DNA from: Fistulifera solaris
Taxonomy: Eukaryota
Direction of reading: 5' to 3'
DNA: 64,000 nt
Assembly: GCA_030295235.1 (NCBI GenBank)
Contig: AP026133.1
Coordinates: 1 to 64,000, forward strand
Shown here: positions 1 through 64,000 of the stretch, piece after piece
How the letters are laid out: each line of letters starts with the position of its first letter
How positions within the stretch are numbered: the stretch's first letter is position 1
Made by a program: the position numbers and the translations under genes
Notes under the pieces: model-generated
Database searches by the model: none
Told to the model about the DNA's origin: nothing
What the model saw: the letters and a program-made list of their open reading frames with translations, nothing else

Positions 1-277
1 TAACTAACTCCTAACCCAACTCCTAACCCTAACTCCTAACCCCAACCCTCAACCCCAACCCCAACCCTAACCCCAACCCTAACCCTAACCCTAACCCTAA
101 CCCTAACCCTAACCCTAACCCTAACCCTAACCCTAACCCTAACCCTAACCCTAACCCTAACCCTAACCCTAACCCCAACCCTAACCCCAACCCCAACCCT
201 AACCCTCAACCCTCAACCCTAACCCTAACCCTAACCCTAACCCTAACCCTAACCCTAACCCTAACCCTAACCCTAAC
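1..277 (+). repeat. Telomeric repeat array (CCCTAA)n, i.e. TTAGGG on the minus strand; chromosome end
   Basis: Tandem CCCTAA from the window start, with variants (CTCCTAA, CCCCAA, CCCTCAA) mostly in the distal part. Confidence 0.98.
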
Positions 278-585
278 GTCCAAAGCACCATTTCCTGGTG
301 AGGCACGAGGAGAACCCTGTCCATTGAAAAGCAATGCACCCAAGTTTGTCATGCATGCCCCCGACGTTGACAATTGCATCAAGCTTGTTTTGGATGCACT
401 GCAAGGAATCGCCTTCCATAATGACGCCTTCAGTTGTCCACCCCACTACAACAAAGCTCTATGATCATACCCAGCAATTCTACAAAGAGGACACCATTCA
501 CATTGGTACAACATTGATCAAAGTCTGTGAAATGGATCCAAATGCACCCACTCAGAACTGCAGTTGTCTTTGTTGCACAAAATAA
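278..585 (+). pseudogene. rusA: 5'-truncated RusA-family Holliday junction resolvase (copy 1), fused directly to the telomere
   Basis: Across frames it reads RPKHHF...APKFVMHAPDVDNCIKLVLDALQGIAFHND...TTTKLYD...NCSCLCCTK*. This carries the RusA signature D-x-D-N-x-x-K-x-x-x-D-A-L...D and is collinear with 4640-4946. Confidence 0.85.
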
Positions 586-681
586 TTTTGATAGTTTGAT
601 TTGCATTTCCAATGAAATCTTTCTTCTTTCCCTTATTTCCAACATTTCCTTCTATTCCATCTTCCTTACTCCCTTGTTACT

Positions 682-768
682 GATTCCTACTTCCTATTTA
701 CCTAGTTCTAAGTTCCTTTTTCCAAGTTCCAAGTTCCATATCCCAATTTCCAAATTCCTAACCCTAAC
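682..768 (+). repeat. Subtelomeric unit 3' tail (copy 1): TTCCTAC/TTCCAAG-type repeats ending in CCTAACCCTAAC
   Basis: Near-identical to 5573-5656 and related to 5261-5430. Confidence 0.9.
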
Positions 769-810
769 AAAGTTCCGGTAATGGATAAAACCCTTCGGCC
801 GGTATTGGCT

Positions 811-3230
811 TCAACAATAAAACCGCATAAACGAAAGTCTATTTGAATTTGATGAGCTTTCATCGACCGAAATAAGAGGATTCGCGACTGGCACACAACC
901 TTTTTTAATATCCTTCTTCGAAATGTTGACTGAAAAGGGCGGTCTTCCTGACATCGCCCCCTTAGCGCTGTTAATGCAAGAATAAAGTTCTGCACATCCG
1001 ACGCTGATAGGCTTGAACATACCGATGTATTTGCTGGGCTTAAGAAAGTCTTTCGGCAATGACAACCGCAACTGTGTGACTCGGGTGTCATGTAGCAGGT
1101 AGGGGCGCTAGTAGACCTTATTCACGCCCCCGCTCAACTGAAGCCCCGACTTCTATCAATGGTGCATCTTCGTAAAAGTGCTTCGGGTTATGCTTGCGCC
1201 GCTGGCACGGAAAGCAAGGCTTCGTCCATAAAACTAGTGCCTCAACGTCGCCACGATCGCCTTCACAATTAACTCTAACGCTTGACATCGCGTAGCCCCC
1301 AGGTCGCATTGAGTGAAACTCTACAAATTGCTGGTGACTTGTTCGTGAGTAAAGCACAACGCCTCCGCTTTGGGGGGTCCACAATGTGCCATCGCGACAT
1401 CCATTTTCGTTCCAATTCGCCCTTATTCGATAAAGTATCAGCTGGTTTGGAGAAAAGAGTCGGTTTACGCCGACTTGGATTGTTGGTGGAATACTGAATC
1501 CAATGTTGTCGCGGCAATTTTTCGCTTTCATCAGTAGCGTCGATAATATTGTAGTGGACGCAGGACACAAACGATCGCGGCATCGGCGACAACCGGTGCT
1601 GCCTGGAGTGTTGTACACCAAGCAGTTTCCGAGGATGATGTTGAAGTCGCTCAAGAGCGAATTAATGCTTCGGTAGTATCGGCAACGGCTTGCGCAAAAC
1701 GACAGAAGTAGACATCGGTACTGGGACAGCACACCTAATACGATGGGGCCTCAACTTCGTCAGATCCTCGTGAAATTGATCCGCCTTTTGGGTGCTCCGC
1801 CACCGCTCGACCAATGACTTAATTCGACTAAATCTTCTACGCCCTTTCAAGAACGCATCATGGAAGATTGACAAGTACTCAGCTGCAATTCCCAGGGAGA
1901 AAGCGACATCTCTATCCTCTTATTCGATTTTTGGCACGCATGTGACGCCCCGCCACAGAGGAAGCGTTGATTGGATCAGGGCGAAAATTGATATTTTCTG
2001 ATCGCTGACAGAGTTGGCATATCGTCCTTCTACAACGTTGAGCTCCAGCCGCCCGCTGAAAAAGTGCAGCAATCAATCTGAGCTCTTGAGAGGAAATTCC
2101 ATGTTCTGTAGATAGCGTCGCAATTTCGTTTTGCAAAATCTCTTGTATGGATCTCTGATTGCTCCGAAAAATTTTAGATAGCAATGGCATGTGTTGGTTC
2201 AAGCGAGTACTCATGCCTTTGAGCGTAGCAAATTGTTGAACAACCACTTGTATTTCCATCTGCTGTCACAAGTGAACCTTCTGACAGCGAATGATAAATT
2301 GCTGCATTTAATCTTGGAATGGGACCAAAAAGGCTTCGCGATCATCTGACGGGAACCAAACAACAGAAAAAGGAGGCGGCAGCTGCGTCAATTCTGGCAG
2401 GACAGAGGATAAAGGACGAAGCTTAAATCGCGAGATCTAACCAAAGTATTGTGGCTTAAATTGAGTCAAGCATTGTCTCTTTTCTTCCAAATGGTACTTC
2501 CATCACCTCCATCTGACATGGCGAGTGGGTCAGCCGGGTGGAAATTCGAAGTGTGTCTCCGTGAACTCTGCAAATTAGAGGATAAAGTGCGGAACCGGTT
2601 TTCGCCGAATCTAACCAGTGGTCGCCTCCACCAAGGAATTGCGGGTTCTGTTTCGGTTACAACTCTGTTCCACAGAGGAGTTCGAGCCTCATTAGTTTCA
2701 CCAAACTCGTCCGGATGTTTCGCAAGAAAAAGCCAGTGGCCCACGGGATAATAGAGAATGAGATCACCAACCTGTGGAACGTAGATATCTTTACGGTCAG
2801 GCCACGTCCTATCGATTGTCGCGGCGAAAAAAGGAGAAATCCACCCGCCGCCACGATGCTTTAAAGAGTCTGACCATCGTGAAATACCACACCCTTTTTA
2901 TATAGCTTTTTGTGAGTCCGCCTGGTGGTGCTTCCAGTATTATTGTCGGAAATGGTCGGGAGGGAGCAACGACGGAATTCATACACCGCTTCGACCTTCG
3001 CTGAGGTGTCCCAATGTCGACGAAACGTCCGTGAGAGTATTGCATCCAAGATAGAATACGCGTTCTAGTGTTCTTATGGTGAGAATGGCTGTGGATTTTC
3101 ATGCAAGCAAGATGTCTATCGATTACCTCTTACCTTGAGAATTATTGGATATATGTCGAGGGCACATAATTGTTGAATTTGAAGTCGCTTCTTCCGCTTT
3201 TCATCTTCAATATCTTCGCTCCGAAGCGCT
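811..3230 (-). pseudogene. Degraded, intron-containing protein-coding gene of unrecognised family
   Basis: Chain of minus-strand ORF fragments (2861-3049, 2466-2744, 1912-2259, 1662-1874, 1275-1592, 1118-1732, 811-1071) with stops and frameshifts. An apparent GTAAG...CTAG intron at ~3065-3133 joins ...YPIILK to NAYSILDAILSR. Confidence 0.4.
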
Positions 3231-3263
3231 TCCTACAGCATGAGGATTAGTTTATAAGCAAAA

Positions 3264-4164
3264 ATGGAACAGCATCGACCATCGCATAACCCTGAGACAC
3301 ATCTACAACGACTGGGAGGAGCCGGAGGCAGCAACTGATCTGCAAGGAAATCGGTTGCAGGCAGCAGCAGAAGATACACTTCAGGAGCTGGCGTCACTCG
3401 GAATGAATGTTGAATCGGGTTGTCGGTGGAGTCACCGAAGTCTATTCCCCTGTGGTGGTCCAGTGTTTGCTGGGGGCATTGTCTGATCTTCGTATGACCA
3501 CACTTTCAAATGGAGGCCACATTGCACCCCCGGGATGAGACACGAGATGGAATTCGGGCTTTGAACATGAACGTGAAGACCAACCTGGTATTCATCCCCA
3601 TGATGGCAACCAACAAAAAGATCAGTGCCTTTAACAACCTAAAATGAAGCCTGAATTTTGGGATGGGAAAACAGTCTACAACCTGGCGTGGTGGGAAGGG
3701 AATGTTACGTTGACTCGTATGAATGACGGATCAGGGAATTTCTTTTCCAGTCTTGAAATTGGTGCTTGGGTCCCCGATTATTTGATTCCCGAGTGAGTTG
3801 CAGGAGCACAAGCTGGCGATGAAGTGGCTGGCTCACCATGGACCTGTGTTTCCGGACAATGAGACTTACTATCTCAGCCTCAAAAAGGAGTATGTGACGG
3901 TCTTTCTCCCGGAACATGCAAAGTGAGCTTGTTGGTGGCGCGCCGGGCTGGATTCTTCCCTGTTTTCGCCCCCTCAAAAATGCAATCATTCAGAAATCAC
4001 CAAAGTTTGGCTTGAATGGGTACCAGCTGTCGACGATCAATCTCCAGCCCAAGTCCTACCTGGCCATGATTGGATTTGTGAAGGGAGCAGCACCCAACTT
4101 GCAGTTTATTACCTTGACCAACTCACAGAACAAGGTCATGGTCATTGCAAACCGCAACACTTGA
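3264..4164 (+). pseudogene. Disrupted ORF of unknown function upstream of and co-directional with rusA copy 2
   Basis: Protein-like fragments EFWDGKTVYNLAWWEGNVTL..., KLAMKWLAHHGPVFPDNETYYLSLKKEY, and ORF 3916-4164. No family recognised. Confidence 0.4.
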
Positions 4165-4276
4165 GTGATTCAAGCTATTTGTGCTTGTTGATTGTGTTTC
4201 TCGTGAATTAGGTTTTACTTAGGTCTCATTTCTTGTTACTCTTCTTCTGCATTTGCCTCACAGAGATTGCTAGAAA

Positions 4277-4946
4277 ATGTCTTTTGAACCTAGAAAAGCC
4301 GGTTGACTCACAAACCACAGTGGACTTCGACAATGCCAATCAGAAGGGGGGGAAAGCACCCGGTTGTTACAGCTATGTCTCTGGCCCCCAAATCAAGTAT
4401 GAATTCACCAACCACATACTCCCTTGCCTGCAAGATTTCTGGAAGACCAAGACCCCAGTATCGCAGCTATGCAACAACAACAAAAGCAAAGGGCAGAGTC
4501 AAGTTGTACAGTCCAAGTACAGGGAACCAGAAATCCTTTCGTGATGCATTCAGACAAGCATTGAATCATGCACCAAAGGGACTCTTCCCGATGCAATGGC
4601 AATCCATGCTCAATCACCGTGAAAGTTCTACTTTCCAAGACCCAAGACCCATTTCTTACTTGGACCAGCATCACAAGAATGGCTGTTGAAACCAACAGCT
4701 CCCAAATTTGTCACAAATGCTCCTGACAATGACAACTGCGTGAAACTGGTTTTGGATGCCTTGCAGGGGATTGCATACAAGAATGACTCATGCATTGTAA
4801 ACATTGCAACAACAAAGCTATATGACCACACACAGACAACTTATAGGGATGGTGTCAACTATGATGGCACAACTCTTATTAAGGTTGTGGAAATTGACCC
4901 AAACGTGAAGGATTGTGACTGCAAATGTTTTCATTGTGCCAAGTAG
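4277..4946 (+). pseudogene. rusA: Near full-length RusA-family Holliday junction resolvase (copy 2), with several frameshifts
   Basis: ISGRPRPQYRSY...KLYSPSTGNQKSF...(CSITVK/YFPRPKTHF)...APKFVTNAPDNDNCVKLVLDALQGIAYKNDSCIVNIATTKLYD...DCDCKCFHCAK*. The RusA motifs occur in the expected order. Confidence 0.88.
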
Positions 4947-5260
4947 ATAAGAGAGATAATAAAACAACAGTTTTACAATGTTTATATTGTGCCAAGTAGA
5001 TAAGAGAGGTACTAACACAACATTTTCACAAACAGTTTTCATTACCAAATCCGAGCAAAAATCACGGAAACAAGAGGGTCCAAATGTGCAAATATATTTT
5101 TACAGGAGCAAAACATTGATAGATACAACAGTTTTTGCAAGTGCTCATTGTTCCTCATTCCTCTAAATTCCCTATCCCCTCTTGCCTCCCTTTCCTTCTT
5201 ATTCTTCCCCTTATTCCCCCTTTTTCCTAGCTTCACTTCTTCCTCAATTCCTCCTGCTTT

Positions 5261-5430
5261 GATTCCTACTTCCATGTGCGTTACCACTACTCAAATTCCT
5301 ACTTTCTACTTCTAAGTTACCGTTTCTCTAATTCCTACTTCCTACTTCTACGTTTCCTTGTTCCAAGTTCCATGTTCCATATCCCAATTCCCAAATTCCT
5401 AACCCTTCCCAAACGTAACCCTAACCCTAG
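5261..5430 (+). repeat. Subtelomeric unit 3' tail (copy 2, internally expanded) plus interstitial telomeric repeats TAACCCTAACCCTAG
   Basis: GATTCCTACTTCC...TTCCAAGTTCCATGTTCCATATCCCAATTCCCAAATTCCTAACCCT, followed by TAACCCTAACCCTAGCCCT. Confidence 0.88.
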
Positions 5431-5572
5431 CCCTGCTTGCGCGCCACACAGAAGAGGGCTTGAATTTTTCGTGTGCATTATCGTATTAGTGGATTGTCAA
5501 TTTTTTTAGTCTAGGAAAGGCTGTACGGAAAAGTAAATAACAGCTAATAGGGCATATTCCCCGCATCTTCCA

Positions 5573-5656
5573 GATTCCTACTTCCACTTTACCTAGTTCT
5601 AAGTTCCTTTTCCAAGTTCCAAGTTCCATATCCCGATTTCCAAATTCCTAACCCTA
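5573..5656 (+). repeat. Subtelomeric unit 3' tail (copy 3) ending in CCTAACCCTA
   Basis: Differs from 682-766 at only a few positions. Confidence 0.9.
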
Positions 5657-6540
5657 GTCCTAGTGAAGGCATTTTGAGTACCGGTCGGCTAAGTATTTCA
5701 TTCTCGAGTCCTTCTTTTTACTTATAGTGAATGCTCTAACCCTTCGGAAAAGCAAAAACTTTTTGCCTCTCTATTTACCAAAACCGCTGCTAGTGAAGGG
5801 TTTTTGGGTACCGGTTGGGCAATAACTTGATTCACGAGTAGTATTTTCCAGAGGTACTGACTGCTCCTAAGGTCAGAACGTAAAGAACATGCAGAAGGCT
5901 AAGGACTTAGACGAAAAACTGACACCGGACACCGGGCATCCGGTCATTTCCCAAGGCCCATCTTCTTTACGATCTTAATAGCCTACCGGTACTGGCCTAG
6001 AGGTTACGGTACTTGTTGCTGGTACTCGTTACTCGTTACTTGTTTAGGCGCGAATTAAAAGTCGCACTCAAAAAAGTCCCCTCCTTACTTTTTGACTTGA
6101 GACCAGATAAAATACCTAAAAAACAGTGGAGTACTACTTTGTATCGACTGTCAAGGCTCCAGGCACGGGAACGCAACTGCTTGGTACATTTTTCTACGGG
6201 GGCCAAAGTTCCCGCTCCATCCGGTCTTTGGGCCTAAGGGCTTAGGGCCAAAACAACTTCAAGAATAGTCCATAACGCGCATCTTTTACTTTACGACTTA
6301 CTGTCATTATGGGGAGGAAAAAGCCGCGCATAGCGCTTTTTCCTTTGCCAAAAACACGCAAAACAACCCCGATCTTTGCCGCATTATTTAGTTGGTTGTT
6401 GTTGATCGATTCGTTGGTGAACAATATCTTTGAAACAATAAATAATAGTTTAAAGCCAACATTTGTAGAAACAAAACACAAACTTTACCTTCTAAAACGA
6501 GAAAAACAGCCGCAAACAGGCAACGCAACGACATTCTATC

Positions 6541-9500
6541 ATGTTTCGTTTGTCGGTAGGCGTCCTCTGGCTTTTCATTGCATCCTCGTGCATGCAAAAT
6601 GTCATCGGTCAAGGGCCGAACAAATTCTTGTTCCATGTTTCCGATTTGACGGAAGTCTTTGATGAGTTGACGACGATAACGGGTCCTCTTTCCTCGCAAG
6701 ATATACTCAACGCGGAGATTCCTTTCGTCGACAAGTCGATCAACGAAATGATCGGAGGAGATGCGGCCAAGACGATTGCGACACTACTCGACTTTTCCGA
6801 CTTTGTGCAGTTTACGATAGATGAAAATAACGGTGTTGATATCGAGTTGGATCGTGGTGAGATAGCAGCAGAGTTGACGAGCTACTTGCAAAGTTTGGAT
6901 CTTACCTCAGATCTCCTCGCTGGTGAGGGCTGCACGAAAAACATTGATGCTACTTACGTAGAAGGAGGCGAAGAGACGGTGCAATTAACATTCTGTGTAC
7001 TCTTCAACCTGACTAGAAGTACGACATTGAGTGGCGATGGATTGTTTGACAGTATCCCTGAGATCTTTGAGATTGATTTGGATGTTTCATTGGACTTTGC
7101 AGCCACGCTTCTCTTCAAGGCACAGCTCGATATTGCTTTCATTCCAAATGGGGCTACCGCGAACATTACTGTTGATCCTGTCATTGCTGCAATCACCGCT
7201 AACGGAGATGTCGACGTAACTGTGGGAGTAGGTGTGCTAGAGCTTCTATCCACAGCAACCGCGATTGTCGACGCTACTTTCGAGTTGGCGAATTGTGACA
7301 ATGCTACGGAAACTTGCGATAATATTGGCACTCGACTTGGTGACTCGGATTTTTATCTAGAACGCGCCGCGAGCTATTCGATTGCCGGTAACATGACCCT
7401 TGGTTCGACATTCCCTGGTCTCACGCTTGGAGGCGATGCTTCCTTTTCGGTTGTAGAAGAAGACATCTTCAACCCTGCCCCCAATGTCACATTCGAGAGC
7501 TTTAACTTCGAGGATTTTATCAGTTTCAGCCCCGAGAATTCTGTGGCGATGCTTCGTTTGATCGACAGTGCTATCGTTCGTGCCCAAGAAAATGAGGCTT
7601 TCAATACCAATATACCGTTAACCGATACGAGTGTCGCGGAAATCCTGTCGACGGGGTCACTGGTCACTACCAGTTTGCTCCGATTGTTTCAGAAAGTCGA
7701 GCCGTACGAAGATCGACCCACCAAGTCCCTCTTCTTGAAGCAATCCGAGTCCTTCCCCACGAGTACAACGGACACTACGGACGGAAAGACGTACGAAATT
7801 TACGTGCTTGTCGGAGACAGTACGACTGGCACAGAACTCAACGTCAATCCAGATAACCAAGCGGCGCTCTATGATTTAGTGGAAAGCGAAGGAGTGATTT
7901 GCAGTATTGAGTTCGATGAAAACTTTTCCGATTCGACGACGTTCAAGGATGGTCTCTTGACGGTTTTGCAAGCCGCTAATTGTCCAGGACTTACAGTTTG
8001 TGAAGCAGAAACCGACTGCGATTTCGATGAAGAATCAGGAGATTTTTTCAGGCTGCACCGATGGTGCTGATGATTGCCTTCTCGCTGTTGGGATTGATGA
8101 AGACGATCTTGTCTTCATTGTCTCCAATGCCGACAGCGACGTTCATTTGATCGGCTTCATGGAACCACTGGCCACGACGCAAGGCGAAGGAACCATATAC
8201 AAGTTCCCCGTCAATACACCAGCTTTTCCGGCCCTGATTCCGAGATTCCGAAGTTGGCAAAACTTTACAGACTTTCTATCTGACGCCATCGCAAGTAGCA
8301 CGGATATTGTGGACGTCAGCGTAGATTTCAGCTACACTGAAGCAATAGCTCCTGATCCAGCGCAATACGAGCTGGTGATAGGTTTTTCGAAATCTGCTTC
8401 GTTTTCGGTTGGTTTAAATGCTTCTGAAGGTATCGGAGATTTGATTGACATAACGGTTAGCGAGGGGTCTTCGCTTGATCTAACCGTTAGCGCCGCTTTC
8501 GAAACTACCTTTGGTGTGCTGATGGAAGCTGATGACGACCAAAGCTTGACTGTGCTAGCGGAATCATGCGGAGGAGACGGTTTTGCTTGTGTCGCGGATT
8601 CGCTCGACATTGTTCTTTTTTACGTAGAAAACGTCGACGGAGTATCAGAAGACCAATGGATCAATACAACTGTCGCCAGCAGTACGAATAAAAATATCAC
8701 ACAGGAACTTGAAGATGCGATTGGAGAGGTGGCAACCGTCACGGAACAAGGGAGTTCTCTTCTCGTGATCCGATTCAATCCGAACATAACTGATGTGAAA
8801 TTGCTGTTGCTAAAGGTACGTTTCGAGGGGCACGGCATCATACTCTGTTTGCCACTTGCCACTAACAACTGTCTTTTTCTTTCTTGGTGGTTTCAGAACT
8901 GCAATAGTACTGACATCACGACCGAAATGAAACAGAGCAGTGTGCTTGAGTGTCAAGAAGATGAATTGGTTTCTCCTATTGCGAATGATTACGGGTTAGA
9001 AGATTTTAGCTTGTCCAAGCGGAAGTGGCAGATTGTTATTGGAGACGCCTCCATTTCAGCTAACGTGACTGTGAGTCTCAACGTTCAACTTTCTACCAAT
9101 GTTGGCGGCGTTATCGAGGTGACTGCTGAATTGGAGGGCGACATTACGGGGTACTTGGAACTGTCTCTAGGAACTGGAGAACTTCTCCCTTTCAGTGACT
9201 GGCTAGTCGCATTGATTAATATTTTCGATTCAGAAAGTGAGGGTTATATTGCTGATTTTTTCGAAGCGTCCGCAACCTTTGATGCGACTTTTGAAGCTAG
9301 TGTTGAGCCTAGTTCACCGTTCAATTTACTGGCAACCGCCAGCGCAAGTGGAGGTTTCGCGGAACCTTTTGTGATTGATTTCCTTGCTAAAAACTTTTCC
9401 TACCCTGAAATCGAGTTTGACGTCAATATTGAAGGCATTGGGGACGTTCGGAAACTAACCTTCAGACAAGTGGTTGCCATTCTGGCGGATGTGCTTGAGT

Positions 9501-12500
9501 TTTTGGTTGGAAGCAATGAAGACGATGGCGTCGATTCTTGCTCGGGTGGCCTTCTTGGACAAGATGCTTTCACTTATCAGCTACCAGGTACGTCTTACAA
9601 ATGGTTAAGTTTGCGTAATGTTTTGCTTGATCTGTACGCTCACGTTTTTTATCCACTTGACATCACCTTTCATCTCCAATCTTCTATATAGTGATTGGAA
9701 TCAGTGTGTGCAGCACTGCATCGTTTCTCCAAGTTCTTGTCAATGCTGTCGAAGAGCTTCTTGATGAGACGACCACCTCCGGCAGCAAAACGACGACGAC
9801 ATTTTCGTCTTTGGAAGTGAAATTAGAAACGCTCTTGCAAGATGGTGTAGGTGGTACTCCTTCTGTTAATATCACGACGACTTCTGATTCCATTCGTTCG
9901 GAGCTTTCTGTCGAATTGACGCTTGCTTGGACCTTTACTCTAACCGAAACCTTTGTCTTGGACATGTCCAACTACTTTTCGGAAGAGGACCTAGAAAACA
10001 ACGCCGGTCTCGATTTCTTTGCAAATGCATTGCTTCCAGGTACTGGGGAGGGACAGTTTGGGCTTGAAGCAGGGCTGGTCTTCACAATGGGGGTTGGCTT
10101 GGAATACGTGAGCGCGACTAATGACGTCAATCCTTTCGTGAAAGGGACTACGGGATTTAAACTCCAGTTGGCTGCGGCGGGCTCTCTTGATTATGAATGT
10201 TCAGTAGGCGCGTTTCAAGGGGGTGTGGAAGCCGAGTTTAGCTTTGGTGATGGGGACGGTGGCCCAATGGAACTTTCGGTGGGACTCGATGAATCTCTGA
10301 ACTACTATCTTTCAGACCCTGGTGCCGATTCGTCTAACAGAGAAGGTTTCAAAATTGTGTCTGGAATCAGTGGCCTTGTTTCGGAAGTGGAAGCAGTATT
10401 TGCAGGACAAGCAACTGCTAACTTGACGGCTGGATTGAGTTTACTCGGGTTGTCGATCGATGTCGACGCGGCAATAAGTGACTTGCAAGCATTCTTTCTT
10501 GGAAACACTTCCGTTTTGAGCGTTGAGTTTACGCCGTCATTTCCATCCTTTGAGGTTCCCAGTTTGTTGGACATCCTTTTGGCGGAGCCGCAAGGCATTA
10601 TCGATGCTCTGGACGATGTTTTCAAGACTGCCGAAGAGGCGTCTGTCGGAGAGAATGGTATCATCACGCGATTTCCCGTCCCATTCATTCGCAATGGATT
10701 GGGAGATGCTCTCGGAGCGGGAACCTCGAACAACATTTTAGCCAAGGGACGTAATAAAGTGATTCCGTTCCTACAAGAGGGTCTGGACTCTTTTGAAGGA
10801 AAAACAGATACCGTTGGAGATGTTTTGGCTCGATTGATGGATAAAGCACTGGATGCAGTTGAGCCCAGTCTCCGTCTCGAAGGCCGATCCACAGAATTCA
10901 TTTGCTACATTTACAGCAACGACACTTTGCAGCAAGAAGCAGTGGATTGTGTGGACGAAACTAATGATCCTACTTCAGTGATGTGGAGCCTCCCATTCGG
11001 GCAGTCTTTTAGTATTGATCTTCCGCTGGATTTCGATCTGGACGCGGGAAGTTTCCCACTTGAAATCACCTTTGATGGCGGAGACTCGTCTTTGAAGATA
11101 GGATGGGGCCTTGACCTGGCATTCGGTTACATGGAAGGCCCGGGTTTCTTTCTCTTTACGTTCCCCGACGATGGGCCAGAAATAACCATTGAGGCTGGTC
11201 TATCAATTGTTGGCTTTACCCTTGATGCGACGCTGCTATTTTTGAAAGGCTCTCTCAGTAACGGTAACTTAGTGGTTGCTGTCGGATTGTCGGTCGATAT
11301 GGATAAAGGCAATGCGCTGCGATTAAAGTCGGGAGAAAACGCTACGGATCCGCAATACGGCCGCCTTACTCGAGATTCCTTTCGTAAAATCACGAAAATC
11401 AGTGATTTATTCGTCCCAGGTGCGACAGCGGGTGCGACCGTTGAAATTCCAGACGTCCGGTTTCAAGTCAGTGTTGAACTACTAGGAGGGAGCTCGTTAG
11501 CGCAGGAAGTGGTGGCTTACATACCGCAACTTACTGCTGAGATATATGCTCAAGCGCGAAAGGTTCTTTCAACGGATGATTCTCCTGCCAGGAGATTAAA
11601 GTTTGAAGCTGCGCGCAGGAGTCTGGGCGTACATCCTGCTCTTGCCGGGCACGACGCTGCTCCTCTTTCTCGCTCCTTATCATTTTCGGACGAATTCGCT
11701 CTCCTGGCTGACGATTTTGTGTTTGAGGAATGCCCCATCGAAGCGGATTCAACGTTTTGTGCCCGTGTAAGTCAACTGAATTTGGACATGTCGAAAATCC
11801 GAGATCTCGTGGAACCTGTCTTGGTCGAAATAACCAACAAAGATGAGACTGGTTTCCTTGATAAAATGGTCCGGCCGCTGATTATTTTAGAAGAAAGATT
11901 GCCTGGAATCTCCGACATCATGAACAAAAAGATCACCGTTCTCGACATAGCTGAGGTACGTTGGAAATTATTTTTGCTGTTGCTCCATGGCCTCACCGAG
12001 AATGTGCTGCGTGCTGACATTTCCCTCTGCGTATCTAGGCCATGATTGGTCCCAAATCAGGTGCTCCCACGGTTCGTAGAATCATCCAGACGTATCGACA
12101 GATCAATGACTTAATCGGAAGCTTTTTGGAAGATGGCGGTTTGCTCCTGGCCGAGGAATGCGATGTGCTTGACAGTTTCACTTGCACGGGTGGTGTCTTT
12201 AACAACGCGAGACGAGGGTTAACGATACGTGTTTCGAGTAGTATGAGTCAATTGTTTGATTTGGAAGATGCCTCTTTGCTGCCCACGACTCCATCGCATG
12301 TGATTGAGCTGGAAAGAGGTTTACAATCAGGCACATGTACCATCAATACGTCTGACTGCAGCGGAAGTTGCTCCGGATGCACAGGGACTACAAAAATCAA
12401 GTGTCAAAAAGATTACCTCGTTTGTAAAGCAAAAAGCGTGAAAGGGCTTACATTTCCTTTCATGAGCGATTTAACCAGTGTTGTTGGTTTGCTGTCCGGT

Positions 12501-15500
12501 GGTGATATTGTAAGTACCGGTACCAGGTACCGCTAGTACGAAGTCGTTACTGTACATTCGCTGTCACACTTGTCGGTCACAACGATTTTGAATTCATCCT
12601 TGACTCACTCCCTTCTGCAGCAAATTGTTGACTTTACACCCGACCCCGTGACATTTGCTTTTACGTTTGAGCTTTTCTTTGTTCTTTACACACCTCCCAC
12701 TGTTGAACTGGCCATTACGTTTGAATTTACTGCTGTTTTACGAGTTGGATTTGTATTGGATAGCAAGGGTATTCGAGAAGCCGTGGAACAGGAAGAACCC
12801 ATCAAAGCCTTGAACAGCTTTGCTCTGAAAGATACGTTTGACGGCGTCGATGAAGCGATGATTACTTTGACGGCATCTGTCACCATTTCCGTGGATGTCA
12901 GTGCTGTAATAATCAAAGTGGGCGTCAGCGGAGCAATAACATTTATTGTCACTGTCGATTTGTATGATCCGTATCCAGAAAAGAGCGGTGGTTTGGTCCG
13001 TCCTTTCGAACTGCTCACGTCCGGTTCCAATCCGCTCGAATGGTTTGAGTTTGGAATCCAAATCTTTATTACCATTACGCTTTATGTCAAAATCGGTCTT
13101 TTCCTGGGCTTCGTTGAGATTACCTTGTTCAAGTACGAAGTCAGTTTCAAGTTTGACTTGATTCCTCCGTTGTTGTTTGTACCAGCAATCGACGGTATGC
13201 CAGTCTCAGTCACAAGCAGTGGTTCCCTCCAAATTTCGGCTTCCGGTGCTGAGGACCTTGCCTGTACAGGTCTTGAAGGGACCACTGGGAACGAGCGAAT
13301 TGAATGTTTTGAAGGGCTTGGTGTACAAGATTTTACAGGTATTAAAAGCATTACGGATTCTAGTGCTATTGCCAGCATCGCTTCAGAAACGGATGTGGTG
13401 TATCGAAACATGCGTTCTCCCGTCAACACACCAGCTACCATGTACAGTGCCGTGACGTTCGATTACGTGTCAGGGACTGACATTCTATCCAACGATGAAA
13501 TTGTTATTTTTCAAAACAAGGTTTTTATCGGGACCTTTAACATGGCGTTCCGGTCCATTGGAAGGGCGAACATTAAGTTACCCACTCCCGAACAATCCTT
13601 CCTAACGACCACCATCAATGACTGTAATACGCAATGGGAGCTCAACGGTCACACCAACATCGAGATCAATGCTACTGCTTTTCAAAGTGGGTGCGACATC
13701 ATAGCACCTGGTGGAGAAGCCACGGATGCAAAGTTGACGATTGATTTTGGTTTGAAGACAACGTAGCCTGTGAAGATGGCAACATTGTTAAACTTAGCAT
13801 GTCAGGGAACGATTTGGTGGCGGAAATTACCAGGGCGACATCGACGGGTTCGGTAACAAAACAATTTACATTCGGTTCTCCGTTTATTTACGTTGAAATT
13901 AAAATGTCAAATTGCGCAGATACCGTCATAGTTGAGAGTTCCACGACCAATGAAAAGGGATATATCTCAGTTGAGATGGGAGACGATGATGACGAAATCA
14001 CTATCGGCACAGATTCAGCTGGACTTGCTGATATTTCCGTTCGCGTCCTTATTGATGGCAACGATGGAAGCGATACACTGACTATCAATGACAAAGGAGA
14101 AACCTCGGGAAGAAACGGCGGTCAGCTTTCCAGCGCATCCGTCTTGGGTTTAATGTTTGGTGAGGGTGGCAACAATACGGATGTTGACTTTTCCTCAATC
14201 GAAATTGTGAATCTATACCTGAGCAAAGGGTCGAACGAGTTCTTCGTCGACTCCACGCCGCAATATTCCGAAACTTTCATGTACTTCCAGAGCGCGAATG
14301 ACATCCTGACAGTGAATGCCACGCAAGGTAATTTATTTGTGGAAGGTGGGGAGGTAATGATGTGTTTTACGTTTACGGTGCAGGAGACGACTCAACGATC
14401 ACTATTTTCGGTGAAGATGGTGACGATACACTTTTGGTTGACGGTACAGACGGCAATGTCGATATGACAGTCAACACACTGGACACATCATCCGTACGCT
14501 GGAGTGGGGGCTTGAACAATGACGAAATTACGGTCGTACTCACTTCAACTGGATCAACCAATATTGATCTTTTCGACGATAGTGGTCTGGGAATTAACAA
14601 GTTGGCGGTCGAGTGCTCGAACTTTGCTTGTTACTTGCTGAGTCGGCGCACCTTTATTGCAAACATCCACGACGTCTCTGATGTGTCCTCTGATGTAGAA
14701 CGCATCAGCATTGACATTAATAGTGTCAATCTCAACACAATCCAAGTCAATCTCAACAATGGAGAGAATGAAATGTACTTTGACGATACAATGGCACCGA
14801 TGAATGTGTTTGGCGGAAATGATGCAGATTGTAAGTAGCCGCGCCTCGTGCCATTGCAAATCGTCAAAAATTTATCTAACCGTCGCATAAAAGCCTTTTA
14901 CATCGGACAACTGTACAACTCCGAACGAGATGAGGCAGCAAATGTGAACATCAACGATCCGATCTCCACAACGCTAACAACTAAAGGCTATTTGTCGGAC
15001 GGAAATTCCTTCTCGCTTACATTGAATGGCGGGTTTGGCAACGACTATTTCGATGTTCTCCGGAATCGTTTCTTGCTGGATTTGAACGGCGACTCTGACG
15101 ATGATCTGTTTGTTGTTAGGTCGTTCTTGGCTTTAGACTTGGATTCCTTGGGCAATCCTCTTGAGAATACGACCCTGGGAAATATCACCCTGCTAGGAGC
15201 GGATGGATCAGATACGTTCGATTTGTCCGGTACGAGCGACAATTCAACCGAATCTCAGGAATCCTCGGACTCTTCGCAGTTGCCCAATTATGTTGTTAAC
15301 TCATTAGTTGATGTTGATGGTGGCACCGGTAACGATAAACTCATCGTTGTTGGAACCGAAGCAGACGATAGATACGTTATCACTGCTGACTCGGTATTTG
15401 GCGGTGGGTTGAGTATCTCGTTTACAAATATCGAGGCAATCGCTCTTACTGGAGGTGCTGGAGATGACACACTGACCGTGCTCTCTACTAGTCCTAATCT

Positions 15501-18500
15501 CGCGCTGTAAGTTCCTGCTGATTCGAAGAACTGAACTGGATGATGACCATCGTTTCTAACCCACCTTTTTCTTTTGCAGGTATCTTTATGGTGCTGAGGG
15601 CTCAGACACCTTTGTAATAACACCACAGAAGGTTGATCCAGTTGTATCGAAAAACCTTCGAGGCCATAGGGGCATCCTTCGACACACTGTCACTAGTGCT
15701 GATCTTGGTTACGACGGATTAGCTGTGGAGGGCGTTGCTGTTGATGTTCTAGATAATGACGGTGATTCAGGGGCGTATTTCAACGTTATCGAAACCGAAG
15801 TGGTTCACGTTATGGATGAAGATGGACTTGGCACCTTTTCCTTTTGGCTGTACCCCACTGTCACCCCAGATCCATGGGTCACGGTGCAAGTTGCATCCCA
15901 AACAGATGTAAACGGAAATGCGTGGCTGCTGCTAAACGGGGATGATCTAACTGCCGTTGAGCTCGTCTTCAATGAGACGGCGGAGCCCCAAGAAGTAATA
16001 GCCTCCTTCAATCCCGCTGCAGCTCGACTAGAAATTACGGACTACAACTTACTCATCAAGCTTGATCTTGTTCCGTTAGAGTCGCCAGATCTGAGATTTG
16101 AAACGACGGCACAAACTATCCGCCCAGTATCCGTCAAGCTTTTGCCAGCGAAAAATAGCCCACTTGCGAAGTCTGTCACTGTTGTCCAGCCGGATGGAGA
16201 CATTAACGTTGGAGAAGGAGACCAAGGGTGGTCTAGTTCGTACGATGTCTATCTGAGACCATGCACTAATGCCATGATTCAAAACACTATAGTAGAAATC
16301 GTTCCCACGGAGACAGGAAGAGTGACCGTCAACCCCGAAGTCATCGATTCTGCACATTGGGGGAGCCAAGCAGGCGGCTGTAAAGTAACCGTTCAAGTCA
16401 CTCCTGCTGTAGATTCTGATGAAGAAGGCATTCACTTTGTGACGCTAACACACAAAGTCGTTGACTCGAATCAGGAAGACATTCGTCTCTCCGATGACAG
16501 CATATTGTATGCAGAGAGTGTGTTGGTTCGAATTTACGACGATTTAGTTCCGAATGTCGTCATTAAGGAGAGTTTGAGTGTTACAAGCACTGCGGAACTT
16601 GACCAGGACGTGATCAATCTTTGCCGGACGAATCATTTTACGTTGACTCGTACACGATCCGGCTTGCAAGTGAGCCTGAGGAAGATGTTATTGTTACAGT
16701 CGAATCAATTGCAAAGGCAAGTGATTATGACTTGTCTAAGAACACTGAAGAAAGAGTGCAGGTTTTGGTTGGCGCTGAAGGCAGTGAGGCTGAAAGTTTA
16801 CAACTTACCTTTACGAAGACGACATGGTTTATAGAGCAAACGGTCCGTGTTGTAGCCAACAATGACAACGTACAAGAAGGTGTTGACTTGCTCCACTTTC
16901 CGGATCAGCCGTCTTTCTTGGCCTACATCCAAGGACCTATTTTCATAGAGGGTGATACCTCGCCTGACGTTCCAGACATTCGCGATGCTGTACTATTTCC
17001 CGGCGAAAATGACACCAGCTTGTTCGCGTTCTTAGAAACACCTCCATCAGAGTTAGTTTATCCTGAAATGCAAGTGGACACACTTAAAATCTTCAACATT
17101 GACGTGCAAGGATCAAGTCCGTCTATTGGTACGTTGACCGATTCCCAATTCGTCGGATACAATATGGCGAAAGAAATCATTATTGGTGGCGAGAGTAAGA
17201 ATGATGGCATCTCTTACAGCGGGATGGAGGTCATAGAGTTTTACTTTGGTAGCGGTGTTGATAGTATCACTGTCGAGAGTACATCTGTTGCTGTCCACTT
17301 TGTTGACCTGGGTGATGGCAACGATTCTGTGAAAATACAAAACATATCAGGGCACTTTATCATTCATGGCAGTGACGGATCAGATACAGTAACAGTTGCG
17401 TCGGTGGAATCAACAGTGGACGCCATCAAGGGCCTTCTTGCGTTTGACGGAGGCAACGATGATGCTGCAATTGATCATCTTATTATCGACAATTCAGGCG
17501 ACATCACCAGTGACGACATTCTGAACGTCACGCGAAACACAGTCGAAATTGAAAGTATGTCCAATACGGAGGATGAGGAATCACGCATTCCACGAGATGT
17601 ATTTATTTTTAGCCTCAGAGGTTCAACAAGCGGCTACTTCAATCTTGCAGTCAACGACCCCATAACAAACATGACAACAGACACTGATATTCCATACCCG
17701 ACCAATAGTGAGCTTATTGAAGAAGCACTCCAAGATTTAATCTTTCCAGCGGCCAAGGGTGATGTATGCGGCAAGAACCAAACGTCACGTTGTGCGGAAA
17801 CGGTCAAGGTGTATGCGGTCGGAGATGAAGCCTTTGCCGTTTTCTTTTTGGGGGAGCGATTAAACGACGGTTTGACCCTAACTCTAACAACATCGGGCCT
17901 AGCCGACTTCACGCCCGAGATCTTTGTAAACGCCTCGAACGACATCCTTCTCCGCAGTACTGATGTTGCGTACGCAGATGTGGAAGTACTTGATATCACA
18001 ATGGGAAATCCACAAAGTTCAGACTTCAAGATTGTCGTGAATGTCAGAGGAACGACCGCTATCACCACGATCACAACCCAAGATGGTGATGACGCTTTCT
18101 TTGTATCGTCTGAGGCAAACGAAAACGTCATGACTTCCAGCACCGTAGATTTCTTGCATGGATGGCTTGATTACATTGAAAACGATCTCTTCCTCAATGC
18201 TGCGTCAGGGCGCCACCGACTGTTGATCTCCGACGAGAGCAGTTATTTTGGTAAAGGACCTGCGATACTCTCCAGCACCTCGTTTACAGCCATTCATGAA
18301 GATGTTGGTGACATCTTTTCACTGCAGATGGCGGAAATTGGATAAGTGGCGTCAACTTGTGGCTGAGCCCTAACAATGATGAGGTTAGCGTAGTGTCTAT
18401 CGCATCGGATCCAACATCTCCCTCTTTTCAGACAACTACATCGGTTCACTGTGGAGATGGAAACGACAAACTCACGATATCGATTGATGAGGTCAATACA

Positions 18501-21500
18501 GTTTTTGTAGCGAACGGCCAGGGCGGAAACGATATTTTGGATGCATCTGAGTCTTCCGTTCCTGTTATCTTGTTCGGTGATGGTGGCAGAGATACGCTGA
18601 CGGGCGGTACCAGCAACGACATTATAATCGGCGACTTTGGTCGAGTTTTGTGGCGATCATCGTCTAGTGATATTTTCCAGGCAGACAACGCGATCGCGGC
18701 TCGAGCGGGTGGAGGTGGTTATGGCGACTTCACGGATGGTGTCCTCCGCTTCCGTGACTGATGCATTTTCTTTGGCGTTTGACGAGGGTGACAGTGACAT
18801 TATCATTCTAGGTGAAGGCGATGATTGCGCGATCGGGGGCTTTTCTGATGATCAAATATTCGGTAATCTCGGGAACGACATTATAGTAAGTGCTCGAAGC
18901 AATGCTGTTTTGGCAAACACCTTCGTAATACTGACTATTGCATTCTTCAGTTCGGTGATTCCGCACAGCTCCTTTTCGATATGGATAGTGGCTTCCCTAC
19001 GTCGCTTTTAACATTGAGCTGCGATCAAGGAGGAAATGATATTTTGTCTGGAGGCGAGGGAGTTGTGAACTACATTGTCGGTGGAAGTTTCGATGATACA
19101 ATTCAAGGAAGTGGTGCCATGGATCTCGTTTTTGGTGACCATGCCAGCATTAGTCTTTATGCGGACTCATCTCACAAACTGCAGATTGCCGTGACGGTGG
19201 ACCCTGCTTGTGGTGGCGGTTCTGATGAGATCTACTTGGGAGCAGGTGACGACATTGTGAGTATGAATGCATGAATTCCAAATTCGCTTGCCCGGTGTCT
19301 GTCTAATCGATAATATTGTTAACTAGGCTTTCGGTGGTGCGCACGGTGACTATATTGAAGGAAACGCTGGGCAAGATGTGATTTTGGGGGACTTTGGAGT
19401 CTTTGACACGGAGACAGAGTTTTTAGATCATCAGAACTATCAAAGCTTCATTGAATTCCCCGAGTCGGCAGGCGATGATGTGATCCATGGAGGCGACGGG
19501 GACGATTTCCTGCTGGGCCAAGAGGTGCGTAGAGAGGGCGTGATGCGATGAACTCATATTTTCCTATCTCACGGATCGTTCGATCTCGTATCAAACCAAT
19601 TCAATTCTTTAGGGGTCCGATAAAGTGTACGGCGAAGCAGGCAATGATGACATCTATGGCGGTCATAACATTGATTTCGGTGACGATACTGGAGATGAGC
19701 TGAGCGGTGGACTCGATGAAGATTCCATTCTTGGTGACAATGGACAGATAGTACGTCAACTGATAACGTCGGCTTCCGAATTTCCTTGGTTGAACGGTAT
19801 GGTTTGGCTGAAGTATACTGAACCCTTTGATACCGAGGTTGTCCGAGAGATTCGACGTTACGACGACGTTGACGAGATCGGGGTACGTATAATGTGTCAG
19901 TTGTTGGATATGCTGACCAGTTATAATGCCGGGAGCTCACTGTATGGTGTTGGTTTTTCAGGGCGACGATAATATCGAAGGAGGCGACGGAAATGACACT
20001 CTTCACGGCCAAAGAGGTGACGATGGTACGTGGAAGACTGCGAATTAACGCTGTTAATTGCCGTTCGTGTTTTGTTCAAACTAATCGAAATCTCGCCTTG
20101 CTCTATTGTAGTCATTGATGGTGGTAATGGCCAAGATGGTAAGTAGCATACGAAATAGATCAATTGGAAGGAGGTTGTTGCGATCGCCCAGTGTCTCACC
20201 CTCGCTACTCTACGTTGTACAGAGATCTACGGTGAACTGGGTGCGGACACATTATTGGGCGGGAATGGTTCTGATATTGTGCTGGGAGATGTTGGATATA
20301 TTGTTCGCCGCTATGAAAAGGATGGTTCAGCTCGTCTCAACACAGACGGAACTTGGCACAAAGATGTTATTCTGGAGGAGGTTGGATACATTTCGGGTGT
20401 TGATCGCATTTCACAAAAACTCAATGTGAAAACTTCCTCGTTGTCCTTCGAAAGTGTTGTGTCTGCATCGCTTCTCTTCGTCGCACCAGCTTACACTAAC
20501 AGTGGCGGAAAGTATGCCGCTGGCGGTGATGACTGGTTGACGGATCTGATTCAGTTTGAGCTTGTCGATAGTTATGATGACGTAATAGATGGTGGAGACG
20601 GAAACGATATTCTCATTGGGCAGCGCGGCGGGGACCGCATCAATGGAGGGCCAGGGAATGACGTCATAATTGGTGACGCTGGATGGAATGTGGTCCCTGT
20701 CCACATGGATCTTCCTCAAATTCATCAAGTGTATCGAGCTTTGCGTGATCAGTCTAGTAGCAACTACCTTGTCGAAGGTGTGTCTGATAAGGAATATGGC
20801 ATTTTGTTTGCTGCGGAGTATGAATTGTATCCCGACCAGTACGGCCAGATAGATTTCCTCGGATCGATTGTGGACATGGTTCTGAATGCGGATCATGTTT
20901 TGAGCGGTCACAATCTTCTCCGCGATGTTCTCGGAGTTGCTGGCATCAGTACAACAAACGGGAAGTATTGCGTGCACCCAATGTTCCGCATTACACCAGG
21001 ATTCCTGCGAGACAATCAAAAGATACACGGAAATGATGTAATCACATCCGGCTTGGGCGATAACTTGGTCATTGGAGATGATATCAGGGCTTATTCGGGA
21101 ATCGACGTCTCGGACGTCCCAGAAATCGTCAGTATCCAACGTCGCATTGACAATCTGGTAAAAGCACTAGGAGTTCGGCTGAGCACAATGGAGGTGGATC
21201 AGGAATCCTTTTCTGGAGGTATGATTGGGTCATACAATATTAGTGTGGGTGATGATGAGATTGAGACATCGTCAGGAGGGTTTTCTCTTGTCACTGGAGA
21301 CACAATGACCTTAGTTGTACGAACTGTCGGATCAGGATCGTTTGTAAATGGCCAGCGTCTCCTTCTGGACACGGACAAACTCAAATCAATGATGCAGCGA
21401 CTAGCCGACGTTGAGCGCATTCTCTGGGATGTCAATATTTGCTTGTACGAGCTTCACACCGACTTAATGACGCAAATGACGGCAACGTACTCCGACCAAA

Positions 21501-22462
21501 TCGGGCAAAAGTCGACGCATGCTCTCTCCCTGGCGAATGATATCATCACATCAAATGGAAACGGAGACATTCTCATTGGTGATTCGAGTCTGCTTTACTT
21601 CCATGTCGACAAATCTCCAAGTGCATATCGGCTCAGTTATCTCTCTCGATCGCAACGGAGGTTTGCGACACGAAAGCTGCGAAATGTTCCGGACCAGTTG
21701 AGAAGTTCATTGATTTCACACGTGAGCCGATTGTCTCGGTCGGCCGCGTTCAATGGACAAGCCCCCTTTGATGACCTTCCATTCGTATTGACTGTTGGAT
21801 CCGACACGTTGCAACAAAACTTGGCAGTGAATTTGGCAGCGGGTGATTTCGCCTTTTTCGGATCGGTCGTCACGTTCCAAAACCCAAACACCGGATCTCT
21901 CTCTCGATACACACAGTCCATTAAGAACGTTCGCTCAAAACTTGCCTCGGAAGATCCCGTGGCTTCTCTCCAGTTTGGTATTCAATTTTATGATGAAAGA
22001 TATTCGCAGTTACCTGATGCATCTAAACCCAAACTTCACGGAGATTCCTTCACAGGGCTCGACAACAGCAATGTTATGTTGGGTGAATTTTTGACTGGGG
22101 AAATGTACAACGAAATCGACAGTGCCCAAACGACCCGAGTGGCCCTGAATGCCAACGCTTTTTCGTCATCGGCAGCGCAAGATTTTGCCGGCGACTTTTT
22201 TAACATTCAAGTCGGAACGGCTGCCAACGGCCAGTTTGGTCCGGACTTTTCCGTGGATGGAATAGCCATCGATGCACAAGTCGCGGCCCCCATTGAAACC
22301 AGCATGAAAGGACTGTTCCTAGAGCACCGTTTGATCCAAGATCTGCAAGAAATATTGTTTACAGAGAGCGGTCAATTGCGAGCCGATCGAGTGGGTACCG
22401 TCACGACTGGACCCCATTGTTCTGACGCCGAATCATCGTCTACAATCGCTCCAGCCGCCTAA
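6541..22462 (+). CDS. Giant (~5,000 aa) secreted acidic protein with RTX/hemolysin-type Ca-binding repeats and Calx-beta-like modules; 13 exons
   Basis: N-terminal signal peptide MFRLSVGVLWLFIASSCMQNVIG. Continuous plus-strand coding joined by GT-AG introns at 8816-8896, 9588-9691, 11956-12038, 12510-12620, 14831-14893, 15507-15579, 18886-18950, 19257-19326, 19525-19612, 19883-19961, 20026-20111 and 20139-20222. Many GGxGxDxL/I nonapeptides. YTIRLASEP...LTFTKTTWFIEQTVRVVANND module. Apparent frameshifts near 8045, 13750, 14350, 16620, 18315 and 18750. Confidence 0.88.
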
Positions 22463-24181
22463 TCTAAAGTTGGTTGTACGACAAAAGGGGCATTGTACGT
22501 TAAATGAAATATATATATATAATTTTCAACTAAAAAATAAGACAGCGAAACCTATCATCATTTGCCTATCAGTGGCGCGTCGTCTTTCAATTTTGTGACA
22601 CGGACATGCTGTGGATGATGAAAAAAAATAAAGATTTGGGCCTACACATTGCTCTTGCCGACTGACGATACCTTGCGGATAATGCGTCACGATGAACGAA
22701 CGGGAACCATAGAATAAAGACCCTTGATTGAGACGCTGAGAAATCACTGCGTTTCGAATAAATTGTTGTTGCATCTGGCGGAACACACCCAACTGACATC
22801 GCTGGTCGTCCGCTACCAACATCGTTTGGCACTGTCGATTGCCGATTTGATTCCGAATCATTATCCCCGGTGTGTCGGGCTTGTGGGGACCTATTTAATT
22901 ATAAAAAAGAAAGTGGCACTTTCAATCTCACTATGATGAATCGCGATACGCTTGAAATAAATAACGAAGAAGAAACAAAATTGTTACAAGCAGGTTCTGG
23001 AGACGGTCGTGATGATTTAAAACATGCACACTTTGAAGCCATCGACGAGTAGGTATGTTATCACTAGAATTCTGATAAACCTTCCACGCTTGTATATGAC
23101 TCACAAGTTTCATCTTGTTTGCAAGGTAATCCATTTTATGAAGCACAGATCGACTGAAAACTCACTCACCATTAACCTCTTCGAAGTTATTCAAAAGGAT
23201 GCAGCAATGTTTTCGCAAATGCTTACGTATTTTATAGCGGATCCTACAGTCAAAACAGGATTGAAGCTTTTGAGTCCTCGGAGCATAATGGTGGCGCTTG
23301 ATTCAATTTGGAATCGCCGAAATAATCTCAATCGACACCGATACCATTGGTGATGAATGTTCAACAGCCACACGTTTGCCAATGTAGTTTCTTGCAACGG
23401 ACTGAGACAGTCTGTTGGAACCAATATCGTAAGTTTGAACGAAAAACGATGGCCTATATCACTGAATGATTTGGGACTTTCCGTGTCTGCAATACCTCGA
23501 CGAAGTTTGTGCAGTCAACCAAAATTCATTGTCGCTCAAAACGGCATGTGACACTCTATCTCTACAAAAGCCACCGACGTCGGCGCCGACACCTGCACTG
23601 GCTGCATCAATCTCTACTGCTCAGAAAAGTTCTTGATTGAGCCAAGGTATTGATGTAGAAGAAAGCTTCAGGCTAATCAATACTGTCGACGAGGATGGGA
23701 ATGGCGCGTACGACCCGAGTACAATCGTTTGGTGGCTGCCTACAGCGAGACAAAATGTCAAGGCACACCGGGAATCGAGAAAATGTTTTCAATGACATGG
23801 CATGCATCTATCGAGAGCGTGGCGAAGGCGATACGTGTTGCGTAGGTACCAACGGCGGTATATAGCTGAGTGATGACGAACTGTAGAAAGAACTCTGTCA
23901 ACGCATTGATCGCAATGCTTAAGGGAACTTTTGCAATGACGAAACAATGTCTGCTCCATCACGAAACTTGAAACAGAGGACACTTTGACGCCTCCTACGG
24001 TGTCGCTGAGTGTGAATCATAGAGCGTCAACGAGTGGTGCTGGATATTCTTTGACGCTGCGACCCTGCACCTGGTCAGCCTTGTATATTTAGCCGGTTGT
24101 CTTTCATCAATACTATTCTAAAACAGAACTTTCTCTTTCAACTAAGACTTTTGCAGTTTTTTTTGCAACCCCGACTATACT

Positions 24182-25246
24182 CTAGCTTTCCACTTCGTAG
24201 TCTCGGAGTTGATCAAGACCATTGTTCAACCGGGGAAAGGGACGACTCGGATTTTCGTACTGCAACCAGTTTGATGGGGACCATGTAGTATATTTTCCTT
24301 CAATCAAATGTAGCTGAAACGTATGCCGTGCTGCCGTGGACTTGTTGGGTAAACTCAAATGATCCAGTTCACCATTGAAGACTAACAAATCGCCCGGTTG
24401 ACAAGGCACCGCAATAAATCCAGCTTCCATCAAATCCACAAAGTTCCCCGTTCCGGGCAAATCACCATCCCAACTGATCGAGTGTTGATACAACTCCTTC
24501 ATGACGAACTGCGGAGCCGACGGATTGCTTTCACGAGCCGGATTGCGTTCGTATTGTCGCCGTACTGCTTCCTGATGCGATTTCGGTCGTACCCACAAAC
24601 AACCATTTTCGGTAGTAGCTTCATCGAGCGCCAGCCACAAACCGCAACACGATTGTCGAGGTTCGGTAAACAAAAACGTCGAGTCTTGATGTGAATTTAC
24701 AGCACCTCCTACTACGGCCTGTTTAAAAATATACATGCTTTGAGGCAATAGAGGGTCTTTCCATCCCAATTCCGACATCAATTCGCGGATTGCAGCAGAA
24801 AAGGCATACTCGCTAAACGGTCCTTTGCGCAGATGCAATCCGTGTCCGACTTTGTTCAAGGCGGCAATTTTATTTTCGTAAAATTCTTCTTTGAGATGCT
24901 TCTTGTCGTCTAAAGCGGACGGCTCGGCAAAGAAATGGACACGCGCAGCACTTTCTAAAAAGTAGTCACCTCGCGCCGTGTTCTCTTTCGCGGACGTACC
25001 GAACGAATCCATTTGTTGGGTATCCCATTCGTTGTTGACTATCTCTTCCATAAATTGTTTCATTTCCTGACAAGTGGATGTATCCACAAAGTTGGGAAGA
25101 TGCAGAAAACCAGCATGATGAAAGAATTGAGCTCGAGGAGAAGCCGAGACAAGCGTGTCGTCAAGCCACGATTTCACAGGTTTTAGAAGCGATTCTTGTT
25201 CGAGTCGCTGTAGAATTTCCGCAGTGTGCTGGTGAACCTCTTTCAT
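24182..25246 (-). CDS. Phytanoyl-CoA dioxygenase domain protein (PhyH/PHYHD1-like Fe(II)/2OG dioxygenase)
   Basis: LNKVGHGLH, QSMYIFKQ, HQDSTFLFTEP, GLWLALDEATTENGCLWVRPKSH, HLSLPNKS, RHTFQLH; HxD...H iron triad. Confidence 0.93.
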   Translation of the reverse strand: MKEVHQHTAEILQRLEQESLLKPVKSWLDDTLVSASPRAQFFHHAGFLHLPNFVDTSTCQEMKQFMEEIVNNEWDTQQMDSFGTSAKENTARGDYFLESAARVHFFAEPSALDDKKHLKEEFYENKIAALNKVGHGLHLRKGPFSEYAFSAAIRELMSELGWKDPLLPQSMYIFKQAVVGGAVNSHQDSTFLFTEPRQSCCGLWLALDEATTENGCLWVRPKSHQEAVRRQYERNPARESNPSAPQFVMKELYQHSISWDGDLPGTGNFVDLMEAGFIAVPCQPGDLLVFNGELDHLSLPNKSTAARHTFQLHLIEGKYTTWSPSNWLQYENPSRPFPRLNNGLDQLRDYEVES

Positions 25247-25657
25247 GGTTCTCTTTAATGAAACAAGGGTCTTTTTGGAAGCTCTCCCTGTGTTTCAATA
25301 CGATCGAATGAAGTACATGCCGTGGGATGCTGCGCTGCTCCATCTAGAGAGTTCTCGCGAAACGTTGACTGACTATACGATAAAGTGTAACTGGTACAAT
25401 AGACAATTTTCCCGACGACTCAAAGTTGATTTCAGTCCCGGAAGCAACGGAGAGGACGAGAGTGCGTTTTTAGCGTTTAGGGCCTCATGACTCATGACTG
25501 ACTTCCTCTCTGGACCTATGCGTTGCTTCTGACGTCCACGACGAACAAACGTTTTAGGCTAATTCAGTGAAAAAAGAGATTTTACATCGTTAAGGGACCA
25601 ATTTGTTGAGTAAACCATTTTTTCTTGTCGACGGTGTCATTGTTGCATTCATTCCCA

Positions 25658-26514
25658 TTATCCAGGGCATGTCACACAAAAATGGTTGTTTTCCAGGGTC
25701 TCCGGATGGGGGCAACTAGTTCCAGTAAACATATTGGTTTTGGATGCACCAGCAGCAGCAACTTTCCACGCACACAAGTCTTGATGGAATTCTCCAGCAT
25801 TCTTAAACATGGAATCCATGCTGGTAACTTTTGCCGTGTCCCATTGATTGATATTTTGATTGAATGCAGAGGCACCATCAAACATTCCCACCATATTGGT
25901 CACCTTTGCCGTAATCCAAGCCCCCAATGTCTTGGTCGAACGAAATAGCGTTCGCGAACATGCCCGTCATGTCGACAACCTTTTCTGTGTCCCAATCACC
26001 GATCTGTTGGTCGAACGCCGCCGCTTCATAAAACATCAAATACATTGTGGTGACAGCAGACGTGTCCCAATCGCCGATGGGTTGATCAAAAATGGTAGGC
26101 ACCAAAAAGCATTCCCTCCATGCTCGTGACGGCGGAGGTGTTCCAGCGACTGATGTCTCCGTGAAACAAAGGAGCGTAAAAGAACATGTCTTCCATCGTA
26201 TTGACGGCGGAGGTATCCCAGCCACCAATCTCCTGATCAAAGGCTGTAGCACCAGAAAACATTCTACCCATGTTGGTAACCTTGGCTGTATCCCATCTCC
26301 CAATGTCTTGATTGAGCGCTGGGAAACATCTCAACAGTTTGGTTTGGATGATTTTTCGGGTAATGCAAACGAGTACGTTCAAATGGCTTGTTTGGAGCTC
26401 CACTTTGTCGTCAAACACTCTTCTTCCATTCGGACAAGGATTTGAATGACGACAGTTCCAGAAAACGTTGTTGCGATCCAACAGTGAAAACAACAAGAAG
26501 TGATTGTCGTTCAT
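25658..26514 (-). CDS. DUF285/BspA-type 25-residue repeat surface protein (frameshifted in this sequence)
   Basis: Repeats FNQxIGxWDTSAVTxMxxMF spread over three frames. N-cap NPCPNGRRVFDDKVELQ and C-cap FHQDLCAW...MFTGTSCP...FCVTC. Confidence 0.88.
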
Positions 26515-26567
26515 ACTGCTATTTCAAGATCTTTGAGAGAAAAGAAAGTGATGGCATCCGAAAAAAT

Positions 26568-26612
26568 GATATATATATTTATATATCTATATCTATATAT
26601 ATATATATATAT
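26568..26612. repeat. (AT)n microsatellite
   Basis: ATATATATTTATATATCTATATCTATATATATATATATATA. Confidence 0.85.
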
Positions 26613-26653
26613 AAACGCAGAGTTAAAAGTCGTCGCACTGCAACAGTTTTCTG

Positions 26654-27285
26654 TCAGTCGAACAATATCAAGCCCAACAAATGCAATAAAAAGAAACAGA
26701 TAAATGGCCTTTTCGTGGTAGGAGCAGCACTCGAAATTGAGGATGAAGACGTTGGTAGTGATTGTGATGTCGTAGGGGCTTGCACTGGGCTATTGTTGTT
26801 CGGAAGTGATTCGACGGGCACCGGCTATCATTACCACTGCATCCCTCACTGCACGACGGGATGAATGACAATTGGCCGCTTACGGTGGAATCATTTACAG
26901 TACCATCTCGATTGATGTAGAAATAATCCCAGATTGCATTATTGGTGGCAGATTTAGTAAGGGTGGAAGTCCCGGTCAAGATGCACACATCCAATCCGTA
27001 TTCCAAATTCCTATCCCATGTGAAGATTCCAGGGCCGACGCTTTTGGGAACAATGGGCTGATTGTTGCCGCACTGGCCGCCCAATAATGTTTCCGTGACA
27101 CCGTTGGCGCTGTACTCAACTATGACTGGAGACGTAAAGCCAAGATTGTCCTGGAAAACTGAGCCCGTGAATTCTCCAAATGGATTCCCAAATGAATCAC
27201 AACAGCTACTGCTCTGCGAAAATGCGCCTCCAATCAGAATAATCAACAAAACAAAGGAGGATAGATCAATAGTTGTTTTCAACAT
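26654..27285 (-). CDS. Secreted, probably GPI-anchored protein (signal peptide, Cys-containing domain, Ser/Thr/Pro stalk, hydrophobic tail)
   Basis: Starts MLKTTIDLSSFVLLIILIGGAFSQ. After a frameshift at ~26820 it reads PVESLPNNNSPVQAPTTSQSLPTSSSSISSAAPTTKRPFICFFLLHLLGLILFD*. Confidence 0.7.
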
Positions 27286-27742
27286 TCTCGACTGTTTGGG
27301 TTGATTTTTGAGAGTTGAACGATCCTTTTGGGTTTGGGGGTTGTTTGTGTTGTTTGTATTGTTTGTTGTTTCTTTCATGCGCTTTTCTACGAGGCAATCG
27401 GCTGATCTGAAAAAATAAAAATAATATACCAGTACTCATCCCAAGCAGTGCGGGGGAAATTGTGTACATTCACGTAGGCCCCCGTAGAGAAAGTGCCAGA
27501 GCAGAGTTGCGTTCCCTAATCTATCTTCTCAAATGGGGTACGGAACTTTAGAGTGACCCACAACACACAACACTGAAAACTGAATATTGTACCATCTACT
27601 GGTAATCCTCATATATATTTTATTCCTAATTTTTTAATCGTCAGAATCTAATCTTGACATTCGACTGAATTTTCCACTTTTCATTCACATATATTTCAGT
27701 CTGACACGTCAATGAGTAAGCTTTGGTTCTAACTCCCTAGCC

Positions 27743-28230
27743 TTAGTGCGCTAGTAGAGGGCCAGTCCCGAGCCCGTTTCCCAATGAGGGGGGATTCCGT
27801 TTTGGCATTCCTTCTCTTGGATTTCGCAGAAGCATACTAACTGACCTGACCAGGGAAAGACTCATGCGCGCCCGGATGAAGCCACAGATCTCGGAGTATG
27901 GCTTGTTCCACTTCCGCTGAAGTTTTCTTGCAAGCTGTCTCGATGCTGAAATAGCCTGTTGTCCCATCATTCCGTCAATGGAAAAGACCAGGGGAGTGAA
28001 GTCTCGTCTGCGTTCGTGGCAAGGGGGTCCGTACATGCTACGCTTTTCACGCTCTTGAGAAGCCAGAACCTTAATCGGGTCACGGTTTCTGTATGACGGT
28101 GCGTCGGTATCAGTAACTCGGACATCGAAAATGGTCGTTCGTCTCTCATTCCAAAAGCCATAGGCCGAAACATCTCCTCGAAGCTCTTGAACCTGTGTAC
28201 TGTTGTTGCTGTTGCCAAATGTGTGAATGG
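27743..28230 (-). mobile_element. 3' fragment of a CRE-like non-LTR retrotransposon (C-terminal restriction-like endonuclease domain)
   Basis: RGDVSAYGFW...IFDVRVTDTDAPSY...EREKRSMY...FTPLVFSIDGMMG...YSEICGFIRARMSLSLVRS. No RT upstream, so 5'-truncated. Confidence 0.8.
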
Positions 28231-28755
28231 TAGCCTGCTTTCTGCTGTCTGTTGTCTGTTGTCCTGTCTGGTCACTGTCACTTACTGCCCTTTCAGACAA
28301 TTACTGTACCTGGTACTCTCTACTCTCTCTTTTTCGTTATAAGTTATAAGCTGCGTGCTACGTAACAGAAACAGCGTAATACGGGTAAGGCAATTTAATA
28401 CAGCATCACACAGATACGGCAGACTAATAAGAGATGCAAACGAAAAATAAAATGAGGCGATCGCGAATGAACATCGAACATCGCGACACTGATCGATTCA
28501 ACTTTTATGCACACCGAAGAAAAAAATTCAGTCAAAAATAATGACGATTCTTTGCCGACAGTTGCAAACCATCGCTTTTCAGATGACGTTGTTCGAAGTA
28601 GCAGTCGTTGGGTCCTGTGACGTGTGAGCTACAAATTATCACGGTTGCGTGTGCTTTACCGAGTGGTACGTTTAGAGCCGAACCTTTCCAGCACCAAGAC
28701 GACTCGCTCCTTCATCGATAGATCACTATCGTCGGCATTTTTCGAACTATTCCCG

Positions 28756-29160
28756 ATGATTCCACAGAAGTGGGTGACAACAATTATCTTGATTACGAGT
28801 ACGCTATTTGTTGCAGTCGATGACAAGTCCTGGTAGTAGACATTGTATTGCTAGACGGAGGAACTCCTGAAGGAATCCATTCGCCAGTAAGCATAGACGG
28901 CGGTGTTTTGAAGATAGGAGTCTGGCAATTCATTCTTAGCGAGAAGAAAGATTTCCTATCCGTATTATTGACCAAAGAATGTTGTTCGCGGGTGTGTACA
29001 GGAATAAACTCCTTACGACCCTATCGGTCTTGTCCGAAGGGAAGAATTGTCTTCGAAAATAAATAAGCCGATCTCCGACAAGCTATCTTAGACTATGAAG
29101 CTTCGCCGACAGGACCGCAGCCCAACTGTTGGGATGTGTCTAGGGTTACTGATTTTTGCA
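28756..29160 (+). pseudogene. Truncated DUF285-family gene remnant
   Basis: Signal-peptide-like MIPQKWVTTIILITSTLFVAV. 29020-29160 reads RSCPKGRIVFENK*/ADLRQAILDYEASPTGPQPNCWDVSRVTDF, matching the N-cap of the 57 and 59 kb paralogs, and then ends. Confidence 0.7.
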
Positions 29161-29336
29161 TGCCCTGCCTAGAGAGTGGCAGCGGTTGCAACGAGAAAAA
29201 AGTTTTTGTCTTTTCCGATAATTTTTTTTAAAGATTAAACATTCATCAAGATTCTTCCTTCTTTGGCTCTTTTGCTCATCTATTTGTGTGAATGCAAACA
29301 ATCATATCAAACCATGTTTCGTCTTTGATTTCACAG

Positions 29337-30783
29337 CTACGCTTCCGCATCCACTTCCATCTCCATTGTCTCGCTTGTTTTAGTGGCATCCGGGACCGTG
29401 CGATACTGTGCACCAGTTGTCGAATGAATGCCCGAATAACGTGACACGAGCCATCCTAAAAGAAATCCGGCCATCATCCATACAATCAGATGACCACTGA
29501 ACCATGAAGGAGGATTCATGGTTGTTTGCGAGACACCACTTTCCAACATGGACGACAAGTTTGTATTCAAATAGTCGTCCACGCCAACTCTCATGAAATC
29601 CACCGAAATAGTCCAAAATAACGACCTTCGAAATATCAAGTGTGTAATATGAGCCCGACATGTGGGAACCACCTTCTGCCATCCACGACGCCAAGGGATG
29701 CGTGTGCTGAAATTGCGTGGCGATATCACGGTTGAATTCGACCGGAACCGCTTTCCCGTACAAGGCGACTTGTGCACAAAGGGGCAGTTCTTGTCCTCCA
29801 CAAGGTCTTCCTTCACTCACACGTTCGGCTAATGAAGCTTCTGACAAACTAATAACAATGTGATTGTCATTCGCTTTCATGTTGACGGCCAAAGCATCCG
29901 CGTCGGGTAAGTAAAAGAGAGGACGTCCGGTACTCGTCGATAAATCGACACCATCCGCAATTGATCGAATGTTTCCAAAGACAGAAGAAGATGAAGTCGT
30001 TTCTGCTGCATTGGAAGCAGCCGCAACGGTGGCAATGGTACTCCATTTCGAGTGATGAGTGATCCAACGAGCGCGTGTCGCAAAGTTGTTCCATTTCGGA
30101 ACAATCTTGTCCGCCGCCGGAATAGTCGTGGGCGTCACGGCTTCACCACCCGCAATTACGTGTTCCGCAGCTTTCGCTTGACGGTATTCGTCGGGTGACA
30201 GGACACTGGCTCCACCGAAATTACCAATCATCCACAACGAATCTTGTACAACAAATTCGTGAACACGGAAGTCATGATTCACGGGCCAATACGCCATGGT
30301 AGGATGCTTCTCCAACAAAGCCTTCCACCCAATGTCTTCACAATTCGGTCCGACATCGTGGGTTGCCGTACACGGATGAATCGAGCCCGCTATCGTCAAT
30401 TTGATGCAACGAGGATCTTGTGGATCAACGGCACTTTCGGGAGTGCCACAACCGGGCACCGCTAATAGTTCCGTATTCAAAGCGGCTTGACTCAATGTTA
30501 ACGAAGAATCGTGCAAATGCGTTTCTCCCATGAGATAGAAAAAGATACGTCCTTCGTTGGTTTCATCTGCAGCAAAGGGTAGCACCACGGCAAGCAAATC
30601 ATTCGTTTCTACATCACCATCTTGTCCGAAAAAAGCCTTTTCGGGACGAGTGGTGAGCGTTCCCTAAGTAGATTGTGTGGTTAACCAACGTGCGGCGCTC
30701 GCTTCTTTTGCAGCATCCTTCGTCACTTCAAACGAATGAACCGAAGAAACAGCAGCAGCAACGACGACGAGAAGAAACGTCAT
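29337..30783 (-). CDS. CREG: Double-domain CREG-like protein (split-barrel, pyridoxamine 5'-phosphate oxidase-like) with signal peptide and C-terminal TM
   Basis: MTFLLVVAAAVSSVHS signal. Two ARW-x-T...W-x-T domains, DPQDPRCIKLTIAG, HPTMAYWPVNHDF, STGRPLFYL, ILDYFGG. TM HLIVWMMAGFLLGWLVS follows a frameshift at ~29595. In-frame TAG at 30664-30666. Confidence 0.85.
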
Positions 30784-31225
30784 GATAATTGTCAATCGAC
30801 TTTGACTCTCTAGCGTTTTCGATTATCCGCACGCCACTTGAGGTAAATTGTAAAAAGGCAGCAGAAGGAACCGTGTATACATTCTACGGAGTCTGTCTAC
30901 TTGCAATTTCGTGACATCTTTCTCATCCTTTTCCTTTCTGTTCTTTCTTGACGACGATGCATGAGAGAATGTTGTTGGAGCACGCAACGAAACAGCGCGT
31001 GTTGGTCACGCATCAAAAAGTTCCATAGTCCAATTACTACTATCTTGCAATATGTTGCCAAAAAATCTCCGACTGAAATTAGATTCAGTCACGAATAAAT
31101 TCTAACTTGGCTCAACTTCATCGAAACTAATAAATAATGGTTTTTTAAAGATAAAAAATCAATGATTGTATTGAATAATTATTTCCTTATTGTTTTTGCT
31201 ATGCTGCGATGATTGTTGTGCACTA

Positions 31226-31235
31226 AAGGCGCATG
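31226..31235 (+). promoter_or_regulatory. Candidate diatom iron-responsive element AAGGCGCATG upstream of CREG
   Basis: Matches the consensus A(A/C)G(G/C)C(G/-)C(A/G)TG that I recall for Phaeodactylum low-iron promoters. The motif is short and low in specificity. Confidence 0.35.
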
Positions 31236-31444
31236 TTGCATCCCGCCCCCGTTCATTAAAAACTAAAAAAATCGCAGTTTTTTCTTTTTTTTACTATAGG
31301 ATAGAATGTTGGCGGTACCAAAGATCGACGGACTTAAGTTCAGTCCCGACTGGTACGTTAGCGGTCTGCCCTGCTGCCGACACCTAACGTATGCGAAGAA
31401 GCAATTTGTTCGAAGCAAAACATAAACTATATTCATTCATGTAA

Positions 31445-32362
31445 TCAAGCAACGTCCATATCTGAGACGTATTCATCTTCATGATAATCGACGTGAATTT
31501 GCGTGACGGTCACGCTTTCGGAAGGCAGATCATCCGAAGCTGCTTTTCCAGCAATGATGCTCTTTTGCTGTGACCCACGACGAAGGTAGAGCGCAGCACC
31601 GCTCAACAGAATCAACACAAATAAATTTCCCAATGTGGCTCCCAAAATCAATGCTTGCTCGTTCGATCCTTTTTCTTTCGCTTCGATACGAGGAGTCGTC
31701 ACAATAGGAGAGGGTTGAGAAACTGCAATAGGGGCGAGTGTGGGTGCCGGAGAAGATGCATTTACGTTGCCAAACGGAGTTCCATCTTCTCCTCGACACA
31801 GAAAACAACTTGGAGCATCGGCTTGTGTCTGTAATGTGACAGCATCGATCCATTCCGCTTCTTCATCACAGGCTTCCGCTGCCACAGCACAGTAATAAAA
31901 GCCATTGTCGAAACAGGCTCCAACCCTCACTTGATCGCAAGTACATTCCATGTTATTCTCTGCATACGCCGGAATCCACGAGGAAGCGCAATCCACACGG
32001 GACCAGTAGCAGCTCGCATCGGCTTCACATTTTCCAAAGAGTGTGGCAGCGCCATTGCGTGTCCCGTCCGCGAGAATCGTGCAACGATCGTCTACGGCAA
32101 CAAACTGCGAAGGATCTTGACACGCGGACGCATCACTCGTGCATCCTCCGTCCGCACAACGACCAATTTTGGTGACTTCCTCTGTCCCTCGACGCGTCGT
32201 ACAAGCCCCACCATGGGCCAAGCCACCATCGACGCGGCGTGCACTCATAAAGATTGCATCCATAGGGCAATCCTTCGGCTGGAGAGCACAGACACGAAAA
32301 CCGTCACCGCCATTGCGCATGCAAGCACCGGCTTGGACTGCCAAACGAAGAGGTGTACTCAT
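31445..32362 (-). CDS. Cys-rich single-pass membrane protein, possibly ISIP2b-like
   Basis: Intact 305 aa ORF with many Cys in repeated G(A/R/K)C...C...C units (CYWSRVDC, CTCDQVRVGAC, YCAVAAEACD), a Pro/Thr stalk, TM ALILGATLGNLFVLILLSGAALYL and an acidic tail. The family assignment is from memory and gene context. Confidence 0.75.
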   Translation of the reverse strand: MSTPLRLAVQAGACMRNGGDGFRVCALQPKDCPMDAIFMSARRVDGGLAHGGACTTRRGTEEVTKIGRCADGGCTSDASACQDPSQFVAVDDRCTILADGTRNGAATLFGKCEADASCYWSRVDCASSWIPAYAENNMECTCDQVRVGACFDNGFYYCAVAAEACDEEAEWIDAVTLQTQADAPSCFLCRGEDGTPFGNVNASSPAPTLAPIAVSQPSPIVTTPRIEAKEKGSNEQALILGATLGNLFVLILLSGAALYLRRGSQQKSIIAGKAASDDLPSESVTVTQIHVDYHEDEYVSDMDVA

Positions 32363-32993
32363 TTTCGTTTATTTATTTTGTGCATTGTCAAAAAGCAGTT
32401 TTTGAAAAGAAAAGTGTTGTGGCTTTACGATGGATTTGAGCGACGACACACCGAAAACGAACCTCGTGCCACCTAATCCTTTCACACCATCCATTTCCTT
32501 GCAGTAATTATAGCAAAGGTTACTGGTATTCTAACCATTTTAAAGGATGAAAGGCAGCACAAGGAAAAAAGAGCGTGCTTCTGGGCACGTCAACCGCGTG
32601 TTCGGCATGCTCTTAATTTCTGTGCAGTAAGGGTTGTGGTTTTTTCGTTGAGTATCCGCATTGTAGTACTTGAACTTGATGTCCTGGCGTCCCACTTTTT
32701 CAGCCTGTCGTTTCGTCGAGAAACACGCGTTGAAGCTTGACATTTGTCTGTAGGGATCACAATGAAAACACTAAAGGCACATTTCACGCTTCAACGAAAC
32801 CTTTCTAGTACTGTTATTACTGGAAACATGCACAAGTTCCTTCACTTTTTCGTTTGGTCGATCGACCAGCACGCTCTCCATCCACCAAAGTATATCGTGC
32901 AAACCAAAGAGATTTTTTTGCATTCCTTTCAGAATCTCTCATTTTTGTCATAAAAAGTCTGCATTCGTTTCAGTGAAAACAACTTCAAACATC

Positions 32994-34988
32994 ATGCAAC
33001 TTCGACTCGGACTTCTTTCCGTCCTCGCAGGTTACAAGATGGCGCTAGGTAAGCCAAAAGAAAACGAGCATGTTTTGCCAGATTGATCTATGCAAATCTG
33101 CAGAGCAACTTTTATCAACTTTTTTGTTTGCTTTGTTTTCACAGCCATTCCTGCCACCAGCGATATTTACTATCATGAACAGACAGAACAGCACCTTCCG
33201 GAAGCCGTGTGGACCTTTTCGGATCAAGGAGTCACCATCTTCACGGCAGACGGTGAAACAGAACTAATGAAACATTCCAACGCGACCTTGGGCTGTGGTG
33301 AATCCTGCTTTTACTTCAACATTGCTACAGATGGCCGCAAGTACGTTTGGGGTAACGCCCTCCATTCTGCCCTTCACCGCATCGACGTCTTTTCCCTACA
33401 CACTGGAGAGTACCTCGGAGGAGTTGCAACCTGCAGCACTCCATTAGATATGGATTTCATCCCTAACCGCGAGGAATTGTGGATCCGTTGTGCCGGTGAT
33501 GAACTCAACGAAAACACCACCGAAACTGCGACAGGACACTTGCGTGTCATTCACACTAACTCTCTAGGTGCGGTGTCAGAAGACATCCGCTTGACGGAGG
33601 AACGTTCCTACGGATATGCCGTCTTTCACTCGTCTCTTGGCAATTATGGATACGCCACCGACAACACGCAGAACAAATTGTGGAAGGTAGACCTGGCATA
33701 CCGCGAAGTAGTAGGCTACATTACTTTGGATCAGGCTCATTCATCCTATGACGCGACGTACAGTGTCAAGAATAAGCACATTTTCCTTCGATCCCGTGTC
33801 TGTTGCACGTGCGGCTTTGAAGGTGCCGACGCCGCCACCTGCGGTCGTGGACCCGGTTTCCCCGGACAAATTATCACAACAGGACCAAGCGCGTAAGTTC
33901 ATGGACCAAACCGAACACATTGTTACCGTGAAGACCGTTCATGTAGCGTCTCACATTTGTATTTGCCTTTTTCGTGTTTCTATTTCAGTGGACGCACCGA
34001 CTTGAATGGTACCTGTGGAGATTCTTGTGAGGGTTCCTTAGCTGACACGATTGGTGTGATGGAATTCGATACCGTTTTGGACACTTTTGTTGCAAATCAT
34101 CAACCGCTGGAAGCATACGGTGCCACACCCCAAGCATCACCGGATGGACAACATGTATTGCTGCTCGCCAATGACGGAGGAAAGAACGTACGCGTCCTAA
34201 AAGCAGGAGAAAATGGACAAGCGTCTACCGTCGCTTTTGATCTTGCTGTTAACTTCGAGAATGTTCCACCAGGTGCACAGGCCATTTCCGACTTCGCCTT
34301 CATCGACTGGAATGATCGCACGATTCTCGCCTTGGCGTCCGGCTACGACAACAATCTCGTCTTAGCCGATTTGAGCGCAACGCCTCCTACTATCAACAAG
34401 GTGCCCCTTTCCACTTCCGCATCGCCTACCGGAGGAACCAGTGGCCGTATGATTGAATGGGCCTACGGCACGGAATACTTGTGGGTTGATGGATCGGCAA
34501 ATGAAGAAGTTTACGTTCTAAAACTGGATGCCAATGGCGGTGCAGCGGTCCACCGCACCATTGCCGAAGCACCTGTGAGCAAGATGATTTATGTCGAGAA
34601 CTTTGGTCAGCGTGCCGTTAAAAAACTCATGGCCGAAATGATTGCTTCAACCCAAGTAGACGACGGCTTGGGCACAACGAAAGCCGAAGGCAGCAGCAGC
34701 AGTGATACGGTCCCCGGTACGGATCTTTTGCTTCAGCAAATGGAAGAAGCGGGTTTGTTGGCTTGTGAAGAGAATGACGATCCCTCCATCATTGCGATCG
34801 TGGCATTCGTCATTGGCAGCCTCTCCTTGTTGATGAATATAGTGGTCATTATGCATTACTTTTTCTCTTCATCGATGGGAGCTGCCAGCAAACAGTGCAG
34901 TACCGGCACTCCCGACAAAGAACTGTCAAATTCGTTGGCCGATATTCCAGATGACAGCAGGACTCTCGGCAGCAAGCTCGTCGCTTAA
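32994..34988 (+). CDS. Type I membrane protein with YVTN-like beta-propeller and Cys-rich insertion (3 exons)
   Basis: Exon 1 MQLRLGLLSVLAGYKMAL; introns at ~33048-33144 and ~33893-33988. Propeller blades (ATDGRKYVW, ASPDGQHVLL), RVCCTCG...CG...TCGDSCEG, TM IIAIVAFVIGSLSLLMNIVVIM. Confidence 0.82.
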
Positions 34989-35836
34989 TTCATTCTTTGC
35001 GCAGTTGTAGTCTCGTAACATATCGTAAGAATCATCTTTGTTTTTCGAATGTTGGGCAGGAAGATTATCGTGTAAATTTTGAGTGACGAAGTCTCCAATT
35101 TATCCTCGCAGTTCAATAAGGGCTAGGCCCAAGGCGTAATCTGCGAGGTGCGGAGTTTTGCATTTAAAAACATAGCCTTAACTCTAAAACGTGCTCATAT
35201 CTGCATCCAATTATCTATCAGTTGTAAAGTACAGAAGCATTTGATAGAAGTTCGTGCGTTTCTACTATAGCTGATAATGTATCTTTTAGTGATTCTGAGA
35301 CAGATTTGTGCCGGAGGCAGAATTTTAACGCCGTTTCCAGAAATGCAATCGCAGGTTACGAATGTCTGCAGCAGCGCAACTTGGAGGTCCCTGCAATGCT
35401 GGGACTGAAAAATCAAGTTGAGTCACCAAATGACACCCGCACACTCTATCGTATACTACGTAGTTACTTTAGAGAGATGATGAGAAAGCAACTTTCTACA
35501 ACTCAAAAGTTAACTTCCATTTCCAACAAGCGTGACAGCTACAGCGCCTATGGGGGTTGCTGATCCGCTTCTGGAGGCCGGGTACCGTCCTTTGTGTGTC
35601 ATGCACAGGAATCGAAGCCGATGTGTTCGACCAGAGGCACACGGTGCTGGGGTATCGTGATGAAACCCTTCTCGGTCGACAGTCGCACGTCGCTTCGTTG
35701 ATTGGTGGTGAAAAGAAAGGGGTGCATGGAGGACGAAGAACATTATTTTTTTTTGTCATGAAAACAACTATTTCGATTCCAGGTTAAAAAATAAAGTATC
35801 GTGCATCGATACATTTGCCGCGTCGCTGCCACACAG

Positions 35837-35857
35837 CCCCCCCCCCCCCCCCCCCCC
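35837..35857. repeat. Poly-C homopolymer (21 nt)
   Basis: Uninterrupted C run. Confidence 0.85.
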
Positions 35858-36487
35858 ATTGTCTTCTTCCGAGAATGTGCCGCGAATACTATACCTGGTA
35901 CGAGGAAATCGCAAAATCTCACGATTGTTTTGCTAGCTACCAAGCTACGGTGGAACGGCAACAAACATATATGAATGTCAGGTGGCGTAAGTAGACCACC
36001 CGACTGTGAGAAGCTGGGTAAGATTGGATATTTGGTTGGCAAATCGGAACCAAAGAGGTGTCGAAGAGAAGGATTTCGATTTCCTACTTCTATTTCAAGC
36101 GTACTGGAATACCACTCCATTGAAAAACATGGGGATAGAAGTGGGTAGATCTACTGTTCTTCGGGGTTCGATTTCATGATTCTCGTTAGCAGTTTTCACA
36201 AGAAAAACAAATGCCACGACTTGTGCCTTCTGACGAACAAAACATTGTTAACGAGACCATAATTCGATTTGGCTAATGCAACTCGAAAGTGGTTGCTCCA
36301 TCGCAAATGATTCGAGAACTTTTACAATTTATTCTCTATGCGCGCTTTGCTATGTTTGGAGCTTGTCCTTGCGTTCTAGTACGGCAATTGAAAGTGGGTC
36401 TTCATGTCAACAGACTTTTTGAATTGGTTTTTATGTGTTAATATTAAGAGATGTTGGAAACTCGCTATCGTAGTTCGCTGGGTGTTT

Positions 36488-36976
36488 TCAGCGGCGTTCT
36501 TGTTTGAAGCATTGACCGGGAGAGCAAGTGCCGATAGCAACGCAAACTTGACTGAAGGATCATGTTGCATGATGAGCCGTCAACAAAAAAAAAAGCAAAT
36601 TTTATGAGTGTGTAAGTGATGACATGCGCCTGAAGGATACGAGGTGCTTTATTTGATCTACTTACTCGCCGTTGCAATCTCCGGACGAACTGCAGAGTGC
36701 CCCATTGCCCTCGTCATCGACGATGCAAACTATAGCACCTTCGATCGTTTTCGCACAAGAGGATTTACCGTCACTGCAGGGGTCTCCACTACCATCGCAG
36801 TCCACTAATTTACTGTTCCTGTTGCAATTATCGAACAGTGGTAAGCACAAAGCGTTGGAGAATCGGCTAGAGCGACCAAACATCGAGACGTCCTGGTCGT
36901 CTTTGTTTGTGACATCCGCTGTAGAGATAGAGTTGCAAAGAAGTGAGATGAAAATCGAGGTGGCGGAGATCTTCAT
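36488..36976 (-). CDS. Small secreted Cys-rich protein, paralog A (2 exons)
   Basis: MKISATSIFISLLCNSISTA signal; intron 36552-36665; exon 2 gives (D)QVCVAIGTCSPGQCFKQERR*. Confidence 0.82.
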
Positions 36977-37545
36977 TGTGCGATCAATAGAGAAGTCTAT
37001 GGTTTTAAAAATGTGAGCTAAAAGCGAAGACATCTCATCATTTCTCTAAGCAAGATGTGTTTATTCTTCGAGAGTTCCGCAAACCCCAATTCAAGTGGGT
37101 ACTATCATGTAATAAGGTGACTTGCCTACCTTATATGTGCTAATATTTTCTTTTACGGACTCGTGCACGGATAGGATTGGCGGTTAACTATTCTGCTATT
37201 TGGCGTTTATGGGCAAATGGAACCTTCCCGTTGCTTATCTAATTTCAAACAGAGGCAATAAATACTTTATGGTTGTAGCAAGTAGAAGCTCAAGATAAAG
37301 TGATTGAATGATTCCGGGGCTGAAATATTGTTCAGTCGAGGAGAAGATCCTCCAACTTATAACCGTATAGTAAACGTAGATGCTAATTTCATAACGCCAT
37401 TCGTGTTTACTGGACCTAGCGTTTATAAGCAACAATAACCAGGTAACATGATTTTTATCCGTTCTCAAGATGTAAAACTAGATTGAGTAATTGTTCGAAA
37501 ACCATATTTGAAGCTCCGGACTGGGAGCAAGATCCGCAGTCACCC

Positions 37546-37996
37546 CTATTCAACACGACGGGACTGCTTAAAACAACGTTTTTCGGTGCATTTCCCAAGC
37601 ACAATGCAGACTTGGCTAAAACAGAACAAGGCGTACAGAAAGTGTTAGAACAGTTGTGTCCTTGCTGTATCTTCGGATGAATGTACTTACTCCCTTTGCA
37701 ATCTAGGGAGCTGTCGCAAGGGGCCCCACTGTCGCTGGTTCGAACGGCGCATGCCACCCCACCTTCGGCGGTTCTTGCGCATGATGATACCCCATCACTA
37801 CAAGGATCGCCTAGACCATCACAATCCACCAGTTGACTGTTTCGGTTGCAACCATCGAGCCTTGGCGAGCACAAAGCATTGGCAAAGCGAATGGAGCGGT
37901 CAAAAGAAAATTATCCTTCTCTTCGTTTGCGGCATCAGTTGTTAAGGGTGATGTGAGAAGGAGGAGGAGACAGAAAGAGATGCAGTGGGATTTCAT
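37546..37996 (-). CDS. Small secreted Cys-rich protein, paralog B (2 exons, homopolymer indels)
   Basis: MKSHCISFCLLLLLTSPLTTDA; ALCSPRLDGCNRNSQLVDCDGLGDPCSDGVSSC...DCKG; intron ~37616-37690; QVCIVLGKCTEKRCFKQSRRVE*. Confidence 0.8.
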
Positions 37997-38569
37997 CTTG
38001 GAATGAATGAGATACCGGATGAACGATGAAATGTGAGCAGAAAATGAAAGGTGAGGATGATTCAATATTCAATGCTCTGTGCAGGATTGTTATTCGGCGT
38101 TCCAAGACCCACAGTATAATAATACTTTGTACTATGGAGCGATAGTACTGTTATTCACCTTTAATTGCCAATTTTAGTCACGCACTGGAACACGAATAGT
38201 CTAAAGTGGTCTTCTTACCATCAAAGCATCATGAATATTGACTAGTAACTTCTCACACAAGATTAAAACTTGCCTTATGCATCGTTATTGTAAATCACAG
38301 AATCGATCATTTTGTTACAACCACGTTCTCGCTTTCTCGAGCCAACTCATTCCGTATCGCAATATTTGCTTTGTAGAAACCACATCGTTGCCTGGACGAA
38401 CTCTTCGTTGCAGACTGCATTTCTCTACTAGACCTGTACGCAATTGCAGTTGCTCGTTCCACCATGTTTATTACCAAACGACTTTTTGTTAGCGTCCAAA
38501 AATATCTGGATATCCCATTTGATGCCATTCATTGCAACCCGGCGATAGAAGCGACAATAATATTTTTTT

Positions 38570-40495
38570 TTATAAGTGCCCCAGGAAAATCGAGGTCGTC
38601 AATCCAATGACGAGGCAAATAGTACAAACGACTGTTCTCTTCGAAGATGATGAAGATGTAGATTGCTGCAGTTGCGCATCTCGACGAGCTACCGACTCTA
38701 CAGGACTGCTGGTTGGCTGCGGCGTTGGAATGGGGGTCGGTGCCGCGGTGGGGCTGGCGGTAGGTGCTGGACTTGGAACAAACGTGGGAGCCGCGGTCGG
38801 CGCTGCCGTTGGAACTGCAGTCGGGCCGGCTGTTGGGGCGTTCGTGGGCAACACTGTCGGTGGACTACTGACGGTAATCGAAGGCGCCCCGGTGGGTTCC
38901 AGACTTTCCGGAACAATCGGACTACCACTGGGAGCGACAGTCGTTGACGGTGCGGCCGACGGCGATCCCGCCAGGGAAGGTGCGGTAGATGGCAGAATGG
39001 ACGGGGACAATGTCGTAGATGGAGCCGGAGAGATTGATGGAGCAACCGAAGGTGGCGCAGACAAGGATGGCGCGGCAGTGGATGTGGGCAGTAAGGTTGG
39101 GAGAACGGTAGAATCATCTGCCGCCGAAGGTGGTGCCGAGTCCAAGGATGTTACGCTTAGGGTCGGACTACTCGAGCTCGAAGCCTGAGTGGCGTTTCCT
39201 ATCGACGGTTGCAATGTGTCAGTTCCGACTCCGGTGGGTGTCGCGGATGAGTTCGACACTGAAATGATTGTGGGTGTAGCACTTATTACATCGATCGACG
39301 GAGTCAAGCTGGCACCACTATTACCCGTTGGTGCACTGGTGGTTGTCGGTGCCATAGTCGGAACACCCGGTGTGGTTGTCGTCTGACTGGAGGGCACCGT
39401 CGTAGTTCCTGCGGTCGGCATGAGTGTAAACAGAGGCGTGGATTCGGTCGGTCCGGAGGTGGCCGTGGGTCGTACCGTCGGAGCATCTAACAGGGTAGGT
39501 CGCACCGTCGGAGTGGCAGGTCGCAATGTGGGAGCATTTCGTAACGTCGGTTGCAGCGTTTCACCATCCAGCACAGGTCGCGACGTCGGGGCATCCCCCG
39601 TGGAAGGTGCAAAAGTGAATAGAGGTAGGGACTCTGTCGGAGCCACCGAACTGGCGGAACTTGATCTAGGAGTCGGCATGGGCGTTCCGACAATTTGAGA
39701 AGACGGTTCGGGACTCGGACCCAGAGAAAAAGCCCCCGACGGCGATGCGGTCGGTGCAGGTGATCGATTCGGCGACCGTGTACCAAAGACGGAGAGAAAA
39801 ATTTCACTATAATCTTGAGCATTGTCGGGATCGGACTCAAGATTGTAAACAGGTTTGAAAAGATCCGAGTCTTCGGTTGGTTCGTCGGGTGTATCATCAG
39901 GTTGGAATAAATTCAAATATTGTTTCTCCGAGGAATCCTCTCCGAAAATTGGCAAGAAAGCTTCCGGCCGGTCGACAAGTGAATCGTTTTCCGGACTCAT
40001 TTCAGCCATATTTACCTTCTCCTCTTCCGCTTCGTCGATAACCACGGGAGGACCTTCGGAAAATAAGTCTTCCTCTTCTGTCTCGGTTTTTTCAGAAACA
40101 ATCTCCTCTCCTCTTCCGAGACCAGAGAAAATAGCAAATCCTTTCGGAAAGAATCCGACATTCGAATTTCTTTCGTCTTCCTCGCCTAATTGCACGAGAC
40201 CATCTCTCGATGATATTTTTTCGTCTTCTTCTTTGTCGTGCAGAAATTTCGTCGGCAAAAGTGCTTTGTGTCGTGTAATCAGCGCTCGCTGTACGTGGCT
40301 ATCACTTTTCCGACGAAAGGATGCGATTATAGAAGCATCGTGTCGGTCGTTTGCCTTTGACGTTCCCTTTCCTAAAGACTCATCATTCTCGTCGCCGATG
40401 AATAATTCTTCTCGTCGCCGCACATGACCTAAAAGCAATTGTAATGCGAGCGCATTCATCAAAAGAATCGTAAGGGCGTGTATTGTTCTTTTCAT
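38570..40495 (-). CDS. Secreted mucin/extensin-like Pro/Ser/Thr-rich cell-surface protein, probably GPI-anchored
   Basis: Intact 641 aa ORF with signal peptide, acidic N-terminal region, many APT/APS/PTxAP repeats and hydrophobic C-terminus VVCTICLVIGLTTSIFLGHL. Confidence 0.85.
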   Translation of the reverse strand: MKRTIHALTILLMNALALQLLLGHVRRREELFIGDENDESLGKGTSKANDRHDASIIASFRRKSDSHVQRALITRHKALLPTKFLHDKEEDEKISSRDGLVQLGEEDERNSNVGFFPKGFAIFSGLGRGEEIVSEKTETEEEDLFSEGPPVVIDEAEEEKVNMAEMSPENDSLVDRPEAFLPIFGEDSSEKQYLNLFQPDDTPDEPTEDSDLFKPVYNLESDPDNAQDYSEIFLSVFGTRSPNRSPAPTASPSGAFSLGPSPEPSSQIVGTPMPTPRSSSASSVAPTESLPLFTFAPSTGDAPTSRPVLDGETLQPTLRNAPTLRPATPTVRPTLLDAPTVRPTATSGPTESTPLFTLMPTAGTTTVPSSQTTTTPGVPTMAPTTTSAPTGNSGASLTPSIDVISATPTIISVSNSSATPTGVGTDTLQPSIGNATQASSSSSPTLSVTSLDSAPPSAADDSTVLPTLLPTSTAAPSLSAPPSVAPSISPAPSTTLSPSILPSTAPSLAGSPSAAPSTTVAPSGSPIVPESLEPTGAPSITVSSPPTVLPTNAPTAGPTAVPTAAPTAAPTFVPSPAPTASPTAAPTPIPTPQPTSSPVESVARRDAQLQQSTSSSSSKRTVVCTICLVIGLTTSIFLGHL

Positions 40496-41040
40496 TCTTT
40501 TGCTTTAGAAGGAGTTTGTCGTGTTTTTTATTTCTTTACAGATGTAATACCTGGTACAGTTTCATCAAACGTGTGTTTGTTATTGTTCGTCTTGGCTCAG
40601 CCTCATGCTTTTTTTCTTTGGGTTTCACTCCAATTAGGCCATAGGTTGCTGGAGCCTTTCCGTTGATAAAAAGTATTTAAGCAAGGTCGGCGTAATTTCA
40701 AACGTGGCTCGACAAAATATTCCGTAACAGCGTTACCTAGCATCTCATTTTTCCGTAAGTAACCAAGACATGTTTCTGTTGACAGCATGTGCGATACATT
40801 TTAGTTCTATATTGCTGACAGAATTAGGCCCCAGGCGTGACATAAAAGTTTCAAATGCACACATTTTCTTTCAAACGAACATCAGAAAACCATCGCCTCG
40901 TGCTATTGATAAAGTGAAACACAACCGTCCATGAAGATCTTACCAGCTGATCAAACTTGATTTTAAAGTGTTTATAAATGAAAACAAAGTGACGACACAA
41001 CTGTTCTGCGAAGACAAAATTTCACTCCAAGACGAATATC

Positions 41041-41259
41041 ATGCCACCGTTCCAAGAGGACGAACGTAAATGCCAAAAGTACGCCTGTGCCTTGCAGGAT
41101 TGTTTGGCAAAGCAGCGTCATATTGTGAACGATCCTGTCGAAGTTTGCCGCATGCATTTTGACTCGCACCAACGTTGCATGGAGAATGCCCGCTCGAAGA
41201 ATGAAACTATCAAAAAGTATCTCGTGAGTCAATCGGGAATGGTGACCCCGAAAGAATGA
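41041..41259 (+). CDS. Twin CX9C protein, CMC4/MTCP1-like (mitochondrial intermembrane space)
   Basis: CQKYACALQDC and CRMHFDSHQRC in a 72 aa ORF. Confidence 0.75.
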   Translation: MPPFQEDERKCQKYACALQDCLAKQRHIVNDPVEVCRMHFDSHQRCMENARSKNETIKKYLVSQSGMVTPKE

Positions 41260-41653
41260 TGAATCCTTATCGAGTAAGGGGTCTCTACTAAAGAAGCATT
41301 GCAGTTTGTAAGACATATTCTGTTATGTCTGAGAGTAAGCAGAAACTTAGCTCATGTAGCAAATGCTGCGCAGTCTTCAAATTTTTATAAAAAGTCGCGG
41401 GACCTTGGCAAGACTTCTGTTTCAGTCACGAAGTAAGATTGTATTCATAAAACAAAACTCTAGAAAAAGAGTCTTTAATGCTCATTAACCCTCAAGACTA
41501 CTTTTTTGGACTCTTGTTGTTTCATCAACATGTAAAACTAAAGCTTTAGCAACGCTGGCACTACATGACTTGATTAGTTAACGGAGGCAAAATGTATGAT
41601 CACTATTTCCTATAATCCTGTAACACTAAGCGAGCGAGATACCCAAAAACAGA

Positions 41654-44600
41654 ATGAGGGCTTCTCGAAAAAATCTTTTCCGACAATGATAGAACTGACT
41701 TTACCAGTGTAATTTGTTTTCCATACATCGCATTTGCAATCTTGTTAGTTGGCGGCAGGGCGAAGGAGATGTCATTACATTTCCAACGGAAAAAAGGCGC
41801 GGCGGCGGATATTAAAGAACTCGAATACATTATCGCGTTGCATCAAACCATTCCTCGCGAAACGGCAACCATTAGTTCGATCGATGTACATCGTTTCTTA
41901 CAAAGTCGCTACGCATTATCGCCGCAAGCAGTTTCGCAGAGTCAGATTGCTGAGCTATTGCGCTCTCTGGGAGGTTGTGATGATGTGACATCGACGACAA
42001 AAGGAAGTGAAAGAATACATCAGTCGCAACTGCAAAGCAGTGTTCTCCCCTCACCTCATCTCCCAGAATCCTCTATTCATGCTGTAGACGACCATGAAAG
42101 TGTCACAGGGGAAAAACAAATTATCTGTGACTCCGACGGCAATAATATCACAGAAAGAAACGAAAATGTTGCCTCAGATCGAATACATCTGCAGACACTT
42201 GAGCATGCAGCATGTCAGTTGGATGAAAAGATGAATGAGACTACTACAAGACAAGCCGTTCTGCAAAACGATCGACCAAATAACTCGCATTGTCAACTCG
42301 AGTAAGTGCATTTGCATTTTCTATGGTGCTTTCAAAGAAGGGAGGTCTCACTCCTTCTTTCGATATTTGCGACGTTTCAGTTTGGTGCAGATCGTTTCCC
42401 TTCTTCTGATTCCCACGTTTGCCGCTGCTTCGATAATACGTAGAGACGGGGTAAAGCCCATGCAGCTTCCTCCGCTGCGAGGAGATAGCTGGTTTGATTT
42501 CTTGCTGAAGTGTCTGGACCGTCTTCGGGCGATTCCCATTCTATCCATGTATGTGGCTTACGAAAGTACACTGCCAAATGTCCATTTCATGGCGCACAAA
42601 TGGAGGCTGCTCGTCACCGGGGATGACAACTCGGAAATTACGGAAGAGACGGTGCGTCGATTGCTACTTCGACACGGAGAAGAACTTCGAGCGAAAGATT
42701 CTGTTTTAGTGAAGGAGATGGTAGAATTGGCCCAGCAAAGCAATTCTGGTCGGTTGAATGCCGAAACGTGGTTGCACGTTCTGTCTGCGGATCTGGTGGA
42801 ATGGAATGTGGACAGTGAGACTGACTTGTCGTCTTTCTTTCAAGATGTCTTTGGCGGAAGTGATCCAGGGGAGGTATTCGTGATGGATCGAAATTTGGAT
42901 GTGGAAGAAGCAGAGCAATCGAAAAAAGAGCTTTTGGTAGAACCGCACTCCGCCTTTTCAATCTGTGTGAAGAAGAAGAAAGGAGTACAAGTATTTAGGC
43001 CCGAGAGAACCAACATTGATCTTGTCGTCGATACGCATGCTTCATCCTTTGCTGTTGTTTTGGTGTGGCTCTTTTACCTTTTCGGGTGAGACCCTTCGTT
43101 TTTTTTTCTCATTTGTTCTTGTGCCGAGTAGTCTGACGATTCCTTTCTTCAAACCTTGAAAGCTTTATTGTATAGTAAGTCGACTTTTTTCGAAAATGTG
43201 TTGAGGGAGAATATGCTTTGCAAAAATAGTCCTAACCATGATCTCCGCAGCGGGTCCCTACTCGTGATAACTATTTATGGCGCCAACTGGTGTGATCTGT
43301 CAAAGTTTTCATGTCAAGTTTCGTCTACAGTTGTCACATGGTAGGTATTGCTTGGCTTCAGAGGTCATTCAATTTCGAGACATGTGAAACTCAAGCTTGC
43401 GCAGGGCAGTTCTGGCCGTCTTATTGTCAGTAGCGGGTGTATTTGTTATAGCACCCATGAGCTATGGCAATAATCCTTACAGATCGAATGTATTTCGAAC
43501 CATTTCTTCTGTGACGTTTTCAGCAGTTTATGGATGGTACGTCAGACAAAGAGTATATGAGTGTTTAAGCTCTGTCGACAATCACCTGACATTGTTCGCG
43601 GCAAAGTATACCGCTGATCGTTGTTCGCACTTATGAAGATTACGACAAAGATATGCGAAAGATTGTAGAAGGAGATGCTTTTGCGTCGGGACAAGCGATA
43701 ACACTTGCCATTTGCGTAATTCTGGTTGCAATGTACGTGTCGAACTTGCTTTTGTCGTGGATACGGTCCATTGTGTCGGTCAAATTTCGTGCTTTAAGAT
43801 ATTTTCTTTCGACATCCAACGTGAGAGGAGAACTTTGTTTGAAATACGCAGCATCGCGGAAGATGAATAAAATGATCGAAAATGCACGTTTGCTGCACCG
43901 TCACCGCCAGAGACGCTCAAAGGTAGCTGAAGAAGGACAAAGATCATCCCAACGCGATGCCTTTCGTAGTTTTTTTGGGACAAATAGAGCAGTATGAGTC
44001 TTGTGGCGGATTTTTCTGGACGTGGAAACGAGTTTTCAACGGAGATCTTTTGAGTACGGAAGGTGTGTGGATTAATACAAGGTTGATCATCATGCAGGTT
44101 GCACAGGTTGTCGTGGGAGTCTTTTTCGCCGTTGCAGTGCTTCTTTTGTTACAACCGTAGCCGATGAAGCGGAGGAAGCGAGATCAAGCTTGCCTGCCGA
44201 TACGCCAACCTGGGTAGTTGATTTGTTCCCTACAGGAGCAATGATCAAGCGGTCTTTCTACCCTTCAGCTGTGTTGGCAATGGTGGCTGAGCTTTTCTTG
44301 ATTCTTATTTACATTCCGAGGTACGACTGAACGTGTTCGCTCAAAGGCAGAATACGTTTTGTTGTTCAGTATCTAACTCATACACTCTACTAGCGCGACG
44401 GCGACTGTGCTAAAATATCGGAGCCAAGTGCTACCTTCGTTTCGTTCAACATATTTCTACAAGTAAGTCAATCTCAAAAAACTATGCTCTATCGGGGAAG
44501 TGCAATTTGACGACCCACATCTCACAATATGCTCCTTGATCATCAGGTATCGCGGCGGCGTCGACTCGGTAAGTAATCTCAGCTAGTAAAGGCACATCTT

Positions 44601-45543
44601 GCCGTTTGTTTCTTATAGAAAAAAAGCGCTCTTACTTCAAACATCGCGTAGGTGTACACGAACGCGGCAAACGGTGTCTGGTGCATGATTGGATCTGCCA
44701 TTTTGATCTTTTGTAAGTCTGATCACTTGTCGACTACACATAAACAATCCGACGTTTCAATTTGATTCTCAAATCACACCTTTTCCAGTTATATTTGGCA
44801 TTATTTTCTTCCTTTTCCAGTGGCCCTATTCGCAAAAAGTCATGTTACTCATTCTAGGATGGTCTATTGGTCTCTCGGTCACCATAGCACTTAAAATGCT
44901 GCTCACCATGGGATGTCGCAGCTTCCAATATCGTTCCTTTTTCCGCATTCGACCTGGTGCAGCGCGCGTGAGCTCGTTGGCGCTGGAGTGTTGGTATTTC
45001 GGTCTCGCTTCTTCGACAGCACTATGTAGAGTATTACAGTTTTTGCTGGCAGCGGCATTGTGGGTTGGCCGGATTGATGTTAATTTTCTGGCCGAAGATG
45101 TGAACTTTCTTGGTTATGGCTTTGACTACGTCCCGTCCAACTTTGTGAAGGATTTGCTGGTGCACGAAGCCCATCGACATCCTTATATGGAACGTTTAGC
45201 GCAGATGTATTTGATGAAACTGAAACATCCTGATTCATTTGGTACACGCGCAGGAGCTGCGTGGCGTCAACTGGCCGTAGTAGCACTCTTCCCATGGATG
45301 ACACAATATCGTGTGTTGGAGAACCAAATGGATCAAAATGAAGATGATGACATTTCTCTAGAGTCAGATGGCAGTGACAAACCGCTGGACCTGTACGAAG
45401 CAACACAACAAAGGCTGCAAGTCGCCGTTGACACAGTCCGGCAACAAGATCCTCGTGAGCTTTTGTATCAGGGAGCCGATCATGTCCAAGAAATGGTAGA
45501 CAAGGTGGAGCATCGTTTGGTGGGTGCACGAATGGAGCTATAG
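41654..45543 (+). CDS. Multi-exon polytopic membrane protein of unknown function
   Basis: Co-directional ORF segments separated by many short GT-AG introns, with multiple hydrophobic helices. Last exon includes LECWYFGL...GRIDVNFL...DLLVHEAHRHPYMERL. Exon boundaries only partly resolved. Confidence 0.65.
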
Positions 45544-45845
45544 TGGCGGCCGCAGTGTTACAAATCCCTTGGATATTTTCACCCATGGTCGCTCTCTATT
45601 TTGCATCCATACCTGTAGATTTAACATATGTACGAGCTATTGTACGAGCTATTGTTCTAGCCCGATTGAGATATTGAGAACAGTTTTAAATTGAAAGACA
45701 CCTAGGTAGCACAAAAGGCTAATGATCTTTGTCCTCGATCGAAACGACGGCCTTGCGTCGAGCAGAACCCATTTCCCATTGCAATGCAAACAACCGATTG
45801 CTTGACTGATTGATACTGATGTCATTTTAGCTCATTTAATTACCC

Positions 45846-46342
45846 TCAATCAAATCGACGGACTTGTGTGACACATACATTATTGGGAAAACAATCTCCC
45901 AGCACCGCACAGACTTGACTAGAAAAAACGAGCGAGAAATAGAATGAATTCATTTTGCTGGATTAGTAACGTGACTTCATCTGTATGCCAACACAAAGCA
46001 TTCTCGCTGATAGGAAAGACACACTTACTTTTCCGCGCAATCTCTGGATTCCGTGCAAAATTGCAGAGTGCCTTCCAATCGAGCCGCGCAAACTTTCCCA
46101 CCTCTGGTAGTTTCGACGCATGCCAAGCCACCGAAATCTCTGAGACAAGGATCTCCGTCCTCATCGCAATTCTCTGTTTTGCTATTCCAATTGCAGTCAT
46201 CCAGCACAGGCAAGCACAGAAAATTGGAAAAAGGACGTTGCGGTCAAAGAAAACCGCCTTCTTCCTTGTCCGCAGCACCGGATGCGCCAATGCAGGAGAC
46301 GGAAAGGAAGAACAGCGCGGTAGGGAGGAAATTGAGATTCAT
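45846..46342 (-). CDS. Small secreted Cys-rich protein, paralog C (2 exons, homopolymer indels)
   Basis: MNLNFLPTALFFLSVSCIGASGA; LCLPVLDDCNWNSKTENCDEDGDPC...CTESRDCAE; intron ~45919-46027; QVCAVLGDCFPNNVCVTQVRRFD*. Confidence 0.8.
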
Positions 46343-46491
46343 TATTATAGGGCGCGAAGGAGGATAAAGAATGTAGGGTAGACAAAACGCAACTCTAGTG
46401 GAGTCTATTATTGGTAGAATGAATTGATGATGATGATGAGGGTGTGTCTTGGGTAGAGATTGCGAAAAGAGTTTGCGCAATAAATCTATCT

Positions 46492-46600
46492 TACCTGGTA
46501 CCCGTATCTAGCTTACCTGGTACCGGTACCGTACCAGGTAGTATTTATCGTGTACAGTACCGGTACCAGCTAACGGTACTGGTACCAGTACCGGTACGGT
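46492..46600. repeat. Cluster of GTAC-rich short palindromes (TACCTGGTA, GGTACC, ACCGGT)
   Basis: TACCTGGTACCGGTACCGTACCAGGTA...GTACCGGTACC...GGTACTGGTACCAGTACCGGTAC; similar clusters at 51020-51068, 62001-62028 and 12514-12531. Confidence 0.75.
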
Positions 46601-47499
46601 ATCTGTAGCTTGTAGCTGATACCCAAGTTCGCATAGCTTTGATTGCATTTATTTAGCGCGCAAGAGCGCATGGTTTAAATCACGCTATTACTCACAACGA
46701 GTTGCAATACTGTTACGATTGGCCAACCATTAAAACAAAAAAGAGAAGAGCGGCTCATCGTTCTCTTCCTCATCACGCTCTTTCGTTCGTCCTCACTGAC
46801 GCAATAGCTTTTCGTGGTTTGCGTTTCTACCGTCCATCCATCCGTCTCACTATCCGTTGCGTCATCCGATGTCACACCGTCGAGATTGTTCCCAACTTCG
46901 TTTCGAGCTGCTTTTCCAACACTCATGACTGAAATCCAGTCACGAGAAGTATATCCTGCGTTTGGGACGAGAACAAAATTACCTGGTACTGCCAGGATCC
47001 CGGGACACGTTTTGAAGAAGACAAAATAATAATGCCAATGTGGTCCAATCAGGTACAGTTAAATTAAAAAAAGTCTAGTAACAGATTCTATCCCATGGTC
47101 TGGTTATCAATAACACTATGGACTGATGATGATGCCAAAATTCACACAAACACGTGTAGCTTCGTAATTATATTTTACCAAACTTTCTTGATATTGCCTC
47201 AACTGTCGGCAGGAATTTGAATTTCCTTGTCAATGAATCTGGTGTAAACTTGAAGCACAGTGGAAACCCGCACGCATTACCTTGGAATGAATGAGCCTTG
47301 TATTCCGTAGTCAGGAGTCAAAGCGACAACCGACGACAACAGCAGCATGAGATATCATTTCTAGTCCAATATTGTTTTCCCTCATGAAATTAACATGTCG
47401 TACTAAAGTCTCTTTTTCAAGTCAATCTGCTCGTCAAAGCCGGGCACTGGTAAAAGCAATAAGCCATCCACAGTACTTTTCAGAAATTCATATTTCGCA

Positions 47500-48124
47500 T
47501 CATTCCTCCTGTAGATTGAGACCAATCACTCCCACTGTGATCATGGTCAAACAAGCAATTTGCCACATTCCCATGGGTTCCTGAAAGCAAGCAGCGCCAA
47601 TAAGAGTGACGACGAGTGTTCCGAGGGCCGTCCATACCGTATACGCCAAACTGACCGGAAGACGTGTCATGGAAATATTAATGCCGTACATGCTGAATGT
47701 GCGATAGAATAAAAAACAAAGGAATTGCGAATTTGAGATATACAGAATCGACAGATAATTGGCTTATTTTCAGCTTTATTCAGTATTCGGCGTACCTGAT
47801 GAGATTGAGAGAGCACGCGAGGAAAAAGAGGGGCGTTGATTCCTGATCGCGTGCGAGCTTCGAAACAGTCGTATCTAGACATTCTAAAAGAATCGACGCA
47901 ATCAGAAAGATCCAACAAGTCGTTATAGATCGTATGGCGCTGGGCTGAGATCCACCATGCACAATTGCGGCTGTTGCAGTAGTTGGAACTATTTGTGGCG
48001 TTTCTCGCGACGCTTTGCGACGACTCGTGCTCCTCACATTTCTGCCCACTTTAACATTCTGCAATGACGATGCCACTGTGCTGAGCGATAGTACAAGAGA
48101 AATTATGCTGTATACCTTCTTCAT
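47500..48124 (-). CDS. SMR (EmrE/SugE-type small multidrug resistance) transporter with N-terminal signal plus basic Ser/Thr-rich presequence; 2 exons
   Basis: WIFLIASILLECLDTTVSK (conserved TM1 Glu); intron 47693-47795; LPVSLAYTVWTALGTLVVTLIG...FQEP...ITVGVIGLNL. Confidence 0.88.
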
Positions 48125-48498
48125 CCTTGTTTCGTCGATTCATTCATCAGAGCGTCCTTTCGAGTGAGATTGTGATGAATTTTTATTCGATTTTGCTGCA
48201 AAAAAACTTTGACGTACGCCCGAGACTCAATAAAATATCAGTCCCGTAAATTTCGCTCTTATCAACGGACACTACACATACTGGTCCGACAAATATTTGT
48301 TTTTCAAGTAAGAAGTCGGATGCTCTGTACGTCTTCCGTCAAAATTACCAAATTGCGTTTTCGAGAAAAACGCCTCCAAAGTTTTGCTGCAAAATTGAGA
48401 TGGCATTATTAACAATTAAACATGAGTAAAGCAAATGATTTCAATCAAGAACTTATACAAATAGTAAGTATATGTACTCGCGTGTATTCCAGTTAAAT

Positions 48499-49760
48499 TT
48501 AAGGCTCGGGGGTATCGTTTTGAGCTCTAGTTGATCTGGATCTTCCCTGTCGGCTTTCCTTCGCTTTCTTTGTGTTCTCCTTTACGTCGTTTCGTACGCC
48601 CAAGCCTGGATCTTCATGAAAGTACTTGAAGAGTAATCGTTTTTCTGGAGGAAGGAGTGGGCCCCATTTGTCAAATAATTCGATCCATTTGATAAACTGG
48701 ATACCAGGCTCTGGAATTGGCGGCGGCTCTGACATTGTTTCCCAGGAAAAGAGTTGCCAGTTTTTACAATTCGCTCTCGGCTTTCAGCCTTTCCCTCACA
48801 GGCTTGTGTAAAAGGAAATCGCTTTCATCTGCTTTTGCTTTGAACATGTGCATTAGCTGAATACCTCTTGGCCGCTTCATATGGATTTCTTGAAATTCAT
48901 CCCATTTTTGAAGTCTCCTTCCTTGACCGGCTTAGCAGTCACAAGCTCATGTTTTCCAAGAGCTTCGTATAGCTCTTCTGGCGCATACAAGTTGGTCTTC
49001 CGGTATTCTAGCTTCAATAGATTGAACATTCGATCACAGTCGTTTTTTGTATGGCCACGGATAAGAAAGATTGCACGAACAGTCATGGCAATTTTTCTCT
49101 TTGCAAGAATGGTCAGCATTCTGAGGACCATACGGTTTTTGTCCTGACCACCACAGTTGTCAAAAACAAAGTTGATCTCTTTCACGGGCTGCAAACTTGG
49201 ACCACTCTCGGGAATCAGCCCTTTGCCTTTCAATTCCTTCCAGATGAGACTGACAACGTTGTCTCCTCCTTTTTGCCCTGACCTTCATAGTAAAGGTGGG
49301 TGGACATTGTCTCTGGCTTTGTGGAACAATCCACTACTCCGAAACAGTAGACATTCAGCGGGCTATAATAGTAAGTCTCCCCCGACATTGCTTTCTTCAC
49401 ACCAGCCACTTGAAGCGCGTTGGCATACCTCATGGTCTCTGTTATTATGTTCTCTCGATGTTTCCAGTCGTTTCGGGCAAAGTGGACAAGAAAGGTGGAT
49501 GTAACAGCCTTCAAACTGTCATCTTCCATTAGTGGTTCAAGACATCTACAGTTTTGTTTGCGGCCTGACCCACTGAGAATGTCATAACACGGATCATGGC
49601 AGATTCTGTCGAGAAAGTCATGCATCGATTTTACAGCATGATTGAAGTCGAATGGCTTTTTTGTGCTTCCTAAGTAAAACCCGATGAGCGGACTTTTCTC
49701 CAAATCTTTCAGATAGACTCGGTTGGTTGTTTCTTGGGTTGATGTATCATTAGTTTCCAT
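48499..49760 (-). mobile_element. Sola-like DDD DNA transposase relic, internally deleted and frameshifted
   Basis: GETYYYSPLNVYCFGVVD, YEGQGKK(G)GDNVVS, FDNCGGQDKNRMVLR, FLIRGHTKNDCDRMFNLLK. Confidence 0.78.
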
Positions 49761-51422
49761 TTTCCATGCTTGTTTGATGGGTTTCAAGTCAAGATGATGA
49801 ATGATTTCGAACCGAAATTGTGAGCGAGCGGATGTGCGGACAGAACGAAAACCCACCGAATTTTGGTGCGAAAAAAATAGCTAAAAATTTCTACTGACCA
49901 TCTAACAACAATCCATAACGAATAACGGAATAAAAATTACATAGATGAATTCCTTAAATACTGAATTTTTGAATGGTATAGTTAGTCATTTTTCGACTTT
50001 CGCAAGATTTCTGACGACGGACGGACGGTTGAGGTGGATTTCTATTTGACCAGTCTTATTTTGTTGTTTTGTTACGATAAATTCTTCTCATCGCATCGCG
50101 TCTTTGCATCCACTTTCTATCCTCGGGTTTTGTACCTGCTGGTATTATATCTAACTTATTATCGTCATTCTCATTCTTTTTTCCCTTTTCAACAATCTCC
50201 CAAGAATGAATGTAACTGGAGTACTCTAAGCTTAAGAAGTCGACGAAACAACCATCAAAATGGCTTTCTCCCCGTAGTCTCGACCCGAAAGTCAATTTGC
50301 CGACATTATTCGCAAAAGTCGATGCTATGGATTGCCGCTTTTTTGCGAGAAGCATTTTCAGCCGAAAGATTTCGATTCTCTGTCAAATATCAATCAAGGA
50401 TCTTAGCTCATAATCTATACATCGAAAAAGAGGATCCATGGGATGGAGCTTTTGATCTCTTTTAGGAGTCGACTGACTATACGCGAGTACCTGGAAAATT
50501 CATTTTTTTTAGAAACAACCTGCAGCGACTTTCATTACGACCCGGATCCAGTAGAACGCGTCGTAATTGTTGTAGAAGCTTTGATTCGGGCAATGAAAGT
50601 AAACTAAGCTCAGCAGATTAAGATCATGGAGGCATTCGTAAGATGGTTTGATTCACTCATCCGCCGGAGACGGATTCCTGAGACCATTCTTCCTGTCCAT
50701 CGTTGACACGATTGTTGGAGCCCAACCTGAACACCCAAGTATTGGATACTTGTAACACATTGATCACGATGGATCGAATGAATCGGAGTCTATACCTGTA
50801 TTTGCGGAATTTCTTTCATCAAGATTTACCCTTGTTTTTGATGCGTAAGAGAACTAGGCAACCCCCACGGACCGAATAGTTGTGATGATGATTCGATCGC
50901 TTTCTTTCTTTCGGTACAGATGGCCGTTTCCTCTTGTCTAGAAGACTCATTTCTGTTCAACAGTACTTTCGTGGAGAATCCCCTTTCTCCTGTCTCCCTT
51001 GGCTCATCTGGGTTTACTGCGTACCAGGTACCGTACCGGGTACTGTTTGTTTATCGAGTACCGGTACGGCAAGATACACGACGACTCTTGACTCTTGACT
51101 CCGATTGTTCGGGACCGAAAGATCGCGTCGAAGCATCGTGTCATCATCCATTGTAGATTACAAAGTGGAGGGAAGATACCCCTCTTCATACTTTGTACTT
51201 TTTTGTACAAAGTACTTGAAAAAGCATTCCGCGTGTCCACCGAAAACGATCTTTCGCCATAAACACGAAAAAGGCTCGTCGTCATCGATGCCTCGTTTTG
51301 TTCCTTCTCTTTCACAATAAGAGCAACAAAAAACCCCTCCACCATTTTTGCCTGTAATACTGGCAAAGGGATACATATTGTTTGTAAAAAAGAAAGAAAG
51401 AAAAGAACGAAATTTCATCATT

Positions 51423-54400
51423 ATGCATCGATTCAGTCGTTGTTCGAGTCAGCGTCTTTTACGAGGAAGCCGTTACCGATCCTTGACGTCGTCGTCGTCG
51501 TCGTTGTTGTTGCATCCCCGAGGATTCCTCGTGCCTCTTGCTCATACAACCGCAACATCTTGCGGTCTTTCTTCTTCAGCATCTTTCACACACTTTCATA
51601 CCTTTCATACTCCCGACGAACATCCTCCGACGACGGGAGCTACCAAATCGGCTCCTTTCACCAAACTCTTAGCAGCCAATCGAGGGAGAAATTGCGACCC
51701 GCATAACACGTGCGGCCAGTGAATTGGGCATTCCGACCGCCGGTATTTACAGTCATGAAGGTACGAAAGAAAAAGAAGGAGAGAAAAAAAAAACAGAGTA
51801 GTGCGGTCTTGGTTACCATTTTTTTACAACAAAAAGTTCGCTAACGCTTCCTTTTTGGGTCTTCGGCAGATCGCTTTACTCAACATCGGTACAAATGCGA
51901 TCAAGCATTCGAATTGGATGGCGCCAAAAGTCCGGTACAACAATACCTTGATATTCATAATATTGTCAAAATTTGTGTCCACAATCAAGTGCAAGCGGTG
52001 CATCCGGGGTACGGATTCTTGAGTGAGAATGAAAACTTTGCCACCGCCTTGGAACAAGCCGGAATTGTTTTTGTCGGTCCGACGGTCGAGAATCTCAACA
52101 TGTTTGGTGACAAGACGTCGGCGCGGAATATGGCGATTGCATCGAATGTTCCGGTTGTGCCAGGAAGTACCGATGCGTTCGCAAGTTGGCAAGAGGCAAG
52201 GGATTGGATTGCCGATCCCATCAACAAGTGTTCGTACCCGGTGATTGTCAAGGCACTCATGGGTGGAGGTAAGTCAAAAAAAAGACATGAAAACGTGTTT
52301 ACTTTATTAGTTTGTCTGCGATTGAAGAGATTATTCACTCAATCACTCCCTCACTCACTCACACAATTCCTTTCATTTTAGGCGGCCGGGGAATTCGGAT
52401 TGTGCACACGGCACAAGAGTTGGAACCCATGTTTTTGCAGGCATCGAATGAAGCCGCAAATGCGTTCGGGGATGGTCGGTGCTTCGTCGAAAAGTACGTG
52501 GAACGGCCCCGACACATTGAAGTACAGTGTTTGGGAGACGGGACGGGCAATGTCGTGCATTTATGGGATCGCGATTGCAGTGTCCAGCGTCGTCACCAAA
52601 AAGTGATTGAACTAGCGCCTGCGGAAGGTTTGAAAGATGAAACGCGCACTCAAATTTTGAATGATGCGGTACGCTTGTTGAGTGCCGCAAAGTATCGCAA
52701 TGCAGGTACCGTGGAGTTCTTGGTTGACAAGAATGGAAATCATTACTTTATGGAAGTCAATCCGCGTGTGCAAGTCGAGCATACCGTGACCGAAGAGATT
52801 GTCGGAATCGATATTGTGCAATCGCAAATTCTGATTGCTTCAGGAAAGACTTTACCAGAACTGGGTTTGACGCAAGATGCTATTCCGTATCCGAAGGGAT
52901 GTGCGATGCAGTGCCGTGTGACGACCGAAGATCCGTCGCAAGACTTTCGTCCGGATACAGGCACTATCAGTGTGTTCCGTTTGCCGGCGGGTATGGGGAT
53001 TCGGCTCGATGATGGTCCGGGATTTCCCGGTGCCCGCATCACTCCTCACTACGATTCTCTGCTAGTGAAGATTACAGCCAAGGCTCGCAATCGTCGTGAA
53101 GCGGCTGCAAAGTTGCGACGTGCGCTTCGTGAATTTCGCGTCCGTGGCGTCAAAACCAACAAGAGCTTTTTGTTGAATGTGTTGGAGCATGATGACTTTC
53201 TTGACGCTTCCGTAGATACTGGATTCATTGCCGCCAATCCGAACTTGTTGGCGCCTCTTCGTGAAAAGGATCGTGCACAAAAATTGTTGCATTATATTGC
53301 GAATGTGATTGTTAACGGTACACCCAAAGAATTGGGAGCGATTGGACCTCCTCCTTCACCTGTCGATCCCTACATTCCCACAATTCATCCAAAACCCGGT
53401 CAAATAATTGGTCGAAGCTTGAAGCATATTTTTGATGAAGAAGGACCCGAAGCTTTTGCCAAGGCGGTTCGCAATCAGAAAGGATTATTGCTCATGGACA
53501 CGACCTGGCGCGATGCCCACCAGTCACTATTGGCGACTCGCTTGAGAACCATTGATATGCTCAACATTGCTCCGGCAACGCGCGTCGCCCTGAATAAGGC
53601 GTATTCGTTGGAATGTTGGGGCGGTGCAACGTTCGATGTTTCACTTCGCTTTTTGCGTGAATGCCCGTGGGACCGCTTGGCTGCTTTGCGAGAAGCGGTA
53701 CCAGATATTCCGTTTCAAATGCTGTTGCGCGGTGCAAATGCGGTGGGATACACGAGCTACCCCGACAACGTTGTTTTTGACTTCTGTCGAATGGCCAAAG
53801 AAACCGGAATGGACGTTTTTCGTATTTTCGATAGTGTGAATTACATTGAAAATATGAAGTTGGGGATTGATGCAGTCGGTACCGCAGGCGGTATCGTGGA
53901 AGCGGCTCTTTGCTACACAGGCGATGTGTCAAATCCGCATCGTGGTCAATATGATTTAGATTATTACATGAATTTCGTCCGCCAATTAAATGATCTTGGA
54001 ATTCACGTGCTGGCCGTCAAAGATATGGCTGGGTTACTAAAACCCGAAGCTGCGACGATGCTGATTGGCAGCATTCGCGAGGAGTTTCCCAATTTACCCA
54101 TTCACGTACACACCCACGATACAGCTGGTACTGGTGTTGCTTCCATGATTGCCTGCGCCAAGGCAGGTGCCGATGTCGTAGATGCAGCATCCGACGCCAT
54201 GTCGGGTACAACTTCTCAACCCACAATCGGTGCTTTGGTTGCCAGTCTTCAAGGGACCGAGTACGACACTGGCTTGGATTTGACACAAATTCAAACATTA
54301 AATGAATACTGGGAGGAGTGTCGTGGATTGTATGCGTCCTTCGAATCGGGTCAGAAAACAGGCAGTGCCGACGTTTACGAACACGAGATGCCAGGCGGAC

Positions 54401-55356
54401 AGTACACAAACTTGCTGTTCCAAAGCACGCAGCTTGGTTTGACTGGTCAGTGGTCCAAGGTCAAAAAAGCTTATGCTATGGCCAACCGACTGCTGGGCGA
54501 TATCATCAAAGTGACACCCAGCAGTAAAGTCACTGGCGATTTGGCTCAGTTCATTGTCGCAAATAACTTGACCGAGCAACAAGTCATCGACAATGCAGAG
54601 AATCTCAACTTTCCCAAAAGCGTCATTGAATACTTTCAAGGTTATCTGGGAATTCCTCCGTTTGGGTTTCCCGAACCACTTCGTAGTCGTGTCGTCAAAG
54701 GACAGACGATTCCAGGTACCGATGGGTTGACAGTGTTCCAAGGGCGACCGGGTATTGATTTGAAACCGTACGACATGGACAAGGCTCGAGCTCGTTTGGA
54801 AGAAAAATGGGGCAATGTTCGCGATGTCGACGTGATGAGTGAAGTCATGTATCCGGCCGTGTTCAACGAGTTTCAAGAGTTCAAACACGAATTCGGTCAA
54901 CTAGATTTCTTGGACACGCGGACTTTTTTGACCGGCATGAAAATCGGACAAGAACTGGATGTCGAAATTGAACCCGGTAAACAACTGGTGATCAAACTGA
55001 ATAGTATTTCGGAACCCGATCGAGATGGTATGGTAACGTTGCAGTTCGAGTTGAATGGTACGCCTCGCAGCGTCCAAATTCAAGACAAGAATACCGGAAT
55101 CGCCAAGTTTTCACGCCCCAAGGCCATGAAGAATGTTATGGGCAGTGTGGGTGCCCCCATGCCCGGTGTCGTCGTTGAAGCCAAAGTCAAAAAGGGCGAT
55201 ACCGTCAAAAAAGGAGATCCGTTGTTGAGCTTGAGTGCCATGAAAATGGAAACGACCGTGGCGGCGCCGTGTTCGGGTGTTGTCTCGCATGTGGAAGTGA
55301 CACAAGGAGACGAGATTGCCGCTGGAGATTTGTTGGTGGAAATTGTCGAGTCGTGA
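51423..55356 (+). CDS. PYC: Pyruvate carboxylase with mitochondrial-type presequence (3 exons)
   Basis: [59 protein letters not shown], biotinyl motif SAMKMET. Introns 51761-51869 and ~52269-52381; one extra G at ~51685. Confidence 0.97.
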
Positions 55357-55604
55357 TTATGTTGAGTTGAATAGAAAATTTCGATAGTGTTGAAATAAGT
55401 TTCCTACACGTAGTTTTCCACACAATTGTACTCCGCCACCGAGTCAAATGTCAAACGTTTCGTTGCTTAGCCGAGCCAAGCCAAGCCATTGTCATAAATA
55501 AAACTACGATCGAGTACGGATGTAGCCCTAGTGTTTGCATAGATTACCAGGAGCGACATAATCGTCCACAAACAAGAGTCTCCAACGGCGTCCAATAATA
55601 AAAC

Positions 55605-56283
55605 TCAGTGACGACGATCGACCTGAAAACACTCATGCCATCGTTTCCGACACACATCTACTCCTTGTCGATTTAGTTTCGCTTGATTCCGTGAAGGCAA
55701 ATATTCCACGTCGGGATAACCACTTTGTACGGCTTTCATTACATCTTCTTGTCGTAATAAATGAAGAGTCGGATACGGGGATCGAATCGTATAGTCACCC
55801 GCTTGTCCTTCTTCTGTACCCGAGGAATAGGTTTGATGCGTCGCACGGGGATGAAATAGCACCAACTGTACTAGTTCACGATAGTCTTCTCCGATTGCTT
55901 CTTCTTGTAAGGACCACGACATTCGCACGAAATCTCGATAATGGTAGAAAAAGGTATCTTTCTCATCATCAAACACCATCAGAGTCGTTTCGTGCGTCTC
56001 GTGCGTGTCGGAACGACTCTTATCGACAAATAATTTCGTTACTTCTTGACGGACATCATGTATTGCCTCTTGAGTCGTTTGTGCTGTGGAAGGAACGATG
56101 CGCAATAATTTTGTGTCGTTTAACAATAAAGGAGCCGCAAATGGACAGAGTTTTTCACCGATAACAATCGTTTGCAACCATTTCAGTGTGGCTTGTTCTT
56201 TCTGTATGGTTCGTTCGGTTCTCGCTAGTGTCGTTACAAGACGTTGACAAAAAAAAGAAAAACGATCGCCGCATAGAATTCAT
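55605..56283 (-). CDS. DUF1415 family protein (5' end uncertain, frameshifted)
   Basis: WLQTIVIGEKLCPFA, HETTLMV, VQLVLFHP, YTIRSPYPTLHLLRQEDV, LPSRN. Confidence 0.85.
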
Positions 56284-57155
56284 TCGTTTTTTTTGTTGCC
56301 TTGCACAGGTAGATCGATCGATCGATTGCATTACCAGTATTATTATTTGTGAAAACCTTTCCTCTCGAAAACAAAGCACCCTTGCCTTGCACCTTGTACC
56401 GTACAGGGACTCTCTCTACTCTCTCTAGAGAGAGAGACGTGACGGTTTCTTGTTATGGCGTACATTTCAACGGCAACCTACAAAATGGGTGATGTGACAT
56501 GTGACGCACACAGCAGAAGCACGCGTTGTTGTGCGCAACGGAAAGACACGAAAAACGAAAAGAACAAAATAAAAAGGTGTTCCGTCACTCGCAGTAAAAT
56601 TCAACATCTACTTGTATTGGTAACTCGTACTTTGCCATGGACATCTATTCATGTCCTTTTATTTTGTTGCAGCGCCGCGGTTTCCGACTTGTCGAGAAAA
56701 GAAGACGCAGTTCGCTGATACGTTTTGTCAGGGATGCTATAATTGCATCTTAAAAGTGTCGTCGAGACTCTTTGACACGATGTAGTCCATCAACGCTGTC
56801 AAAAACTAGAGTGCTAGAGTGCGTATCCGTCTTGCTCATTCAAAAAAACATCGTGGGTCAACCAATGAACTCTTGGATTGGGGTATCGATCAAACATCCA
56901 TCGGGATCGGGAGGAACCGAATCGAATCCGTGACCCAAATTGCTCGTGACTTCTAAAGTGCTTGGCGAATTGTTCGAATTAAATTTTCGACTGTCTTCGT
57001 CACGACGCGGAACCGTCGTCGGACTATAGTGGTCACAGTAACAATGGCGCGACTTGCAAGAAGGCAGGATCGCGCCACTAGAAAGAGCCAAAACCCAAAA
57101 CGTTTTCATTTTCTTTTGATATTCTTCTCTCGTTGCCGTTCATTCATTTCAAAAG

Positions 57156-58042
57156 ATGGGAGACTATCCATCCCCTTTACTTTATTTCCGCGTAGCAATC
57201 AACTTCTGCCGTGTCGCGATCGTTCTTCGATCGATCCCTGTCCCAATGGAACTCGACCGATCAACAACAAAATCGACCTCCAAACTGCCATCAACGAATA
57301 TACCATTACACCGTCTGAGCCGAAACCAAATTGCTGGGATGTCTCAGCTGTGACAGATTTCTCTGCCCTTTTCAAATCGACTTCTTTCAATGAACCCATC
57401 GGCAACTGGGATACATCGGCCGTCACTACTATGGAGTTGATGTTTGAGGATGCTTCTGCATTCAATCAATTCATCGGAGGATGGGATACTTCCGCGGTCA
57501 CTGACATGCAGTACATGTTTTATGGTGCAACAGCATTCAACAAGAAGATTGGGGATTGGGATACTTCAGCTGTTACCCTCATGGAGGCCATGTTTTACGA
57601 CGCGGCATCCTTTAATCAACCGATCGGTGCCTGGAATACGGCCCAAGTCACCAGTATGTTGGGTATGTTTGAGAATGCCCAGGCTTTTAACCAGAAAATT
57701 GGAAGTTGGAATACTGTCAAGGTCACTAACTTGTCGTACATGTTTCAAGGAGCTACGTCCTTTAATCAAAATATTGCAAATTGGGACACATCGTCGGTCA
57801 ACGACATGACGAACATGTTCTTTGATGCAAAAGCCTTCAATCAACCACTCGGGGCATGGAATGTGGCCTTGGTCACCAGTATGAATCAAATGTTTCATGA
57901 AGCAGCTTCGTTCAATCAGAATATGTGTGCCTGGAAGACTGTTACTGCAGGTGCCACCAAGAACCTCATGTTCACTGAAACGAGTTGCCCTCAGGCAGAT
58001 GAACCGTCGGGTAACTTTTTCTGCCAAGAATGCGTGGTCTAA
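57156..58042 (+). CDS. DUF285/BspA-type repeat surface protein (start uncertain)
   Basis: About 8 tandem 25-aa repeats FNQxIGxW(D/N)TSAVTxMxxMF between Cys-containing caps (DPCPNG...NCWDVS; NMCAW...TSCP...FCQEC). Confidence 0.92.
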
Positions 58043-59214
58043 AAGTTTGTCTTCAATTGTTGAATGTCAGCCTGATCATTGCTAGTAACGTTTCTTTCGC
58101 TATTCATTCATTTTTTTTTGACTTTTTACGGTATTTCGTATGGTCACTCGCAAAACTACACTGCATTTGAGAAAAGAATGAATCATTACAATGAATTATC
58201 ACAGATGCAATGATTATCTAGAAGTAGTCATTATTTGCCATACTCTCTAGTCTAGCCGTTTTTTGCACCTCAGTCGCCTGGTCGGGATTGCCTATCATCA
58301 TCCTCATCAGGATGTGGCCTCCATAATTGACAGCCCTTTTGCGGAGACGTGACTGACTTCGCCCGTGACTTCAAACAAAGATCTTTATTCACTGAAAGAG
58401 ACGTTTGAGTGCTACCTGGTATTGGATCCAATAGCCAGTTACCGTTCCTTATTTCCCGATTCCGATGTCTGTTCTTTGTTCTTCCAGCGCTACGGTGTCA
58501 GTTGTCAGTCATTTACCACTTATTAGACACAAAACAACCATGAATTATTACTTATTACTGAGCCAGAAACTTTTTTTCCTTTTTCCCTGCTTGATGCAAG
58601 CTGCAAACGAAATTGCCCAGAGCTCAGAATTAGAGGGGAATAGAAAATAGGCTATTGCGAAAAAGATGCGGGAATGGGGTATGAATCCGGATCCTATAAG
58701 TAAAAAAATAATTATATAAAGTTTACTTTATTGGAACTCGGCGGCCTATCATGTTAATTAATTGTCATGCTAGATTTTCAATCCATCTTCCATCTGTTTA
58801 GTTTGCCCTGGTGAGATTTTTGTTCCAACGTTGCAACTGTTTATATTTATAGCTCAAGCACAGACTCTTGACGGTTGACTGTTCTTTTACGGAGAAAGTA
58901 CGACACTCGCGAATCGCAACGCGCGAAAAAGACGTAGGTCCCCTACCCATTCATCTGTACTTAGTAAGTGTGGGTTTCTTACTTTGTATTAATGTTTGAT
59001 ATGCCCGTCATTGTGGCATAAATCAATCTTGATAATTATTTTTTTGTGAAGACGAGGCGGAAAAGTGGGTCAGACTATTATAGATACTACAGTCGCTGTG
59101 GCGCGAGTTCGCACTTCGCACCATTGCAGGATTGCGGATGGCGCCGGTCTCGTCAAAACAAAACGATGACATTTTCTTTTCCTCCTCTAAACACGTTAGC
59201 TCTCGTTGCTGAAT

Positions 59215-60107
59215 ATGGAAGACTATCAGCCTCCCTTTTCTCTCTTTCCGCGTGACAATCAGTTGGTTCCTTGTCGTCGCGGTCCACCGCCAATCCTTGT
59301 GCGGCTGGAACTCGAGTGATCGCCAGCAGGATCGAATTGGAAGCGGCAATTGCTGCTCATCTGCTTGCACCTTCGGATCCGCCACCGCTCTGCTGGGATG
59401 TCTCAGCTGTGAGAGATTTCTCCGGCCTGTTCAAATCGACTTCTTTCAATGAACCCATCGGCAACTGGGATACATCGGCCGTCACTACTATGGAGTTGAT
59501 GTTTGAGGATGCTTCTGCATTCAATCAATTCATCGGAGGATGGGATACTTCCGCGGTCACTGACATGCAGTATATGTTTTATGGTGCTACAGCGTTCAAT
59601 CAAAAGATTGGGGATTGGGATACTTCAGCTGTTACCCTCATGGAGGGCATGTTTTACGACGCGACATCCTTTAATCAACCGATCGGTGCCTGGAATACGG
59701 CCCACGTCACCAGTATGTTGGGTATGTTTGAGAATGCCCAGGCTTTCAACCAGAAAATTGGAAGTTGGAATACTTCCAAAGTCTTTGACATGTCGTACAT
59801 GTTTCAGGGAGCTGCGTCCTTTAATCAGAACATTGCGAATTGGGAAACATCGTGGGTCCATGACATGACGAACATGTTCTTTGATGCAAAAGCCTTCAAT
59901 CAACCACTCGGGGCATGGAAAATAGGCCAGGTCACCAGCATGAATCAAATGTTTCGTGGAGCGGCTAAGTTCAACCAGAACATGTGTAATTGGAAGGAAA
60001 CTGTGGAGTCGTTGGGAATTGATAGAACAGATATGTTTACGGGTACAAAATGTGTTCAGGCAAGTACACCATCGGGAATATTGTTCTGTCGAATTTGCCC
60101 ATTTTGA
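59215..60107 (+). CDS. DUF285/BspA-type repeat surface protein, tandem paralog (start uncertain)
   Basis: Same architecture; core nearly identical in DNA to the 57 kb copy. Confidence 0.92.
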
Positions 60108-63100
60108 AAGAATGCTTTCAATTCATGGATGCCAGCCGATCATCGATAGTGATGTCACTTCATCGTAAAAATCCAGGTTTATATATTTTTAACCTATTTT
60201 GTAGTCTCACGCGCAACACTTAGTGAATATGAGGAAAGAACTGAATGTTCATCCAACTGACAATGAGGCGGACACAGTTCTTTTGGAAAGATATCTTTAA
60301 CTCTGTTCTTTCATTCTTCGAAATAGTCGAGTTTGGATCGGTTTCACACAGTCATCATTCATCCTCGCACCCAACACCGCCATGCGCCATGAGATCGACT
60401 CTTCGGAATTGCGACTTAATGAATGGCAGAATATAGATGCACAAAAGCACTTGTACATCATAAATTTTGTTGGATTTGTCTAAGGCTGAGCAGCTGATCA
60501 AAAGGAACTCTAGAGTATAGCTTTGAAACTTAGTCTAGTAGAGAATGTCGCATTTCGTCATATCCACAATGTCAATATGCGGTCGTATTCCCCTTTTTGT
60601 TTGGCTCTAAACAGAGTATTAAGAATGGCCGCAAATAAGACTTCGTCAAATGCGTGCGTGACATCACTGCATTTTAGAAGTTGTTATGAAACAAGGATGC
60701 ACGACTTGTGGTTTGTCGGAGTGCGCGCTTGTTCTTGGAGGCTTCGGGGACCACGATGCGCAAAAAAAAAAGAAAAATATCATGATGGACAAAGCTCGCG
60801 CAGCGTCATCGCGCACGTCAATACAATGCAGTAGTGCCCTGAGTTGTTGCGTGATCTATTCTGCCAGAATAGGTTCGATGATGTTGGCAAGCGCTCTTTC
60901 CTTGTTTTCTCTGAGATTGGAAATAAGGGGGAGCTATGGGTCTTCCTTTTAGCATCCAATCAATTTTCTATCAGAGATTTTTTCCGTGCCCTACAGTCGT
61001 CGTTTCCACGGGAACAACACAAGTGCTCTGCCTCTTCTCTCTTCTGCAGAACCATCGAGGTGTCATCAATCGTGCGTAAATGGCGCTAAGTTGTTGCCGC
61101 TTGTCCGCTTTTCTTGCCATTGAACATTGTTGTGCTGTTGGGTCCAGTTTCCGTATCCAAAAAATGTGATTTTGAGATTTTTCTCGCGCCTCAAAACAAG
61201 CAAAAGAACGGCGGTCGAATTCGTTTGGTCTTGATTGACAGTCTGGTATTCGAAACGTCGTTAATTCATGAAGGATACAAAGCAAGCTTTCCTCACCGAC
61301 AAGTACAACACATGCTTTGACATGTCATATGCATCATCATTATCGATGATTGCGATTCGACGTCTCAAATTACTGTGCTGTTTGACCCTTCTGCCAAAAC
61401 GGATGCAATTTGCGTTGATCACTCGTCCCTCGGTTTTTCGACAAGCAACCTGCTTCTATAACCAGTTGTTTTTTCATCAAGGCGTTTTGTTAGTTCCGTA
61501 GCCGCTGTTTCAATTTGGACGTCTTTGACGGTCCATGTCCTTCTGATTCAAGTGTCCTCCGTATTTATTCAATAAGAGGCAATGATCAATAATACATTAG
61601 TAGATATTTCTGCCTGTTGGGTCTTTTTCTCTATCACCTCTTTCAGTTCTTTTTCTCTCTTACGCTTTCTCTATTGCTCACCTTGAGTCAATGCTGAATG
61701 AAAAAATTGACTGGCAAAATCGTCCAGGCAAAGAGGCCGTTATCGATTGAAAGTCGACATTATTTATTTATCACAGATAACAGAGCCAAGATATGCTTTC
61801 GGTAAAATACTCGAAAGAGCGACAGTGCATCGCCTTTTGTTTCGCTCACATGAATTCTATATCTATATCTATTTCTATTTTGCGTTGCGTTTGGAAGAAA
61901 AGATGTTCTGCCGTAACACAAAGCGCCGCTGCATTCCTCCAGCCGCGAGAGGACGTCCGAGCGCACTATAATAATATTTAATTTGCTTCCGTCGCACGCT
62001 ACCCGGTACCGTACCCGGTACCAGGTACATTGCGATACGTTTATTGAAAAAGGAAAGCAAGGGATTTCATTTTTGACAAAAATTTGACGAAAAATCATTG
62101 TCAAAGAAAAAAGATGTTACTACGTAGGATGTTAGGTTTATTGTTCTTATACCAGTAATTATTTATCATTGTTCATGGTTGTTATTGTCAGAAAAAAAAA
62201 CTCCAAAAAAATCCAAAACGAAAATATAATATAAAATATTAAAGGCCCTGATAATATATAATGACTGTACTCCATCAATATCATGTTTTACCTACCCTCT
62301 CTTGTGTGACAAAGTAGTATCTGGTACTCCGGAATGGTTTTCGTCAAAAAGGGGAACGTTTCATTTTTTTTTCTTACCGATGACTGGTTGTTTTAGGAGT
62401 CATCAGCACCGGGAGATAAATACCAGGTAGTCCTACAAAGAATCATCATCGAATTATTCAGCAATGCCAATTTACATGTATCGACGATCGTCGGGTATTG
62501 CGGCTGGCAACAACCCAAAAAAAGCTGACTTTTGAAACAGCACACAAGTACGGCGACTCGGAGATACCTTTTTTTTTTCGTCTCTGCGGTAGCATGCATG
62601 CAGCAAAACGAGGATGGATCGTCAAAAGATTGCTGGATGGCGGCAATGTATTCTTTGAGTAGTAAAAAAGGACGGCACGTGACGTGCTGGAACTGCTGGA
62701 CGCATCAAAAGTGGCTATATGGACGATGATGATGCTTCGCGTCATTGTGATTCAATGCAATTTCTTTCAGGCGTTGATGATTCCTGCGCAGGCTGCGACA
62801 GTGAAAAGTCGTTTTTTTTTGAAAAAACCAACCTTTTTCATGGAGGAGTCATGCGACGAACTTTCCATATGATTGTTGTTGCCTTGACTTTGCGAGAGAA
62901 CGAATGACATTGGTGAATACCGCCCAAACGGAGTTTAGCTTCACGAGCCAGAAGTACCTTTAACTTTTTTGGGAGTTGCTCTCGCGTCTTTTCTCTTGTT
63001 TCTACCGGGCAGGATGGACGCTCGGGATGACGCGCGGGCTTGCTGAGACGTTCTGGGAGATTCGATAATGGCTCTATGTCGGTATCGGAAGCGCCAACTG

Positions 63101-63420
63101 TGTCAATGAACCTTGTTCCAAGAAAAAAGAAGACCTTGTGCCATATATAGGTAAGGGGAAGCTTTACTGAGACACAAAAGAGCAGTCTTCTTTCTTGGCC
63201 CGTTCGTTGTTTTGTTCACACGCCAATTTTTGTTATTATGATTTCCTCTTGCTTGTTAAACAGTGTTCCCCCCATTTGATTCTTTGCGCATTCATCGCTG
63301 AACCACTGGACAAGGAGCACAATATCACATAAAGAGCTAACTTGGTTCATGGGGAGTGACCTAATGAGAACGTCGGAGAAATAAAAATCGAAATGAATTA
63401 ACGTTACCAATGAAAATGAA

Positions 63421-64000
63421 TTAATGCAAACCAGGTGCATCCAACCGTGCCACCATTTCAGCCACCACTTGTCGGCCTTTGGCTTCCCACTCTTTGCGAT
63501 TCGTTTCGGCATAATTCAAGTATTCATCACTCGAAACACCAAAGACACCACATTCTTTCAATTTCTTGGCCAGTGGGATGATGTAAAAGTCAAAAAGCCA
63601 ATTTCGCCTTCGTACCAGACATCGGCAGGATTCTTTTGCGCCCGTCCTTGACGATACGCCGTCATCATTTCTTCAAACAACCGAGCATTCCATTTGCGGT
63701 AAATGTGCCAATGTTGCATCGTGTGCGAAACATCCGAGGCTTGAATGACATGCTCCAACACAATTGTCGCCTTCGCGATTGATTTGTTCTTCTAATTCTT
63801 CGGGAAACACACTGTTGTTGTTGTTGTTTTCAGCAAAGGCTTTGGCCCAGCGGTCTTTGCGCGCCTGACTCAGTGACTTGTCCATGATATCCGTGGCCAT
63901 GACCAAGTTGACAATTAGTTGACGGAAGCGATTGTATTCGGCCGGTGTGGTGTAAATACAGTTGCGCAAATCAATGAAAGCATCGTCCATGAGTAATGAC
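63421..64000 (-). CDS. C-terminal class I cyclic-nucleotide phosphodiesterase domain (runs off the window; in diatoms usually fused to a nucleotide cyclase)
   Basis: RFRQLIVNLVMATDI, ATIVLEHVIQASDVSHTMQHW, KWNARLFEEM, WYEGEIGF(F)DFYIIPLAKKLKECGVFGV. Indels at ~63775 and ~63590. Confidence 0.92.

Follow-up and report, generated by a model that had tools for sequence, protein, structure and literature searches.

A telomere-associated two-gene element family encoding a RusA-like nuclease at a chromosome end of Fistulifera solaris

Endonuclease (EN)-deficient Penelope-like elements attach to G-overhangs via reverse-complement telomeric repeats (PMC8557442, excerpted text). HeT-A is described as the most abundant telomeric element although it lacks pol (PMC5537684, excerpted text). 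Yeast Y′ elements lie immediately internal to the telomere as tandem arrays (0-4 copies) and contain two large ORFs, one of which codes for a helicase; they are linked to recombinational telomere maintenance, being amplified by recombination in telomerase-null survivors and found as extrachromosomal circles, and RNA-mediated mobilisation has also been reported (PMC11042809, excerpted text). Here we describe a chromosome end at which we find representatives of a multicopy family of two-gene elements associated with telomeres; the family resembles these systems in layout and encodes a RusA-type nuclease. The family is apparently undescribed: the literature searched yielded no published description of a telomere-attached RusA element, in agreement with the preliminary description of this DNA, which had presented the combination as a candidate novelty.

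The window (64,000 nucleotides, AP026133.1:1-64000) opens with a C-strand telomere tract, (CCCTAA)n with variant repeats distally (1-277, + strand). The tract was delimited by repeat matches, 33 of 36 matches to CCCTAACCCTAA with at most one mismatch falling within 21-276 (shuffle expectation, 0.03). Directly against the telomere lies unit 1, a 5′-truncated RusA-like ORF recognised by similarity to relatives (278-585). Its frame opens at 277/278, corresponding to residue 113-120 or so of relatives 214-222 aa long, and stops at 583-585. Tail 1 (586-768) is C/T-rich (28% C, 6% G) and ends in ...CCCAATTTCCAAATTCCTAACCCTAAC. The telomere and the truncated rusA with its tail at 278-768 thus lie where the preliminary description had placed them. 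Further in, unit 2 comprises a 5′-truncated ORF1 from an orphan protein family (3257-4164; stop 4162-4164) and a RusA-like ORF2 (4277-4946; putative ATG at 4277, stop 4944-4946). It is followed by tail 2 (4947-5411), which ends in ...CCCAATTCCCAAATTCCTAACCCT plus TCCCA and holds a 53-bp tandem duplication (4924-5029) across the RusA stop codon. An interstitial telomeric tract, AACG TAACCCTAACCCTAG (5412-5430, the short telomeric run TAACCCTAACCCTAG occupying 5415-5430), separates unit 2 from a 140-bp segment (5431-5570) and from tail 3 (5571-5656), an orphan 86-bp tail end finishing in ...CCCGATTTCCAAATTCCTAACCCTAG, with unrelated subtelomeric DNA beyond. The region 5431-5656 had been taken for a short unit plus tail; the tail is there, and the 140 bp preceding it resemble no other unit.

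All units and tails lie on the + strand and the genes of the units point away from the chromosome terminus. No further RusA or ORF1 similarity was found elsewhere in the 64-kb window. The terminal location is demonstrated at this one chromosome end, and the order of the units is that of the long-read assembly only, because short-read contigs cannot bridge the repeats.

The segment between units 1 and 2 proved to be of a different nature. The minus strand from 2744 to 767 aligns to P0250, a bromodomain/PHD protein of 1351 aa, over its residues 1-653, identifying 767-2900 as an internal fragment of a host gene. The fragment is cut at both ends: its proximal limit lies between 2900 and 3256 and, at the other end, tail 1 joins the middle of the gene, the host codons overlapping the final 2 nt of the tail. 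What had been read as a single long unit at 769-5430 is thus composite, the element part of unit 2 having its start somewhere from about 2900 to 3410, most likely close to 3257. The presence of an antisense, internal host-gene fragment between units indicates that DNA-level rearrangement shapes the array; this fragment cannot have arisen by G-overhang-primed copying of the host gene's mRNA.

Reading through the unit 1 RusA gene requires frame changes near 300-320 and near 427; at least four are needed in unit 2 RusA between 4277 and 4690, and several in unit 2 ORF1. These positions coincide with 1-nt indel differences, without substitutions, from short-read contigs of the same organism (run X1); the base at 427, for example, is missing from one X1 contig. 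This suggests that the apparent frameshifts are unpolished long-read errors and that the copies are probably not decayed. X1 matches the window at 5822-8000 with no mismatches and no gaps. Summed X1 contig depth, which is not equivalent to copy number, is about 19 on unique DNA and 19.5 on ORF1 (3366-4139), and rises to 214-741 over 270-785 and to 149 over 5172-5429. Six X1 contigs continue past 768 into differing sequences, and two join a tail end directly to 4253 and 4594 (the sides of these joints measuring only 26 nt). These data suggest that the organism holds many copies with different flanks and 5′ truncation points, bearing out the RusA-plus-tail family that had been proposed.

ORF2 codes for a protein of about 210-250 aa with a RusA fold, a basic N-terminal extension and a C-terminal CxCxxC motif. 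The Pfam RusA profile (PF05866, cut-off 22.8) matches the unit 2 copy over 4686-4946 (E 6.3e-11, 43.4 bits) as well as the proteins of two related metagenome loci, L001 (E 4e-15, 56.9 bits) and L007 (E 1.1e-17, 65.3 bits). The motif PDxDN..K...D is present in both window copies; these are only about 70% identical as DNA and so belong to different subfamilies. Residues D163, D165, N166, K169, D173 and D183 (P0003 numbering) are conserved at 90% or more (n = 23 sequences), and the conserved acidic residues presumably correspond to D70, D72 and D91 in E. coli RusA. When an AF2 model of the protein (pLDDT 90.5) was submitted to Foldseek, ranks 1 to 7 were occupied by E. coli RusA chains only (E 8.5e-5 to 1.9e-3, probability 1.00, TM (target) 0.64-0.72), the following matches having E>0.02. 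A homodimer was predicted with a score of 0.76, against 0.01 for the best of three controls (contact agreement at least 56%, partner pLDDT at least 69), a result that may owe to solved RusA dimers already known to the predictor. Of proteins solved as one-chain pairs, 21 of 30 attained the mark used, against 0 of 23 solved as single chains; for eukaryotic proteins the figures were 17/29 and 0/30. In unsaturated pairs such as L005-L007 and L002-L004, dN/dS is 0.07-0.24 (a single outlier, L009-L010, stands at 0.58), indicating that the nuclease is under purifying selection. From profile, model and selection, the protein looks functional. The element RusA shares fold, Pfam match, motif and predicted homodimer with the bacterial and phage enzymes (PDB 1q8r, 2h8c). 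It differs in being about twice as long, with the basic extension, insertions and the CxCxxC motif, and in adjoining telomeric repeats, where the bacterial and phage genes lie in prophages. In a tree with 56 sampled short forms, the element proteins occupy one side of a branch (SH-aLRT 85).

The most constant part of the units is the end of the tail. A 33-nt sequence, GTTCCATATCCCAATTTCCAAATTCCTAACCCT, recurs on the + strand at 733-765, 5374-5406 and 5623-5655, with 0, 1 and 1 mismatches in tails 1, 2 and 3, respectively; none of 100 shuffled sequences contained even one match. All tails end in ...CCAAATTCCTAACCCT, that is, in one and a half C-strand telomeric repeats. The ending CCTAACCCTA is exact in tails 1 and 3 and reads CCTAACCCTT in tail 2; hence the shared direction noted in the preliminary description holds for all three tails, and the shared ending, to the letter, for two. 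Tails measure 180-470 nt and are C/T-rich, with the final 25-30 nt conserved. In 9 of 9 tails the final 150 nt contain 30-35% C and 4-11% G, a strand bias like that of the telomere, and orientation relative to telomeric repeats is uniform. Tail ends show no poly(A) or A-run, finishing instead in CCTAACCCT. The 3′ edge is sharp: 0-7 telomeric repeats come after it, then unrelated DNA. No further repeats follow CCTAACCCT in L001, L005 and tail 3, about six do so in L002, and L010 has a variant end without repeats. The 5′ edges, in contrast, vary from unit to unit. Fixed polarity, a C-strand telomeric 3′ end and variable 5′ truncation, all claimed from the outset, are therefore properties of these units.

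Independent metagenome contigs repeat the same architecture, ORF1 + RusA + tail + telomeric repeats; identity between the RusA proteins is no more than about 45-50%, yet the tail is almost unchanged over its last 25-30 nt. The comparison covered 13 close metagenome loci (L001-L013), on contigs that may derive from DNA or cDNA. The most complete unit is that of L001, about 3 kb, in the order leader, ORF1, ORF2 (RusA), C/T-rich tail, with the 5′ leader running off the contig. The terminal motif or a variant of it was found on the sense strand, 300-450 nt downstream, in all seven loci with at least 250 nt past the RusA stop (L001, L002, L005, L007, L010, L011 and L012), which amount to six independent cases since L011 and L012 are 99.9% identical. 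The succession of tail, telomeric repeats and next unit is seen again in L007 and L013; in the latter, the motif plus CCCTAACCCTAG lies about 800 nt upstream of the next RusA gene. Four of the 13 close loci contain an exact 23-mer from the tail, which is absent from all 67 bacterial or phage RusA loci and had no match in genome_contigs and viral_contigs. Between L005 and L007 (RusA dS 0.16) the middles of the tails align poorly while the last 30 nt or so differ by one base, and clades with saturated RusA dS also have the conserved tail end.

How do these units compare with the systems outlined above? Like Athena, Coprina and Terminons, they are terminal (at the one end examined), have reverse-complement telomeric 3′ repeats and telomere-capped truncated 5′ ends, and keep a fixed polarity (PMC8557442, PMC5537684, both in excerpt). 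Unlike these, which encode a telomerase-related reverse transcriptase (RT) and bear hammerhead motifs, the element encodes a RusA-type nuclease, and neither RT nor hammerhead was found. Pfam detected no RT family in the 25 stop-to-stop ORFs of window 711-4686, in the 24 window ORFs 180 aa or longer, or in ORF1 of L001 and L007. An Rfam scan at E<=1 returned no match to any family, hammerhead ribozymes included, in window 1-8000, and only two sub-threshold, unrelated chance matches in L001-L013. Assignment to the Penelope-like elements, to which the preliminary description had linked the units, is not supported by these criteria. Nor does truncation explain the missing RT, as had been proposed: in L001, the most complete unit, the stretch of about 1.9 kb preceding RusA holds ORF1 but no RT.

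With HeT-A (and TART/TAHRE) the element shares the lack of RT, head-to-tail terminal arrays running in one direction with the 3′ end facing the centromere, a long 3′ UTR, and a telomere-like G-rich strand bias (PMC5537684; PMC10088271, both in excerpt). HeT-A, however, ends in poly(A) and encodes Gag, features absent from the element, which has no poly(A) and an ORF1 that matches no Gag family; moreover, HeT-A replaces telomerase repeats altogether, whereas the element units are capped by ordinary CCCTAA telomeres. Without poly(A) or Gag/Pol, the units do not group with the telomeric non-LTR retrotransposons (HeT-A/TART, SART/TRAS). The likeness to Y′, an analogy of layout only, lies in tandem same-direction copies inside the telomere and two large ORFs, one for a DNA-processing enzyme (PMC11042809, in excerpt). 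Y′ encodes a helicase where the element has a resolvase, the two elements have no sequence relationship, and neither Y′-Help1 nor any other helicase family was detected in any ORF scanned. Copies of Y′, at 5.2 or 6.7 kb, are complete; the element units measure about 3 kb, are truncated to varying extents on the 5′ side and keep a conserved 3′ terminus of telomeric type.

We interpret these units as a new two-gene element associated with telomeres, whose copying onto chromosome ends begins at the telomere-like 3′ terminus. We put the probability that some telomere-directed copying process acts on the family at roughly three in four. RusA-coding units ending in telomere sequence suggest an unknown route of DNA addition to chromosome ends. 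The G-strand 3′ end of a chromosome, in the form of a telomeric overhang or of a break that offers 0-3 nt of microhomology, would pair with the terminal C-strand repeats and be extended along the element, tail to head; early stops or later erosion would generate the 5′ truncations, and telomerase would recap the end. As to the template, we lean, at slightly under even odds, towards an RNA copy of the element rather than DNA. Transcripts would then end at ...CCUAACCCU, telomerase or a Penelope-like element would provide the RT in trans, an arrangement resembling that of the RT-less HeT-A of flies, and the RusA nuclease would be the element's structure-specific endonuclease, cutting t-loop/D-loop junctions (thereby exposing or shortening ends) or resolving junctions of second-strand synthesis.

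A more specific version, which we consider unlikely, casts the element as a parasite or symbiont of telomeres that has no RT and makes use of borrowed telomerase. The transcript end CUAACCCU(AAC), placed after a conserved 15-20 nt motif, might mimic the telomerase template; the G-overhang would align on it as on telomerase RNA, host TERT or another RT would run on into the element with no template boundary to stop it, and the RusA-type nuclease would open t-loops or D-loops to provide short, accessible landing ends. If true, this would constitute a third, previously unseen solution to chromosome-end addition, with a structure-specific resolvase serving as the "endonuclease" of a terminal retroelement, and the first eukaryotic nuclear role of RusA.

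The template might instead be DNA, a possibility to be taken seriously even if we do not prefer it. The element would spread between chromosome ends by recombination, as Y′ does: a short or broken end would invade the interstitial telomeric repeats next to a tail, the donor being a different chromosome or an excised circle, and be copied outward by break-induced replication (BIR), rolling circle or template switching. The RusA dimer would resolve Holliday or D-loop junctions, and terminal erosion before the next event would account for 5′ truncations. An element with a resolvase and no RT suits a DNA-recombination life cycle more naturally than an RNA template, and here a conserved RusA-fold nuclease, predicted to dimerise, is encoded without RT. 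Consistent with this scheme, the antisense host fragment and the 2-nt overlap at its junction resemble template switching or DNA end joining, a duplicated host fragment is hinted at by X1 depth, which reaches 28-63 over 786-3365 compared with 19 on unique DNA, within the limits of depth as a proxy for copy number, and the amplification and circles of yeast Y′ (PMC11042809, in excerpt) set a precedent. The junctions, however, speak against it. Those of L001, L005 and tail 3 consist of the element's own 9 nt, CCTAACCCT, beside non-telomeric DNA, and that of tail 1 adds only 3 nt, too little homology for ordinary strand invasion. Within donor DNA, nothing physically ends at the tail terminus, and there is no obvious reason why copying should always begin at precisely this point. 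Furthermore, simple rolling circle or BIR predicts full-length internal units, and those observed are truncated.

We regard it as improbable that the units are simply an ordinary subtelomeric host gene family, reshuffled by generic duplication and decay, with the tail end a relic of an ancient junction. Duplicated gene families are common in subtelomeres, purifying selection on RusA is what a host gene would show, and direct inspection covers one chromosome end. Against this, the three window copies and independent contigs share one and the same 3′ edge, to the nucleotide, and each has different DNA on the far side of it. The terminal 25-30 nt are kept while the remaining tail diverges past good alignment, even among close relatives. 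The variation from 0 to about 6 in the telomeric repeats after the tail points to separate events, and the orientation to these repeats is the same in all nine tails. Finally, an array produced by collapse or mis-joining of repeats in the long-read assembler, a notion encouraged by the many 1-nt indel differences of this unpolished region and by unit junctions that short contigs do not bridge, is very improbable, since X1 contigs cover every array segment (30/30 bins), tail-to-RusA joints occur within X1 itself and L007 and L013 show the tail-telomere-next-unit layout independently.

ORF1, the companion gene, codes for about 440 aa. Its N-terminal part bears an H..CxCxxC motif, and its C-terminal part is a conserved domain of 250 aa in which no Asp is invariant. 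In unit 2 the domain spans 3410-4164, and the 5′ limit of the ORF probably lies near 3257, where an X1 contig starts. No Pfam family was assigned to any of 13 members beyond two single weak matches. ORF1 is linked to RusA in L001, L003, L004, L006 and L007 in addition to the window; P0160 and P0171 may share one contig, as the longest contig is 6610 bp for each.

The window opens with the terminal telomere tract (1-277), composed of C-strand telomeric repeats as expected at the left end of a chromosome. Unit 1 adjoins it: a RusA-like frame that starts at 277/278, around residue 113-120 of its 214-222 amino acid (aa) relatives, and reaches its stop codon at 583-585, followed by a 183 nt tail (tail 1, to 768) that is C/T-rich, G-poor and ends ...GTTCCATATCCCAATTTCCAAATTCCTAACCCTAAC. 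The RusA-like gene of unit 2 probably starts with the ATG at 4277 and runs to a stop codon at 4944-4946; its last 86 codons match the Pfam RusA family (E 6.3e-11, 43.4 bits; cut-off 22.8). The 465 nt after this stop (tail 2) close with the same 33-mer as tail 1, bar one mismatch, and beyond them stand nine odd bases and TAACCCTAACCCTAG. The tail end occurs a third time at 5571-5656 (tail 3, 86 nt), again with one mismatch in the 33-mer. All three occurrences of the 33-mer in the window are on the + strand (0 of 100 shuffles gave any match), and the 3′ edge of the units is sharp, at CCTAACCCT. The segment 5431-5570 resembles nothing else in the region. Elsewhere in the 64 kb there is no similarity to RusA or to ORF1, the orphan protein gene found upstream of RusA in the element; the remainder contains eukaryotic genes of ordinary kinds (PhyH, CREG, pyruvate carboxylase and DUF285 repeat proteins among them) and no reverse transcriptase (RT). 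Unit 2 includes a 53-bp tandem duplication (4924-5029, 87% identical) in which the final RusA codons, the stop codon and the first part of the tail occur again. Just inside tail 3 (5657-5840), two copies of a roughly 45-nt motif (CTAGTGAAGG..TTTTG.GTACCGGT.GG) lie at approximately 5657 and 5790. A contig from X1, a short-read run, extends to 5661 out of a different upstream sequence.

The preliminary description had taken 769-5430 for a single long unit. The interval proved to hold two separate things, a fragment of a host bromodomain/PHD gene and the second unit. Read on the minus strand, 2744-767 corresponds to residues 1-653 of a bromodomain and PHD protein of 1351 aa (cluster P0250), and a second relative (P0251) aligns similarly. 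The segment is therefore a piece from inside a large host chromatin gene, truncated on either side. Compared with PDB sequences, fragments of the host gene gave weak bromodomain matches alone (E 0.028 and above). The last aligned host codons (EGFYPLPELC, 796-767) reach into the final "AC" of tail 1; thus, unit 1 is joined mid-way into a broken copy of the host gene, with a 2-nt overlap. The second unit starts between about 2900 and 3410, and positions 3410-4164 of the + strand code, in several frames, for the conserved C-terminal domain of ORF1. The boundary likely lies at 3257, because an X1 contig begins there. On the minus-strand host fragment and its flank between the two units (767-3256), X1 depth is 28-63, compared with about 19 for unique DNA, a hint that the fragment has a second copy elsewhere.

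Reading the unit 2 RusA gene requires at least four changes of frame, and ORF1, the host fragment and unit 1 require frame changes as well. X1 contigs match the unique DNA at 5822-8000 with no mismatches or gaps, indicating that X1 derives from the same organism. In the repeated part, X1 contigs differ from the window by five one-base gaps and no substitutions at 4253-4620, and by 12 gaps and two substitutions at 3257-4282; X1 also omits single bases at 427 and 4621, two of the frameshift sites. The one-nucleotide indels at 278-5430, confined to the repeated part and without substitutions, look like unpolished long-read errors; the subtelomere of the assembly was probably left unpolished, the unique DNA at 5822-8000 being free of such indels. 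For this reason, the window copies are not called pseudogenes.

Summed X1 contig depth is about 19 on unique DNA and 19.5 over ORF1 (3366-4139), then 31-46 at 4140-4655, about 70 at 4656-5171 and 149 at 5172-5429, and amounts to 214-741 at 270-785. Six contigs run past 768 into mutually disagreeing sequences, and two link a tail end straight to unit positions, one to 4253 and the other, through an additional C, to 4594. Since contig depth is not a copy number and the sides of the joints span just 26 nt, these data are suggestive of a family with many copies, differing insertion sites and a 3′-to-5′ gradient of abundance. X1 contigs do not bridge the junctions at 277/278 and 768/769, which is neutral, as are the unit parts without listed X1 pieces. 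A wetland metagenome run (X2) contains relatives, approximately 90% identical, of both the host gene and the RusA-tail unit. Two further runs (X3 and X4) gave almost no match on the units and have no bearing on expression.

When compared with 1.84 billion representative proteins, the 86-aa RusA frame gave 213 matches at E≤0.001, the best being proteins of 208-248 aa with the RusA domain at their C-terminal end. A profile search set about 30 long forms (150-284 aa, 185-285 bits) apart from the ordinary RusA of bacteria or phages (about 140-160 aa), which scores at most 111 bits, and a tree of 95 rows places 39 long-form proteins on one side of a branch and 56 short ones on the other (SH-aLRT 85). 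The 30 long-form clusters come exclusively from metagenome, ENA or Logan assemblies and the 12 relatives of ORF1 from metagenome or run assemblies, with none from NCBI or UniRef in either set; this fits with the subtelomeres of these organisms being absent from annotated genomes. In a viral contig collection (viral_contigs), RusA is of the short phage type only, matching at most residues 46-234 or so of the query (best E 4e-17). Two clusters that seemed to be RusA arrays within one protein, P0008 (950 aa, 10 stretches) and P0032 (1280 aa, 9 stretches), are in fact unrelated low-complexity repeats.

A single scan of metagenomes yielded 13 close loci (L001-L013). ORF1 lies upstream of RusA in L001, L003, L004, L006 and L007, as in the window. 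The most complete unit, L001, comprises a leader that the contig end cuts off (475 nt or more, containing repeated CTTCTCCAAAA motifs), followed by ORF1 (476-1807, 443 aa), a 101-nt spacer, RusA (1909-2619, 236 aa) and a 313-nt tail ending TTCCTAACCCT. Homology of L002 to L004 starts at a (CA)n/(CAT)n microsatellite (550-595), about 100 nt before the RusA ATG, so L002 is a unit without ORF1; its contig opens with GG(T)16 (1-20), possibly a cDNA-derived end. Upstream of the ORF1-less RusA unit of L008, positions 60-115 and 240-700 hold degenerate repeats rich in G (GGTAGGTAGGGTAG...GTGGGTAAAAA) and a long tract dominated by CAACCAACC. The DNA past the tail of L007 matches L008 617-687, which precedes a 5′-shortened unit; one idea is that this segment may belong to the leader of a unit and not to host DNA.

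All loci that extend 250 nt or more beyond the RusA stop (L001, L002, L005, L007, L010, L011 and L012) show the terminal motif, in its standard or a variant form, on the sense strand 300-450 nt past the stop; L011 and L012 being near-identical, this makes six out of six independent cases. Beyond the motif come zero to about six more CCCTAA repeats and then unrelated DNA. L013 begins with the motif and CCCTAACCCTAG, the next RusA gene standing about 800 nt further. Of the 13 close loci, 4 contain an exact 23-mer, versus none of 67 bacterial or phage RusA loci, and scans for the motif gave no matches in a prokaryotic genome collection (genome_contigs) or in viral_contigs. In L005 and L007, whose RusA genes differ by a dS of 0.16, the tails align poorly mid-way and the last 30 nt or so are common but for one base; the same stretch is common to clades with saturated synonymous sites. 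Going by these alignments, the terminus is kept far better than the remainder of the tail: its 25-30 nt, ending in 1.5 telomeric repeats, have hardly varied over a span in which protein identity fell to about 45%.

In long-form RusA, an N-terminal extension rich in lysine, which we infer to be a nuclear targeting signal, precedes the RusA core. The core shows the nearly invariant motifs G.PRPQ.R, FPRPK.H and PD.DN..K...D, and a C.C..C stands at the C-terminal end. Its model (pLDDT 90.5) has as its seven best structural matches chains of E. coli RusA; the sole result of the RusA-family profile against PDB sequences, a match to titin, is spurious. Modelling supports a homodimer, with a score of 0.76 versus 0.01 for the best control (contacts agreeing to at least 56%, pLDDT at least 69); among proteins of solved structure, 21 of 30 one-chain pairs attain this mark and none of 23 single chains does, and as RusA dimers have been solved the model may simply be reproducing them. 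For unsaturated pairs, L005-L007 and L002-L004 among them, RusA dN/dS lies at 0.07-0.24; the one outlier, L009-L010, reaches 0.58. The protein is a resolvase of the bacterial or phage Holliday-junction type, in an expanded and apparently nuclear form.

ORF1 has 12 relatives, all unnamed, no Pfam family and no relative in viral_contigs. Its alignment shows an N-terminal H..C.C..C motif and a conserved domain of 250 aa with no invariant Asp and one invariant Glu, from which we infer that it is neither a polymerase nor a metal-dependent nuclease. The AlphaFold2 model is of low confidence (mean pLDDT 44.7), a VIA-align search gave a best Z of 3.1 among 48,161 chains and an Atlas search a best score of 0.89, to unrelated bacterial clusters; these outcomes do not make the fold new. 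The start of ORF1 (conserved H..NP.C.C..C) and the C-terminus of the RusA-like protein (C.C..C) may share a small zinc-type motif.

Nature's chief experiments on end maintenance without or beside telomerase are telomere-associated elements, for example HeT-A/TART of flies, Athena of rotifers and Y′ of yeast. We rate the present element as a telomere-associated repeated element with unusual gene content. It resembles all three groups in layout. By the criteria tested it is not one of the Penelope-like elements, to which the preliminary description likened its polarity, since neither an RT nor a hammerhead was found; other RNA families gave no match either. Nor is it a non-LTR telomeric retrotransposon, since the units lack poly(A), Gag and Pol, and it is not homologous to Y′. 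The statement in the preliminary description that no account of this combination was known is borne out by our literature search, which gave no report of a RusA gene at telomeres within its coverage (most subscription journals fall outside). New among such elements is the pairing of a resolvase of the Holliday-junction type with an orphan protein. This raises two testable questions: whether copying is RNA- or DNA-templated, and whether the resolvase acts on t-loops or D-loops at natural telomeres.

Any account must explain the single orientation to the telomere, the base-exact 3′ edge of 1.5 C-strand telomeric repeats and the variable 5′ edges. Unit junctions carry very short telomeric tracts or pass straight to non-telomeric DNA with 0-3 nt of overlap, and the tails have the strand bias of the telomere itself (C 30-35%, G 4-11% in nine of nine tails). 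Together with the conserved branched-DNA nuclease, these features point to an element copied onto the G-strand 3′ end of the chromosome. This end would pair with the terminal repeats of the element and be extended along it from tail to head. Our tentative preference, at a probability of about 0.4, is that the template is RNA, in the form of a sense transcript that would end at ...CCUAACCCU(AAC). Because such an RNA physically ends there, an RNA template explains why entry always occurs at the exact terminus and why a few bases of pairing suffice. Precedents are described for Athena/Coprina and for HeT-A, which is RT-less (PMC8557442, PMC5537684). An RNA template needs an RT supplied in trans, and none was found in the window or in the loci scanned. 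Copying from DNA, through break-induced replication, template switching or circles, is a serious possibility that we hold only slightly less probable than an RNA template. Yeast Y′ (PMC11042809) offers the parallel, and a DNA template hands the resolvase an obvious role and accounts for the antisense host fragment between the units; however, junctions bearing just 9-12 nt of telomeric sequence are hard to square with it, as is the exact start point. That the units instead form a non-mobile subtelomeric gene family seems unlikely. Direct inspection concerned one chromosome end, with the order of units taken from a long-read assembly, and it is very improbable that this arrangement is an assembly artefact.

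On the + strand, three long frames that overlap one another (524, 576 and 794 aa; 6496-12045) are the first genes inside the subtelomere; they lack a Pfam family and may be one gene. An isolated 12-mer at 17876-17887, CCCTAACTCTAA, differs from telomeric sequence by one mismatch and is probably there by chance. Finally, two DUF285 (BspA-like repeat) genes, at 56957-58042 and 59256-60107, have in common a 300-nt repeat (93% identity) and periodic repeats of 75/150 nt.

Follow-up and report, generated by a model that had tools for sequence, protein, structure and literature searches.

Short telomere repeats and fixed orientation mark several elements of chromosome ends. The yeast Y′ element and the fungal telomere-linked helicase genes form a subtelomeric repeated unit that lies in one orientation, is accompanied by short interstitial telomere repeats and encodes a recombination or repair enzyme. 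HeT-A of Drosophila is telomere-specific, has no reverse transcriptase of its own, is copied in trans and leaves 5′-truncated terminal copies. A third group is described in the accessible portion of PMC6431247: telomere-attached Penelope-like elements and Terminons bear 3′ reverse-complement telomere repeats able to pair with the G-rich end, and their copies are 5′-truncated by telomere repeats and stacked head to tail, with host DNA caught between them. RusA, as portrayed in the portions of the literature available to us, is a bacterial and phage enzyme that enters eukaryote work only as an imported tool; the catalytic residues of the E. coli protein are D70, D72, N73, K76 and D91 (PMC10956419, in the part available), and it is described, in a source available in part, as cutting preferentially 5′ of CC. 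In our literature search, no paper came up that treats a natural RusA of eukaryotes or of diatoms, or one linked to telomeres.

Here we analyse a 64-kb stretch of DNA (the window) in which RusA genes belong to a unit that looks like a previously undescribed telomere-associated element, and in which the RusA itself looks like a new eukaryotic branch of its family. With moderate confidence, we read positions 279–5660 as stacked copies of this element that spread by a DNA route, through the homology of their tail repeats and with the help of their own RusA. The features on which this reading is built are collected in Table 1.

Table 1. Features at the telomeric end of the window.
Feature	Positions	Strand	Remarks
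Terminal telomere tract (CCCTAA)n, noisy variant units	1..278	+ strand repeat	Read from sequence
RusA copy 1, C-terminal ~100 codons only, 5′ side cut by telomere	279..585	+	Two frame breaks
3′ flank of copy 1, CT-rich	586..770	+	Motif 742–764, interstitial telomere repeat CCTAACCCTAAC at 757–770
Intervening DNA, no recognisable element gene	771..3340	.	Pfam on stop-free pieces
ORF1 homologue (family residues ~150–441)	3410..4164	+	Three frames in assembly; tblastn with 11 ORF1 family proteins and locus ORFs
RusA copy 2, full length, ~224 codons after four +1 frame changes	4277..4946	+	ATG to stop codon
3′ flank of copy 2	4947..5432	+	Motif 5383–5405, degenerate interstitial telomere repeats 5398–5432
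Solo copy, last ~90 nt of 3′ flank	5571..5660	+	Motif 5633–5654, then CCTAACCCTAG

Because the window opens with a telomere tract, which holds 31 of its 35 matches to CCTAACCC, it represents a left chromosome end. The host is a eukaryote, specifically a diatom: besides this telomeric start, the pyruvate carboxylase gene of the window is interrupted by introns, and among named proteins it comes closest to those of pennate diatoms (Mayamaea 80%, Nitzschia 78%, Seminavis 77% and Pseudo-nitzschia 75%), against 65–68% for other stramenopiles. Two DUF285 genes in the window agree with this placement. In Phaeodactylum the telomere unit is AACCCT, according to the accessible part of PMC9266582. The DUF285 (BspA-like) genes, at 56957–58042 and 59256–60107 (+), share a 300-nt direct repeat that is 93% identical at 57306 and 59365. 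Elsewhere in the window, ~12 kb of successive long open frames at 6496–18345 (+), with changing frames, two in-frame stops and no Pfam match, may be one giant gene broken by indels or short introns, and a 767-codon open frame at 20159–22462 (+) gives a weak match to RTX calcium-binding repeats (E 1.2e-4, under the cut-off).

A six-frame scan of the whole window for D.DN..K returned exactly two matches, at 363 and 4725, reading DNCIKLVLDALQGIAF and DNCVKLVLDALQGIAY, and tblastn with eight family proteins found no third RusA copy in the window. The final 86 codons of copy 2 (4686–4946) lie in a single frame, and the piece 4686–4943 matches the Pfam RusA family PF05866 at E 6.3e-11 (43.4 bits, cut-off 22.8). 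Copy 2 has D-x-D-N-C-x-K plus a downstream Asp (KNDS), copy 1 likewise has D-x-D-N-C-x-K, and the tails of the two copies read NCSCLCCTK and DCDCKCFHCAK. An exhaustive HMMER search with the 86-residue piece of copy 2 yielded 213 proteins at E ≤0.001 and 23 at E ≤1e-10; the best full-length matches are 200–260 aa long, with the match running through the Cys tail. When the family profile was used instead, 52 proteins were listed, about 40 of them long-form (E 2.7e-43 or better, plus one fragment). These long-form clusters span 200–284 aa, and every one derives from an environmental or run-assembly contig of roughly 0.8–6.6 kb (ENA, JGI or Logan), four of them under the JGI automatic name 'RusA-like endonuclease'. 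The same profile search returned no long form from NCBI, UniRef, MMETSP or EukProt, the first NCBI entry being a 148-aa bacterial RusA. A scan of viral contigs gave only phage-type RusA at 25–62% identity, highest over short stretches, with no long form among the best 80 loci kept. Two candidate family members, P0008 and P0032, were discarded as repeat-protein artefacts, one being an insect protein and the other an Ig-like protein of Pseudomonas.

The active site is kept throughout this family. Across 48 aligned members, P71, R76, H138, P162, D165, N166, K169 and D183 are invariant, D163 is present in 47 of the 48, and H59, C226, C228 and C231 are also conserved in at least 90%. By motif and spacing, D163, D165, N166, K169 and D183 match D70, D72, N73, K76 and D91 of the E. 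coli enzyme, with the third catalytic Asp ~19 residues further on. His59 and the C-terminal CxCxxC occur together in 45 of the 48 members and are both absent from the other three, with no mixed case. From this covariation we infer a His-Cys3 metal clasp that would tie the N-terminal extension to the C-terminal tail.

Fold comparison was needed because no RusA was reached, even at E 10, when PDB sequences were searched with the family profile. We used a full-length relative, P0003, which is 46% identical to the C-terminal part of copy 2 and itself matches PF05866 at E 4e-15 (56.9 bits). Its AlphaFold model has a pLDDT of 90.2, with extension and tail both confidently ordered, and in a Foldseek search its top seven PDB matches were all E. 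coli RusA (probability 1.00, TMt 0.66–0.74), followed by unrelated proteins. The homodimer prediction scored 0.77 against 0.01 for the best control, with runs sharing at least 49% of contacts and a partner pLDDT of 70; the mark used is attained by 21 of 30 proteins solved as pairs and by none of 23 solved as single chains. In the relative, the predicted interface comprises strand 186–194 and the helix bearing D165 and K169, although this pass may stem from solved RusA dimers already known to the model. What supports the fold, the dimer and the metal site thus comes from the relative and from family alignments, the window's own protein being broken in the assembly.

In a quick maximum-likelihood tree of 126 rows, 48 long and 9 short or fragment rows fall on one side of a branch (SH-aLRT 99), with 69 short RusAs on the other; labelling by length alone needed 9 changes, and the 9 'short' rows within the long-form clade are fragments or short forms. 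Members of this clade are lengthened by a basic N-terminal tail, by a beta extension at the N-terminus that bears the conserved His and by the C-terminal CxCxxC. Together, these data show that the window RusA belongs to a eukaryote-type RusA clade, has the full catalytic set and is probably a dimer. An earlier note on this DNA, made from the letters alone, had proposed much of this, and its proposals hold up well: the identification as RusA is borne out by the Pfam match and by the fold of the relative; the D-x-D-N-x-x-K motif and downstream Asp that it described are invariant or nearly so in the 48 relatives; the phylogeny it suggested as a check places the long forms on a branch side of their own; and the eukaryotic host agrees with the telomere, the introns and the diatom relatives of the carboxylase at 75–80%. 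Its extra Cys cluster, put forward as possibly metal-binding, is family-wide as CxCxxC and, judged by its perfect covariation with His59, stays a good metal-site candidate.

Whether the two copies are functional genes depends on their frame breaks. One alternative holds that neither still has a function in this genome, both being dead relics; as assembled, copy 2 has four breaks, all +1 (near 4300; near 4412, FTNH/YSLACK; near 4597, KGLF/RCNGNP; and near 4621, ITVK/FYFPRPK), and copy 1, cut at codon ~130, has lost its N-terminal ~130 codons and directly abuts the telomere tract. Against this, the assembly breaks an essential gene in the same manner: pyruvate carboxylase is split (ANRG/EIA) by an extra G in a GGG run near 51684 (51675–51690), at the universally conserved start of its biotin carboxylase domain, most likely through an assembly indel in an otherwise intact gene. 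The copy 2 break near 4597 is an extra C in a CCC run. The public run X1 contains this DNA, its short-read contigs (51.6 Mb in total) covering 29 of 30 bins of 290–6000, and they differ from the window mainly by gaps. Of the other runs compared, X2 gave no contig on this stretch and X3 a single one, and the runs listed included none of RNA. Over 3257–4282, an X1 contig shows 2 substitutions and 12 gap letters. Over 4253–4620, 371 contig letters stand on 368 window letters, with no substitutions and 5 gap letters (net +3), and at 4621 an X1 contig drops one letter, which repairs the break there. For the other three breaks of copy 2, the gap set +2, +2 and −1 is the sole combination that would fit repair, as judged from gap number and sign because gap positions were not printed.

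The reads treat copy 1 differently at its two breaks: a C inserted behind 307 repairs the first, whereas the second, at 425–432, persists in a high-depth contig that carries 4 substitutions and a 6-nt insert at 425–429 and is still frameshifted, a point in favour of the relic alternative. Selection argues the other way. The copies are identical at 52 of 85 aligned codons (61% protein identity), with pN 0.255 and pN/pS 0.32 over those 85 codons; because pS, at 0.80, is saturated (above 0.75), a corrected dN/dS cannot be given, and the selection bootstraps, computable in 236 of 1000 cases, were not relied upon. Close relatives (P0184, P0185, P0186 and P0188) are intact at 67–73% identity. The codon comparison indicates old lineages that were separately selected, under long purifying selection. 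We therefore regard the relic alternative as very unlikely for the pair: the assembly is indel-prone, the breaks of copy 2 look to be mainly, if not entirely, errors of assembly, and the gene is probably whole in the living diatom, while copy 1 is, in our reading, a truncated relic. The earlier note had anticipated both the protein-level conservation and, in line with the split carboxylase and the X1 contigs, an error-prone assembly in which copy 2 could be intact. The read comparison it called for mends copy 2 at 4621 and leaves copy 1 frameshifted at 425–432. What the earlier note missed is that copy 1 is truncated by the telomere and stays frameshifted in the reads, that RusA is one half of an ORF1–RusA unit and that this unit is tied to telomere repeats.

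By tblastn, RusA is preceded by ORF1 both in the window and in 4 of the 11 related loci that come from other organisms (L001, L003, L005 and L007). In L001 it is ~440 aa long and stops ~100 nt short of RusA; in the other three its C-terminal part stands upstream of RusA. The ORF1 family (11 clusters, P0208–P0218) combines an N-terminal NPYKK...VVHM-x-NNP-x-CxCxxC motif with a conserved 250-residue C-terminal domain. Within that motif, H-M-x-N-N-P-x-CxCxxC (P0208 residues ~44–59) has the same Cys spacing as the RusA tail. The N-terminal motif was not found in the window, where ORF1 is either cut short in a rearranged unit or has its N-terminus hidden by indel noise. ORF1 had no match in Pfam or among PDB sequences, and its protein-atlas scores of 0.85–0.89 fall under the 0.9 level for a lead. 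The best fold matches to its model are dominated by OB-fold proteins (RPA, MCM10, Teb1, SSB and POT1); with a top Z of 4.3 and a model pLDDT of 54, a single-strand DNA-binding OB-fold protein is a lead only.

Downstream of RusA, a CT-rich 3′ flank of roughly 160–440 nt closes with CCCAATTTCCAAATTCC and then (TAACCC)n. This motif followed by telomere repeat occurs three times in the window and in 6 of the 11 related loci (L002, L004, L005, L008, L009 and L010, where 1–7 telomere units close the flank), with a weaker form in a seventh, L001. The contigs of L003, L006 and L007 stop 137–235 nt after the RusA stop codon, too early for the motif, and in L011, a distant member, motif and repeat are absent. 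Past the repeat, the DNA of the loci is unrelated. Outside the terminal tract, CCTAACCC is found only at the three tail ends of the window, at 4 sites where 0.79 are expected over the whole window. Since the post-tail repeats have the polarity of the terminal tract, each unit sits on the tip side of an old telomere remnant and points its head outward. The units sit on old telomere repeats, are 5′-truncated to different extents (most severely in the solo fragment 5571–5660) and are capped by new repeats. In another organism, L005 1797–1897, past the telomere remnant, shares ~75 nt with L006 623–700, upstream of RusA; in L006 this stretch precedes a ~20-codon ORF1 remnant and RusA, and the same remnant occurs in L004. 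Such sharing hints at short, tandem, ORF1-less units.

Subtelomeres commonly hold duplicated gene families, and ORF1 and RusA could accordingly be ordinary subtelomeric host genes whose duplicates, truncations and repeats are by-products of breakage, healing and exchange, in a unit with no special adaptation to telomeres. The unit containing copy 2 is preceded not by telomere repeats but by 2.6 kb of unrelated DNA (771–3340) that is not element-like, which fits such an origin, and no movement has been observed, which speaks for host genes and against the element reading that we prefer. Between the two copies, a 210-codon open frame at 1121–1750 (−) is bromodomain-like (E 0.0036, under the cut-off) and may be captured host DNA. 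Two observations nevertheless make the host-gene explanation quite unlikely: gene order, 3′ motif and orientation to the telomere repeat recur in other organisms amid unrelated flanks, and no member appears among the named NCBI, UniRef, MMETSP and EukProt proteins, the same sets that supplied the diatom carboxylase matches, an absence that would be odd for a housekeeping gene.

Read contigs add joints within the unit. They connect the tail end (764/768) to two points, 4253 (24 nt ahead of the RusA start codon) and 4594; six differing continuations follow position 768; and X1 contig depth climbs toward the 3′ end, from 19.7 (3257–4282) through 32.6 (4253–4620) and 70.8 (4594–5250) to 139 (5256–5446). 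Joints and depth are suggestive only, because each joint has a short side of just 26 letters, at 90% likeness, a range that calls for caution, and because depth summed over contigs does not measure copy number.

These features bear on how the unit spreads. An RNA-templated route would make it a non-autonomous telomeric retroelement with RusA and ORF1 as accessory cargo: a transcript ending in (CCCUAA)n would pair with the G-rich overhang and serve as template for a reverse transcriptase acting in trans, either that of another element or telomerase, with incomplete copying producing the 5′ truncations. Such a route explains why the 3′ end is sharp and the truncations form a series, and does so no less well than a DNA route. 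It also fits the 17-nt motif at the 3′ terminus, conserved across loci with proteins of only 40–50% identity; the 3′ flanks of the window copies, at 87% identity versus 73% for the coding part; the joint 24 nt before the RusA ATG, which resembles a transcript start; the intronless state of both ORF1 and RusA versus the intron-bearing host carboxylase; and an architecture shared with telomere-attached Penelope-like elements and Terminons as described in the available text of PMC6431247. Pfam searches, however, found no reverse transcriptase among the window ORFs, the 55 stop-free pieces of 771–3420 or the ORF1 members, at a sensitivity lowered by indel noise. No Rfam family, hammerhead included, was found at E ≤0.1 in window positions 1–7000 or in loci L001–L011; the element ends bear no poly(A); and what the unit carries is a nuclease for DNA junctions, not a Gag-like protein that binds RNA. 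An RNA route is possible in our view, but on the unlikely side.

We favour the DNA route because the unit carries an enzyme of recombination and no reverse transcriptase was found in it. A full unit runs 5′-ORF1 (~440 aa)–RusA (~224 aa)–CT-rich flank ending CCCAATTTCCAAATTCC–(TAACCC)n-3′, with the tail always toward the centromere and the head toward the chromosome tip. Under the DNA route, a chromosome end would prime on, or recombine with, the telomere repeat at a unit's tail, and the unit would then be copied or integrated, either by telomere-primed break-induced copying or by integration and rolling of a circle. The 'roll and spread' of telomeric circles is a comparison for the latter. Self-encoded RusA would cut the four-way or D-loop joints formed in the repeats, where the CC preference of the E. 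coli enzyme would suit the CCCTAA strand, and erosion followed by healing would yield truncated, re-capped heads.

More broadly, and as a possibility that we hold less likely than not, diatoms may harbour an unrecognised class of telomere-specific elements that attach through homology to the telomere repeat itself and copy between chromosome ends with their own phage-derived resolvase and possibly a single-strand DNA-binding partner. Such elements would do by recombination what telomeric retrotransposons do by reverse transcription, and might serve as a built-in reserve for maintaining telomeres. If our reading is right, a natural, selected clade of eukaryotic RusA is wired to telomeres, and the system would offer a new handle on the resolution of recombination intermediates at chromosome ends, on the building of subtelomeres in a major algal group and on whether telomere-attached elements can spread without reverse transcription. 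For biochemical study, it would provide a compact, nuclear-adapted junction resolvase with an unusual putative metal clasp.

Among described systems, the closest enzyme is the RusA of E. coli prophage DLP12 and lambdoid phages (PF05866; PDB 1Q8R, 2H8C and 2H8E), which shares the HMM match, the fold and the catalytic motif and likewise forms a symmetric dimer through an active-site strand and helix, a dimer that is predicted here. Phage-type RusA is ~120 aa long, whereas the clade of the diatom element reaches 200–284 aa with its basic tail, His-bearing extension and CxCxxC; and the E. coli and phage enzymes belong to phages, whereas the window RusA is encoded at a eukaryotic chromosome end and falls in a separate clade. 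HeT-A differs in encoding a Gag-like protein, in its poly(A) end and in replacing telomerase repeats, whereas the window element coexists with TTAGGG telomeres. Where yeast Y′ carries a helicase ORF, the window unit pairs a junction resolvase with ORF1, with no match to a helicase family; it is further set apart from Y′ by a 3′ end sharply conserved across species and by its diatom host. Terminons and Penelope-like elements have a reverse transcriptase and a hammerhead, neither of which was found in the window unit, whose genes are ORF1 and RusA. Yet as far as the available text of PMC6431247 describes them, Terminons (Athena and Coprina) share with the window unit the tail-in orientation, 3′ reverse-complement repeats, 5′ truncation, stacking and an accessory nuclease as cargo.

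Follow-up and report, generated by a model that had tools for sequence, protein, structure and literature searches.

An intact giant gene with RTX-type repeats near a chromosome end of a diatom-like eukaryote, and its relatives in protists and bacteria

In the window of 64,000 nucleotides from Fistulifera solaris (the whole stretch of DNA that was analysed), the gene of a giant RTX-like protein was found at 6541..22462 on the + strand. This nuclear gene belongs to a diatom-like eukaryote, is intact, and is both transcribed and spliced. The gene is real, and it is unusual but not unique among eukaryotes. Taken as a whole, the results make it reasonably probable that the product is an intact, secreted, acidic giant of a bacterial-derived family which serves as an adhesive or matrix fibre.

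The reading frame was found to run as a single + strand gene from the ATG at 6541 to the stop codon at 22460-22462, and spliced contigs together with the corrected translation divide it into 13 exons and 12 introns, all of GT..AG type and 63-111 nt long. In the contigs of runs X2-X4, 11 of the 12 introns are present as joints: intron 1 (8816..8896, 81 nt; X2, X3), intron 2 (9588..9691, 104 nt; X2), intron 3 (11956..12038, 83 nt; X2, X3, X4), intron 4 (12510..12620, 111 nt; X2, X4), intron 5 (14831..14893, 63 nt; X2-X4), intron 7 (18886..18950, 65 nt; X2-X4), intron 8 (19257..19326, 70 nt), intron 9 (19525..19612, 88 nt), intron 10 (19883..19961, 79 nt), intron 11 (20026..20111, 86 nt) and intron 12 (20139..20222, 84 nt). 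Intron 6 (15507..15579, 73 nt), which is without a listed joint, is supported by loose contig ends behind base 15509 and before base 15580. Run X1 was unspliced and covered both flanks of the gene, where depth in X2-X4 was nil (bins 6000-6566 and 22443-23000). The label of the four sequencing runs X1-X4 as RNA is a guess, the whole transcript is spanned by no single contig, and contig depth is unsuited to ranking expression. The original prediction of an intron-containing eukaryotic gene of ~5,000 residues with 12 spliceosomal introns was borne out by these data, with 4,978 amino acids, 11 joints and one intron placed by loose ends.

The raw window sequence breaks the reading frame at six sites. 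A surplus base in a T run at 8043 and another surplus base at 18752 are absent from 4/4 runs, and an extra base is present in 4/4 runs behind 13748 (G), 14347 (G, in a G run), 16619 (T) and 18315 (T, in a T run). Because all four runs show a 1-nt indel against the window at each site, the six frame breaks are assembly errors and not lesions. After these six read-supported 1-nt corrections the coding sequence measures 14,937 nt (4,978 aa) with no internal stop, and homologue alignments run straight through the corrected sites (P0011 at aa 1930-3776, L018 at aa 2637-4136). A pseudogene, which had earlier been named as the finding that would overturn the prediction, is ruled out by the spliced contigs and by the lack of the frame breaks in 4/4 runs; the comparison of introns and frameshifts with reads, proposed at the same time, contradicted all six frameshifts and confirmed the splicing. 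As a separate observation, single-base indels in the window assembly occur about once per 1.7 kb at the giant gene, a rate that points to broken gene models elsewhere in the same assembly.

A telomeric array at 4..277 (by TRF 44.8 copies of CCCTAA, which reads TTAGGG on the opposite strand) marks a eukaryotic chromosome end. The host is called diatom-like on four grounds, namely this telomere, the short introns, the DUF285 neighbours and the Cyclotella relative. That the giant gene is the first host gene inward of the telomere, as had been supposed, is not upheld: two RusA-like ORF fragments (276-464 and 4623-4946) intervene. No component of a type I secretion system (T1SS) was found among the 14 downstream ORFs scanned. 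Two HlyD-family matches downstream were rejected as T1SS genes, both being on the biotin-lipoyl domain of pyruvate carboxylase.

The mature giant protein has a mass of about 531 kDa and a pI of about 4.05, with 775 D+E against 250 K+R residues, and its sequence has no C-terminal hydrophobic segment that could form an anchor. It begins at the first ATG of the open frame with MFRLSVGVLWLFIASSC, and this start (aa 1-25, 6541..6615) resembles a signal peptide in having a basic residue, the hydrophobic core VGVLWLFIASS and small residues. The signal peptide claimed originally is retained as a signal-peptide-like start, as judged by eye. The following N-terminal region (aa 26-988, 6616..9586) has no Pfam or NCBIfam family, and among the proteins fetched it aligns with Diplonema japonicum alone, from aa 325 and at 21% identity. 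A word search recovered 9 homologues for aa 990-1743. The region of aa ~1063-2085 (9913..13175) is shared in order with diplonemid and bacterial giants (Leptolyngbya P0176 and the Pseudomonadota MAG protein P0124) at 22-29% identity, and inside it lie hydrophobic stretches at aa ~1980-2070 which are interrupted by charged residues and have, by their sequence, the look of beta-strands. The module best conserved with bacteria (aa ~2520-2900, 14476..15754) has 33-40% identity and three strict GGxGxD motifs. The blocks GQLYNSERD... and YVVNSLVDVDGGTGNDK...GGGLSISFTNIE, which the prediction had quoted as typical of giant bacterial proteins, were both located in the ORF at 14839-15507 and belong to this module; the block of aa 2639-2841 was found in seven bacterial loci.

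RTX repeats are genuinely enriched, but the "dozens" of GGxGxD nonapeptides described originally were an overstatement. The corrected protein has 10 strict GGxGxD motifs (shuffles: mean 0.33, max 4, n=1000) and 18 relaxed GxGxD motifs (shuffles: mean 4.0, max 12, n=1000), and in the raw DNA the + frames hold 9 strict motifs, every one inside the gene, against 0 on the - strand. Pfam PF00353 (HemolysinCabind) matched 6/16 protein pieces, and two of the matches, at 24.6 and 32.4 bits, exceed the gathering score of 23 bits; both fall among the RTX-type repeat blocks of aa ~3780-4400 (18390..20725). When 200-aa chunks were blasted against the whole protein, internal repeats were almost confined to aa ~3780-4700, the sole other one being a 65-residue pair (aa 2325-2389 with 3394-3448). 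The AF2 model of the last exon (aa 4234-4978, 20225..22459; pLDDT 89, pTM 0.91) has shown one long beta-solenoid (model residues 1-688) interrupted by long helical insertions and ending in a helical tail. In VIA-align it scored Z 10.7 to the Ca2+-dependent MpAFP beta-helix of M. primoryensis (3p4g); CyaA RTX blocks scored Z 9.9 and 9.8 (22-24% identity), and generic solenoids up to Z 12.7. With the whole 745-aa model, Foldseek found nothing at E<=0.001. PDB sequence matches of the protein are the lipases 2z8z and 2qua. The modelling thus shows the C-terminal quarter as an RTX-type beta-solenoid with predicted calcium-binding repeats.

For the all-beta region at aa 2843-3188 (15581..16618), AF2 predicted tandem Ig-like beta-sandwiches (pLDDT 77.5, pTM 0.76). 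Foldseek matched this model to the CBD12 of NCX1/CALX at E 7e-9 to 7e-8 and TM 0.23-0.32, and pilins, ASH/PapD-like, FnIII and integrin domains match it equally well. With the 16 protein pieces, Pfam gave no match to the Calx-beta profile (PF03160) at E<=0.1. The Calx-beta-like modules of the original prediction are therefore not supported by Pfam, and the model shows Ig-like sandwiches of a general kind. Outside the RTX repeats no Pfam or NCBIfam family matched, retention-module and ligand-domain families included.

A search with the last exon returned 1,276 representatives at E<=1e-3, of which 83 reach E<=1e-30. Among the matches carrying a name, the eukaryotic relatives are Cyclotella, one MMETSP transcript and three diplonemids, and the bacterial ones belong to Pseudomonadota, Cyanobacteriota, Planctomycetota and Verrucomicrobiota. 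The relatives form three groups, namely an intron-bearing eukaryotic clade including Cyclotella, the diplonemid giants and the bacterial giants. The intron-bearing homologues have 34-56% identity to the giant protein and at least four intron positions in common with it. Sixteen metagenome loci have gaps flanked by GT..AG, and the gaps after aa 1900, 3944, 4046 and 4112 coincide with introns of the window: the gap of L018 lies at the place of intron 4, and the position of intron 7 is common to L008, L009 and L010, that of intron 8 to L008 and L019 and that of intron 9 to L008 and L010. Moreover, residue 1 of 11 homologous ORFs falls just behind the position of intron 5 (aa 2644).

The collinear giants include three diplonemid proteins, from D. 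japonicum (5,458 aa), R. euleeides (7,343 aa) and D. papillatum (KAJ9468835.1, annotated 'Iron-regulated protein FrpC'), and two bacterial ones, from a Pseudomonadota MAG (MEM8790522.1, 7,313 aa) and Leptolyngbya NIES-2104 (WP_058998374.1, 4,762 aa). The D. japonicum protein aligns in order at aa 325-1534, 1684-2065, 2325-4248 and 3914-4776, and the Pseudomonadota protein at aa 1365-2085, 2522-2948, 3153-3300 and 3912-4690. The C-terminal ~2,700 residues are homologous to giant bacterial RTX-repeat proteins module by module, with the order kept. Further bacterial homologues are found in Methylobacter, Methylobacterium and planctomycete and verrucomicrobial MAGs, and downstream of the Methylobacter relative lie genes for three HlyD-family proteins and for an ABC ATPase, a T1SS-like arrangement. 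No paper describing the family in diatoms or diplonemids was found, and the supplementary HGT lists of diatom genome papers may include it; in the main text of the D. papillatum genome paper the words FrpC, RTX, hemolysin and adhesin do not occur.

An old bacterial origin of the family is plausible, and we propose that it was most likely an ancient acquisition from bacteria by an ancestor of these diatoms, the introns having been gained afterwards. It is unlikely, in our estimate, that the history was other than bacteria-to-diatom, with the gene being old in eukaryotes and lost many times, passed between eukaryotes such as diatoms and diplonemids, or moved from a eukaryote into bacteria. Such a history would agree with the diplonemids as the best near full-length collinear matches (D. 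japonicum spans aa 325-4776) and with the first ~1,000 residues, which had no bacterial match among the proteins fetched. In the C-terminal tree, a branch (support 93, length 0.32) separates 46 rows, among them all the named bacteria, from the diatom-like and diplonemid clades, and the AU test did not reject the diatom-like and diplonemid rows as one clade (p-AU 0.56; the constrained tree was 1.84 lnL better). On the other hand, the tree of aa 2590-2870 pairs the diatom clade with a clade of Methylobacter, Hylemonella and the Pseudomonadota MAG and leaves the diplonemids outside (support 82). The named eukaryotes are also few against four bacterial phyla, T1SS-like genes adjoin one bacterial relative, and RTX beta-roll repeats are overwhelmingly bacterial.

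Both trees recovered a eukaryotic clade, of 24 rows including Cyclotella meneghiniana for aa 2590-2870 (SH-aLRT 100) and of 29 rows for the C-terminal region (SH-aLRT 98), and in the latter a very short branch (0.021, support 87) joins all three groups of relatives. Since neither tree resolves how these groups are related and the AU test does not reject the two eukaryotic groups as one, both the direction and the number of transfers can be given as proposals only. Of the horizontal acquisition originally predicted, the ordered C-terminal homology to bacterial giants is upheld, and a direction out of bacteria is plausible. The BLASTP and phylogeny check proposed with it did return bacterial giants, but the best near full-length matches are diplonemid. 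The gene is also no recent domestication confined to this genome; it belongs to an intron-bearing clade with intron positions in common.

With regard to function, an adhesive or matrix role is inferred for the giant protein. The N-terminal signal peptide would take the chain into the ER, in place of the C-terminal type I secretion of the bacterial relatives, and the RTX solenoid would fold upon Ca2+ binding in the Ca2+-rich ER lumen or extracellularly. The product may be a long, rigid, polyanionic extracellular fibre, acting in cell-surface adhesion or matrix building through Ca2+-bridged contacts, and it is probably neither an enzyme nor a pore-forming toxin; no catalytic or pore-forming domain was detected with NCBIfam and Pfam profiles. 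There is perhaps one chance in several that the protein has another job, as part of a cell-covering structure (a frustule-associated organic casing or a mucilage scaffold) or as a Ca2+ buffer or sink, and is not an adhesin. Its extreme acidity and size would suit such a job, as would the solenoid and sandwich build, which fits a scaffold, the want of a recognisable ligand-binding domain family and the fact that homologues come both from a planktonic-type source (Cyclotella) and from metagenomes of mats or freshwater. Bacterial proteins of similar build, however, are usually surface or adhesion proteins, which speaks against another job.

It is very improbable that the protein is a cytolysin-like RTX toxin which forms pores and is directed at bacteria, grazers or competitors. 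The RTX repeats, the hydrophobic windows at aa ~1980-2070 and weak NCBIfam alignments to RTX_toxin repeat regions might suggest it, but the best score to RTX_toxin (NF033943) reaches 24 bits where the cut-off is 1000 and comes from repeats alone, the hydrophobic stretches are broken by charges and beta-strand-like, and the size and architecture are unlike those of cytolysins of ~1,000-1,700 aa. The chance of an artefact (bacterial contamination, chimeric assembly or a dead pseudogene), suggested by the six frame breaks of the raw window and the bacterial type of the sequence, is negligible, as the gene shares one contig with the telomere and eukaryotic neighbours (PhyH, CREG, pyruvate carboxylase, DUF285), GC is even at 0.45-0.49 through gene and flanks, the 12 introns are removed in RNA-type contigs, every frame break is missing from 4/4 runs and homologues share intron positions.

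RTX-repeat giants are regarded as a hallmark of Gram-negative type I secretion. An expressed, intron-bearing eukaryotic version would show that very large bacterial surface-protein genes can be acquired and retained by eukaryotes, and also that a secretion-coupled, Ca2+-driven folding device can work behind an ER signal peptide. The giant protein is a concrete candidate for the little-known acidic proteins of very high molecular weight on diatom surfaces or in diatom adhesives, and its gene draws attention to un-discussed homologues in diplonemids. More tentatively, and with less than even confidence, it can be speculated that a whole gene of ~15 kb for a giant exoprotein with a Ca2+-dependent beta-solenoid crossed from bacteria into protists of the sea or of freshwater (diatoms and diplonemids, independently or by passage between them), had its export rewired from C-terminal type I secretion to an N-terminal ER signal and reused Ca2+-triggered RTX folding in the Ca2+-rich secretory pathway, so as to give half-megadalton fibres for attachment or for cell-cell or cell-bacteria contact. 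If true, two ecologically dominant protist groups would possess a family of such fibres.

Among known systems, the RTX toxins and T1SS enzymes (CyaA, HlyA, serralysins, family I.3 lipases) share the nonapeptide beta-roll with the giant protein, including a fold match to the CyaA RTX blocks, whereas the match is confined to the repeats, with NCBIfam scores of 15-24 bits where the cut-offs lie at 500-2000. The protein also differs from a T1SS substrate in being encoded by a nuclear gene with a signal-peptide-like start, with no T1SS gene among the 14 downstream ORFs scanned and no match to an NCBIfam T1SS C-terminal target model. Closer to it is an unnamed and uncharacterised giant family of diplonemids and bacteria, which keeps the module order of the window protein over up to ~4,000 aa at 21-39% identity and has in common with it aa ~1063-2085, aa ~2520-2900, the RTX blocks and the C-terminal solenoid. 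In comparison to the bacterial giants, the window protein is encoded with introns, starts with a signal-peptide-like stretch, is without their DUF4347, FG-GAP, PKD and matrixin-named domains, and has a handful of Pfam RTX stretches in place of 10-29.

The fibrillar RTX adhesins of Gram-negative bacteria are of the LapA, MpIBP, FrhA and SiiE type. The window protein resembles them in being giant and strongly acidic and in having beta-sandwich modules as well as an RTX region at its C-terminal end, for which Ca2+ binding is predicted here. It is not a canonical RTX adhesin, because the long tandem array of near-identical extender domains is missing; nor did a retention module or a known ligand-binding family match. 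Export by T1SS is impossible in a eukaryote, and the predicted N-terminal signal peptide would substitute for it.

Diatoms have acquired adhesive trail proteins with a CAA domain, the Trailins, from bacteria (bioRxiv 10.1101/2023.03.06.531300). As described in the preprint text, in which the words RTX and calcium do not occur, Trailins carry Choice-of-Anchor-A (PF20597) and PTS-rich repeats (10.1101/2023.03.06.531300), whereas neither was found in the window protein, the CAA domain being without a Pfam match. According to the same text, Trailins are very large, acidic extracellular proteins of diatoms that bear a signal peptide and took their key domain from bacterial surface proteins (10.1101/2023.03.06.531300). 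They are thus a precedent for the window protein, in which these features are in part predicted.

Between 6.5 and 22.5 kb, the plus strand carries chained long open frames with 15 frame switches, some of which are bordered by GTAAGT...CAG and others lie within short homopolymer runs. This stretch (6541-22462) had been predicted as an intron-containing gene for an RTX-type giant, and positions 6000-23000 were compared with four public runs of one study (X1-X4), whose type is labelled only as 'RNA? (a guess)'. X1 was found to be genomic-DNA-like, having no joints and contigs which continue through the introns and both flanks. X2-X4 are RNA-like: 11 intervals with GT..AG ends (63-111 nt) are missing from their contigs, and on both flanks these runs drop to zero depth (bins 6000-6566 and 22443-23000). 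The 12th intron (15507-15579) appears as loose ends at 15509 and 15580 with letters agreeing with the far exon edges, and the predicted count of 12 introns is thus correct, 11 of them being contig joints in X2-X4. The six exonic frame breaks (8043, 13748, 14347, 16619, 18315 and 18752), counted correctly in the original prediction, are each contradicted by a 1-nt indel relative to the window in 4/4 runs, and these frameshifts are therefore assembly errors of the window. Short homopolymer runs hold several of the six sites. Removal of the introns together with the six read-supported corrections gave a CDS of 14,937 nt with a terminal stop only, encoding 4,978 aa, in line with the ~5,000 aa predicted, and homologues align without a break over the corrected sites (P0011 over aa 1930-3776 and the metagenome locus L018 over aa 2637-4136).

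Across these 17 kb, ten single-base indels separate the window from the read-derived contigs (about 1 per 1.7 kb), six of which disrupt the frame of the giant gene; the four further single-base differences are intronic or outside the gene and were seen in X1 only. Other gene models of the same assembly are likely to be broken by similar indels. One substitution, T>C at 9036, is present in all four runs. In a further run (X5, a freshwater metatranscriptome), the fraction of words present was 0.05. A pseudogene, the outcome which the original prediction had set against itself, is excluded by the splicing and by the frame, which is intact after the read-supported corrections. It is virtually certain that the giant gene is real, intact and expressed, and the original observation was essentially right and is backed by the read evidence.

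The corrected protein has the signal-peptide-like N-terminal start that had been described, and both the quoted peptide blocks were found in the translated sequence. After its first 25 residues the chain has a mass of ~531 kDa and a pI of 4.05, with 775 D+E vs 250 K+R; the protein holds 37 N-x-S/T sequons, and a search for a C-terminal hydrophobic segment found none. The 'dozens' of GGxGxD nonapeptides were an overstatement, as the corrected protein has 10 strict motifs (expected 0.33; maximum 4 in 1000 shuffles) and 18 of the GxGxD form (expected 4.0). Pfam matched a single family, HemolysinCabind: six pieces between 18.3 and 20.7 kb gave matches, and two of these exceeded the gathering score. 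The Calx-beta-like modules reported earlier are without a Pfam Calx-beta match at E<=0.1, and membership of that family was rejected by profile. An RTX cytolysin was rejected because the NCBIfam matches are sub-threshold, repeat-level alignments only. Whole-protein self-BLAST gave the identity match only, and 200-aa chunks were used in its place against the whole protein; internal repetition proved to be almost confined to aa ~3780-4700, and the protein therefore lacks a tandem array of extenders.

The N-terminal ~2,600 aa received no family assignment from Pfam or NCBIfam. This part includes a hydrophobic beta-like stretch at aa ~1980-2070 (Kyte-Doolittle windows >1.8 at aa 1980-2052), and the region holding it (12417-13175, aa ~1870-2085) is conserved in Leptolyngbya, a Pseudomonadota MAG and other giants, with no family and no PDB sequence match. 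PDB sequence searches with aa 2843-3188, 3190-3754 and 1901-2276 gave nothing credible, and that with the last exon gave lipase RTX regions only. Recognition in the ESM Atlas was 1333 for aa 990-1743 and 1823 for aa 1-500, both below the 2300 level and to unnamed clusters only.

Structure modelling was confined to aa 2843-3188 and aa 4234-4978. The AF2 model of aa 2843-3188 (22-row alignment, pLDDT 77.5, pTM 0.76) is all-beta and resembles tandem Ig-like sandwiches of many kinds, its matches being pilins, ASH-type domains, NCX1/CALX CBD12, RbmA and integrin legs, all at TM 0.2-0.3. For the last exon (aa 4234-4978; 42-row alignment), AF2 predicts a single long beta-solenoid, which spans model residues 1-688 and carries long helical insertions (pLDDT 89, pTM 0.91). 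Foldseek with the whole 745-aa model returned 0 matches at E<=0.001. VIA-align related it to generic solenoids (curli CsgA, IgA1 protease and Vag8; Z 12.7-11.0), to the Ca2+-dependent beta-helix of the Marinomonas antifreeze/adhesin region (Z 10.7) and to CyaA RTX blocks (Z 9.9 and 9.8, 22-24% identity).

The last exon matched 1,276 cluster representatives at E<=1e-3, of which 83 reach E<=1e-30; the block aa 2639-2841 found 41 proteins and the exon aa 990-1743 only 9. Comparison of the full giant protein with every fetched protein separated three groups. The close group (34-89% identity) includes Cyclotella meneghiniana and one MMETSP transcript; 11 of its ORFs begin, with their residue 1, at the position directly following window intron 5 (aa 2644), and the matches of 14 ORFs stop at aa 3289/3290. 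With a 17-row alignment, 16 metagenome loci were retrieved, in which collinear homology is interrupted by frame-switching gaps of 64-124 nt, mostly GT..AG-ended. At four positions these gaps coincide with window introns, namely after aa 1900 (L018), aa 3944 (L008, L009 and L010), aa 4046 (L008 and L019) and aa 4112 (L008 and L010). The close group is therefore an established family of eukaryotic genes whose introns are partly conserved.

The second group is diplonemid. In D. japonicum, a protein of 5,458 aa is collinear with aa 325-4776 (21-31% identity). R. euleeides (7,343 aa) aligns similarly, as does the 6,666-aa D. papillatum protein KAJ9468835.1, encoded on a 484-kb contig. The D. papillatum homologue is annotated as 'Iron-regulated protein FrpC'; in a term search limited to the main text of the genome paper of this species, FrpC, RTX, hemolysin and adhesin were absent. 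Among bacteria, the 7,313-aa protein of a Pseudomonadota MAG is collinear with aa 1365-4690, and the Leptolyngbya NIES-2104 protein (4,762 aa), which has DUF4347, FG-GAP and RTX domains, matches aa 1063-1512, 1870-2085 and 3901-4698. Partial matches were found in Methylobacterium, Hylemonella, Planctomyces/Planctomycetales and Rubripirellula. The 423 pattern matches in genome contigs contained 7 relative-encoding loci, belonging to Limisphaerales (two), Verrucomicrobiia, Methylobacter, Nostoc, Xanthobacteraceae and Pirellulales. Long ORFs of the two Limisphaerales and of Methylobacter share with the window only aa ~2400-2850 (14.0-15.5 kb) and repeat modules, and the last exon, searched in the genomes of five of these seven bacterial loci (L001, L003, L004, L005 and L007), was found in 0/5 at E<=1e-8. 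Downstream of the Methylobacter relative lie three genes of the HlyD family and one for an ABC ATPase.

In an unrooted quick IQ-TREE of the C-terminal module (84 rows, 518 columns), the window falls in a 29-row clade (SH-aLRT 98), diplonemids form a 7-row clade (100) and every named bacterium lies in a 46-row group (93). The branch joining the diatom-like, diplonemid and bacterial groups is 0.021 (87), and this tree therefore does not order the three groups. Beside the diatom-like clade branches P0083, a metagenome protein of 4,681 aa on a long branch, which carries EGF_CA and teneurin-like EGF domains in addition to its RTX repeats. The second tree, of aa 2590-2870 (56 rows, 255 columns, unrooted, with a long-branch warning), used rows extracted by BLAST, phmmer extraction of the aa 2520-2900 module having split domains. 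Here the window clade has 24 rows including Cyclotella (100) and pairs, with a support of only 82, with a 23-row clade containing Methylobacter, Hylemonella and the Pseudomonadota MAG, two diplonemids lying outside this pair. Holding the 24 diatom-like and two diplonemid rows together was not rejected by the AU test (p-AU 0.56) and was 1.84 lnL better.

It is well supported that the gene was acquired once, in the ancestor of the diatom-like clade or earlier. RTX repeats are bacterial in character, and because of this and of the relatives found in several bacterial phyla, a bacterial donor is plausible; a bacterial origin of the giant gene is the somewhat favoured reading. Neither unrooted tree shows the direction or the number of transfers. 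The horizontal acquisition proposed originally is thus partly supported: collinear giants occur in bacteria, but the event is old, the trees do not fix its polarity, and the family extends also to diplonemids.

The window begins with 44.8 CCCTAA copies at 4-277, and its start is therefore a eukaryotic chromosome end. GC is even across the first 24 kb (0.43-0.49). Contamination or a chimera was rejected on the telomere, the even GC, the eukaryotic neighbouring genes, the introns removed in the RNA-like contigs and the intron positions shared with homologues. The giant gene had been called the first host gene inward of the telomere, which goes too far, as two plus-strand RusA-like (PF05866) ORF fragments intervene (276-464 and 4623-4946; E 6e-7 and 1e-12). 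They are mutually 74% identical across 35 aa, and one of them directly adjoins the telomere repeat; the pair may be a subtelomeric repeated element with a remnant of a phage- or bacterial-type Holliday-junction resolvase. A bromodomain-like match in a subtelomeric minus-strand ORF (1118-1750) is weak and stays under the cut-off (E 0.0036, 17.7 vs 21.7 bits). At 6164-6204, a 410-nt X1 contig matches 41 nt only, with loose ends on both sides and a depth of 32.9 vs ~20 in neighbouring contigs, which hints at a small repeat element a short way 5' of the giant gene. Downstream ORFs encode PhyH, CREG, pyruvate carboxylase and two DUF285 domains, the latter being a neighbouring plus-strand pair of strong matches (56957-58042 and 59256-60107; E 3e-89 and 2e-90 for the pair). 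These DUF285 neighbours, the TTAGGG telomere, the short introns and the Cyclotella meneghiniana relative within the clade of the giant gene point to a probable diatom source.

The probable mechanism starts from what the gene and its product show: the gene is intact, spliced and transcribed, and the protein is extremely acidic, lacks a membrane anchor and combines RTX repeats and a predicted solenoid with Ig-like modules. The chain would enter the ER by its putative N-terminal signal peptide. In bacteria, RTX repeats remain unfolded while Ca2+ is low in the cytosol and fold once type I secretion has exported them; in the giant protein, the solenoid would fold upon binding Ca2+ supplied by the ER lumen and the outside medium. 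The secreted product would be a long, stiff, polyanionic fibre, acting probably via Ca2+-bridged contacts in adhesion, in the matrix or in a cell-covering structure. The protein is very probably a secreted Ca2+-binding solenoid protein, and we hold the overall reading of gene and product with moderate confidence; adhesion is about as likely as another extracellular structural role.

A search of titles and abstracts found no such protein described in diatoms or diplonemids. The giant protein would resemble fibrillar RTX adhesins in its working and is not a member of them. Their tandem extender is absent from it by the 200-aa chunk BLAST, neither Pfam nor NCBIfam revealed their retention module or ligand domains in it, and their T1SS export is impossible for it in a eukaryotic context. 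Membership of Trailin/CAA was rejected, as there is no such Pfam match, and on comparison with the Trailin preprint; even so, Trailins come closest among published precedents for giant surface proteins of diatoms with a bacterial derivation. Judged by its alignments, the true family of the protein is that of the unnamed collinear giants of diatom-like, diplonemid and bacterial origin.
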